A stretch of DNA of 64,000 nt from Botryllus schlosseri (taxonomy: Eukaryota). Both the position numbers and the translations under genes were made by a program. Positions 1 through 64,000 of the stretch are shown piece after piece. The stretch covers positions 37,202,001 to 37,266,000 of the forward strand of contig CM119372.1 in assembly GCA_051294905.1 (NCBI GenBank). Reading direction: 5' to 3'. Each line of letters begins with the position of its first letter. The first letter of the stretch is position 1. The notes below the pieces were generated by a model. The model was not told the origin of the DNA and ran no database searches. It saw only the letters and a list, made by a program, of their open reading frames with translations.

Positions 1-609
1 TTTCACCCACAACCTATCCCAAGCATCCTAACCTCCCATCCCATCCCATAATCCCAACCCTTCCTCAACCCATATCACTCCCCCACTAATACCCACCCAA
101 ATTATCCACCAATCATCATAAACGATCAAATTACGACTACAAAGACTTAATATGAACATTAGACGCATACGAACGCCAATTAACGGCGGCTTCTACTACG
201 ACTTCAACTACAAATTCGTCTTCGACAACGACTGCGATTAGATGACCCGATGATGGAGACGAGCCAAACCGAAAGAATTGCATTCATGATATTATTGATG
301 TTTTATGTATACAATATACATAATTGTATAAAAATCACAAAACGGGATATCTCGTCGAAGTAGGCTTGAATTCCTGCCCTCTTACTCTGCATTCTCAAGC
401 CTTCCTGTCCTTTGCGTCGGAGGGAAATGAATGGAAAGATCGGTTCTTCCCCAGTTCCATACCATTGGTGGCACTGCATTTATAAACACAGCAGTATTGA
501 CGCATTATATTCGAGTATGTGGTACTGAATATTTTACTTTATTTCCTAATAATTCTTATTATTGATGAAGAAATCAACATTTAACTCTAATCTTGTCGTT
601 TTTATACAG

Positions 610-1523
610 CAGTGGTCGGGAGCCTATGGCTCGCAAGCCATATATGGCTCTTTTGGGTATAAGATATGGCTCTTTGGCAAATATTTATTTTTGTATTGAA
701 TTGATCAATATTGCAACGAGTTGTTGGTAAATTTTAATCACGGCCAAAATAATTATTCTCGTGGCAGTACAAACATGTCTTTGAGAGGTAAAGACAATGT
801 CGTCTTCAGGTTTAGGGGCTCGTACCCCCTCTTTTCAAAATCATCAAATTTAAGTTACTGTCACGCCGGCGGCCAATATCACTCGCGAATTCTATGTACC
901 CGACCCGAAATCTTGAATTGTGCGATACGTTGATTAATCAAAGAGCATAGCACGGCGCCGTCCATTTCAAAATGCAGCTTACAAATACGCCTTGTCTTCC
1001 TTATCTACGTCGCGAAATGAACTGTTGTGAATGTGACAATTACAAACTCGAATTACAAACAGCGTCATAGCTATCCACGTTATTGATCGGTTAATATAGC
1101 TCTGTGTTACCGGCGATAAAATGTAGGCGTGTAGCGCAACGTTATGTTACCGCCGAATACTTTGAGAAGTCGATTAAGTATTTAGATTTTCGTAATCAGT
1201 TTGAAAGTCACATTCGATTAATATCAGTTGTAAAAAAATTCTAAGCTACATATGAATTACGTTATCAAGGGTGGGGCTTGGGCGCGTTTGTTCTATACCT
1301 CTCGTTTCGACCTTTATTTCCGAAGAATATATACGATATTTTACTGAGAAAATATGGCGCACACGAGGAATCACATATAGTGAGCTCGAATTAGTGCTAC
1401 CATGACGTCATGAATTTTCAATTGAAGCGTAACAGTTGATTGGCATGTGTGGCTCTTTGGGAGTTGAGACGGAAAAAATAGGGCCAATATGGCTCTTCGG
1501 ACAAAAAAGGTTCCCGACCACTG
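610..1523. mobile_element. Non-autonomous hAT-type MITE
   Basis: TIRs cagtggtcgggagcc / ggttcccgaccactg; perfect 8-bp TSD ttatacag (602-609, 1524-1531). Confidence 0.9.
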
Positions 1524-2043
1524 TTATACAGCCTGCACGGCTATTGGACTATAATGTAGTGCCAACTAGGCTTAAGTAAATGCAGCGTCCTCCGTTGCTG
1601 CGTCGTATCCATGGCCATTGTCTTTCGACCAATCAGCGCAAAGTTTGGTTTACGACCGTATATGGAAACAGTGATGTGTGACGGTAATCGTTACGACATA
1701 CTTTGCTATCTTGGCTTTATTTTAAATCTAGCTTACGCACACGACGTACGTAGGCTACGTAATCACGGCACATAAATAAAGAGGCTCTAAATTAAAGGCA
1801 TTCCCGGTTCAGTTTATACAACCTGTGGTTTCATCTGCTTTCTCGGCAAGCGTCCCAGTCTATATAATGAGGCGTCTTACATCGAATTTGAAGGAGACGC
1901 ACAGTAATAAAAATTGCCACAGCAATAAATTGCTTTAGCTCCACATCTCCATTGAACAGCTATCTGAGTGCCGAAAACTGTTGTTTTTGTTGTGATATAT
2001 TACTGCTTATTGGACAACAATAGCCTGTTGTCTGAAATTCTAG

Positions 2044-2206
2044 AAGCTACAGCAACCGATACATTTCATGATGCGAATATTGGCGATGGCGGATTTGTTT
2101 TCCGCATGTATCGAAGGTATTGTGAGTATCACTACGACTGCGACTGGTTACTTTTACTTGGGACAGACCGGTTGTAACATCCAGGGATTTCTGATTGGGA
2201 CCTGCG
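2044..2206 (+). CDS. Opsin exon: ICL1-TM2-EL1-start of TM3
   Basis: tag|AAG...TGCG|gtaaga; KLQQPIHFMMRILAMADLFSACIEGIVSITTTATGYFYLGQTGCNIQGFLIGTC(G). Confidence 0.93.
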
Positions 2207-5200
2207 GTAAGATTCAATATTTTCATGTCATTATCCTAATAGTTTTAATAATGAGGATATCATATGCTGGGATGGCGCAATGAGTAATACTGGCCAATAA
2301 AATTTCACTAATTTTTTAACGAGAACGTGGTTATATCATATGTATTTACTCCGCTGATCCCAAATCTGCCGTATTGCACTTCACGTTTCCAACACAATAT
2401 CAAATTTAGGTGTTCCGAAAATGCTTTAAAATCACCAAGTAGCTAATATTCATGGCAATTCAAATGTCTAGCATTTGGTTTCCTTTGTATAGATGGGTCT
2501 TGGGTCATCGCCGAAAAAACATCCGACAGCAGTATCAATACAGAGCAGAGATCTCAAACTCAAATGTGCTCGCGGGCCAGCTTTCCAGTTTCGACGACGC
2601 CGCGGGCCGCGGCATTTATAGGGGTATTCTATGTCTTTCCAAGTAGGCCTTATTCGGCGGGAATGAATTGTCCTATTGTAAGTGAGCCGATCCAGCAAAC
2701 TGACAGTGAACACCTATCGTCAAATATGATTTACTCTTGTATAAATTCAAGCCTGGCACGAAAAGAATCATCACATTTATAACTATTTGAATAGAATTGT
2801 TGTTGTACTTGCATTGTTGGGATCAAGTCACTACCTTCGAGTCACGAGTCATCTCGAGTCATTGCGGATTTTGACTCGAGTCAAGTCAAGTCAATCGATT
2901 TTCAAAGGTGACTCGAGTCAAGTCAAGTCACTCGTTTTCTGGAGGTGACTCGAGTCAAGTCGAGTCAAGTCAAGTCAAGTCACGAGTCAAGTCACAATTC
3001 AAGTCAAATTGAATTTTCAATGTATGAGGGATGATTCAAAGTCATTACACTTTGCTAGCTGTGTGAAAGACAGATTAATTGATCAATGCTGATCATTTAT
3101 CTTGAATCAAATAACGAATATCTAGTTAAATATACCTGCGAAAAGACGTTGTATCACTCACGCACACGTAGAACTGTTAATAAAATACGTGAGTAACTGG
3201 ACAGTCACATGCTACAGTCAGTTATTATCAGCCAAAATATAGGACATAATCAACATCTATACATCCGTGAGTAAATAAACGCCCCAACTATATTTGTTTG
3301 ATTTAAATCATACATAAAGGTTGGTAAAGGTGAGCATTGCGCAACGTAAGCATTGATCCGTCTAAGAAACAGAGACACATTGCTATTTAGAGTAATCTTC
3401 TACTACTATTACTACTACTACGACAACGCAAGCTGCGATACTTTAGTTTGCGGTCTATTTATTTGTGATCTAACAATCGAGGATCAGTGTATCGTACGAT
3501 CAGTGAATGACTGGTTGCTCTCACAAGTGACACCGGCGTATCTCGACCAATCCGAACATGCACAAGATACAGTGATTTATTCGACACCGTTTACTTGATG
3601 ACTTGAAATTGACTCGTAAATTTTGCTCCGAGTCACGAGTCAATGCGCATTTTTGAAGCTTCGAGTCAAGTCAAGTCAAGTCATTTTTCCAAAGTGACTC
3701 GAGTCAAGTCAAGTCATACGAAAAAGTTGACTCGAGTCTGACTCGAGTCTAGTCATGACTCGAGTCATCCCAACACTGTGTACTTGATATATATTAATTA
3801 TAAGATGTAGACACCATATGAGCGGACAAATGTATGATGGCATCATAAAAGCTATCGGGTTATAATTTTGCAGCGACCATGAATATTTTGAATTTAACAG
3901 ATTGATAATAGAGACTGCATGGTCTGATATCAAAACATTTTTAGGTTGAGCATTGTAATTCCAATCCAGGATTCGGGTATACTTTTGATAAGTAGGCTAT
4001 TATTCTCGTGGCCAAATATCTTCAAATATAGGAGCAGAAAAAAATATAAATATATTATAAATATATTATTGAATGTGTCCTAGTGATTGAAATGTCGTAA
4101 CGCCGAACGGGCCATTGTTGTTACATCGTTGGCGCGTAACACTGCGGTACTCGGTACTTGTAAGAGCCCTTAATAACATGGTTTAGCGACCAAAGATGTA
4201 ACTGACAGATTGCCAATGGTTGCCATAACTTCGTGCTTAGTTTGCGAAATACCAAGCTGCGACCTTCTGATCTATTACTATTCCCCTGATACGCGATTAG
4301 TTTGTTGCGTCCATGGTTCTAACAAATTCACGGCATTCCGAGTCACTCCGAGTCCACTCGAGTCATTTTCATTTTGCCATCGAGTTAGCCCGAGTCTGAG
4401 TAATTCTAAGAAAGGTCGCGTCCAAGTCCAACTCACAAATTTCAGTCACGAATCGTCTAAGGGTCCGGTTTTGTCATCATGAACTGGAAATGGGGCGAAA
4501 TAGTGAATCTTCCTCTGCATGGTAGCGTTTGTAATTGATGTGATAGTAAAGTTTGATGAATAGTTTCAGTCTTTCGGGGCAAGTTAAGAAGGAATTTTGA
4601 CTTTATAACCTGGAAAGATATATGTGACATTTATACATTGTCAAAGTATTAAAAATCTAAAATGTCGTCGCGGGCCGCACAAAATGCTCTGGCGGGCCGC
4701 GTGTTTGAGACCTCTGATAAAGAGGTTGTAGGATAAAGCGATGGTACATTGTTCTCGGTTTAGCTCCGTCACGCCTGACTTTGGGTATAGTGATAGATAG
4801 TCCAACATTCAATTCGTGAAAGTAGGATTGTCCTATTTTGCATACGGTCACAGGAAATTTCGGAATTGCGCACACCAATTTAACGGCAGAAAAGGTGAAG
4901 GAATATTGTAGGTAGACGATTGAAATCCTCTATAGTACAAGAAAGCCTCACTATATTCATCATTATATAGCAGTACTTTTCAACCTGTGTGGCGGTTCGC
5001 ACTAGTGCGAATGAAAAAAATTTCAGTGCGAATGATACGAGCGTGGTGCGAATGGTGCGAACGGCAAGCGTGGTGCGAATGGTGCGAATGAAAAATTCGG
5101 ATGAGTGCGAATTGAAATTGTCCATATTTCTCACTTTTTTCAACGTGGAATAATTCAAATAAACACGATATTAAGTATAGTGAGCCCGTAAATTTTGTCG

Positions 5201-8200
5201 TTTGGAAGCAATTCTAAAAACTTGTTGGTAGCTAGGCTTTTCTAGTTCACAAGTGAGGAAAGCTCCCGATGCGCGCATGTTGCAAAGTTTGAGATAATAT
5301 TTCCGCGCGAGAGGACCACGTCACTGCATGGAAAAAAGAAGGAGTTCAATCGGTATCAGTTGCTCACTTGCTCGGAAACATCCACCGTGTATGGATATTG
5401 TATACGGACCTTGTAGGAATATAGGTAATAGTAGCTGATGCCAGTGTTGACATTTGGCATATTTGAATGCAAGGTTTTGGAATTTTGGCACACATTCATG
5501 TTGGCAGCAGAATTTAGCGTTTCTTCAACTATAACAATTAGCCCATTAGATCTATAACAAGTGTTGTTTACTTGTGTACCTAACCAAGGATTAGAGGCTG
5601 TTATAAATAAAATTAGTGTAAGCCCATTAGTGTCTTACGTCCAATGAATATTCATCATGCATCACATCGAATTATTAAGTCACTGGGCAGTTTATCTATA
5701 CTAACCAGTGCAATGGCCTGTTTGTATTGCGAACTCCAATATTTAGGCGTATCCACGCTTTCCTGTTCTTGGACTGATGATCTCAGGCCAAGTCTAGATC
5801 GTGAAGGCATAGGCCTATATATAACATATTGGTGATTCCACTAAATTTGATACATCCTGATCCATACGAAAAGTCTGCCTAGTTCGTGTTCGTACCGCCT
5901 TTGTACTACAAACTTTGTAATACTACGAACTCTACCGGTTTAGCTTGAGCAGAGGAGCAGTGAGCACCCTCTGCAGAGCAAAATCAAATCCACCAAGCCG
6001 TGTGTCTTACGATATTCCTTATGCAGCCTAATTTAAGCTTAATTAGACTGTTGAACCTTATCACTCTGTATGTATAAGGATATGTGGGATAGTAAAGATA
6101 ATTTGGCATTATTTCAGTCAGTTTTCCAATATTGTACGATTGACCTAAGAGCCATCCTGCCGTTACTGCCCGGGCCGATATAACTGTGTGTTAATCATGA
6201 ATCTTATACGAGTAATAATTATTCAAGAAGGTGAAAGTGTTGGCTTTGACAACACAAGGATGCCGAACGTTGTTATTGAAAGATATGTTGATTTATGTAC
6301 TGCATAGATAAGAAGTGAATGAAGCCTAAGCTTGTCCATAAACAACAGTCATAAATTACTCGGATTGTGTGGGTTTGTATAGCCATGCAATCTTGATTTT
6401 AACGCCCACAGTACCATCCTATCGTCTAACATTAGGTTTACCATATTTTGGAATCGCGAAAGGAGGACTAAAATAAAAAAAATAGTTCAACTTTTGTTCG
6501 GCTCCCAAAATACCCTCCGGAGCGTCACTTCGGTGCTGATTTACGGCATCTCAGTTGAATTTTGCTATAAATTGGACCAAAATTCCTAAAAAGAGGACAA
6601 ATCTCGAAAAGGAGGACATTTAGGCGTCCTCGGAGAACATTTTCAAAAACCTGAAAAAGGAAGACAAATCCTCCTTTAAGCTTCCAAGGAAATCACTGCA
6701 CGATACCTCCGGAAAATTCCACAAACTTCTTGAGAACAACGGGAGTGCGATATCTGTGATTTTTCTGCTGCAGTGATTTTAATGCTTGATTAGTCAATAA
6801 GACGATACGCTAAATGCAAAATAATGAAGCTCTGTACCTCCAAGAAGCTCTTCGAATACAAAAGTGATAAGTTTCTACATTTTTATTTCGTTTACTAAAT
6901 TTCGGCTGACTGGAACGAATGAAATTATTTTTCAAAAAAAAGTGCGAATGGAGCTCAAAAAGGTTGAAAAGCACTGTTATATAGAATCGACATTCGTAGA
7001 GACCCCGGAGCAACGTTGAAATTAGTCTTATCTAACACCAAACTCAACGCAATCTCTCAAAAGTTTCTGGTTGTCGGATGCGTCTTACATATCAATATAT
7101 ACACGACGATCTCAATGGTGGAATATGAAACAAATATCGAGAGCATCGCCAATAAACTTTACGTGGCAATGGCAGGAGCCAATATGTCCTCACTCAGAAT
7201 TCGTCGCAACAGTCCATCCGTATGAATCAATCTGAAATCAATTCGCTGCAGCGCCTTGGTCCACAGGAAACTCATCGCGGCCTAATACATTTGAGTCCCG
7301 TATGCTACACTGTAAAAATTATTCTTGTAAAATTGCTTGTAACGAGCTTGCAAATGCTCGATGCAATCTCGAGGCAGCTTGTAACTGCAAAATGCAAGCA
7401 CATAACTAGCTGTCATAGGACGGTGCTTGTAAATTGTTTATATTTTGTGCAAGAAGAATTATCAAACGCAGCAGTCCGAACTCACTCCAGACTCGTGACA
7501 GACACGATGCCATACCAGACAGGATAACACACCCCGGACATAGACACGATGTCCGAGTGTCAACACAGTCCGCATACATCCCCCGACATGCCCCAGACAT
7601 GTCCCAGATATGATGTGCGCGTTCGACAACGCAGTTCGAACCCACTCCAGACATGCCTCGGACATGATGTCCGAGTGTCAACGCAGTTCGAACGCACCCC
7701 AGACATGTCCCAGACATCCTGTTCGAGTGTCAACACAGTTCGAACACACACCTCTGACATGATGTTTGATTGGCAACGCAGTCCGAACCTTTCTCCAGAC
7801 ATGCTTCAGACATGATGTCCGAGCGTCAATACAGGCCCAACACACCCCAGACATGCCTTGGACATGTCCCAGACATGATGTTCAAGTGTCATAACGCAGC
7901 ACGAACACATCCCCAACATGATGTTCGATAGCCAACACGGTCTGAACCTATTCATGCATCAGCTATGATGTCTGAGTGTCAACGAAGTTCGAACACCCCC
8001 TCCCCCCCCCCCCGACATGCACTGACATGTCTCGGACATGATGCTCGAGTGTCAACCGCGGTCCGCATACACCCTGAAATGATGCGTAATTGACAACGTG
8101 TTCCGAACTTATCTCCAGACATGCCTCAGACATGATGTCTGAGTGTTAATTCAGGCCGAACACACCCCAGACATGCCCTAAATATGTCCCAGGCATGATG

Positions 8201-11200
8201 CTCAAGTGTCATCACGCAGTCCGAACACATCCCTAACATGAAGTTCGATAGACAACGCAGTCCAAACTTACTCCAGTCATGCCTCGGACATGATGTCCGA
8301 GTGTTAACACAGTTCGAACACACCCCTGACAAGCCCCTAGATAATATGTGTGAGTTGAAGCGCTGTTCAAACACACCCAGACATCATATCTGGCGATAGG
8401 AAAATGCACAAGACACAAAATACGGTGCGATTATTATGTTGGTATTTTTCATTATCATCTTTATGTTCATTATATTTCAATATGAACTCCCGCATTCTGT
8501 TTGTAAAAATATATCACTGAGCGTTTCGGTTGAGCGGTTTAGAAAAAAGGCGCGAGAACAAGACGAGGAAGGATTTGGATTTCGATTTGAAAGAATCGCA
8601 ATTAATGATTTTTATCTGATTCAAAAACAATGGATATCGATTTTAGCTTAACTTTAAGATGAATATAAGTAGAAATGGACTTGAAATGTCTCATAACTTT
8701 ACATTCCAATGTGTTATTTGGATCAAATGCCTACTTTTTTCTGATTTGGACTTGGATTAGAATCTCGAATTCGGAACAGGATTTGGATTTTACAATATTC
8801 TAGCTGATCATCTCGGCGAGAATGGCCGATGGCGAACCAACCAGTTTTGCAGCGGTGCACGTTTCTTTCGTGTTGGTAAATAATTGATCAATCTTTGTGA
8901 TTTGATATATTTAAGGTTATTGAAATAGTCTTGGTTTCTATGGCTAACGTTCAAGCACAGTTGAAGTTGAAGGTGGCCTATGGTTACCGTTCAAAAGTGT
9001 TTAGAGTAAACTCTATCAGAAGTGAAAACTGCTGTATTACACAAATTTCCTGACAATGCTAACATTGAGAACTATGACAAAGATTTTGGCTGGGCTGAAT
9101 TTGATTGTGAAGTTGAACTACGCAGTGGCGATATGTTGGAATTTAGTGAACAGAAAAATTCAGGTAATTTAATGTTATGGTTATACGCGCTATAAGATTA
9201 CTGATATTTTTGTCTTGCAGAGACTTCGAAAGTGACAGATTTGCTTGGTGCTGGTGTTCGTAATTGAAATTGCACCAGTAACGTGGATGTATCATTAACT
9301 GAAGCGCAGACGAATGGTAAGGTTTTTTTGCCACCAACTGTATGACAGTGTATGACGGTGTATAGCAGTGTTTCCAAATATATTCTTACATAATGTGTAT
9401 GTGACATTCACAAATTCAAATTATAGACAACGCCATTGCTGTCAGTGTGATTACCAGTGAACTCGATACTTGGTGAATTCGGCCCCGCGAACTCGGCCCT
9501 TGGGAAATTTTGTAATAAATTGTATTAACAACTATTAATATGAATTAATAAACTACTAACATTATCATCGAGTGATTTGTCAATGTTGTACGTCAGGGCA
9601 TGCGTAGATCACGCAGTGCCGGCGTGATTAGATCACAGATTGCGTAAAGTTTGTGGGGCCGAATTCACCAAGTGTCGAGTTCACTGGCAACCGTCAGTGT
9701 TCATATTCTTGATTATAGTATAAGTATAGCTTTCTAGTTCCGGCGTTAAAATGTAGGCGTTTTGCACAACGTCATCTTACCGCCGAATACTTTGAGAAGG
9801 GAGAAGTCAATTAACATTTAGATTTTTCGGGATCAGTGCGACAGTTACATTCGATTATTATATACTATTTTAAATTTATCTCCCCCGCCCAGTAGCCTTG
9901 TTTGTAGCTAGCGCTTCCTTTGTGATCCAGAATTTTGTCTCATAAGTGACATTGTAATTGCAGGAGATACGTGCAGTGGTCTGCGAAATTCAGAACGATG
10001 CGTTTATGCTTCATCAATCATGATTGATCTGGAGCCCTCTACATCTATAACTGATGTACGAGCAGCCCTCGATGCAAGTAACCAGGAAGTTCTGGTCTTC
10101 TTGCTAACGAAGTATGAAATTGCTATTTTTGTGGCACATCAGTCGGGAACCACTGATTCATATCATCAATATAAAATTTCAGGTCGGAGAATCTTCGAAC
10201 AATGACGAAAGTGGGGCTGAACATAAGTCTTTCATATTATCGGAATCAAGTTCATCTAGCCCAGCCAAGGAAACGCTGATGAAAGCAATGAAAACCACTT
10301 TCAAAAGGCGTCGGTTTGACAGAAGCCTGCAACATGCAAATCGGGCAAGAAGCGATATCATAGGTTAGATTTCTGCTTGACGATAACTGATAAGGTTTCA
10401 GCTATTGGAGGGAATGAAGCTGATTAACAATGGTCTAGATCAGGGGTTCTCAGCCCTTTTTTGGCCGTGGCCCATTTTCCAGTTTGAAAATGTGCTGTGG
10501 CCCACCTGTTATCTAGAGTCATGATCCTGATCAATGCGTGGTAATCGACAGCGCCGATATGCCTATTCCTCTAAAATATGCGCATTTTTCTATCTCTGAT
10601 GATATAGACTTCCCGGGACATGAAATCGTGCCAGGCCCAACAAAATTTTTCAAGTTGAGTAAATATAATCCAACAAACGACCAACGAAATAATCTTGGGA
10701 TCATTCGAGCTCCCCAAAATGGGGGTTTGGGTGTGGTAGTTAGGGCCCTGGTAAATCATAGGCTAAAACTCTCAGTAGATAATTTTCGTCCGCTGCTCCA
10801 TTTGCGTCTCAAAACACAATGATCAGATCCCAGCATCCGCTGTGTGATTGGGACTTATGTTCCATTATTGTGGGGAATAATATAATCATTCTGGGCAAGC
10901 GTCGAACAATTCATTGGTGAACGGGGTACTACAGAGAAGTGGAGAAAGATTATCAATATACAAGCTGTACAATGTAAATTGTATGTCTTGTACCAAAACA
11001 ACTGAAGTTGCGATGTCAGAATATTCAATCCAATGATACCATCAATTCATAAGAATTTGTGTACTTACAGATTCTGCAGATAATTGGAAGGTCGGTATAC
11101 CTGCAACGAATCCTGTGGCAAATTCTTGGTTATAAACCAGGTTCGTACCAAGTACATATCGACACAGCATTACTATAAAGTTTACTTTACTGCGCTGATA

Positions 11201-14200
11201 ATAGGCTTACAGCTAGATATGTCAGTATAAGTCAGGGGCGGCCTACCCGCGGCCCGCGAGAAGATTTAGTGTTGCCTGCGAGGTAATTCTCGAAATTAGT
11301 TGTAACATCAGGTAAAATTGCAAGGCCAACCAAAATTTCATTAGTCTGACCGCAAAATTTGATAATGACTCAAAAATGATCAGTTCCGACGCATTGGCAT
11401 AGTTAAGGTACAGCCACATTTATCGCAGATCTTCATATATGGCCTTGAAGTAGAATATTTCGCAGCAGATTTATTTGACTTGAAGTTTTTCTTGGCACTT
11501 TGCATGATTTATTGTCACTCGACTTCTTGCATTTAGTATTGGAGCCCTCCTGAAAATTATAAATACGCGTAATTTGCAGAATCGTGTCGTTCAACATGCT
11601 ACATGTGCTTGCAGCTAGATCGTCGGCGATGAAACTTCGCACAAAATGATAGAGGCATGTTCACCGAAACCTTCGATATTGCTATGTCTAAACGCTGAAT
11701 TATCCTGTCCTTGCCAAATGAGCCCAGTGGTATACAAAAGCAACCCCAATATATGCAAGTAACATATTTATTGATCGAATTCATTCGTTATCTTTGAAAA
11801 AGTTTCACGCCTAGCGCAGCCAGGACATGAATGCACAGTTGCACTTCGCACACATAGTTTTCATGACATAATTGTATGAAAATTAAAGCGTAGTAATGTA
11901 AGCATTGTTTTCAACGTTACCTAATTCGGTACGCTCCTATCGGACGACTAAAAAAAGGTCATCAACATTCATGTGGCCCGCGTAATTGTTCCTAAATCTC
12001 GTGTGTCCCTTTGGCCGAAAAGGTTTGCCACCTCTGGTATAATTGCTGTCATAGTCATCATTTTGACCTAATACATCAGCCATTATTACTCTGAAATTAT
12101 ATAGCTATCATAGGCTATATAATTTCATACTTTCCTTGCCTTTCAGTATACAGTTATGTGCTCTCTTTTTTCAGGATAATTCAGAACCAACCCAACCCAA
12201 TCATACATCTTGACACTCAAGAGATCAAGTGGACGGTGCACTTCGACGGGCTAGTGATAAATGACGTGGTAGATTTCTCATATGCTTTAGCTTTGTGTCA
12301 CTGCATTGGGTATTCAATATCCAGTTCGCACGCGGTATGAATATTACTCTACATTTCTTGTCCATCCGCATTGCAAGAATGAAAGGGCTGCGTATGCCGT
12401 CTGCAGTCGCTTCAATGGGTGATAAAAATTGATGTGCAGTTTTGAAATTCATTTGATCATTGATATACAAATTGGTAAGTTATGAAGTAGTTTTGCTTTT
12501 TGGGGTGCTAAAGTAGATTTTGCCTCAAGTGATTATGTTTTCAGCATACTTCATTACTTGACAGTTTTGATGCTGCAAAGTATAAATCGGTATGGAATAG
12601 GTTTGTACTGGACCAAATAATTTACTTTCAAAACTACATGAGTTCTTGTCAAACAATTCATCTTCAGCATGCTGTCTTCAAGCTGCACTATTGTGGAATA
12701 AATTTAGTTGTAACGCTCATGAGCTTGCCTTTACACATTTTTAATATTATTGCTTCTTGCATGAATATTCGAGTTAGCGTGCTGGGTCTGCTGCAGGCCA
12801 AGTCATGCAAATATTGTCTTTACACAATTGCTTTTTCTAGTGCTGCTGTTTATTGTCCATCTGTGCTTGAGCTGTATATTGCCTGCTGATCAGCTGCGGT
12901 TAATTGGATGTAAATAAATGAGTTTTTTGCTATGTATTTGCGAACAATCATGGCCACCGAATACATTGGGTCTTTCTGGTTATAGGTACTGCCAGTCCAG
13001 GTGCAAGATTTAGGTATACTGAGAGAGATAAAAGAGAGATTTACAAGCTATGGGCTTGTATTGAGTTAACAAGAATTAGCCTGTAAGCTTGTAATGAGTT
13101 ACAAGAAAATGCCTGTAAGCTTGTAATCGAGTCTAGCATGTTTTTTCTTGTTTATTACAAGAATAATTTTTACAGTGTAGCAGAGAATCGGTAGTAATGG
13201 ATAAGTCCTTATGCGATAACCGCATGTGTGATGGTATGATGTCGCCAATGCCGATACACTAATACATTTGATATGGCTAAATTTGTTTGCGTACGGAAGT
13301 TGACATCGCCGCTAGGTAAACAATTTCACCATTCTGGGCTGTTGCTACGTGGTGATTAGGCATTGTCTGCCTGCTTAAATTCCGTCAAACATGTAGCAGA
13401 ATTATCAACCTTTCTCATACCACGAAAATAACGCACCAAATGACGTCAATTGACATATCTATTCATTTAAAGAGAAGGTAAGATCCCGTTGCCAAGAAAT
13501 GTTCGGGATAAGGTTAAATCAGTTTCAAATTTCAACAGAAATATTGCTGTTGCGCTGGGTCTAATGGTTTGAAATCATAAGTATATTTTAATGATAAAGA
13601 ATGTTTTTTATTCATAGTAACTTATATGAAATGTTGAGTACACGTTAAGATGCATGCTGTGTAAGATGAAACAGTGGCGTAAATCTATTGCACTCAACGA
13701 CGTTAATTTCAGTCGCCCGACTGAGTTGTTCATGGATTAAATTTTATTTATTTTTAAACACTGTCCATCGAATCAGCAGCTCTTCGTGGCTCGAAATTTT
13801 GTACGGAGCCACTTAGTGATATCGATTTGCTTCGTTGGTAACGCTAATAATTTGAGAAATGAATATGTACATACTTGACAACATTACACGCCCCCACATC
13901 TGAAACTTCAAAGTCCATACCCAATCTTCTACAACAGGGATGTCGAACTCCACTTGGGTCACGGGCTGGATTCAAATATTTCGATCGCTCGCAGGCCCTA
14001 CGTGTCAATTCATTCCAGAATATTACATCAAATCCAAACCTTCGTGTTTTACTGGAATGCCATATCATCAAGGCTATGCAGTAGGGGAGATGTGGTACCG
14101 ATGGATCACTGGGACCGAAAATACTTCGAAAATTCTCTATGTTAATTCCATGATTACACTCCGTGAACTTGTCTACAATTGCATGCTGGCAAAATCTTTC

Positions 14201-17200
14201 CTCACATACAAAAAAATTCGACGTGCGCGAGCTATGGGGTCTCTCACAGATGATTTTTGTTTTGGGGGGTCTTAACTAAATTTAGATCGACATATACATT
14301 TTTCTTTCTAACCTTCAACACGAACAAACCAGCAATCATTTTTATTGTGATGTGTAGGGCTTGTATCAGGCTATATAATGGGACCTATTATTTTTTCAGT
14401 ACTTCCCTTTAGTGGACTTTTTTTCGATTCATGTATAAAATTCATAGGGTGGGGACCGATGATACAATAGCCAAATCAAGCAAAATAATCAACCATACTA
14501 ATCATGAAACAAATGAAACATGCCTACGTACAGAAAATCTTTATCTAATAATTGCATATGATGTTTTATCGCTATAACGAGGTATTTGGAAGTCACACTG
14601 TCGATTTACGGGCAATATGTATGTACCCACAAATTTATAAGTTCGAGCCTAAATCGAAACGTGATTTTATGACAACATTTGAGTTAATATTTATTCTATT
14701 TTTTGACAGTTGCGACCAAACATTCTTCGTTGGCTTGCTGCAGCCTAGATTATAATACTGAGCAAGAAAAGTAGTCACATTTTAGTTTTTTAGGGTATAT
14801 GTGTCATAGGTCCCCGGGTCGTGTGTCATTGGACCCACCGGGTGGGGACCGATGACACGTTCGAGCAACAAATTTTGAACGTCCATAAATATTTTTTAAA
14901 AAGACGGATATTCATGTTTATGTGCGCGATAGGTAGAGCTTGTATCAAAGTGCTGAGCCAACAAAAGATCTGCTGTTTTCGACTGAACATTTCGGGGCCA
15001 GTGATCATTTTCCAATTTTTGATCCATCGGTACCACATCTCCCCTATGCATATTAGTCCTGTACATTTTAATACTGGTCATATCGCTTTATCTAGCAACA
15101 ACGTTATTCGCAAACAACGGGATTGACAACAATACGATGATTGACCGATTGAATACAAATTTATTTCGAATTTTCTTCAAGCTGGCATTCTGACTTTACA
15201 GAATCAAAAATGTATAGTTACCTTCACTTTGCACTGCATTAAAAATCACGAGAATCATATCTACAAGTCCATCATACGGTTGAACCTGATCAGGCTTTGA
15301 AGAACCGTGTGATACAGGTATCTTGGTCAAATCTTAGTTGGGATATACAATTGTACTTTTACTTTCTGAATAAAACCCTTTAACATTTGTAATGAAGCAT
15401 GTAAAGTGCATAATATGGGAACAGTAAAATAAATTAAAAACTTTTAGCAACTTGTTCTTACCACATGTTTTTGCATGTTCGTCTTCTTAAATGCTCAGCA
15501 CTGAAGCAATATCCTCATCTGGTCATTATACAAACTACTTTTCGAAGATATAGGCTAAGATCATCGCGATGATTTCCCCATCATCGATATCTGTCTTGAC
15601 TTAAACATTTGTCTCCGAGTCACGAGGTATTCTTCATTTCGCATACGTTGAATCCGAATAAATACGACTAACTGTTTCCATTTTCCCAGGAATTGCTAAT
15701 TTGACATTGATATGTCTCATATCGATATCAAGATATCTCGTTGTGTGTCAACCATTCGGATTTTATGAGGTAAAGAAAAGTCATGCACAATACGGTAAGA
15801 TTTACTATCATCGATTAAGAATTGTTGCAAATATAGATTATGTTCCAACAACATTTTGGAAAATTTGAACCCGACCAAATCTAACGCAGCAGTGACAAAT
15901 GTTTGAGACACTCAACCTAGAGTTTCACATCGACTATTCAACATATTCACTAAATTTCTGATTTTGGTGATGTCATCATTGTGCTTGTTGTTTGGTGTGG
16001 AAACGTTGATAATTTATTTTCTACTCAGAGTAAGGCAATGGGTCCCCACTTTTTCCGTCTCGTGGACCACTCCGGCTTATATTTGAGCATAAATCCTCCC
16101 TCAGCAGAAAGCAGTCCGGTGAATAAATGAGGTCGTGCTCATGCACAATGTGCACAAATTGCACATACAGTGTACACACATGTAGGCCTACCCTTTCCGT
16201 AACGAACCAATTGTGGTATTCCCGATTCACTAGCGTTTCCGGATTAGGTAACGGTCAATCCGGACATATCGATTTATGTTCATCGCCAACATCAAATTTT
16301 ACCAAGATCGGTGTGGTATGTATAAGTGACTAGTCGCACGAAGTACGAAAAAGTTTTCAAGGTAAATGAATAAATTTGGTCAATAAAATCGGTACCATTA
16401 ACTTGATAAAACTTTCACGTAGAGCTGATGTGTCTTCGTGAGTTTAGTGCACCGATTCCATCCGGTTAAGAATATCCATGAAGTTATCTCAAGCTAGCTT
16501 TAAATGAAGCCATTTGCTAAGTTGAAGCTTTTTGTTATTTCGTGACCCCCGGTAATGATTGTCGGTATACGTAAGATATATTGAACTCACTCGCACGTAC
16601 CAGATCAAACTGAAAGAAAAACTCTTTCGTGAGATGAATGCCATTCCTAATTCGCATCTCTTCACTTCGTAAACTATTTTTCTCGGCGCGTAGCATTTTT
16701 TACCAAGGGACGCAGATTTCAAGGGCATCCAACGTCACCTGGATGTATCATTATCGACAGTTTCGGCGTCGGCGATTAGGGGTTAAAGTGTTATCTATGC
16801 CGATCCTTAAAGGAGTAGTTTGATGAGACGCGGGCTTACCGAAACTTTTCTACTGAAATTGCATGCGCCTAAGGGTCTCCAACCGGTGGGTTACACACCT
16901 CTACACTGAAGCATCAGAACGGTTTCAAGCGATACGAAGAACATACTGTACTCTCATTATTGTGAATATACAGTTTGACCCGATTCTGTAAATTATGGGT
17001 ATTTTTCGTTTTTTTTTTAAATTTATATATTTCTGAAGAAGGGTACCCATAAAAAAGATGAAACACAGGGACAATAATTCACGCGAAGCGCGCAATAAAC
17101 TTCAATGTCGATTCAATCTGATCAAAACTATCCTATTTTATTATAATTCGTGAAACTTTACAAAATGTTGAAGTGGTGCATAGCGTTTTTCGCCTCCCCT

Positions 17201-20200
17201 GATTACGCCAATGCTGTGGTTAAGAAAATATTGAAAAATTAAAAAAAATAGGTCGTTACTTTTCGTCGTGGCAGCATAGGTAATTGCTGAATAAAAATAA
17301 AACAAGTTCGCGTGCCACGACTTTGAGTTGAATCATGAAACTTGGCCTGTTTTTTCAAGATCCGGCAGATGTCAACTTGAAAGAAGTGTTAACTTTCACT
17401 AGTGACCTAGTTGTTATGTTTTCTCTGATTTGGAGCATTTGGGTCGAAAAGCTGTGGCGGACCACTAAAATCGTCTCTCGAACTGTACTTCATTTCCGCG
17501 CACCTGAAGTATAGGTTTTAAAAAGAAAAAGCAAGATTTCAAAGAGAATTCCAATATACTTCTAGTTAAAATCAGTTAAAATGAACACACGCTTGGCGAG
17601 AACTAATTTCATAGTTTATAGTTCCGCCTTGGATATGATTTTTGAAATTGAAAAAATGAAATTTATGAATATAGGTATACCGCCTCGTAATATCCCAAAG
17701 CCAGATATCCCCTTAAAATTATGAAATTGCTCCTTACGAGGAAAATCTCTTTTTTCAATAAGACGAGTGTAACATCATCATGGGATGGGAATAGGTTAAC
17801 TGATGACGTCTTTTTCGAACGAAAAACTACATCGGTCCGGACCTTACAAGGCTTTAACATATGGCAAGCACATTCGATTTATTTATAACATCATTCGAAA
17901 ATATATTCTGGATATTCTGGAGTGGAAGATATGTTCGCCGAACCCAAATTTATACCCTTCGCGACCCCTACTTAGCATACTTTACTTGGTAAATATAGCA
18001 ACTGCACTTCGTTTTACATGTATCTCAAAACTAATTGTTGCGAATAACAGGTGTCGCCACCGCTTGGATATGGTCATTGTTTTGGAATGTCACTCAAGCA
18101 GTCAACGATGGATATGACCTGGAAGGAGTCGGAACACACTGCGCGCCGGTGTGGAAAACAGAGCAACCTCTGTCTAAAATACACTTGATTTTACTCGTCA
18201 GCTTTTGTTATTTCGGATTTCTCATCATATTGACGATATGCTATGCGAAGATATGGCTCGTGATGAGAAAGGTAATGCCCTGCGATAACAGTTTTCTGTC
18301 GTTGTGGTGTAGGCCTACTGCAATCGTGCAGGAAGCTGGATCTCCACGTTTCCGTATTTTAAATGCGATTTCACATTGTCAACATGCCATTTTTCACCTG
18401 TAATAATCGTCTTTAGTAACATGTTGAGACCCAGAAGACTGCGATACTCTAAACCATGGGTGGCAATTATTTTTCCAGGTGGACCAAATGAGAAGTAAAA
18501 AATATGCTTGTTGGCCGAGCCAGAAGTATAAACTGTATTTCGTGGCGTCTTTCATTTTTAAATAGACTATAGCGAATTACATTGTTAGCACAAGCTGCTA
18601 AGTCTACATAGTAAAATTAGGTTATAAGAAAGTGAGGGGTTAATTTGCCAAAAAAATACCATATATTCATTCAATGGCATTATTCCAAATCATATTAACC
18701 CCAGATCAATTTTTTTATGGAGACGTCAGAATGTATTTATGTGTATATTACAAAGCTGGTCTTGGTCCCGAGCTGTGTGTAGCTCGGTATGTAGCCCTGC
18801 TGTTTTGAGAGCTTAGCTATCACATGCCCTGAAATCCACGCTCTCTTAGCCTCAGGCAGCCTACTAGTGTCTGTATTATACAGCGTTTGTCATAACGTCG
18901 ATTCAAAATCTTGCGTTACTCACATGCAGTGATTGACTTGTACGACGTTATGACATGCAACATAAAATCACAGACCGAGTATTTCGCAATGTAACAATGC
19001 CAACAAACAATTTTGAACTATCTTGATACCGTTACATTTTACTTAACTGCTACGTCATGCGGAGCTATATTTGCATTGTTTTGAATCCAGATTTTACGAC
19101 CTGGCTACGAATTCACTGTACTGTGTAGGCCTACCTGTACAGCATGTACACAGATCAACGAGCAGGATTAAAAGTAAACTCATTACCGGCTCAGTTTATA
19201 CAGCATATGGTTTTAGTTGACACATTAGTATCCAAAAGTATGTTTTATGTTCTAAATTCCAGGCTGCTTTTCTCGGGCCAGTCGCAATCGCGGGGTTGCA
19301 CATTGCCCAGGTCCGCCAGAAATAATCGTGATGTGTTTCCATTGCGCAGAACCATTACAATAGTTGTATTGGTAATTACTATTTATAATATACAATCAAA
19401 CAAAAAAATCTCTCGGTATATTTTCCGGCATTCGTATGTTATATTAATTCGAGGATTTGTTTCATTTACCTAATTTTATGCCAGCGAGCTATCAAAATTT
19501 TCACTAATATTATTATGTAAGCTGTTTTAATTTCATCGTATCATGCTATCATATGCCTCGCGATGTTAGCTGCAACGGCAAAACTTTATCAAGTGAATGG
19601 ATCCTTGCTATAATTTCACCTGAACGCGAAACCAATACAAAGCAAACTAATGCATGTTGATCATTGAGTCCATATACCCACCACTAATAGTTAGCATAAA
19701 ATAAATTCATATCATGTTTCAAGCAGAACGTTTGGGACCTTTGATTTATATAAATTCATATAAATTATGAATTGTACGGTATATATCGCGAGCTCGGCGA
19801 GTACATTAGCATATTCAATTCAGGTTTGCCCCGCCGACATTGGGAACTTATCTAATGAAGATCCGCGCAAGTGGGCTACTTAGCTACTCTCGAGAGCGTA
19901 ATTCGTCGCTACAACCAATGGGAATTGAAATATTGGCCTCAATCATTTCGAGCAGCGATATATTCCAAACAGTCTCAAGTCAGCGAACTAGATATTGTTT
20001 GCTTTTTTCTTTATCGACAGAAATTACGCCCGTCTACGAGTGCACAGCATACCGAAAGAGAAGTTACCATAACTATTATCTACATCGTAGCTGGATTTTT
20101 AATCTGCTGGACTCCATACGTGGCTGTTTCCATACACAATCTCGCCCATTCAGGAAACAATGTAAGATATAGAAATCTGTGATGAAACCAAATTAATTCT

Positions 20201-21456
20201 GAACGATCTCCTTGAAGGCGCATCCGTATATGGAAACCGTATCGGTGTACGTGGCGAAAACATCAACTGTATTCAATCCGATAATTTATGCAATGAGAAA
20301 CAGTCAAGTATGAGATTCAATATTTCAAACTTTGAAAATCCACATGATGTGTTTTAGCCAGTTGTGGACAATGTCTATGAATGGTATCTATCTTTATGGA
20401 ATAGGCCTACTTTCTGAGTTTATGCACGAAGTGGTTTTTATTTTGCGGCAGACATCCTTCTCTCCAGTTTTTACGTCGAGCTACCTACTTTTCACGTTTT
20501 GGATCGGGTCAACGGACTGATTTCACCTAGACTGATTAGGATAGATCTGTGACGGTTCCTTCCTCGTCTATTCTGTGAATTACTTACTTGATCATTTATC
20601 GAACGCACCCTTTTCTACCTATTTTATGAAGTTTAGACGTTCCTGAAAGGTCTAGTTCTATTTACGCACATGGTAATTAGTCTCATTACGTTCACTTCTA
20701 TTTGAGTCGCTTATGGCACTAGTTTACGATCTCCCAAACATAAGCCGTCTCCATTATGACAAAATATGATACGGGCATTGGGAATTGAGATGCTTGCATT
20801 CTTAGTTCATATGTATAACTCGATATCTTGACTATAAATTCTTCGGTTGCCGGTGAACTGAATCCACTCACCCTGAATTAACCAAGGACAGTGTCAAAAC
20901 ACATAAGTACTTCTTAAAACTACGCCAAGTGGAAGTAGAATGTGAAACGCCGGAAGAGTACTAAAGAAGTTTCAAAATGCAGTTAAAAGGAAATGGCTAC
21001 ATGATTTTGGAATTATATTACATTTGGAATTATATTCAGTTTCCGTGATTCTGCACGCAACTTATGACAATTTCACACATAAAAGCTATGCAGAATTGTC
21101 ACGAAAGTACTTTGTAATTTTCAAATTCCAACGTCTGAAAACTAATGAATTTTTTCCGAATGAATGTTTAAGTAGAAATGGGTAAAAAAAAGATGCATGC
21201 AAAATCTATTCAAGTATGCTCCAAATTAGTGGGAGTAGGCTACTTCTTTATTCACCTCTATGCACCTCTGCTGAATCCTATAGGAATCGGGAAAGCTTTG
21301 GTGCGGGATTGTAAGCCTCCCAAGCTCCTATATCATCAACTGTGTATTGAGTCTAGTATCTAATCAATATTTTTGTCTTCGTGACAGATTCGCAGCGAAA
21401 TGATCGGGATCATGAAACCAAATGATGCGAAGGAAGAAGAGAATGAAATGATTTGA
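2044..21456 (+). CDS. Ciliary-type (parapinopsin/Ci-opsin-like) opsin, 5'-partial; exons 2044-2206, 15690-15794, 18051-18271, 20021-20161, 20218-20307, 21388-21456
   Basis: Six exons join in frame through canonical GT-AG introns (phases 1,1,0,0,0), giving 789 nt including stop. The product aligns almost gap-free to bovine rhodopsin 67-314: KLQQP..LAMADL..GYFYLGQTGCNIQGF / SRYLVVCQPFG / GYDLEGVGTHC / EREVT..FLICWTPY / YVAKTSTVFNPIIY..NSQ|IR. The K296 codon is at 20257-20259. No TM1 exon was found in the window. Confidence 0.93.
2546..4716. mobile_element. Non-autonomous hAT-type element (contains nested element)
   Basis: Ends cagagatctcaaac / gtttgagacctctg with gcgggcc subterminal motifs; TSD atacagag / ataaagag. 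Confidence 0.8.
2812..3778. mobile_element. hAT-type MITE with GACTCGAGTC/CAAGT subterminal repeats
   Basis: TIRs cattgttgggat / atcccaacactg; perfect TSD tgtacttg; same family as 43522-46213. Confidence 0.9.
7475..8390. repeat. Complex minisatellite (CAGACATG / ATGTCCGAGTGTCAAC / CGAACACACCCC modules)
   Basis: Roughly 15-20 imperfect 45-60 bp modules; explains the overlapping repetitive ORFs on both strands. Confidence 0.85.
9449..9692. mobile_element. Small MITE (Merlin- or MULE-like ends)
   Basis: About 38-bp TIRs gattaccagtgaactcgatacttggtgaattcggcccc / ggggccgaattcaccaagtgtcgagttcactggcaacc; 8-bp TSD gtcagtgt. Confidence 0.85.
11233..12036. mobile_element. hAT-type MITE nested in the CACTA element
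   Basis: Ends caggggcggcc / tttgccacctctg; TSD gtataagt / gtataatt; internally homologous to 39510-40373. Confidence 0.85.
14084..15044. mobile_element. TA-targeting MITE (Tc1/mariner-pogo-like)
   Basis: TIRs ggggagatgtggtaccgatggatca / tgatccatcggtaccacatctcccc flanked by TA; inverted sister copy at 43685-45495. Confidence 0.88.
15690..15794 (+). CDS. Opsin exon: TM3-ICL2 (absent from ORF track)
   Basis: ttttcccag|GA...TACG|gtaaga, 105 nt, phase 1-1; (G)IANLTLICLISISRYLVVCQPFGFYEVKKSHAQY(G). Confidence 0.92.
18051..18271 (+). CDS. Opsin exon: TM4-EL2-TM5
   Basis: aacag|GT...AAG|gtaatg; VATAWIWSLFWNVTQAVNDGYDLEGVGTHCAPVWKTEQPLSKIHLILLVSFCYFGFLIILTICYAKIWLVMRK. Confidence 0.93.
18455..19315. 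mobile_element. Degenerate hAT-type MITE
   Basis: Both ends homologous to the ends of the 37268-38579 element; TSD not preserved. Confidence 0.6.
20021..20161 (+). CDS. Opsin exon: ICL3-TM6
   Basis: Pyrimidine tract + cag|AAA...AAT|gtaaga; KLRPSTSAQHTEREVTITIIYIVAGFLICWTPYVAVSIHNLAHSGNN. Confidence 0.93.
20218..20307 (+). CDS. Opsin exon: TM7 with retinal-binding lysine and NPIIY
   Basis: Follows a 56-nt intron; AHPYMETVSVYVAKTSTVFNPIIYAMRNSQ|gtatga. Confidence 0.92.
21388..21456 (+). CDS. Opsin last coding exon (helix 8 and C-tail)
   Basis: ttttgtcttcgtgacag|ATT; IRSEMIGIMKPNDAKEEENEMI*; phase 0 matches the NSQ| donor and NxQ|(F/I)R matches the c-opsin pattern. Confidence 0.75.
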   Translation: MRSEMIGIMKPNDAKEEENEMI

Positions 21457-22843
21457 GTCGAACACGGCTATTAGTTTCTACGAAAGACATTTAAACGTGT
21501 AACTTCAGAGATAATCGGATTCTGAAGTTTGGAAATCATCATCTCTATCAGCAGAATACATATTTGTTTTTGGATCCGAATCCGATGCGGATTCATACGA
21601 TTTCTCAGTATTAAATCCGGAAATATCTTAAACACAGTTTCGGGATGAAAAAATTTAATTTTGCATATTCGACCCGTCTAATACCGAACCATTGCTTATT
21701 TCATATGACATATGTATCTTAGGGTGATAGTTGAGTCCCAATTTATGTCAGCTGAATGTTCTTTTACCCTACTTAAAAACCTCTGAAACAGAATCCGAAA
21801 ATATTAGATGGTTGACCACCCAATATCCTAATTCAATCCAACTTTCGCAAATGGTGCAAAACCGCTCTGATCCAATCCTCATTTTGTTTTTGCTTATCAC
21901 TCGTGGATTGTAGTGAAATTCCATTACAGTCGTCTGTTTACACCTTGTTTCCACACTTTCATTAATACCGACAAGCTATATGTGATGAGATATCAAGTTA
22001 CTCACACCATACCGGAAAAAAAATTTCACAAATACTGAATAAATTTTCCTTATACTCATACTCCTGCTATGCCAATGCTTAGTAGTAATATATTAGCTTT
22101 ACATGCTCATCATTTTCGTCGCTGGCTCAGATCTTCTACAGACAGAGGGTGGTGATTATTGCTGGGCAAATCGGGTATCTGTATTATTCATTTCTGAATC
22201 GAGTAGTAGGCTTCGAGTCTATTCGAGTAGCAGTTATTGTGACGTCATAAAAGTGCCAATGATTGCCGGTGAGGGGTTCGATACTGCATGGACCCCAGAT
22301 ATTTAGGCTATATACTTTTGAAAGTTAAGAGGCGGTTCACAATTGTAGTTAGTCAGGCTCACTGATGACAATTTTAAACTTCCCAAGTTGATATCTCCAT
22401 TTAAAACATGTGTATTAGTGGCGCAGGCACGATCTTATACCCCTTCCTTCCGAATCCAAAATTCAGCCCTATTAAATACATCTTGACGTAATCGTACAAT
22501 AGCAATTATAGATGCATGCCCAGCGTTTCCACAGATTGCGGCAAATTTAGTTTAAACATAATACAGGAAAACCAGATTTTTGTGCCTAAAATTTTTCCCA
22601 CCGCACTTCGCTGAAAACAGATCGGAGGTGGGAAAAATTAGATGTTTCACCATTCACGACGCTTTGGTTCAATGTTGTAGCGATGCCCTCAATCTCCGAA
22701 GGTATTGTTTACCAAAAGCGTACGAATATCATTCGGGCCATCACTATGATAATGACGTTTTAAACCTGTGCGATTCATTAGTGCTACGTCTACAACCCTA
22801 ACCCATCGCACACACTCGAGCGTTGGTCTCTATTGGTCGTTAC

Positions 22844-25463
22844 TAGGGATGGTGTGAACCAGAGTTGGATCAATTACAATATTTTAATTAAATTGCAATT
22901 ACAATTACAATTACTTCCTTGCATGTTTCAATTACATCACAATTACAATTACTCACTGCTAAAAATATCAAATTACAATTACAATTACTGTTAAACATGT
23001 AATGAATTACAATTATAATTACAATTACTTTTAAACAGGTAATTGATTCAGTAAAGAGGTGTTCTTTGACAACCGTAGCCACGTAATTAGCAACAATCTC
23101 AAGCTATTCATGTTTCATTCCTGATATGTAGAAGACCCTTTAATTAAAAAAAACTCGAACGTATTCGAACTATTCCTAATCATGAGTACTGAAAACTACA
23201 AGCACAGACAAATGTTTCAAGCGACTAACAGCGAATACGCTACAGGACAGTCAATGAAATGTAATCAAACGATTAGGCTACTCAGAGCTGGGTCGGGATA
23301 ATGAAATGTAATTGGTAAGGCGTCAGCGATGAGGATGATACCGATAAGGTGCGTAAAATTAAAATAAATGCAAAAGGAAAGAACCTCCTGATAACTAAGA
23401 ATTACAATATTTTGGTTCGCATTTACATTTTCACTTCCTCGGAAACTGTTAGATTGCATTTGATGAACATTAGGGTGCGAAAAGTTTCTGGCCCCAGTAA
23501 ATTTGGCCAAGATTGGAGGTAAGATTGGGATAACATCTCTACAAATGCGTGATCAAGTTTGATGAAGCCTTAGTTGGAAACTTGAATTTTTTTGCTATTG
23601 TTACAGCAAGCCTCGGTTCTGGTCAGAGATTAAAAAAAAATTTACCGTGGTGAAGGAAATGGTTCAGCACAGGTTTTAGAAGAGTTTAATTGCTGTTCAT
23701 CCATTTTTGAAATATTAAGATTTAGTTTGGCCCACTGGTTCTCTAACTTTTTTAGACACGCCCCCTTTATGCCAGTGAAATATTTCGCGCCCTCCTTATC
23801 GTCATAGCACACAATGAAACCAGAGAGTTAGCAATCCTTACATATAGTTTGATGGTATGGAAGGTTATGACTGTTGATGAGAGAATTCTCCAATACGAAA
23901 TTCAGAATCTACACCGAGCAATAACCATAAAACGGAGGTGAATCGGGCGAAGCGCAGAAAAGATTTCAGTTCACTGGAGCGTCGCGCCCCGTTCAGATGC
24001 TTTCACGCCGCCCAAGGGGGCGCGCCGCCCCTAGTTTGAGAACCACTGGTTTAGCCTATATTGTAATTAACAAAGTTTTCTGTTGCTACTGAAGTATGGG
24101 AAACAGTTTAGTGTGGCTGAATTATTTAGTTATAACGCAGCACGCATAGAACACCGATGTAAATAGGCTAATTATTACATGTGGTGACTGTTTCCTAAGG
24201 CCTTAAGGCCCTTCGTCGTCGTCATCCTGGTTCGTGCCGGATTTTCACTGGTGCGACCAATAAATGATTGATTGATCAAATGATTATTTTATGTTGTGAT
24301 TGTCAGGTTTCCATGGAAACGTAATTGAGATTGTAATTGAGCAAAATTTTGATCAAATTACAATTACAATTACAATTACATAAAATAGAAATGCTTCGAT
24401 TACAATTACAATTACATGAAAAAATGTAATAATTACATTCAGCTCAATTACAAATTACAATTGATCCAACTCTGGTGTGAAGCTCCGAAAAGTTCAGGTT
24501 CCTGTGAACGCGAACCTCTTTGGAAAGTACTGTGTGAACGCGAACGTGAATTTCATGACGTCACGTGACGTCACATTGCAAATTACTGCCCCACATTGCA
24601 GTGCAAAGTGATATATTAGTGTACATTGTACACGTACAGGCTGTACATAACTAGCGACAACTGGAGCCACATAATGCCGCAATGCTGAAGAACATGCTGA
24701 CTTAATAAATGTCGCCGAATATATCAACAGGGTACAATCAAATGATATAATAATCCCATAAAATCAATATATATCTTCCGTCGCTTTGCCAACAATTTCG
24801 ACGAGGACTTGCAGGGGAATATAAGCTTAAGCCTTAATGGTCTAGGTCAGACCGGACAATGTATTCGGCGTGTGAGTGCTGCTACGCTGATATTGAGCAA
24901 AGTGTAAGTCGGGTTTTACCCCATTAGCAAGTTATACAGCAGTAGCCAACACCCCAATCTCACGGATTTGGTTTTTATGACCTATGAAATCGAGACGCTT
25001 GCTAGATTTTTTACGTCGGACAAGGATATCAATTCAATTGATTGGTTGAATAAGCATCATTCGCTGATTACCTACGCTACATGTATAGTGGATTGCGCTC
25101 TTGACGATCTGTGATTGCGAGTGAAGCTCACAGCAGAGAGTCACTAAATATTCGCAAACACAAAGCTGGTTATTTCGAGCAAACTTTTGTAACAAAGCAG
25201 GTAAAATTTTTGAGATTGCCAAGGTGCATGCTTGTTTAACGTTGATTTTTATGCTATGCCAGTGCTATGCACAGAGTGGTCTGCAGTAGAAATGAAATAA
25301 ATTTGAACCAAATATGTTATAGTGACGTGAAAATTGTGATAAATGAAAAAGGTTCACAGTGCAGACTGCAGAACCTACCAAGGTTCGTTTGTGAACGTGA
25401 ACCTCTAAATTTCTTAGGTCCACACACAAAACGCGAAGGTTAACCTCACATTCACACCATCCC
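22844..25463. mobile_element. MITE with GTGAAC/GCGAAC subterminal repeats, split by a nested insertion
   Basis: Ends tagggatggtgtgaa / ttcacaccatccc; subterminal gtgaacgcgaac repeats at 24500-24550 and 25380-25450. Confidence 0.65.
22860..24474. mobile_element. hAT-type MITE with (AATTAC)n subterminal arrays
   Basis: TIRs cagagttggatcaatt / aattgatccaactctg; TSD gtgtgaac / gtgtgaag. Confidence 0.88.
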
Positions 25464-27084
25464 AGGGGGTTGTAACCAAGTCACATGGTTCCGAGTCACG
25501 AGTCAATCTTACTTTTGTGGTTTTGACTCGAGTCAAGTCGAGTCATTTTCAATTCATCACCGAGTCGAGTCCGAGTCCAAGTCACCGTTTATAGGGTCAA
25601 GTCCGAGTCATAGTGTTATGACTCGAGTCCGAGTCCAAGTCACAGTGTTGAAGTCATGTTCAACTTAGGTTTTCAATCCTGCTTGGATGATATTGAATTC
25701 CTTGCTTGCCAAACATGCTTATTTTGTCCCTATCAGAGTCTTGGCAAATGTTTATTTAAGCAGATAACGGACAGTTCCTGGCCTCATTTACCGATGCTAC
25801 CGATAGACAAGACAGGCCGCCAATATGATAACTTTTCTAATCTTGGAACTTAAAATTAAACATCTGTCTTGTCAGTCTGATACATCACAAATACAAGCAT
25901 TCAGTTTTTATTACGAGCGCATCGACGACAGCTCACAAATAGCTGATAGAGAACCAACGAATTCACGTCTACATACTATCTGATAGAGAACCAACGAATT
26001 TACATCTAGATACCAGCTGATAGAGAATCAACAGATGCATGTTTATGTCTGGAGAGGTATTTTCACCAGGCCAGCATGCTGTAAAAGCGTGCATGCAGCT
26101 ATAACATAACTTTTAAATGAGTGATACCAAACCCATCGTAGCTAATGAAATGTACGGTTGTCAACTGACGAGTGCGCCTTACACCGAGTCATATTTATAT
26201 TGAACTGGTAGCCCATTTGAAGAATGTAATGGTCAAAATTGTCTTATGCAACACCTGATCTTAGGGCAAATCTTGGTTGCAGTCAAATCCGTGGAAAGTT
26301 GCATTTATTTTTCACTAAAGTTACACTAAAAAGGTACATTTATGGATAAGTTCCTTGAAATTATTAACGTGTAAAATACTCGAATCGATGCGTATCCAAG
26401 GCACTGTCGCAAAACTCAGTGTTAGCGCCTTCGACAAAATCAGTGGCCTGAAAAAATTGACCCAGTGGTAATATAATTTACGGCGGTCTAGCCTGAATGT
26501 TCGTCAAATCTGAAATGACCTCAAATTCAAACGACAGTGAAATGATGAAGCGATCTATTTACATATAATACCAAATATTTTCAGTAAAAAGTGAGTTGTA
26601 TGAAAAATCGAAAAGCTGCAAAAATTGCTTGAAAAAAATGAAGAAAAGTTGCAATATAAGATTCCCGCAAACAGCTTAAAACACCATACTACATAACTTT
26701 TGAGTATTTAGGAAGCTGCCAGACAAGAAATGAACAAATCATGACAACCCTGAGAATTGATTTCCATTCAGAAAAGGCCTAATTCCCAACTAATATGTTG
26801 AGTCATGAGCATGGCTCAGTAAACAACAATATATAGGCTATAATAGCCAACATGCTTTCATTGGCTTTTCAAATGAATATTTCCTTTGATATTTTGGATA
26901 TTCAGGCTCAGTGTGGACTCGCTTCATTAGAAATTAATATATCATATGAAAGCTGGCATCAAGAGCTAGCAAGTAGAATCTCACACAAACATCTACTGGA
27001 AAATTTTGATGCACTGAAATATACACTGCTGCCACTAGGAAGTATATATTCAGTAATAATTCATTCCATGTTATAATATGACCT

Positions 27085-27830
27085 CATTGACATAAATCGA
27101 AGTAAGCCTCATGTATTTTCACGGTTATTCGCAAAATGATAACGAAAATTCGCATAAATGTGGGAGGGAGGCCCTCATCAATTCAAAGTAAGCTCTTTCA
27201 GCGGGTGCAGAAATTTAATGATAGACTGTTTACGGTACCATATTCGACATCAGTACATATATTTTCACGGTTATTCGCAAAATGATAACGAAAATTCGCA
27301 TGAATGTAAGGGGGGCGTCATAAAATCAAAGTAAGCTCTTTTAGCGGATGCAGAAATTTAATGATCGACTACTGTTTACGGTACTATATTCTACAAATGT
27401 AGGCAGTAGGCCTACATGTATTTTCACGGCTAATCGCAAAATCATAACTAAAATTTGCATAAATGTAGGAGGCCCCCCCTATAAAATCAAAGTAATCTCA
27501 TTTAGCGGGTGCAGAAATTTAATGATTGACTACTGTTTACGGTATTATATTCTACATAGTTACATGTATTTTCGCAGTTATTTGCAAAATGATAACATTC
27601 GCGTAAATGTAAGAGGGGGGGCCTTTAACTAATGGCAAAATGGATAGAGATCGTAAAATCGAAGTGAGCTCTTGCACCAAGTGCAGAAATTTAATGATCG
27701 ACAACTGCTTACGGTACCATATTCTACATTGGTGCATAGATTTTTGTGGTTATACGAAAAATGATAACTAAAAAATGTGGATTGATGATTGACCCCTCTT
27801 TACGGTACAATACCAATATTCTTAATGGAT
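27085..27830. repeat. Tandem array of about 150-bp unit, about 5 copies
   Basis: Recurrent tattttcacggttattcgcaaaatgataac...gtgcagaaatttaatga...tgtttacggtac near 27111, 27258, 27416, 27564 and 27736. Confidence 0.85.
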
Positions 27831-27984
27831 ACAAGGATTCCGCGGTTATTCGGAAAATGGTAATACTTGAAAAAAAACGCGTAAACCGGAGAAATAGTTG
27901 AAAAAAGCGCGTAAACTGAGGAGGGGGGCCCTCGAGAGCGCGTAAATTAACCAGGGGGGCCCTAGGCGACCGCCTACCTCGCCT

Positions 27985-29961
27985 ACCCCAAAAGCCACCA
28001 CTGAGCCTACTCGTTCCCCAGCATGGATTACAATGTCATTTTGAGATAGGTTTATCAACATCACAGGCACCTCATTACATGTGGGATCGACCAACCCGGA
28101 CAACACACGCAAACCACGATTATCATACTGGCTCTCAAACACACGCGAAGATTCAACCACACCATATACTGTGAAATGGACGGCAACCAAGGCCCACTCA
28201 CTGCACCCATGACAGCTCTTTCACTCCACTTACGGACTATTATCTGTTTTTGAGTCATAACACCACAACAGGATACCGACAGCTGTTGCAATATAACATT
28301 TTGCCAATGCAAACTCATCATACCTTTACCCATGTACAGAACAGCATTATGCTTCTCCATATAATCACACCCTAGCAAGCCATACGGCGCACCCAAACCA
28401 GCAATCACAACCTCTTGTTGTGCACAAAAATCACCAATACGTAGGGTCAACACCACTGTGCCATATAGCTCCAAGGGGCCCACCAGAAGCAGTAGCAAAT
28501 GGGATATCACAAGGTTTCAAATCAGTTATATCATACAATCGAGTGTACAGATCATAGTCTAGGAAGGTACGGGGACTCTCTGAGTCTACCAAAAGTTTAG
28601 CCGATAGGCTGTCATTCACCGATGCAACGGTGTACCAGCTAGATGTGAGCCGAAGCGCACAAACAAAATTGATAAGTCTTTCCAAATCCTGGTCCATATC
28701 CATAAGAGCAGCGCCATCGGACCCACGGTCTGCTATGGCATGTTTAAAGAATTGCCCGATTGGTGGGGCTCATGTCCGCCGGTGACTGGCGGAACACCAT
28801 CTCTACTTCTATTGGGACACGAAACTAGAAGGTGACCCAACTGGCCACAGTTAGCACAACGGGAGTTTGGGCAGTTTTTGTGAATGTGTCCAGTCACTCC
28901 ACAGTTATGGCAAGGTCCATACCCAAACGTTACTCTTCTTCGGTAGGGGGGGGGGGGCTTCTAGGCCTACTAATCGGTAGTTGATTTCTGGCAGTCACTA
29001 GGTTGCTAACCAGGTCAATCAGCTTGTCAATTTTCGATTCTATCTCATTATCACGCTTGCCTACTGCAAGACGTTCAGCGCTATCTTTTGGTTGTAGGCC
29101 TACAGTAGCCACAACTGGTTTACTAGTTTCGAACAATTGACTGTTAGGCGGTCCATCAACAGAGAAATACAAATCCGCAGAAGCAACTAGTTCATCTAGG
29201 TTACTTGTTTTCATCAACGTAAGCTGTCGGAGAAGGTTAACATCACCAAGACCATTAATAAACTGCTGACACACAAACTCATCACGAGCTGCAGAATTCA
29301 TACGTGTAAAAGCCTTCAAGCTAAGCGTAGCCAGAACTGATGCGAATTCTGTTGGGGATTCTCCCAATTTCATCGTACGTTTGTTAAATTCAGTACGGCT
29401 CAAGGTTTCCATACCACATGGAATGTAGCGCTTCTGCAATTGGGCAATTACACGATCAATATCCCGACGGCAATCAGCCGACATTTGTGCAAGCACTTGC
29501 AAAGCGTTACCACGTAAGCTAGCATTAAGCCTAGCACAAGCAGTTTGTTTGTCCCATCCGTTGGCCAATGTCACCGCATCAAAATGGCATAAATAATCAC
29601 TAATGGGCATATTCACACCATCAAATGATTCCAGTTTAATAACACCAACAGCGGGTTTGGGCATGCTATTACTAGATGGAGTGGGGCGTACAGAATTGCT
29701 ACGAGTAACACGCACTTTATCATTTACATACTGTGGTTCTGGAGACATAACACCAGTTTTACTGTCAGTTATATCAACAAACTCGCCCATGTCACCATTA
29801 TCATTACTGTCAAACACACATGCACTCGCATTCGGTGCCGCAGACATACTCTCACCTCCGAAACTTTGTACAATGGTTAATACACGACTGAGGGTACTGT
29901 TTTGGGCTTCTACATGAACCGTTGTCATGGTCACTGGGTTGAAACAAAACATTGAGGTCAT
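27985..29961 (-). mobile_element. Truncated Ty3/Gypsy-like LTR retrotransposon: gag (two CCHC knuckles), protease and linker; RT/IN absent
   Basis: Gag ORF 29961-28930 (FDAVTLANGW..LRGNALQV..QFINGL). After a frameshift at the G12 run (28946-28957) it continues CHNCGVTGHIHKNC / CANCGQLGHLLVSC to a stop at 28733. Protease-like LLVDSESPRTFL and GLLGCDYM follow, then linker VPVMLINLSQNDIVIHAGERVG. Confidence 0.88.
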
Positions 29962-30052
29962 AAGTTAACATATTCAGAGTATCCGGATATCAATATGACC
30001 AACAGAGACAGACAGGCTTATACAAGAAATAATTCCTGCATAAAATAAAAAT

Positions 30053-31444
30053 ACAACGAACAACACATTCGTATTCGCTATTTATTCATTATAAGCTTTT
30101 GAACTGACCCTCGTCGGTAGTGGCCGTCAGTATAATACTGAGATTGCAATTCGAAATGTAAAGATGAAATAGGTAGTGTGACGTAAGAATGGTATAACAA
30201 CAACAACGAGAGAAATCACAAAACGAGAGCGTTAATCAAAAATGCAATTAGTGCAATACAAATAAGCTATATTATATTATTATATATTCTTTATTCACAG
30301 TAAAACTGGTAGATACACACATAATCCGGGGAGCAACCTGCCCCCAAAGGAAAATGGCGAGATTGGAGTAAATTTTTAAAATTTCAGTAATACATTCAAA
30401 TTGTTATTCCTATGCAATACACGGAGAAGTCAGATTACAGAATTGCAGCAGATGAAGAATTGGCAAGGGTTACAGTGCAGAGGTAGAGATGATTGAAGAT
30501 GAAGAATCGAAATTACAGAAATTATGCTGTGATTCACAAGTGTAATTTTAGTCCAGTGGTGCATTCAAGGCCTTCCGAAGAATGTGCACAGTGCCCAATA
30601 ATGTGATTTTCTGGATCATGTCGAATCGAACGTTACCCGGAATTTGTTGGATATGCCTCATGAGTTTTTTGCTCACGACCCCTGTAGCACCAATGACTAT
30701 CGGTACAATGTTTATTTTGCATCGCCACATTTTCTCACATTCCATTTTGAGGTCTGCGTATTTGGAGTATTTTTCTGATTCTTTTTGCAGTAGGTTGTGA
30801 TCAGCTGGGACAGCCAGTTCAATGAATAAGTATTCTCTTTTCTTTTTTAGTTTGACGATTATATCCGGGCGGTTGCTCCTGATTTCGCGGTCAGTTATAA
30901 CTGGTACATCCCACAAAATTTTTACTTGCTCGTTTTCTGTCACTGGTGCTGGGCTGTAATCATACCAATTTTTTGTCGAAGTGGTGATGTTAAAATGTTT
31001 GCATAATTCAAGATGAATGTAGTGACCAATCCTATTGTGTCTCCATGTGTATTCGGTAGCTGCAAGTGCACCACAGCCGGACATGAGATGTGCTACAGTT
31101 TCATTTTGGTTGTGGCACATTCTGCATTTGCCGTCCGTGTTTTGCTTCAGAATTCTTTTGCGATAGTATTTTGTAGGAAGCGATTGGTCTTGTGCTGCGA
31201 AAATGAATCCTTATTATATATTATTATTATATATTATTATTATATAGCCAGAGACGCAACACTAATGAAATACACGGAGAGAATAGAGTCGGTCCTTTTG
31301 CCGACAAAGAATCGGTTGCTCGAGTTTTATTATAGTCGATTCGAGAACCTTTAAATGGAACAGACTACGTCCACGAGCAAGAATTGAAAATCTGTTATCG
31401 TTATACAATTTTGTACACTCTGGATGCGTAAGAAGATGCTGACC
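30053..31444 (-). mobile_element. Penelope-like element 3' fragment (GIY-YIG C-terminus plus 3' UTR), interrupted by a Dong/R4 insertion
   Basis: SARGQHLLTHPECTKLYNDNRFSILARGRSLFHLKVLESTIIKLEQPILCRQKDRLYSLRVFH* (31444-31262). The 3' UTR resumes at 30270-30053, shown by colinearity with the uninterrupted copy at 32885-33172. Confidence 0.82.
30289..31212 (-). mobile_element. 5'-truncated R4/Dong-clade non-LTR retrotransposon (CCHC knuckle plus restriction-like endonuclease)
   Basis: GFIFAAQDQSLPT..CRMCHNQNETVAHLMSGC..RHN..ILWD..RPDII..IELAVP..K.SKY..IVPIVIGATG; AATAAA near the 3' end; TAA-type microsatellite on both sides. Confidence 0.9.
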
Positions 31445-31702
31445 TCTTGCAGAGTTACATGCAGAGGTGGTCAAAGTAGTCAAGAAAGCTACTCAAGTAG
31501 AAGTAGAAGTAGCGACGAAAAAATCTACTCAAGTACGAGTAGAAGTACTTCTTTCGTAAGCAGCCCAAAACTACTTGAAGTAGAAGTAGAATTGACTGAC
31601 TTTAAATCTACTCAAGTAAGTAAGTAGTTTTTAAAACGTTCGTAACTCGTTCGCATGGACTGTCATAAGCTGCAAATTGAGGTATGCGGAAGGTGTATAG
31701 AG

Positions 31703-32626
31703 CAGTGGTTCTCAACCATTTTGTCTTCGCGGACCCCTTTCGGACCGTCACGGACCCCGCGGACCCCCACGAAGTTTTAGTTCAAATTTAGATCAATTAT
31801 CGTGCAATCGTCGTCTGTCGTGTGCAAATGATAACTAATAGCCTAAGTGATAAACATCAACACAAAGTATTTTCTTGAACATAAGATCATAGGCTACTAT
31901 TCATGTAGAAATTGGGTTGACTTCTCTTATTTCAAAGCGAATTCTGCAACTGTAGTTCTTGAAATAAGTGATTGTGTCTTGACAATCCGCGCCTTCGATT
32001 TGACATGAACGAGTGCCGAAAATCTATTTCCACAAATATAGATGGTGGCGAATGTAATAATAACGCGGAACGCGTCCGACGACACATTTGGGTATGATCG
32101 CAACAAATATGGCACCAAAATGGACAGACAACTTTTTTTTTATCTTATCTTGAAATTATTATGGGAAAATCGTTATCTATTACAGTGTTAGAGGAGGAAG
32201 TGTTGGAAGTTTACCTAGGCTCCTCCTTGACCACTAATCCGCGTAAGCAACAAAAGCCTAGAAGTGGGCCGTGCTATAAGTCGGCTGTTACGGAATAAAT
32301 ATGAAGAATATCGGCCTGGTGTAAATGACCATAGTAGTCGACAAACACCATGAATACCTCAAAACAGACAAACAAACAGGAAGAAATGGATTGTTGTAAG
32401 CATTTCGAAGTCACCGTTATTGACCTAACTCATCTAACTTTTCTTTCCCACAATCCCCAACCAAAATCTCTAAACAGCAAAATGTTCGGCCATTCTGTTG
32501 ATTTGAGCTTTGAAGTTTTAGTAGTAATGAAGCGAAACTTCCTCGCGATTTTCCGAATTAAAAAAAAATACAAATTAGGTTACTAAATATTTTAAGGCTT
32601 CGCGGACCCCCGGTTGAGAACCGCTG
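31703..32626. mobile_element. Charlie/Buster-type hAT deletion derivative
   Basis: TIRs cagtggttctcaacc / ggttgagaaccgctg; perfect TSD gtatagag; - strand transposase C-terminal remnant FATIYICGNRFSALVHVKSKAR. Confidence 0.9.
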
Positions 32627-32884
32627 GTATAGAGCTTCATTCAGATTGATGTATCCCAGGAGGTGTCAATTTTTGACGGAATAAGCAGTCGTTCATATTA
32701 TGGGATGTAAATGATACTACTGATATTTAATGCGATACTAATTCTTTGTTTACTCGAACACCCCGTTTTAGAGAATGTGGCATGGCGCCCTTTCTCATAT
32801 TATAAGGCCCCTAATTCAGTCGAAGAGCAATACGGAGAAGTGGTGTCGGATACGGCTTCAACACTTTGCGCTATTAGTATACGT

Positions 32885-33172
32885 AAAGGACCGACACTAT
32901 TCTCTCCGTGTATTTTATTAGTGTTGCGTCTCTGGCTTTATACTATAGCTTATTTGTATTGCACTAACTGCATTTTTGTTTAACGCTCTCGTTTTGTGAA
33001 TTCTCTCGTTGTTGTTGTTGTTGATGTTATACCATTCTTAAGTCACCTACCTATTTCATCTTTACATTGCGAATTGCAATCTCCGTATCATATTGACGGC
33101 CACCATACCGACGAGGGTCAGTTGAAAAGCTTATACTGAATAAATTGCGAATATGAATATGTTGTTCGTTGC
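32885..33172 (+). mobile_element. Penelope-like element 3' end (pseudo-LTR), inverted relative to the 30053-31444 copy
   Basis: Starts with codons KDRHYSLRVFY* and matches the reverse complement of 31295-31246 plus 30270-30053. Confidence 0.82.
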
Positions 33173-33664
33173 AATATTCAAATCCTGTACCACAAGGAAC
33201 CTATTTAAAATAAAAATGAAATCATATTTTAAAATTATATCTCAAACATGGGAAAGGCAATCTGATATCACGGGCATTACTGCCGCTTTGGTTCATCGCA
33301 CACTATGTGTTTGTTTTTTAAGGTGTCGTGAACCTATGGCTCGCCGCTCGCGCCATAGCTCTATGATAGATTTTCAATTTGCTAACTTTATTCGCATCGA
33401 ATTGCGGTGTAAAATATCATGAACATTGGTGTTGGCTGAGTGAGAATAAGAAGTATCGCGCTGTCTGGAATTTTTTGGAAACGAAATTTTGCAGAAAGTT
33501 TATCCTATATTATTTTCAAGAAATTAAGTTAGTAACCAAACTAGTGTATACCATATCGTCCACCATGAGTATGGTGGTCACTGGTCATTTGATCACTAAC
33601 TAAGCACTAAGTAGTGTAACTACTAGAAAGTCAGTAACAGTTTTGAATTTGCGCAGGTAATCCA

Positions 33665-36221
33665 ATGGAAAAGCACCGAAAGAGAAATTTTCGGACAAGA
33701 CTGACCTGCAAAAGCTGCCTTCAATCCATATATTCGTCTTCCAAAGAAGATCATATAAATTCTGCTCAAGGGGGTGATTGTTCAATCGAATTCAGTGATG
33801 ATGATCATCTTAAACAAAGCAAGCTAACCTTTAAACCGATTGCTCGGCCAATTGGAGTTGAACATTCACAGCATTTGGTGCTGGTGCCAATTGACAGTGC
33901 AGATATAAACTCCTGCTCTCCTGAACCTGATATACTGTAGCAGCAAGTGTCTTGTCCTTCAGTGCCAGAGGCACCTTTGATAGCATCCAGTGATGATGCT
34001 TCGTCATCTGTTCCGAATTTTGAAACCCTTGTAATGTCAAATGTTGATCCGCCAACAAGCAATGATTTTGAAACATCTGCTGATGACGACATTAAGCCTC
34101 ATCAACCAATTTTACAACGCTACAATGCAAAGAAAAATACCGGTGAGAAAACAGCAAGAGATTTCAATCCAAAGCTTTTCGAAACTCATCCCTGGTTAAC
34201 ATTCAATGAAAATGACAAGATTATAGAATACTTTCCATGCATGAAATTCAAGTAATCGAAGGATGGATTCAAGTATACCCCATATAGAATGCCTAGTAGA
34301 TTGGCTACTCATGCAAATTGCAAGATTCATCTTACAGCGATGGAAAAATGGGTTAATCTGAAATTCCACCGCTATAAAAACACTTCAATCTTGACAAAAC
34401 TGCATGCAGGCCACCAAGGTGAGGTGATCAAGAACAGACGCTACTTGAAAGTGATAATACAATGTCTGCTTTACACCGTGCAGCAAAATATTGCTCAACG
34501 TAATTATACTGAAGACCGACTCAACATTGGTGAGAAATCAGATAACAACCGAGGTAAATTTCTGGAGCTACTCAATTTCTTGAGTGAATTCATCCCATAA
34601 CTAACGTTAAAACTGGAGACTTCGTTAGAATTGCATAAGCAGTGGACATCCCCAATTATCCAAAATGAAATCGTCGTTATAGCAGCTACTCAATCAAGTA
34701 CAGAAAGCAATCTGTACAGACATTTCTCAAGCTGGAATTTTCAGTCTCATAGTTGACGAGACAACTGACGTAAGCAATACTGAACAATTGTCGATTTGCG
34801 TACGTTATCTGACGCAAGGTCTAATTAAGGAAGGTTTCATTGGTTTTTATAACCCAAAAAACACTGAAGGCGAAACGTTGTATCTTCTTGTGAAAAAACT
34901 GTTGGAAGAGCTGGGATTGGATATAGCGAATTTGGTCGGACAGTGCTATGACGGGGCTTCAAACATGACTGGAAAATACAAAGGTATGGCAACCAGAATG
35001 CAACAAATTGTTCCACGGGGAATATATGTACATTGTCATGCTCATTGTTTGAACTCGGCCCTTCAGGACATTCTGGAAGCAAATGCCATATTGAGAAATA
35101 CCCTTGGTTTGATACAATCATTGTATAATTTTTTTCATACCCCAAAAAGGGAAACTTTTCTACAAGGTTTTCGTGATGAAGAAAAATTTGGCAGATTTGT
35201 CAAACTTAAAGGAATTTGTGTGACACGCTGGCTATGCCGTTATGCAGCTGTGAAGGCGATAGGCAGTCAAACCTGCAGAATAATATTTGCGCTAGAGGAT
35301 TGCTCACATGAAAAAGATTCAAAAACCAGTGCTGACACTGCATGTCTCCTTACGGCTGTCTGCGATTTCCAATTCCTTTTGGGACTAAAAATTTTGAATT
35401 GGATTTTTAAATTGACCGACGGCCTTTCCAGCCATCTTCAAGGATCAGAAGTCGATGCAGTAATATCACAACAACTGGCAACAGCAACCATTTCATGCCT
35501 GCGTGATGCGAGGACTGAAACGGAATTTCATGGAATCTGGAAAGACGCTTGTCAATCTGTTGAATATCTGAAATGTCAGGGTATTGACATCGAGGCGACT
35601 TTACACCGGAGACAGCCGTGCCCATCTAAAAGGTTACAAGCAGTATTTGGTGAAAATTGTGAGAGGGACGCAACTATGAGATTTTCTGATTGGGAAAAGA
35701 TATGCTATGAAGTGTACTTTGACTCGATTGGTAGAATCTCCGCAGAGCTATCTCAACGGTTCGCCAACAACATGTCGAAAGTTCTTCTGTCGCTTGCGAA
35801 AATGATACAAGGAAAAGGAGCTAAAGATGACTTCAAAGAAATATCAGCCTTTTATTCCATAGATCAGGAATCGTTGAAATCTGAGTGTATGCTGTTCCAA
35901 AAGCTCAATCCGCAAGGAATGATCAAAAGTGCTGGAGAATGTACGAAATTTCTTGTTTCTAGTGGTATTGGAAAAACCCTTCCCAATTTCTCAAGGGCCG
36001 CACAGATATTCGCTACCATTCCTGCGACATCTCGCACTGCTGAAAGGTCCTTTTCGGGTTTGAGAAGACTAAAGGCATATCCCAGATCAACTATGGGGCA
36101 GCCAGAACTCACCAACATGGCGGTATTATACCTTGTAAGAGCAATGACAAATAATGTTAATATTGAGCATATCATAGATGTATTTGGTATGCGTTGTGGT
36201 AGAAACAAATACTTTTTTTGA
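33665..36221 (+). pseudogene. ZMYM1-like hAT transposase (DUF4371-type region plus hATC dimerisation domain), inactivated
   Basis: Motifs NRGKFLELL, WTSPIIQNEI, DETTDVSNTEQLSICVRY, GQCYDGASNM, VHCHAHCLN, TRW, TIPATSRTAERSFSGLRRLK; in-frame stops ending at 33940, 34255 and 34600 and a frameshift near 34690. Confidence 0.92.
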
Positions 36222-36433
36222 ATTGGTAATACTACCCATAAATCAATGGGTCCACTTTCAAGTCGAAATACAAGCAATTTCTACTGAATAAATACTAGTC
36301 CGTCCCGGACCACGGCATGGCCCATCGATCTGGCCTTCCATGTCATGCCACCCCATTTTTTGTCGCTTGTTTTTTCTATACTACGTTTTACTTTTCATTC
36401 AGTGTGCATGCCTCCTCTTTACATCGCCTAGGA

Positions 36434-36727
36434 CAGTTGTTCGCAAACTGGGAGCGTGAAAGCATCTGAAGGGGCCGCGGTCAACTGGAATCTTTTCCGT
36501 GCTATGAGCGATTCACCTCCAATTTTTTGTTTTTCCTCTTTATATAGTCCGAATTTCATATTTGGGAATTCTCTCATTAACAGTAATAACCTTCCATGTC
36601 ATCAAACTATCCGTTGAGACTGCTAGCATTCTGGCTGCTTTTTGTGTTATGACGGTAGGGGGAGGGGGGACGAAATCTTCCAGTATCATAAAGCGGGGCG
36701 CGTGTAAAATAAAATTGAGAACCACTG
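36434..36727. mobile_element. Small degenerate hAT-type MITE
   Basis: Ends cagttgttcgcaaact / aattgagaaccactg; imperfect TSD gcctagga / acctaggc. Confidence 0.6.
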
Positions 36728-37267
36728 ACCTAGGCCAAGATGGGTATCTGATTCCAAAGACTACTCCATCGTATCGCAATTTTTGTGGTGTATTGAACTG
36801 ATAAAAACTGCTAATAAACCTAACAGAACAGCCTAAATTAATTTTGGACTTGGTTTCAGTGTTGACAAATTTTCTTTCAGTGTATTTCAGTAAATCCTGA
36901 ATATATGAAAAGTTTTTTTAAGTGCGACATCGGCACGTAGAAGTGCATTATAACTCCTTCTGTGATTCATTGTCTATTCGGGCGAATTTTTTTTTTCGCA
37001 TACTCAAAACTTTTTCCTCCCATGCACCTATGTTATACCAGCGTGTACTCAAAGGAGGTTTGGATGAACGACCAGCAAGTCACGTGACAGTCACGCCCGA
37101 ATTACTTTTAGGACTTTGTTATTGACTGTCTGCAGCACTAATTAAAGACAAAGTCGCTATTGATCTGTGTTGATTTTGACTGTGACTGTAACGATTTTGT
37201 ATGGTATAGTTTGATGTTTTCGTCTAACACTGTACCACTACCACTGTACTGTAGTAAGTTTCAAGAC

Positions 37268-38579
37268 CAGGGGTGGGCAATTATTTTCCTCCGCGGGCCA
37301 AATGAGAAAAATAAATACGTTGGCGGGCCTAGTGAAGATTTTTAGCTATATTCACAAGCGTATTGTAATTTTATTTGCAAATTACATCTTTACTAAATGC
37401 TGCTCAGTGAATGTGCTGATATGAGGTATTGAGAAAGTAGCGGTTAATTAGATAAATATGTATTTGATGTCATGATTCGAAACAATATTAAACATGATAC
37501 AGTTTAGCTTTCTTCAAACACCTACCCATGTCATTCACGTTTTCAAACTTTTTTAGACACGCCTCCCTTTACGATAGTGAACAATCTCGCGCCCCATCAT
37601 CATGATATCACAAAATTTTAAAAAGTGCAACCAGAATGCTAGCAATCCCAAGGGATAGTTTGACGGCACGGACGACTATGGCTGTTGATCAGAGAATTGT
37701 GAAATATCAAAGTCGGACAACACACAAAGTAACAACTATAAGGTGGGGGCATATCGCGCCGAGCGCGAAAATTTTTGTCAATAAACTTCGACTTCGCGCA
37801 ACCCTTTTGATGCTTTCACGTCACCCAGTTCGACAGCCATTGCACTGAAATGTATATGCAGTAGTACAAAGCTAATTTTCTTGGTTGCCCCCTTCCGAGC
37901 AGTGTAAAGCTTAAATATACCCTTTATGCTGAGCGAAGATTGCAGTTTTTCTGAACTTCGCCTTCCCTTGACCGAGTGTTCCTCCCTTAACCTAGTGTTC
38001 CTCCCTTGACCGAGTGTTTCGTGTTTTAGTCATAAGACCGACTTTAATTAAAATCCTTAATCTCTGCGACATTCTCGGCAAAATCTGAAGGGACGGGTTT
38101 ACCCCTGACTTCAGTATACGAATATTTAGTGCTCTAAACTCTAAACCTAAATCTTCTTTGAATTTCAGTTTTCGGCATGGCGTCCTTTATAGGTAATATA
38201 GATATGATAAGTCTTATAGTACTCGCAAGCACTGATAGACTTGTTTTACGAATGAGTGATTTGGTAACATATCACATAACCAATTGAAACACACACCGTA
38301 TAATGCATAATGTGACAATGGCAACAAGGAAGGTTTGAACTAAACTATATGGAAAGAGTGGTTATTTGTGATTTCTATCACTTCTCATACTTTGCCACAT
38401 TACCTTTATTTTAAATCTGGTACGTAGACAGCGTAATCGTGGCATATTAATGAACAGGCTTCAAAGTAAACGACTTTCCTATTCATTTGATACAGCCTAT
38501 GGTTTTAGTCATTCAAAAAGCAAGTTTTATGTTTTGAATTCCAAGCAACCTTTCACGGGCCAGACGTTGCCCAGGTCTG
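37268..38579. mobile_element. hAT-type MITE
   Basis: Ends caggggtgggcaa / ttgcccaggtctg; perfect TSD ttcaagac. Confidence 0.88.
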
Positions 38580-39287
38580 TTCAAGACTGTAACTCAATGA
38601 TTAGAGTAGTAATTTCGTTATCGAAGTCGAGTATCTGGTGGATCAGCGCGCGCCGATATCTTGCCGAGTTCGATAACGAAATTACCAAGCTAATCATTAA
38701 GTGACAATCCTGAAACTCACCACGAAATTAGAATACACAACCAAGATATACCATGATATATTTCGTCATCCATCTCGGTATGGAACACTTTTATAATCCA
38801 TATATACAAATATCTACTTTCGCGAAAAATCCTTTGTGGTAGGCTCAATGCCACATCAGCGCACTCATACCTTGGCCTACAGTGTCAAATTTCGTCATCA
38901 AGATATATAATGTGAAATTCTGATATCCTTCGCCGTATAAAACACATTCTAAATCTACATACCAATTCCGGCATTTGTGAAAAATCTGTCATGCGCTTGG
39001 CTCAATGCCAGATCAGCACGCACACTGATATACTCGACTTCGATAACGAAATTACTATCCCAATCATCGAGTCGCAATCTTAAAGAGCAATGCATTCATC
39101 TGGCATTCAGCCAAACGCATTGCAGATGTTTCGCGGTGACAGTATTGGTATGTGTAACTTTTGATTGTGCTGTATTGTATAGTGTACGGCGATGGATTAC
39201 AACATTTCGTACTATATACATTGATGAGGACATCTGACTCTGTGCCAAGTTTCAAGGCTGTGACTCAATAATCACAGCAGTACCTAC

Positions 39288-41266
39288 CAGGGCTGTGGAG
39301 TCGTAGTCGGAGTCGGAGTTTGGCTAATTTTCGCTTGATGGAGTCGGAGTCGTGGGAAAAATACTGACTGGAGTCGGAGTTTGTGAAAATGACCTTGACT
39401 TCGACTCCGACTCCAACTTCTCAATCAATCATGAAAACAATTGCTTTCAAAGGATTTTCAATAGAATTTTTATGTGCCACCAATCACTGTTATTGATAAT
39501 CATACAGATCAGGTGCGGCCAACCCGTGTCACGCAGGTCAAATGTGGCCCGCGAGAAGGTTTTGTGTGGTCTGCGAGGTAGCCTAATTCTCGAAATTATT
39601 TATAACATCAGGTAAAATTGCAAGGCCAACCGAAATTTGATTAGCCAGACCGCGAAATTTGATGATGAATGAAACATCAGCCAGCTCTGACGCATCGGCG
39701 TATCCGGGGACCAGCCACATTTATCGCAGATCTTCGTACATGACCATAAAGTAGAATATTTCGTAGCAGATTTATTTGACTTGAAATTTTTCTCGGCACT
39801 TCGCATGATTTATTATCACTAGATTTCTTGCATTCAGTATTGGAGCCCCCTTCTGAAAATTATAAATACATGTTATTTACAGAATTGAGTCTAACTATAT
39901 TCGCAATTAGTAGATAACGAGTCGTCCAATATGCGGCTTAGCTTGTGCACTCGCAGCGAGATCGTCGACGACGAAACATTTGCACAAAATGATAGAGGCA
40001 TGTTCATGTTCACCGAGACCGTCGATATTGCTATGTCTAACGTCGAATAATTCTGTCCTTGCCAAATGAGCCCAATGGTATACAGACGCGACCCCCAATA
40101 TCTGTTAGTAGCGTATTTATAGATAGAATTCAGTCATTACCTTGGAAAAAATTTCGCGCCTCGCGCGACCAGGGCGTGACTGCACACTGCACAGTTTTAT
40201 GGCACAATTGTTATCAATTTTAGAGCGTAGTAATATAAATTTTGTTTGCAATGTTACCTAATTCGGTTCGCTCCTATTGGATGACTAAAATAAGGTTATC
40301 AACAATCCAGTTGCTCGCGCAATGGTTCGTAAATCTCATGTGTCCCTGTGGCCAAAAAAGTCGGCCACCCCTGATATCGATAAAATTAGACATTGCTTGC
40401 AAATTACAATTCAGTTGCATTGAGGAAGAAAATCGCCACATGCATTTTCGCGATGCAGTCAAAATTGATGCAACTTTTGGAATTATACCATGATACTGTG
40501 GCAGAGCATGAAATGCATCGGCTGGTTTTGTAAAATTATAAAATTGATGTAAATGTAACCAAACGATGCTTCCCACTTGACAAAATTGAAAATATTTGTA
40601 AGGTAGCTTATAGCTGTTTGGGTGGAACAAATGATTAAAAAAGACTGCAAGTCCTTGAATACTTGACTAAGTACACGTAGACTAGACATAGGCCATGGTA
40701 TTTGACTACTTACTAAATTTGATTTATGACCAATAACTGTTAGTAGTAAGAGTGTGTGTGCTTATAATCAGTATAGTGTGTAATTAGAAAATTAGTAAGT
40801 TCAGTCTCTGTATTAGTTGCTGACTCATACACATGTGCAAGAGCTACAATTGGATTTTTTATCTACATTTTGAATATACAGGAATAGTTATATGTCATAT
40901 TTTAATGATTCATACATATTAGGATATTAGAAAGTCCATGCTATAAAAACTTATAAAATATGACAAAGGGTGGATATTTAGCAAATCATTCTTTCATGTT
41001 AATTGCATAGTGGATAATTCGAGCTGTGTCACCTTGAAACAATTTTACATGCCACCGTTGATCACATGTTTGCATATGTTTAATGGTTGTATGATAGTCA
41101 TTCAACCGACAGCGTGGCATATAATTTTCGAAGTAGATTGGTAATACTGTTGGAGTCGGAGTCGGTAAGTTTAAAGACTCGGGAGTCGGAGTCGGTATAT
41201 TGAAAATGTGTGGAGTCGGAGTCGGAGCCGGAGTCGGAGGTAAAATTTACCGACTCCACAGCCCTG
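39288..41266. mobile_element. hAT-type MITE with (GGAGTC)n subterminal repeats
   Basis: TIRs cagggctgtggagtcg / cgactccacagccctg; perfect TSD gtacctac. Confidence 0.92.
39510..40373. mobile_element. hAT-type MITE, same family as 11233-12036
   Basis: Ends caggtgcggccaacc / tcggccacccctg; imperfect TSD atacagat / atatcgat; long internal homology. Confidence 0.82.
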
Positions 41267-43684
41267 GTACCTACGTTACCAAAGTCGATTATGTCAGGCT
41301 GTGGGCTGATGTGTCATTAAGCCTACCGCATAAAGGATTTTTCCCAAAAGTCGGTAGTGGTATGAGTGGATTTTAAAAGTGTTCCATACGGAGATGGATG
41401 ACGAAATTTGGTATGGTATACTTGTGTTGTGTTATCTAACATCGCAGTATGTTTTGGCTTTTTCTCGTAATGATTAGCTCAGTAATTTCGTCATCGAGTC
41501 GGCAATATTTCGGTGCGCGCTGATCTAGCAGATACTCGACTTTGATAACGAAATTACTACTCTAATCATTGAGTCACAGCCTTGAAACTTGGTACAGTGT
41601 TATATGACAACATCTAATTATATCATACTAAATTCTGTCTCCCACATGGAACACAGTCTGAATAATAAATAACCAACATCGGCTTTGCCTTTGATTACTG
41701 TTGCAGACGGATCGACAATAATAAAGTTACTAAGGTAATCTGGGCATGACAGTCACCTGATTTTCCGAGTGTCCACACCACCTTTGAGTACACGCTGATT
41801 ACGCCATATTATAATTTATATATATAACCTATGCGTACTTCAAGGCCGTAACAAATGATTAGTGGTCACCGTTTCTAGGTAAGTAACCCTAATTCAGTCC
41901 ACACATATCTTATCTCATTCATATTCGCCAATAAATATTGGATCAATGAGCGTACAACGTCGACAGCGTTTCTGAATGAACTCGCTTCACCCCGTGTCTC
42001 CGAAATCATCTAAACCAGTGGTTCTCATCTCACCCTTGACTTCAGCTTCCCTCAACGGTACCGCCATTAACAGAGGTGCACAGAGAGCCCCATTGTAAGT
42101 TGATTGATCATTGGGGGCAATTCCGTGCCAAATATTCGAACAGTCAAGTCCAAGCCCGAAAAGACCAACCTATCTTCGACCACTACCACATGCGGTGACG
42201 AGAGAACGTAGAAGTGATATGATGAACCCCAGCGTCAACTTCGATAGGTTACGGCAGTGGTTCACAACCTTGCTGTGTTCATTCCCAACTTCAGATTTAT
42301 TCCGAGTCTTCATTCCCGACTACCCAAAACTATCGTCGTATTTCCTTTGAACTTTTGTCATTACGAAGGAGCTATTTGCTTGCTTGAGTACACAAGACAC
42401 ACAACCACACCAGTACGCAAGACAAACGCCTATAACTGCAACATAAAACGTATTGTGAACCGATACCGGTACCCCTCAAAATTTAGATAAAGCGTTAATT
42501 CACGTTATACTGGTCATGTTTGTGATGCCACCATTGGTTATCCATAGTTGAAAATGAGTTTTCGTGAGCAAGATGCGATATAATTTTCGACACATACATT
42601 CCAGAGCCGGTAACTGGTAACGGGGACGGGCAGGTGTCTCCTTGATTTTGTTGACTATCATGTATATAATGTTTAACAAATAGGCCTACGTCTATTCCCA
42701 CCAGAAACCAGTGAATTCCCAATAAGAGGGGAATTTCCCACCGGTTGGAAACCACTGGGATACGGGATCGAGTCCGACCGTGGTCGAATCCGGAATCCCT
42801 TCCCAAGTGTTGGTGGTTTAAACCGGGTCATCCTCGTCATCTGATTCGCGTAAGCGGTGTCTTAAAGGGCCTGGAAGTGAGCCGTGCTACAAGTCGGCGT
42901 CACGGTAATCAAAGCAAAGATCCAAAGCCTGGTGTAAATGACCAATGTAGTCGAAAACCATCACGAATATCACAAGCAACGACCCCAATTCCATCGTTTT
43001 TCGTACAATCCTTAAAATATTTTTAGAAGAGGGCGCTATAGAAAAGAAGATTAGGAACTACTGATCCATACCTTTCCTACACTACTTTGCTTCAAGTGAG
43101 AAAAGTGATGCGACACGCGAATGAACTACACTATACAAATACATACACAGACGCATAACTGCAAATGACGCAATGGACATATTTATTTCACAACGTTTTG
43201 CATCATCGGCAATCATAGGCTCTTTGCGTCGTCCAAAACTCGATTTATGCTGATTGTAGCAGCTCCACGACTTTGTGTCCTAAAAATATTCATCATGAAT
43301 TGGCCTTATTCGAAACATATAAGCCGAGAAATCCGAGCATTACCCCTTTGAGCGTGATAGGTGAGAAGATACTGATCCGATCCGCTGGCATCAATATTGC
43401 CGTACGCCCACAGAACGTTCATATTTCCCGCCTAGAGAAAATGATTCGATTTTTAAATTTTTCAAAAAAGGGATAAGCATATATTTCAAATGTCATATTA
43501 AGACTCCAGTCTTATGTAAGGTAGTGTTGGGATGGTGTCACTACCTTCGAGTCAGGAGTCATATCGAGTCATTGCACATTTTGACTTGAGTCAAGTCAAT
43601 CGATTTTCAAAGGTGACTCAAGTAGAGTCACGAGTCAAGTCAAAATTCAAATCAAGTATCCTTTCGAAGTAGGAGGCATGGTTA

Positions 43685-45495
43685 GGGGAGATGTGGTACC
43701 GATGGATCAAAAATTGCAAAATGACCTCTGGCCCTCAAATCATCAGCCGAGAATAGCAGATCTTTTGCTTTCTCAACACTTCGATACAAGCTCTACCTAT
43801 CGCGGAAATTTACATGAATATGCGCCTTTTCAAAAAATATTTATAAACGTTTAAAATTTGTTGCTCGAACGTGTCATCGGTCCCCACCCGGTGGGTCCAA
43901 AGGCACACGACCCTAGGACCTATGAGACATACGCTCAAAAACTCAAATTTGTTAACTTGTTTTGTTGTGTACTATAAGCTAAGCTACAGCAAGCCAATGA
44001 AGAATGTTTCGTCGCGACCTTCAAGAATAAAATACATTATATCAACTCAAATGTTGGCATAAAATCATGTTTTGATTTACGTCTAAACTTACAAAATTAA
44101 TGCCACATACATATTATCCGCAAATCGACATTTGACTTTCAAATACCTCGCAATAGCGATAAAACACCGCAGGTAACTATGATTTACAGCAGGGGTGTCA
44201 AACATACGGCCCGCGGGCCGCATCCGGCCCGTCAGGTGATTTCATCCGGCCCGCGAAGCAATTTTGAGTAGATTGATAAATGCTTGTCATATCCAGAACA
44301 TTTCTAAAAGATGTTGAGATTTTTAGTGAGAAATATAACCAATATATAGTCCTTCAAGATAGCGCATGTCGGGCATGTTTACGGGCAACATTATAACCAC
44401 CAGACTATGGCGTTGTGGTTTCTGGTCACCATTATACTACCAGGTCGCTGACTTTGACACCCAATTCCGAGAAGGCAAGAAAGTGCGAACTCATTTCACT
44501 GACGAAATATTAGTTATTCACAGAAGAGAAAACGCCTAGAACCCTAATATGCAGATTACATGGAAAATATATTAAAGGTCTCCAGCCTCTAGAGAAACTC
44601 GATTTGCGATGTAATACTATGAAGCAAATTCCAACGACCGTGTTTCCATTCCTCACAACGCATTCGCACGGTTGATGCCAATAGGCCTATATCACTAAAA
44701 CGAAGGGAGCATAGAAATATGCCAACTTAAACCATCGTTAGAGCCACTGCTTTATAGACTTATAACTTTACTCATCTTAATCATCTTAATCTCATCTTTA
44801 ATCATCGTATTATTGCCAATTCCACTGTTTGCGAATTAAAGGTGCAGCTAGAATAGAACCCCCATGATCCGTAATATAATGTAACACACTATTGTGTATA
44901 TACGCTGGTTAATGGAGTATTCAAATGAAAAATAAGGCATGGATTTTGGGAATGGGGAATTTAGGTGCGGCCCGCGAGCGATCTGAAGTGTTGAATCCGG
45001 CCCGCGACGTCAGTTGAGTTTGACACCCCTGATTTACAGCCTATATATATGTAGGCGAGTTTCTGTTGTTAAGTGATTAGTTGGTCCATCTATTTTGCTT
45101 GATTTGGCTATGGTACCATAGGTCCCCCACCCCATAAATATTGTAATTAACTTGAAAATAGTCCACTCGAGGATGGTATTGATTCAAAAAATATGTGCCA
45201 TTATATACCCTGATACAAGTCCTATACCTCACATCAAAAATCATGGCGGGTTTGTTAGTCTGAACGCTGATATAGAAAAATGCAAATGTCGATCCAAATT
45301 TACTTTACACCCCCTAAAACGTAAATCATTCGTCACAGACCCCATAACTCATCCAGGTCGAATTTTTTTGCATGTGAGGAACGATTTTGTCAGCATGTAC
45401 TAGTAGACAAAATCACGGAGTGTAATCATGGAATTATCATGGATAATTTTTCAAGTATTTTCGGTCCCAGTGATCCATCGGTACCACATCTCCCC
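43685..45495. mobile_element. TA-targeting GGGGAGATG MITE (sister of 14084-15044)
   Basis: Same TIRs; reverse orientation; interrupted by 44190-45031. Confidence 0.88.
44190..45031. mobile_element. hAT-type MITE
   Basis: TIRs caggggtgtcaaac / gtttgacacccctg; perfect TSD atttacag. Confidence 0.92.
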
Positions 45496-48400
45496 TGCGT
45501 CATTGTATATTTCCAGCTGTCTGAAATACAGATTGAGTGGTCTCTGATCATTGATTCTGAACCTATGAACGAATATAGAGTTGAATATACACGCAAGAAG
45601 GCGCTGTATCGCTCAGATATACGTAGAACTGTTAAACTACGTAAGTAATTGCATAGCCTCAGTTAATAGTTACCAACCGAAATAGAGAATAGACAAACGA
45701 ATTGATAAGATGCAACACATGGTCCATTTTGACATATTGATTTGATACAATTCAAGCCTGCGCCAATGGTTGATGTGTATATACACTATATTCAATTTCA
45801 ATTAAGCAAGAGGTTTGGTTAAGTTAACAACAGAGAACAGAAATAGATATTTTGCTATTAAATTACTTTACTACTTACGACAACGTAAGCTGCAAGCTTC
45901 GATCACTTCGTTTGTCAATTTATTTGTGAGAGAACAATGGAGGCTCGATAAAACGCACAATCATTGAATGATTGGTCGCTCTCACGGGTTACACCAGCGT
46001 TTCGCGAACAATCCGAACATATGCATGATACAGAGATTTTTTATCGACACCGATTACTTGATGACTTGAAATTGACTCGTTAATTTTGCTCCGAGTCACG
46101 AGTTAATCCACATTTCTAATGTGCCGAGTCAAGTTAAGTCAAGTAATTTTAGCAAAGTGACTCGAGTCAAGTCAAGTCATACGATAAAGGTGACTCGAGT
46201 CCTCCCAAAACTGATGTAAGGTAGCCTATATCGCAATTGCATGACTATACCAATAATACATGAATTGACAGGTGTCGGTGCCACATGCACATGATAAGTG
46301 ATCAACAGTTTTGGTTCTAGTCAAACAGGAATGAAGAAACTTCTTGAAACAGGGTCACGTCTGATACAAGGACCAGGATCGTGATCTTATATAACCAACC
46401 ACGTTGGTGGAATACCGTCGTGGCACCCTACAGTATACCAACTGACATAGCGGTCCCTCTCGCGTTTTGCACTTTTCGTTTTGTTCTTTATATGACTGAT
46501 TAGAGAAGTTACGGCTAGTGGCAGAACATGTAGGCTGAGCGCAGGGACCAACACGAACATCATTGGCTAACCCAGATGGTACCACATGAAACACCATTGT
46601 AATATGGTGTCAAAAATGTACGGTTCCCGGTCCATTTCCCCACTTGGTTATCACCTTTAAGCTAATCTCGAACCCATGTAGGCTACTACCCAAGTTGCCA
46701 TGCTATCTGGGAATCTCATTATGGGTATAGGCAACGCTAATGTCACGAATAGACTTTGCTAAGTAAAGATATGGGATACTCCAGTGATTAGCACGTAATC
46801 ACGCGATATAATGATATCTTCTTGGCGTATTTCGAAAAAGAGGATGTATTTGGGACCTTCAAAATTAGGTAGCCGTTATATTTTATATGCATGCAATAGT
46901 TTGCAGCCAAACTCAGTGCTCACTATTCTCAGTCACACTGGATATACAGATTATAGAGTTATACCTCACGATATTGTTATGATATGTCGGGCGCATTGAT
47001 ATTAACGCGTAATGTGGTAGAATAATTTTCCCAGATATATATTTTGATATATATATAATTTAGCAGGCACGTGGGTAATTTCTAATTTAACAAACACATT
47101 ACACGGATGCTATAAAATTTTCTATTCCACTAGTTTTTGCCAACTTACACTACTTAGTCGAGTGGTCATGTTTTAGACTACTTCCGCAAACAGTTTTATC
47201 GGCAAAATAAATTACTTTTGATGCTCGGGATTTTGAAAAGAACATAATTCTTTTGCGATAAGTCGGCATCCCATGTATGTGTGAAATCTTCATAAGACCC
47301 ACGTGATTCAGCCATCACAGCAACTGCTAAGTATATACCCAGATATTGCACCTATATTAGTAGCGTGATTGGTCGCTTTGCTTTTGTCGTTAAAATGTAC
47401 CTTGTAATTACGAAACATCGAACGGCTTTCAAGAGTATGCGACGTATCGGTGAAATCTATTTACTTATGGAAACTACTCACCTGATCACTTTCCAAGACT
47501 ACAGTTTCTACTTCCACTAGACTTTGTGTTACTATGTCGTTAATTCTGCTGGTAATTGAGTATAAATATACGGCGTTACTGCTACTTCAACTTTAGTAGC
47601 AACGCTGACTAATGCTGCAGCAGTCCCTATGGATGTTATATACCAACTTGTGCCAAAGAACCGTACCGTAATAGTCCTGTCTCTCGTATCCCCGGTGTTC
47701 AGCTTCCTTTTGAATATTGCTTCCGTGTTACCGGATATGTTACTAACACTGATCAAAGTTACATCTTGTTTTTCCTGAGTTGTCGGTGGTCCGTTCCATA
47801 ACGAGTACAAGTCCTGCGAATCATTTTCAAGTCAAGTTTTCAAGTACAAGTTTTTTCAATCCCACGAGCTATTGTCACTTACGTATCATAGTCAGTACCG
47901 TCGGCGTTTTCTCCCACCACTATCAGGTCGGCATTAATCATGTTAGTGCCCGGGGAAAATCCAATACCAATCCAACCCGTTGTTGGTGCACTAAGCTTAA
48001 TAGAAGGTTATCATTCCGAATTGATATTCCATCGAAATAAGAGACGATTACATAATTAATGTAATAGATTGCGGAAACGATTACAACAAAATTTTACAAT
48101 ATAGTTGATTACAAATATACCGACAATCTCGAAATAGTCGACTATGAATACAATTGCATTGGAAAATAATCACGATTATAGGTAATTCATTTATTCGTCT
48201 TCCTTGACCCTGGGCTTAATGCACGTATTCGAAGACACTGCAATATTTGACCGTTGTGCAAAAGACCGACATGTCATAAGCTCTTATTTTTGTTCAATAT
48301 ACAACATGAGCATGAGAACAATATTTTTTTATGACTGTGATGCCGTCACCTTGTTACGTTACAGCAGATCTGCTGCGCAATATTATCACTGATGATTTGT

Positions 48401-50291
48401 TGCTCTCAATAATTTCAATTCTATCTGTAACTGCTTCCAACATGATATAAAAGCGGTTGGCTGATGGCACATTCCGGTTTTCAGCGAGGAATTGCCAAAC
48501 ACGATTGGTGGGTGCTTCGACTACGACCATGGGAGGATACGATAAAACTGACCACCAAATTCTGTCACTATTCCTAATTCTTTAAATAACGAAACCATCA
48601 TATACCTGCATTCATAATTATACGGATATTGTTTGGCGCCGTTACGAATGACGCAAAATAATAGATTGGGTATATATACGGTTTATATCAGCGGTAGCTG
48701 ATTTCTAATTATATGGTATCTTGTTCGACGGGTATACAATATTCCAATCTTTAACATATTCAATAATATATTCATTTGAATACACCAGCTATGCAACATG
48801 AATATATGTCACGTTATGGATCAGGTGTTGATAGATATATTCGACGTGTTGATGTACCCAATATACAAGTTCATGAGACACTTAGGAGGTGGCGACTTAT
48901 AAACAAAGTGAACTAAACCGAAAAGAGTTCAGTAGGCCTGCAGCCGCTATGTAATAAAAATGTGTTGAGAGTCGGATCGACTATTCGCGGACTGTATATC
49001 AGCAGCGCATACGTTAGTTTTCTGTTATCGGAAATAAGCATCTATGCAACGTCATGGAAGAATTTGAGTACGCCGAAATCATTTACTTTGGTAGCTTCGA
49101 ATCGTGACTGTGAAATTGTTTCGTGATATTCCATAAACACAAAGATGCAATCACAATTTCAGGTCATTGCAAGCGTGTGTGTTGTTTAATTCGATTAGAT
49201 AAGTTTTGAGATAACGCCTTATCATGCTGATGAATTTATCAACCTACATTATCTAACACGTTTGATATACTTGTTTGCGACAATTTAGACATTAGGTAAT
49301 TTTGCTCATCTAAACCCAGACCTAATATTAACATCATAGAACGTGTTGGACTGTTACATAAATCACAAATTTGCGATAACATCTGACCATTGTACGATTG
49401 GATTGTTAGACGTTTTGATTCCTTTCGATTACACATCAATAAACGACTGGTGCAGTTTGAAAAGCGGTATTGTTCGTAAACGAAAATTATTACATTAATC
49501 GAAATTTGTTCACCGATATGTTTTGCCCCCTACGTACCTCAAACGTGATTTCGTCGCCCGTGTAGTACCATTCGAGCTTCATCCCTTGTGCGAAGTTGGT
49601 GCTATATCGTACCTGAGCTACAATAGAGAATTAGTTTAGAATGAATATAGCATAGTTCGTATTCATTGAATAAAAATCAACTATGGGAATGTATGCGTAA
49701 AGGATTTTGAAGTTCATTCGAACTGACTGATCACGCTGACATCTGCTTCAATGTTGCGCTATTCCGTTTGAACAACGCAAACCGACAAGTTTTTTAGAAT
49801 CATATCGTTGCCCGATACGATGCAAACCTCTAATGTACAGATCTCACCCGGAGTTGGCGTGTTGACTGTTGGGGTCGTTTGAATAACATTGGGCAATCTA
49901 GTGACGGTTCCCGGCGTCATCATCGAAGTTGGCGTAGTCATCGGCGTAGCCATGCCTCTCGTACTCATTTCAAGACCTATATTGTAAAAATATGATTATG
50001 TGATATGCCGTTACTGGTGATATTGTTCGCATGTCTTTCATGTTCTGAAAGCACCTAACATGCAATATCTCGTTTTTTTTCCGAACCATTATAAAGGAAG
50101 GTCATAATTAAGCCACTGTTCACTGTCTATCGCTTCGTGAGTATTTGCACATATATCAGACTTGCTAAATATCAATACCAGCCAATTGTTTGTCATACAC
50201 AGAGTTGTAATCATTTTTTTCACGCCACAATAATGAATCCCTCGCGTTACTGGCGCCCGTTAATGGACAGCTGGGATTTTCACGACTGTTG

Positions 50292-50293
<2 letters not shown>

Positions 50294-50333
<40 letters not shown>
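50294..50333. repeat. (AT)n microsatellite
   Basis: About 19 AT units. Confidence 0.95.
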
Positions 50334-50335
<2 letters not shown>

Positions 50336-51614
50336 GACCCGATCTTAATTAATTGTTCCAACAAGTGTCATCATTGACTTTAGGGTATCTTCAATAATTG
50401 AAAGAGCTTCTCCTGATTGCGGGTTAACCACGAAAAAGAATTGCCCAGTTGATTGCTCAATGATTTGAACAAGCTTTTCGCAAGATCACCTTCATCCCGC
50501 GACTGTTTCCAGCTTCTCGGGCTTGGCACTAGATCTGGTTATGCTCACCAACCACTTGATTCTCAGGCAGCAAACAACATAATCTAATCTGGGATCTGGT
50601 TAACTAGGCCAGAGGTAACACCACTGAGCCACGGAAAATGTCGTAAGAAGTTAGTATGCCGAATAACGCTGCAACACGGCTGGTAATTGATTTGAAAAAT
50701 AAGAATACGTTTTACCTGGCGTTCCTCGATTCGGAATGAGTTCGATCCGAGTAGCCCCTGCAGAATATGAATTCGCTCAAAATGTTGCTTGGAAGCATGA
50801 ATGTTGTACCATACAACAAAATTGTATTTAGAACAACATTCGCCTACCACACTTTCCATAGTTTCGAAATGGAATACAGGTATATGTTTGAAGAGCTTCT
50901 TGGAGGTACAGAACTTCAATATACAATTGAATAGTATATTCATATTGAAATGAACCCGAATATTTCCGGCTGACTCGTCAGGGGTAATCGTCAGCAACTA
51001 GTAGAGAATTGGAAAGAACATTGTATATCAACAATCGTATCACAAAATATGACGTCACCAGCATGAAATTCCGAATGAGAAAGCGTTCAATGTACTATTT
51101 TTAGGTGGTACACGAACTCCTTTTGTTGACAGAGTTTTGGTATGTGTATTTAGATAAAAGTCAACTCCAAGGCACACAAATGGAATTGTGAACGGCCCCG
51201 CCCAACGATTCGAAATCCGTCGTGAATTCAAAGGTATATTTTTGTATTTGATATTCAAAGGTATTTGTTTGTATTTGATATTTGCAATAATACACTGGCG
51301 ATGATGGCGTCTGGCGTGGTGACCTAGTGAACACTATGTACATACCCAAAATGCAGAGTACGATAAACAAACTTTTCATCGCGGCTATAAAGCCCTGGGT
51401 ATTATGCTTGTGTGTTACAATACCTATATACGATTTGATGCGTTATTACGAAGACCTATCTTTGTTCATGAGTGGATGCGCCAACGAAGGACAGTTAGTT
51501 TGACTAGCATGGATCCCTTTTAGTTGGAAGTTGATGACGGATGAGAATTATTTTATTCTGACACGAAATATAAACTATTTTTTCCTGACAAATATTTTCT
51601 TACTACTTCACGAA

Positions 51615-51895
51615 ACAACGTTTGCAGGACCGCATAAAACAACATGTCCCCAGATTTGTTAGAACACGCGCATCACGCTCGGCGAAAGGCTCGCCCCTGA
51701 CTCAACAGAAAAAGGCCATGAATTCTGCCATTGGCAAACAATTTTTGGATAATCCTGTTTGCGCAAAAACTATCGGGACGACAGGTTTCGTGTTGTTGGG
51801 AGAGGCCGTTAACGCTTTCATTTTAGTGCCTTGGAGTCAACTCATACGTCAACCAAGTCTGCACCTTCAAAAAGAGTTCGTGTACCATGTAAAAA
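51615..51895 (+). mobile_element. Penelope-like GIY-YIG fragment
   Basis: RLQDRIKQHVP..SAIGKQFLDNPVCAK../..RFRVVGRGR..LES../RQPSLHLQKEFVY, frameshifted; same protein family as 31262-31444. Confidence 0.75.
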
Positions 51896-54001
51896 AAGGT
51901 AAATTGGGCTTTAGCGCTCTCCTCAACCCGGATATTCGAAATGTCATGCCCGTGACGATTTTGTGATACGATAGTTGATACACGATGGTAATTCCAATTG
52001 TTTACGAATTGCTGACGATTACCCCTGTCGAATGTCAGCCGGAAATATTTGGGTTCATTTCATTATCCATATACCATTCAATTGTATATTGAAGTTCTGT
52101 ACCTCAAAGGAGCTCTTCCGAAGAAGTTGTACGTGACATTTCGCCTCTATTTTTGCTATAAACCAACTTTGGCCTATGAATAGTCAATTTTCGATTGACC
52201 TTCACGACACGAGTGTAAAATGATAGTTCGCAATGAAATCTCACCTCTTGTTGTGAAAGAATGCTGATATCTCGGTACTCCCCCAATCACATCCCGCGTT
52301 GGATTATACGCCCACAATATGAACAGCTCTCCATTCTACAAAAAATGCTATATTCATTCAAGTATACAGAAATGATGTAATGCTTCAAATTGTGACGATA
52401 CTGTGTAAAATTCAAGTTCGACCAACTTATAATTTGCCATTCGACGGTGTAAATCTTACAAACCCAAATCTTGACCCTGCTAAACTCCGCATTGTAAACA
52501 ATGCACACCTCAGATGGACCACAGATTTGCAGAGTTATCCTTAGGATATCTTCATAATTAGAAGATCATATCGGGATGGAAGGTCACCTACATCACCATC
52601 AAACACGATCGGTTATTAACTGTGAAAATTCATGTAACGAATGATGCATAGCAGCATTGTCGTGAGGTCACGTATCACACCGTATGGTTTGCAGATAACA
52701 TTGATTTTGCGAGTCTCCTTTCGCTAGCTGATTATCCATTTCATAACTTGATTCCCTACTCGATACGGAAAATTTTGACGCGAAACAGATTGACACAGAA
52801 GCAAACTTTACGTAAGATACCGTTATCGCTGCAGGCGTTCCTGCACATGTCATGTAACCATCTAAACCTGAGACGAATGACTGAGGCGGTCGTTACTGAA
52901 GTACTTCCGTTTTTTTGGGTAATCCAGTAGGTTTTGCTTACTCGTACTGCGGACTCCAGCGGTTATTGTTTTAGACAACATCCACTTCGACTTAATAGGC
53001 TTTCCCACAGAGCTACCTACTTTTTACATTCGGATTTTGTAAAGTAGAAAACAGTTTCAAGATATGCTTGCATCGCTTGAATGAGATAAATTGCCATTGA
53101 AAACTGGAGAAAAGAGCCTGAGTATCACCGTAACTGTAGACATTATGCAGAAAGTAAAACCATTTGTATAGTTCCATTAATCTGCTTGAGTTAGGTGTGA
53201 AGATGTATATTTAATTTCGGAAATCAACACAAAACATACTTTTGAAAACTGCTTCATTTCCCGAACTGAATTTTCTATTTTTACTTGAGGCAATTTTTAC
53301 ATGTCTTTGAAATCGCTACTACTACTTGTCAATGAGTAGAAATTTACGGCGCTACTTTCTTTTCTACTTGAGTACCAACTCTGAGTCGTTGACCAATTTA
53401 GATGACTTGTGCTCAGGCTCCTCCCGATCTTTGATTTCATAACTTGATTCCAAACCTGATACCGAAAATTTGACGTAAAACCAATTACCTCGGATACAAA
53501 CTTTACGTAAGACTTACTCCGTCGCTTAGGTCGTTTCGTCACGCGCTATCTAATCGTAATCTATCCAGTATATCTATTCGTGTGACGTCTACTACAAGTT
53601 TTATCACCGAATCGCTACAATACCGTTATGTCTCGATCGCGAACGTCCCCAGTTTTCAAAGCTCTTGATGCAACAACCGTAGTGAACCCGTTAAATTCAG
53701 CAAACGATACTCCGTTCCAATTTTGATCAGCATCCACCGACGGACGGCCGTTTCCCCAGGCAAATGTGTCCTGTTAGAAATAGGAATAACTGTATGCTTT
53801 TGAGCTACCGTATTTTCCCCGGGATTTAAATTCAAGTCACGAAATCACTGTTGTTGCTGAGTCAACACTCCGCTCAAAATTCAACTAGATGTATCCCTTC
53901 ATTATAGTTTTTTTTTTCAAATGTACATGCAGTACCATTTACATTATGTTTAACATTATAGATCCGCAAATATTACTGTTACAAAACACCATAACACCAT
54001 A

Positions 54002-56033
54002 CACTGTAAAAAATCTGGTAGATTTACTGGGAAATCTCTGTAAATTTTACCACGAATTACCGGTCGCAGCCAATTACTGTGCGTAGCTTGTCATTTTACA
54101 TTTTGATATGTAATATTACCATAATATAGCTGTAAAGTAAGTTACCAGAATTTCTTCGCAAAATTACTGACAGTTACTCGTTACTGCAGTTTACCGGGCT
54201 ATTGGCAAAATTGATTAGCTTCAAAATCGCTGCAGCCAATGTATACGTAGAACTGAATGTTACTGATATATCATTCTAGAGGTGATTTGACCTGATTGAA
54301 CCTCGTTTGCGAGACTGGGGTCTGTCATACCGAAATTGTTGGCCCTAGTATCAATTTAAGCTTAGTAAGGCACAAGAAATAACTGACAATCGCAGCTAAT
54401 GTGGTACACCGTAGCGATATTATATTATAAGGCAATGGCTGTACGGCCAGTCTCGCTGGTTACATTCGTTGTCACGGATAGGCTGATAAGTTAGAAAATT
54501 AGTTCAGGGTGTATAATATTGCTCGGGGAAACTAGAAATATCAGCACCGCATGCTGAGCTGACCATTTGTTAATAGCGGATAAGGCGACCTGTAATAGGT
54601 TACATTAGGTGACTGCTTTTTCCGAGATTCGTAGTAAACAACCAACGCACGACTGTGACATCACAAGCAGCGTCTGGTTAGGTAAGTACAGTAAGTAGTG
54701 AACAACACATGGAATATATTTCAATTTATACGAAATTAGATGAAAAAAGGGACTATATGCAATGATAAATGTTTCTGTATGGAAAAAACGACCCAGATCA
54801 AACATTATAACGTGGCCAGTAAATATTATTGGTGTCATGTGTCAGCGGATGAATACCATTTATTTCGAAATCGTTCGAGTGTCGTCTGGCCAGTGGCCAT
54901 TAGTGAGATTTGAGCAAAGGGTGGAGCGAAGCTTGTTGTGCTTGAAGAAAGTGGACACGATCGTTGAAGATTCCTAGGAATGCTGAATGGAATACGCATC
55001 TTAAAAGGTAATACAGTACTACATAGTATTTGTTACCGTGAATATCTGACTCTGCACACCAGCCCTCGATGACTTAGATTTCATGATTGATATATTTCAT
55101 TCGCCGCATTCTCTGTTCTATTTTGGGATATTTGTCGACTTATATAGTGACCACATACTCCGCTGCGGAGGAGTTGAAACTGTTGGCTTGGTAATGTCAT
55201 TTTCGGGCCATAGCATAGATATGTTTTCATCCACTGCTGGATTTGTTTGCCACACATGCCACCTTTTAAATTAGGAACCTTTTGCTTCAATACAAAGATA
55301 AAGTCATGTAAAAGGCGGAACCGTCATCACACAATGTGCCAGTACCGGTACTTCAAAACATGTTATATTTTTGTTAGCCTATTTGTCTTAGTCTTATAAT
55401 GTCATGTTCACTGTCCAGGTTAGGAACTTTGCTTTATATAGCGACTTATGCATGAATTCTTTTTAGTGGAACTGCAAGATACTACTTACACAGAAGGAAT
55501 GAGAACGAGAAAAGGAAACAATTGGAAGTTTGGCCGGTGGTGGAATTAATTCGCGTTTTCTTGAGACCACTCGTGTTACTGCATGTCTCCTAAAGAAGAA
55601 TTAGACCTCCAGCAGCAATATTTTTCCATCGATAACCACTTCATCGTGATATCATGAATGAATATACAGTTTGTTCCAATGTCGTTTTGGGGATGTGAAG
55701 AAAATGTTGCGATATTTTTGCATCGGGTTGCTTTGCGATAGGTATGGATGTACGTGAATTTACAAGCTGGTATGTAATCCTGATTTACAGTGACAGCATG
55801 TAGGTAGGTAGGCGGTAAAATGACAGTCTCGATCGCAAATGTACAGGAGAAAATGTAGATTAGATATACCGGAGGTGACTGTAACATTACAGTCTGGCGT
55901 GTAAAGTGAGATTACCGGACGAGTGTAAGTTAAATTTACATTGACTAACGGTAATGTTAGATTACCACGAAATGTCTGGCTACCGTGCTTCCAAACATTT
56001 CGCGGTAAATCGAGGTTTTTATTTTTTACAGTG
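54002..56033. mobile_element. CACTA/EnSpm-like non-autonomous element
   Basis: TIRs cactgtaaaaaat / attttttacagtg flanked by TA; ttac/gtaa subterminal repeats. Confidence 0.8.
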
Positions 56034-56035
56034 TA

Positions 56036-57300
56036 CTTGATGGTAATTTTTGACCGGCTTGTCGAGCATCAAATTTGATAAAACGGGTATCTATCGAAAG
56101 CTGCCGCTGTACTGATTACGAAAATATAACTTTTATTTCGCTCATGGCCCTGGAAACCCCACAATCAGTCTCTAATTTCCCATTGTTATGGTGAGAGGCA
56201 GAGTGGAGCAACAATGCTGTCTGGCGAAACGAGAGCGATAGCTGAGGAGCAGATAAGTGGCTGCACGGCGAGAGTGAGCGCTCAGCAGGCGTCGCGGCAA
56301 TATTACAGTAAGCTGTACTTCTGGCGTAAAAGGTCTTCGACATTCAGAGAAATCCAAATGGTGATTGGAAAATGATAAAGCAAATTCCAACGTCACCGTT
56401 TAGTTTAATATCCTATATTCCTGACAAGGGCTACATAGGCCTAGGCTTGGTAATAGAGCATTCCAGTGAAAAACAAGGTATAAGGATTTGATGGTAACAT
56501 TTTGGAATCATTTGACTGGTCCGTGGATTGAATTCGGACCGCGGCCCCAGTTTAGTTCGACACCCCTGCTGTAAACCTTGAATCAACATTTTACCTACTG
56601 TATTCGCGGACGAAGTCCTACCCTTACAGGTCGAGGAAAGGTTGGTAAAGCGACTATATAAAGTACCTTCACTAGCAATCAACAGGGCAACGTGTCTGTA
56701 GAGCCCTACACAACAAGCCGGCGAAGCCAATCGATATCATATTAAGCTGACATATCCAATGTATACTGCTACCTAGATGGATATCTATAACTTGAATGAC
56801 AATGCATGGCCCTAATGCATTCTGTGGACCCAGTTCTACCCTTACAAGTCAAGAAAAGGATGGTAGCTGTGTGCTAGCTTCTACCGAAGCGACTATAGAA
56901 AGTATTAACAGCGCAACGTTTCTCTGCGACGCGATTGCACTTCGAAACACAAGCTCATTGTCCATTGCCGCGACGCCAGCTGAGCACTCACTCTCGCCGC
57001 GCAGCCACTCGATTGTTCCGCAGCTACGCTCTCGTTTCACCAGACAGCATTGTTGCGTCACTATACCACTTTGCGTATCGATAATAAGTTCGAGGCTGAT
57101 TGGGTTCCAAGACTATCAGCGAAATAAAATTTATATTTGTGTAATTAGTATAGAGGCAGCTTTCGATTGATACCCGTTTTATCGAATTTGATGCTCGACA
57201 AGCCGGTCAAAAATTACCGTCAAGTTGCCTTCGGCCAAATGGAAAATGTGACGTAGACCAATTACACTGAGTCGTGAGATTTGCTTGTGTATATAGGACA
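56036..57300. mobile_element. Long-TIR MITE, left end truncated; family of 59402-60034
   Basis: 56036-56310 is the reverse complement of about 56960-57225. Confidence 0.75.
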
Positions 57301-57543
57301 CTATGAGGCTACTATACGCAAACTCGGAACGCTCGCTGGCTTGTTCTTGAAACTTTTAAAAGCGAATACTAGCAATCTGGTAGTTATTATTTTTGCATTC
57401 ATTTTGTTTCAACATCACTTATCATTTTGCACTTGGCCGATACTATACTTGTATAATTGCTTAGCCGCCTACTTAGGACTTTTAGTTCGGCCCCATTTTG
57501 TTCTCGGGTGTTGTAAAACATCGAATACGCGGATCGCATATAC

Positions 57544-59089
57544 CAGTGGTTCTTAACCTTTTTTCTTCCAGCGCCCCCTTTCAAAAATTATCGTGCTCCA
57601 GCGCCCCCCCCAACTTCATATTGTAAGGAATGTAATAAAGACAATGAGTAAGAGGGAGGGCCGTAACAGCACTTCGTTAACCCCCCTAAAAACGATTGCC
57701 TTGCGCACCCATAGCGTGATAAACCGAACTTCTGAGGGCTTCGCCCCCACGAACCCCGTATCGTGATTTTGATAGTCAGCAAAGTTTGTGTGGCCTGGTC
57801 GCCCTAGGTACCAAAATTTTCCATAATGTATGAATGAATAGGTGGTAATTACATATATAAGTTGCTATATAAACTTTTTATCCTCTCAGCCCACGTAATC
57901 AGATTTACCAGTAGCACTGAGTGAGCTGTTGTATAGGAAAATGAAGGGCACGTAATTAATAATTAAACATATTCGGGCGTGCCCGCAGGTGCAATTATTC
58001 GTTACCAGGGCCGTTACAGCACTTCGCAAGCCCCCCCCCCCAAACAAAAAACGTTGGTCCTGGGCCCCCATCGGGTGATAAACCAAACTTCCGGGGGACT
58101 TCACTCCCAGACCCCCATTAGGCCGTCCGCTATTTGCTGATAGCCTATTAGGTATCTACATTGGGTGTCCATTTACTGAGGCAGCTATTCTCGCCTATTC
58201 GCGCGAAGTGCGAAAAATTTCACTAATTAATGATTGAATTGGTCAATATCATCGGGAATTGCATGTAAATTGAGATCAATTTTTGTCCTCTCTCTGCTCA
58301 CGTAAACACATTTACCCGTAGAACTGAGTGAGGTGCAATGTTCCCTCTAAACTGCGCACGTGCGCAGTGCTGTCACGGTCTCTGCACACAGAAAATCTAC
58401 GTTGCGCACAACAAATCCGGAGTTATTACCTTTTTTTAGTCGTTACGCACTGTTGTCCAAGGGTCAGCGCAGTGAGTTGTTGAGTGTGCGCAGACTCATC
58501 AAAACTTAAAGCGAACATTGTGAGCTTTCTTGGAAACTGTAGGGCCCGTTACTAATAATTAAACATATTCGGGCGGGCGAACCCGTTGGTATGACTTCGT
58601 TGCATGATGTTATTTCGTGACCCCCTGTCTGCAATATCAAAAAATATAGAATCGCTCAACGGGGATATCGCCCAACAGGAATATCCCTGTCGCCCAATCG
58701 TACTAAACTAAAAGACGCACACGATTTCAGATTGGTATTTCTTTACTGACATATAATTTTTCCCTGCCAGATGGAATTCGTCTTCTGGGGTTCTGATTGC
58801 CAAGACAGGAACATTCGGTGTCAGTCATTTAGGCGCCCATAGACAATTAAACCTATATGTGTTTTGAAGGCTATATGTAACGACGTTTTCGGTGTTAATT
58901 TGCTCTGAATACTCATTAAGGATATGTCCTATCACCACATCATCTACTGCGAAGCCATTTTTCTCCAGCGCCCCCCATACCGCCTCCCTGAGCCCAGCGC
59001 CCCCCATATCGCCCCCTGAGCGTTTCCGCCCCCCTTCAAGATCGCCAGCGCCCCCTGGGGGGCGCTGGGGGCAAGGTTAAGAACCACTG
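57544..59089. mobile_element. hAT-type MITE
   Basis: TIRs cagtggttcttaacc / ggttaagaaccactg; perfect TSD gcatatac; GCGCCCCC subterminal repeats. Confidence 0.92.
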
Positions 59090-59401
59090 GCATATACTGA
59101 CGGCCAGAAGGGTTGGTAAGTAGCAGCTTAGCAGGGTGAAACATTTGACAGTGGTTTAGTTCATGAAATAAAAGCAATTATTTATTGACTGATTAATAAA
59201 CTTACCAGAACATAACCTCTTCCGCCGTCATCAACACCTGCCATTAGTATGTCAGCTTGCGCCATGGTCCCGCTTGGAGAAAGACCAAACCCAACCCACC
59301 CTGTCGTGCGAGCTATAATCTGTGACGGAAAGCGCAGATTTGACAGAGATGACCACATGTGGCGTAATTCAAATGAGTAGTATAGTTTATGAACACAGTG
59401 A

Positions 59402-60034
59402 CCTACAATGGTGTTGACACATGCAAATCTCACGGCTCACTGCGATTGGTCTACGTCACACTTTCCAAGTGGCCAAAATTAATTTTACGGTTTTACGCGC
59501 GCGAAAATTGATAAAATTGGTATCAATCGAAAGCTATCGCGGTACTGATTGCGAAAATATATATTTTATTTTTCTCGTGGTCCTGGAAACCCCATTATCT
59601 GCCTCGAATTTTGATTGCAACGGAGTTTCGTATTTTGACGCGATGATACCGTCTGGGAGCAGATGAGAAGAAGCGCTAACCGCAAGCGTTATGGTCATTG
59701 CTGCGCAAGCGATTGATCGTTCTCACTCTCGTGCGCATTCGCTCCTGAGTGGGCCGTATTATTCCAGATGGCATTGTTGCGTCACACTACCAAACTCCGT
59801 TACAATGCAACATTCGAGGCTGATTTTGGGGGGTTCCAGATCCACGAGCGGAATGACGTTTGCAGTTTCGCAATCAGTACCGCGGTAGCTTTCAATTGAT
59901 ACCAATTCTGTCAATTTTCGCGTTCGGCAAGACGGTCAAAAATTACCGTAAAATTGCCTTTGACCAAATGGAAAGTGTGACGTAGACCAATTACAGTGAG
60001 CGGTTAGATTTGCTTGTGTCCACACCATTGAAGG
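59402..60034. mobile_element. Near-palindromic long-TIR MITE
   Basis: caatggtgttgacacatgcaaatct..ggtctacgtcacactttcca mirrored by tggaaagtgtgacgtagacc..agatttgcttgtgtccacaccattg. Confidence 0.85.
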
Positions 60035-60342
60035 ACAATTTGCTATACCAATGGTTCTCAACCTATTTGTCTCTTGAGAATCCCTAATTTTAGTTTACAT
60101 TTAGCTAACTTATCGCGCCACCGTCATTAGTATGATGCAACTTTTACCATCAGACAAGTCACATTGTGTAAAATACACATTCGTGAACTTCATTAAGTGG
60201 TATATGTTATAATACGTGAATATCCTTGGTGCACAGAAGACGTTGATGAGAAAGCACCACTAAGTTATCTTATACATAAAATAATATTAATCATATCTGC
60301 AGGAGAGTGTAACTGCCAAAAATGTACTTTTCCATTAATTAT

Positions 60343-63235
60343 TCAATCAATCAATCAATCAGGTTTATTAATATTTCATCGTTTCAAAATATCACAAGAC
60401 TGCGATACAATGAAAAGATAGGAAGGTGTCGAAACAACTTGGAGTAGCCATTAAGATCAGACACCCACCTTAGCCTAGGCGAAGTAAATAAGAGGCATGC
60501 ACACTGAATGAAAAGTAATGCAGAGAATATAAGACGCAAGCGACAAAATAAGATGGCATGTGGCGAAGGGCGAGGTCGATGTCAGGTCGTGGTCCGTTAA
60601 TCGTGAAGACTGGCTAGTATTGATTTGGAAGAAATTGCTTGTATTTCCACTTGAATGCGGACATGCTCGACCACTGTCGGATAGCCGGCGAGATGCTGTT
60701 CCACAATTGGGGTCCGGCATACTTGATAAAGCAATGTGTTTTCTTGCATTCAGTCCTGATCATATGGTAGTTGTTCTTCGTTGACGCGCGTGTGCTGTAT
60801 CCTACTTGTGCGCTTTTGTCTCCGAGATGAAGTAGTCGTTGAAATTTTAGGGACATTGACCGCAATGGAACTGATACATAAACTTGGCAATTTCTAGCTT
60901 CCTCATATCTTCTAGGTTAGAACATCAAATCTTTTGAGAAGCGATTTATCAGTTGCACATCCAGGCCCCCGTGGGGCTTTGGCAGTGATACGGATGATCC
61001 GATGTTGAAGTTTTTGCAGTGGGTCAATTGTATTTTTGCAGGCAGCACCCCAACAAAGAATTCCGTATTGTAACTTTGATAGGAATAGAGCAGTGGTTCC
61101 CAACCTGTGGTACGCGTACCACTAGTGGTACTCGAAGGTCTTCCAAGTGGTAGATTCTGTTTTTTTTTTCGACCGAAGAGAGTTATTAGTTCAGATGGGG
61201 TTGCCTTTCAAGTCGTCGTCGTTGTGGGTAGGGACAATCCCACCATTGACGGCCAACGGCAGGGATGGTCAACCTGCGGCTGTTGAAGGGAATTTGTGCG
61301 CCTGTGGACAGGTAATTCAATTAGTATGTGTAGGCGGTCGTTGACATGCAATTTGAATTTACGAATTGACTCCCGATTTCTTGATAGATTTTAATTAATC
61401 TTGAAATTTTCTTCGCGCTGTGCGCGGTTTAATGTGTATTTTTTTCTTGATTTTAATAATTTTGCAATTAGAGCCCCACATTTCAAATTCGAAGAGTAGA
61501 GGAATATGATGCGCCCCATATAGAAATACCAACTGAGAATCGTGTACACCTCACTATATACCGACAATCCTGATGGGAGGTCAAGAAATAACGGCATGTA
61601 GCAAAGTGACTAATAACAATTGGTCCACCCGAAGATGCATCATCAACTAAATATTCGAAAACACCCCCTCCATCAACTCTACCGGTCAATCTGACCACAT
61701 CCATGGGCTGAGAAAGGTTAAATGTTTGATAGTAATAGGTAAAACTACTAATATTATTCACGAAATCCAGTAGTAAATTTGAAAAAATACCCGATTCTTG
61801 CGGCAATTCCTGCTGTCTCATAACCTCACCAGTGACTCCTCTCGATTTTGGTGCGTATAGCAACCCTATATCATTAAATAGATTAGTCTGCAGATCGCCG
61901 GAAATGGACATAAACACTCTAACGTGGGCATTTAGCGTCTACCTATATTTAATTACGACTATGCCCTGGGATGCGGCCGTGGGCTACATGAGTAGTTCAA
62001 ATGCGAACGTGAATGGCAAAAAGGTTGGCCAGCCGCTGGCCTACGGGGAACAGATCTAGTCGTAAAGCATTGGGATTCTTACTTAACCGAATTCCGTTTT
62101 AATATATTTGACCACAAGAATTCCAAATGGATTCACTACAGAAATCATATACTGCACCTTAACATGGGCAGTTAATTTTCTGTTTCGCTGCCTTCGGCAG
62201 CTCAACCTGGTAGTAATATTTTTGACCACCTTCGGCGCGCATAACTTATGTAGGTGGTACGCGAGTACTACATGAAACCTCGAAATGGTACGCGGGTGGA
62301 AAAAGGTTGGGAACCACTGGAATAGAGTGTTGAAGAGTATCAAGAGCACGCTGACTGGTAGAGTGTAGCTAAGGCGGCGAAATAGACCACATACCTTCGA
62401 TAGTTGAGGTTTGTTTGAGTGATTGTATGTGACTCTTCCAGGACATGTCCGAATCCAGTAAAACACCAAGGTATTGGGCATTTTTAGTGTTGGAAACTGG
62501 TTGGCCAGCGATGTCAACGGTTAGGTTATCGCAAGAGTTCACGATCAATAATTGGGATTTCGCAGCGTTAACCCGAAGGCTATTATGGGACGTCCCCTCA
62601 TGCACTTTGGGCATTTGATCACGGGTGACGGCATTCAAGCTTGCGGTAGTAGGTGCGTGAGATAGGAGGTGAGTATCGTCAGCGAAGAGTGTGGTATTCA
62701 ATGATGAGGTTTCAAAGATATCATTCACATATAAAGTAAAGAGGACAGGTCCAAGAACAGAGCCTTGCGGAACACCACAGGTATCAAGGTGGGGGGAGGA
62801 CAAAGTGTTGGATATCGACACCATTTAATATCTCCCAGTCAGGTAGCTTTTCATGAGCTCTAGTTGTGGACCCCGGAACCCGAAGCGCGCCAATTTCGAG
62901 AGAAGAATACTGTGACCGACGCAGCCAAACGCTTTTTTTAGATAAAAAAGAAATGCTACATCCCACACTTCGTTTCTCCAAGATGTCATAGTAATGTTCA
63001 GCCACTGTTAGCAGGGCATGAGAGGCTTGGTGCTTTTTGCGGAAGCCGAATTGTTGTGGAGATGTGGACATCTTGGCGAGGAACGAAGATAGAGAGAGGA
63101 GCAATTTTTCGAACACAATTCCAATACACGGTAGGACAGATATAGGTCGGTAGTTGGTGACATTAGTTCTATCTCCGGCTTTGTAAACCCCCAGCAAACA
63201 CAAAACCGTAAAAGGATCATCCGGGATCATCTCGA
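60343..63235 (-). mobile_element. 5'-truncated CR1/L2-type LINE (RT domain and 3' UTR), frameshifted
   Basis: NYRPISVLP, QFGFRK, GVPQGSVLGPVLF, LFADD, YLGVLLD..SW..HI, YGILCWG, GPQLWNSI; (ATTG)n tail at 60343-60360. Confidence 0.93.
61091..62319. mobile_element. hAT-type element inserted in the LINE, with unrelated internal sequence
   Basis: TIRs cagtggttcccaacc / ggttgggaaccactg; perfect TSD gaatagag; removing it rejoins the LINE frame (..NTLF|LSKLQYG..). Confidence 0.92.
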
Positions 63236-64000
63236 TTAGGTTCTGATTTTCTAAGTGTCGAGGGAATGTCTAAAATACGTAGCAGGATGGTCTTGTGGTT
63301 ATATTCAATCAGAATAAATTCATACTCGGTGTTGTTCCATCTCATGTATTAGGCTTCGTTATATCCGGTAGTTAACCTAATAATGCAAATTTTCTATCTC
63401 TCGCTGGTATGACTAAAATACGTAGAAAGGATGACTTTGTCGGTACATTCAATCACTATGAATTCCCATCCGGTTTTGTTCGATCTCATGCAGTAGCTTC
63501 GTTCTATCCATTAGAAAACAATGTTCTCCCTTCGTTTCATTGCGTGAGGATGTCACCGGTGTTGTATATTCGTGTTGTTGCTCTAAGGTCGAACAGTTTT
63601 GTTTTCTTCTGATATATATGATCTTCATTATATATATATTCGCTCTTTCGGTAATCTCGCATGTTCAACGAGTATGGCTAATAGTTTTATTCAGAGAATA
63701 ACTAAATAAGTGAGATGTAGGTTTAGGAATATGATTATCCATGCGTGACTTCTAGAATATTTCGGCGATTCAAATTTTACGTCATCGCGCCGGACGAAGA
63801 TTTGACGCGCAACAGGTCGCAGCCAGGCATAGTTCGCTCTTTCTGTATGGTAAATATATAGGAATTGTGACTGACTGAGGTAGCGGGTTAAAGGTATATA
63901 CGCAGTAGCATATAGCTTATGGGGTATTTCGAATTGCCTGTAGTATATGACGCCTAGAGCTGTTTGACTTTCTGCAAAACTGGTGTAGACAACTATAGAA

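Follow-up and report, generated by a model that had tools for sequence, protein, structure and literature searches.

The location of the Schiff-base counterion decides whether an opsin is sensitive to visible light, whether or not it is bistable and how efficiently it activates its G protein, and textbooks present the move of the counterion from Glu181 to Glu113 as a step towards vertebrate vision. Tunicates are the sister group of the vertebrates. In bovine rhodopsin, Asp90 can reportedly take over from Glu113 as counterion, as Rao, Cohen and Oprian are said to have found in 1994 and later FTIR work after them. The Introduction of a 2025 eLife paper (PMC12401545) gives 94, 113 and 181 as the only experimentally confirmed counterion sites, to which that same study adds chloride. 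A preprint counts site 90, when it carries a native or an introduced Glu or Asp, among the positions able to act as counterion, and describes partial protonation of a coral UV opsin by A90E (bioRxiv 10.64898/2026.07.01.735937). The K90E substitution made Drosophila Rh7 a normal 450-nm pigment, and Glu is described as occurring naturally at site 90 in arthropod opsins, Aedes aegypti Rh7 among them (PMC5544684). QB opsin, with Gln113 and Glu181 and presumably no acid at site 90, is described as absorbing in the UV, at about 370 nm (PMC11893379, section 12), and Ci-opsin1 of Ciona is treated as the intermediate of the 181-to-113 move (PMC9923458).

The original prediction for the present locus was a ciliary-type opsin that may use or share a counterion at site 90, or may be unusually tuned by pH or anions, and no natural example was known to its author. 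This last statement calls for narrowing: the residue itself occurs naturally, as Glu90 in Aedes Rh7 (PMC5544684), and what is absent from the confirmed sites as PMC12401545 gives them is a natural counterion at site 90. The literature that we searched, whose coverage leaves out most subscription journals, yielded neither a natural site-90 counterion nor a tunicate opsin with Gln113.

A complete opsin gene of seven exons

The window, a stretch of 64,000 nucleotides of Botryllus schlosseri, carries six of the seven exons of a complete ciliary-type opsin gene encoding 323 residues. The exon chain is far beyond chance expectation, since all seven exons are collinear on a single strand, every border is GT-AG, the phases match and the whole forms a single open frame of 323 codons; no other ATG intervenes between the start codon and the in-frame stop ahead of it. 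Exon 1 (C2:37197257-37197439) lies 4.6 kb upstream of the window. Both it and the last exon were located through comparison of paralogues, tblastn of the library matches against the window having found neither. Within the window, a stretch at about 1660-1760 was considered as the first exon and discarded, on account of a hydrophobic segment that is too short and an Asn55-to-Lys67 spacing that is wrong. The gene is longer at both ends than the span first proposed for it, 2044..20307, and contains an exon that had gone unlisted (15690-15794).

Exon 2 (2044..2206, +) runs in translation from KLQQPIHF to GFLIGTC, is bordered by ag and gtaag, and covers bovine sites 67-120 and the first base of 121, from helix 2 to the start of helix 3. 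It aligns gap-free to bovine rhodopsin 67-117 (HMMER, native numbering of 1f88_A, E = 9.5e-7), with Glu at site 90 (GAA, 2113-2115), Cys110 at 2173-2175 and Gln at site 113 (CAG, 2182-2184). The top-scoring bovine rhodopsin chains for this exon, in a search of 177,635 PDB sequences, were 4bey_A, which has Asp at 90, and 2x72_A, which has Gln at 113. Exon 3 (15690..15794, +; sites 121-155) holds the end of helix 3 and the second cytoplasmic loop; at the helix end, Ser-Arg-Tyr (15728-15736) replaces the usual Glu/Asp-Arg-Tyr, with Arg135 and Tyr136 retained, and this SRY is common to all five paralogues of the genome. Exon 4 (18051..18271, +; sites 156-232) encodes helix 4, the second extracellular loop and helix 5, and matches cone opsins in the PDB search (E = 1.2e-4). 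It carries Glu181 (GAA, 18122-18124), six residues ahead of the disulfide Cys187 (TGC, 18140-18142), and a His at site 186 (CAC, 18137-18139).

The third cytoplasmic loop and helix 6, with its CWTPY motif, lie in exon 5 (20021..20161, +), followed by an intron of 56 nt (20162..20217, +) that occupies the same place in all paralogues. Exon 6 (20218..20307, +; sites 283-312) encodes helix 7, carries NPIIY and aligns gap-free to bovine 285-312, with Lys296 as AAA at 20257-20259 and Glu at site 288 (GAA, 20233-20235). The last exon (21388..21456, +) adds 22 residues, IRSEMIGIMKPNDAKEEENEMI, and then TGA, making up helix 8 and a very short C-terminal tail in which Ser occurs once and Thr and Cys not at all; its start, IR[KRS]E, is common to all five paralogues. 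A tail so short and so nearly free of Ser and Thr, like the SRY motif, is unusual for a signalling opsin, and both features tell against a working counterion at site 90. The introns fall at sites 66/67, 155/156 and 282/283 and at 120/121 (phase 1), 232/233 and 312/313, the last three of which we take to be vertebrate rhodopsin introns 1, 3 and 4.

Four of the five exon translations tested match Pfam 7tm_1, in consecutive segments (14-68, 71-95, 107-182 and 193-228 of 260) and with E-values of 5e-5 to 3e-3 per exon (3.6e-4 for exon 2, 2.6e-3 for exon 3 and 5.2e-5 for exon 5), each below the whole-protein cut-off since the queries were pieces; the 30-residue exon with Lys296 matched no Pfam family. 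The retinal-binding hallmarks are kept (Lys296, Cys110/Cys187, CWxPY, NPxxY, Asn55 and Asp83). Judged by its sequence, the gene is an animal (type II) opsin, with the seven-helix fold and Lys296, and with SRY where E/DRY would be looked for.

Exon translations and alignments place all six codons named in the original prediction where it had put them, and its ciliary-type identity is borne out by the best solved-structure matches, which are bovine rhodopsin and cone opsins. Glu288, which it had also placed in the pocket, is not conserved: the tandem paralogue has Lys at site 288, and a part for the residue in the mechanism is therefore unlikely.

Two tandem genes with Glu90 and Gln113

About 50 kb upstream lies a tandem paralogue (C2:37152165-37175232) with Glu90, Gln113, Glu181, His186 and Lys296. 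Identity between the two genes is 68%, and within the pair the Gln113 and His186 codons differ synonymously (CAG/CAA and CAC/CAT), the Glu90 codon being GAA in both. Both genes have intact frames and all their splice sites. The pair is under purifying selection, with dS 0.63, dN 0.19 and dN/dS 0.295 (95% bootstrap 0.21-0.40; dN/dS at least 1 in none of 2000 replicates; Fisher p about 1e-14). Between the two intact canonical paralogues dN/dS is tighter, at 0.12; the looser 0.30 of the pair is an observation that tells against a counterion at site 90.

When the window gene's own genome was searched with exon 2, 10 scored candidates gave seven matches: two with Glu90 and Gln113, three with Gly90 and Glu113, one with Gly90 and Tyr113, and one weak. 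Two intact paralogues and one pseudogene keep the usual Gly90/Glu113/Asn186. Conservation of Glu90 together with Gln113 among relatives, a point that the original prediction had raised, was found in the tandem paralogue and also in P0005, a 66-residue fragment from another public dataset, which is identical to the window gene at 43 of 53 residues and to the paralogue at 37 of 53. A library of 1.84 billion representatives gave 45 matches at E <= 0.001, of which 40 are Gly90/Glu113 and P0005 alone is Glu90/Gln113; the library matches to the gene are rhodopsin- and VA-like opsins. A word-index protein search, covering longer proteins only, returned nothing for exon 4, exon 2 or an exon of a canonical paralogue, and of the 114 pattern matches that the three Glu90 exons, aligned and used as query, produced in metagenome contigs, none was confirmed.

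A tree of nine rows and 227 columns, built from the five genes of the genome and four vertebrate opsins (and hence without Ciona opsins, parietopsin, QB opsin, parapinopsin, Opn3/TMT or an invertebrate outgroup), recovers the five as a clade against the vertebrate sequences (support 99/97). Within that clade, the Glu90 pair (98/98) and the two intact Gly90/Glu113 genes tested come out as sisters (93/95). With the pair nested in this way within the tunicate clade, G90E, E113Q and N186H are, by parsimony on the nine-row tree, derived, each by a single-base change on the pair's stem. That stem is long (0.38 changes per column), so the coincidence of three changes on it is not strong statistics by itself. 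By sequence the gene belongs to the vertebrate visual/non-visual opsin group, common to tunicates and vertebrates as PMC11893379 describes it: it is closest to vertebrate rhodopsin, cone and VA-type opsins, and lacks Glu113, which is typical of the group but not universal in it. Its grouping with Glu113 paralogues of the same genome, together with six shared intron positions, argues for an independent, tunicate-specific origin of Gln113 as opposed to orthology with parietopsin or QB opsin.

Candidate counterions

Glu90 was gained and Glu113 lost on the same branch, and both changes are kept in relatives, as a transfer of the negative charge from site 113 to site 90 would predict. We posit, with about an even chance of being right, that the Schiff-base counterion moved from site 113 to site 90 with Glu181 retained. 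Pigment formation, the protonation state and the identity of the counterion carboxylate we infer along the following lines. The protein would bind retinal at Lys296; the protonated Schiff base would be stabilised mainly by the helix-2 carboxylate Glu90, as successor to the lost helix-3 Glu113; and Glu181, in the second extracellular loop, would be the network's second member, on which His186 may have a modulating influence. The arrangement would then be a natural version of rhodopsin G90D/E113Q. We are more tentative about the specific proposal that Glu90 is the main dark-state counterion of the tunicate pair, with His186 damping or pairing with Glu181, which may well prove wrong.

Glu90 need not be the counterion, since Glu181 is invariant across all five paralogues and parietopsin, with Gln113 and Glu181, is visible-sensitive and said to rely on Glu181. 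The main rival, which we consider possible if somewhat unlikely, is accordingly a parietopsin-like pigment in which Glu181 would be the sole counterion, Glu90 would be protonated or act only as a spectral tuner, and His186 would adjust the Glu181 network. Parietopsin and QB opsin are described as pairing Gln113 with a conserved Glu181, the ancestral counterion position (PMC11893379), and in Ci-opsin1 Glu113 and Glu181 are described as acting in synergy (PMC9923458), so that Glu181 would already be active in tunicate opsins. Yet reliance on Glu181 alone leaves unexplained why Glu was gained at a site that is normally Gly or Ala, on the very branch that lost Glu113, and why it was retained in both paralogues and in P0005; moreover, a buried carboxylate adjoining the Schiff base usually affects its protonation, to judge from the cases described in bioRxiv 10.64898/2026.07.01.735937 and PMC5544684.

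It is improbable, in our estimation, that the pair encodes UV-sensitive bistable pigments whose Schiff base lacks its proton in the dark, like that of QB opsin and lamprey parapinopsin, with Glu90 and/or Glu181 serving only the visible-absorbing photoproduct. Such a pigment would be in keeping with QB opsin, described as bistable and as absorbing at about 370 nm with the same Gln113 and Glu181 (PMC11893379), and the short tail, nearly devoid of phosphorylation sites, would suit a light-driven rather than an arrestin switch-off; but a Glu placed at site 90 moved two UV pigments towards the visible in the reported experiments (bioRxiv 10.64898/2026.07.01.735937; PMC5544684), and an unprotonated state is less likely with a pair of carboxylates close to the Schiff base. 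That the pair are no longer light receptors at all, whether as decaying duplicates or in another receptor role, so that Glu90/Gln113 would be photochemically meaningless, is very improbable: although no annotated full-length protein of the gene was found in the protein collections searched, selection holds the pair less tightly than the canonical paralogues and SRY stands in place of E/DRY, both frames and all splice sites are intact, the upper bootstrap bound on a dN/dS of 0.30 is 0.40, Lys296 and the other retinal-pocket hallmarks are retained, the real pseudogene of the cluster looks different (its frame is broken by a TAG, an acceptor has been lost and one donor is GC), and SRY is a family trait, since the canonical paralogues have it as well.

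Comparison with described opsins

The Glu90 pair, which gave up Glu113, gained Glu90 and has held the resulting state under selection, is a ready natural test of helix-2 site 90 as the seat of a counterion. It also sets the disease mutation G90D in a wild-type context, might serve as a new scaffold in optogenetic tuning, and may show a route of vision-protein tuning so far unconfirmed in nature. If the counterion does lie at site 90, this site would join 181, 113 and 94 as the fourth natural amino-acid position of a counterion in animal opsins, and the shift from 113 to 90 would be a second and independent displacement of the counterion within the group that produced vertebrate visual pigments.

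Among described systems, Ci-opsin1 of Ciona (Kusakabe 2001; Kojima 2017) is, like the window gene, a tunicate opsin of the visual/non-visual group with Glu181 kept (PMC11893379, PMC9923458). The canonical paralogues of the genome (Gly90, Glu113, Glu181) fit it, as compared by description only, whereas the window gene has Gln113 and Glu90 where Ci-opsin1 is described as using Glu113 with Glu181 (PMC9923458). Parietopsin and QB (Q113-bistable) opsin are described as ciliary-type opsins which share with the window gene Gln113 and a conserved Glu181 (PMC11893379), but they are vertebrate subfamilies, and the window gene groups with the opsins of its own tunicate genome in a tree without parietopsin or QB rows. 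In Aedes aegypti Rh7 and Drosophila Rh7 K90E, Glu90 is described as accompanying visible rather than UV absorbance; these arthropod opsins differ in being rhabdomeric-type and Gq-coupled, with Glu181 taken as counterion (PMC5544684). The box-jellyfish opsin (Gerrard 2018, PMC6004467, as cited in PMC12401545) has a natural helix-2 counterion, Glu94, one turn from site 90, and thus shows that helix 2 can host a counterion, although its site is 94 and not 90, it belongs to the cnidopsin group and it lacks Glu181. Rhodopsin G90D, the night-blindness mutant (PDB 4bey), and G90D/E113Q have, like the window gene, an acid at site 90 beside the Schiff base. Theirs is a disease-associated or engineered Asp; the window gene has a natural Glu, fixed in two selected genes and accompanied by His186, and would, with a counterion at site 90, be the natural counterpart of the human mutation.

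Gene structure, counterion-site residues and surrounding sequence

The splice borders of the seven exons of this opsin gene are all AG/GT, the phases agree from one exon to the next, and together the exons amount to 323 codons. Exon 1 (G000:C2:37197257-37197439, on the contig that holds the window and 4.6 kb upstream of it) and the last exon (window 21388-21456, 22 residues beginning IRSE and then TGA) were located by comparison with paralogues; exon 1 encodes 61 residues beginning MAVASNET, and its ATG is the first after an in-frame stop. An exon at 15690-15794, absent from the exon list of the original prediction, also belongs to the gene, and exon 5 spans 20021-20161; the intron after it is 56 nt long. 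Of the six introns, those at 120/121, 232/233 and 312/313 (bovine rhodopsin numbering) fall at what we take to be the positions of vertebrate rhodopsin introns 1, 3 and 4.

The original prediction had proposed Glu90, accompanied by Gln113, as a candidate natural counterion, and exon translation and HMMER alignment place every codon that it named where it had put them. Exon 2 (2044-2206), whose translation runs from KLQQPIHF to NIQGFLIGTC, gives a gap-free HMMER alignment with bovine rhodopsin residues 67-117 (E = 9.5e-7 for 1f88_A), so that GAA at 2113-2115 occupies site 90 and CAG at 2182-2184 occupies site 113. The top-scoring bovine rhodopsin chains for this exon, 4bey_A and 2x72_A, have Asp90 and Gln113 in their printed alignments. 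Glu181 (18122-18124), His186 (18137-18139) and Cys187 all lie within exon 18051-18271, and a gap-free HMMER alignment of exon 20218-20307 to bovine residues 285-312 gives Glu288 and Lys296. The gene encodes an opsin that is intact and under constraint; Lys296, the disulfide pair, CWxPY and NPxxY are all present.

The stretch has two tandem arrays. One, with 5.4 copies of a 52-base unit, lies in the second intron (13.5 kb) at 7591-7866, and the other, with about 3.4 copies of 146-161-base units, lies downstream of the gene at 27110-27618. Also downstream is a plus-strand open frame of 512 codons (34683-36221) that matches domains of hAT transposases (DUF4371, E 7e-14; hAT dimerisation, E 3e-7) and is a transposon. 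The minus strand carries long open frames of 344 codons (28930-29964) and 220 codons (30548-31210). The latter matches PF15518, the family of the bunyavirus L-protein N-terminus, weakly and below threshold (E 4.4e-4; 20.7 bits for a cut-off of 27); it could be an insert of viral origin, or the match could be due to chance. A reverse-transcriptase-like open frame on the same strand (62784-63269; RVT_1 E 9.7e-5, weak and below cut-off) is probably a retroelement fragment.

The opsin family of the genome

When the 495-Mb assembly containing the window (G000:C2:37202001-37266000) was searched with exon 2, seven matches were obtained from ten scored candidates. Exon 4 gave 20, the best five of which (48-100% identity) lie in the genes already matched with exon 2. 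Full models were built for five genes. Two of these, the present gene and a 332-residue tandem paralogue on the same strand (C2:37152165-37175232), share Glu90, Gln113, Glu181, His186 and Lys296. The original prediction had also drawn attention to Glu288, and this residue is not conserved within the pair, since the tandem paralogue has Lys288. The canonical genes, on contig 16 (346 residues) and contig 8 (353 residues), have Gly90, Glu113, Glu181, Asn186, Lys296 and Gly288, as does the fifth, a defective duplicate of the contig 8 gene on the minus strand (C2:37131826-37142589), which lies upstream of the window and head-to-head with the Glu90 paralogue. In this pseudogene exon 4 is interrupted by an in-frame TAG, the exon 5 acceptor has been lost through a TAG-to-TAA change, and the donor that follows exon 2 is GC. 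At the protein level it is 92% identical to its contig 8 counterpart (dS 0.14); its non-coding flanks resemble that locus too, so it is a segmental duplication. The sixth exon 4 match (36% identity) is a more distant gene of the same structure (G000:C16:14467981-14472070, on contig 16) with Gly90, Tyr113, Glu181 and Ser186; its Lys296 exon was not found, and its exon 2 is almost identical to P0007, a protein fragment from the searched library. Six intron positions are common to all these opsin genes.

All five modelled paralogues, canonical ones included, end helix 3 with Ser-Arg-Tyr (window 15728-15736) in place of Glu/Asp-Arg-Tyr. The acidic residue of the latter motif normally restrains receptor activation, and the predicted proteins of this genome are without it family-wide. 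Beyond site 312 the Glu90 pair have tails of 22 and 28 residues (window 21388-21456; G000:C2:37175146-37175232), each with one or two Ser and with no Thr or Cys, and the tails of the canonical paralogues are longer and rich in Ser/Thr; this composition suggests weak or no phosphorylation-dependent shut-off in the pair. At the end of helix 4 (sites 168-170, window 18086-18094 region) the pair have Asn-Val-Thr, a potential N-glycosylation motif, instead of the usual Pro-Pro/Thr-Pro. Two short collinear blocks (34 bases, 82%; 28 bases, 79%) are conserved ahead of the two start codons, at 57-139 bases in this gene and at 41-147 bases in its paralogue (G000:C2), and may be shared promoter elements.

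Selection, direction of change and relatives

The two Glu90 genes are 68% identical, with dS 0.63, dN 0.19 and dN/dS 0.295 (bootstrap 95% range 0.21-0.40; none of 2000 replicates reached 1, the maximum being 0.61; Fisher p ~1e-14). Between the two intact canonical genes dN/dS is 0.12. A small maximum-likelihood tree (9 rows, 227 columns) was built from five genes of this genome together with fragments of four vertebrate opsins, namely a rhodopsin, a long-wave cone opsin and two of VA-like type; the pseudogene, the exon-2-only matches and Ciona, parietopsin and QB sequences were left out. In it the tunicate genes group together (99/97), the Tyr113 gene branches first among them, and the Glu90 pair (98/98) and the Gly90/Glu113 pair (93/95) are sisters. 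Parsimony makes Glu113 and Gly90 ancestral and places G90E, E113Q and N186H on the stem of the Glu90 pair. Each is one base from the canonical codon (GGA to GAA, GAA to CAA and AAT to CAT), and synonymous drift has since made the codons for Gln113 and His186 differ between the two genes. Among the tabulated sites, taken here as the retinal pocket, other fixed differences between the pair and the canonical genes fall at 188, 208 and 294, and at 89 (Ile against Leu/Phe).

An exhaustive HMMER search of exon 2 against 1.84 billion representatives returned 45 proteins at E <= 0.001, which at sites 90/113 have Gly/Glu (40), Ala/Glu (2), Gln/Glu (1), Gly/Tyr (1) and Glu/Gln (1). The sole Glu/Gln match, P0005, comes from a single contig of 941 bases, where it is an open frame of 66 residues. 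Of 53 residues compared, it shares 43 with this gene and 37 with the tandem paralogue. It is probably the counterpart of this gene in another ascidian. Glu90 and Gln113 thus occur together in both relatives, the tandem paralogue and P0005, as conservation of the proposed site would have it. Neither this search nor a word-index search of longer proteins with exons 2 and 4 found a full-length annotated protein of the gene.

A candidate counterion at site 90

Near the Schiff base the Glu90 pair have just two conserved carboxylates, Glu90 and Glu181. Since Glu113 was lost and Glu90 gained on the same branch, and both states were then held by selection, the change looks like a relocation of the counterion, which would have moved from helix 3 (site 113) to helix 2 (site 90). 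In mutants of bovine rhodopsin, Asp90 is reported to stand in for Glu113 (Rao et al. 1994).

The main rival reading is that Glu181 alone serves as counterion and that Glu90 only tunes the spectrum, and parietopsin, where Glu181 is reported to serve alone (PMC11893379), provides a precedent. Section 12 of the same source describes the QB opsin, with Gln113 and Glu181, as UV-absorbing, so Glu181 alone is no guarantee of a protonated Schiff base. PMC6513861 reports that Glu181 is connected to the Schiff base through Ser186 in other opsins; His186 of this gene occupies the position of that serine and, speculatively, may weaken or rewire Glu181.

Relocation to site 90 can be set against known systems. 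Neither a natural site-90 counterion nor a tunicate Gln113 opsin was found in the literature searched, most subscription papers being outside its coverage, and the experimentally confirmed sites named in the Introduction of PMC12401545 are 94, 113 and 181. In support of relocation, bioRxiv 10.64898/2026.07.01.735937 lists Glu/Asp at 90 among the positions at which a native or introduced residue can serve as counterion, and reports that A90E partially protonates a coral UV opsin. In Drosophila Rh7, according to PMC5544684, K90E yields a normal 450-nm pigment, and a natural Glu90 occurs in Aedes Rh7.
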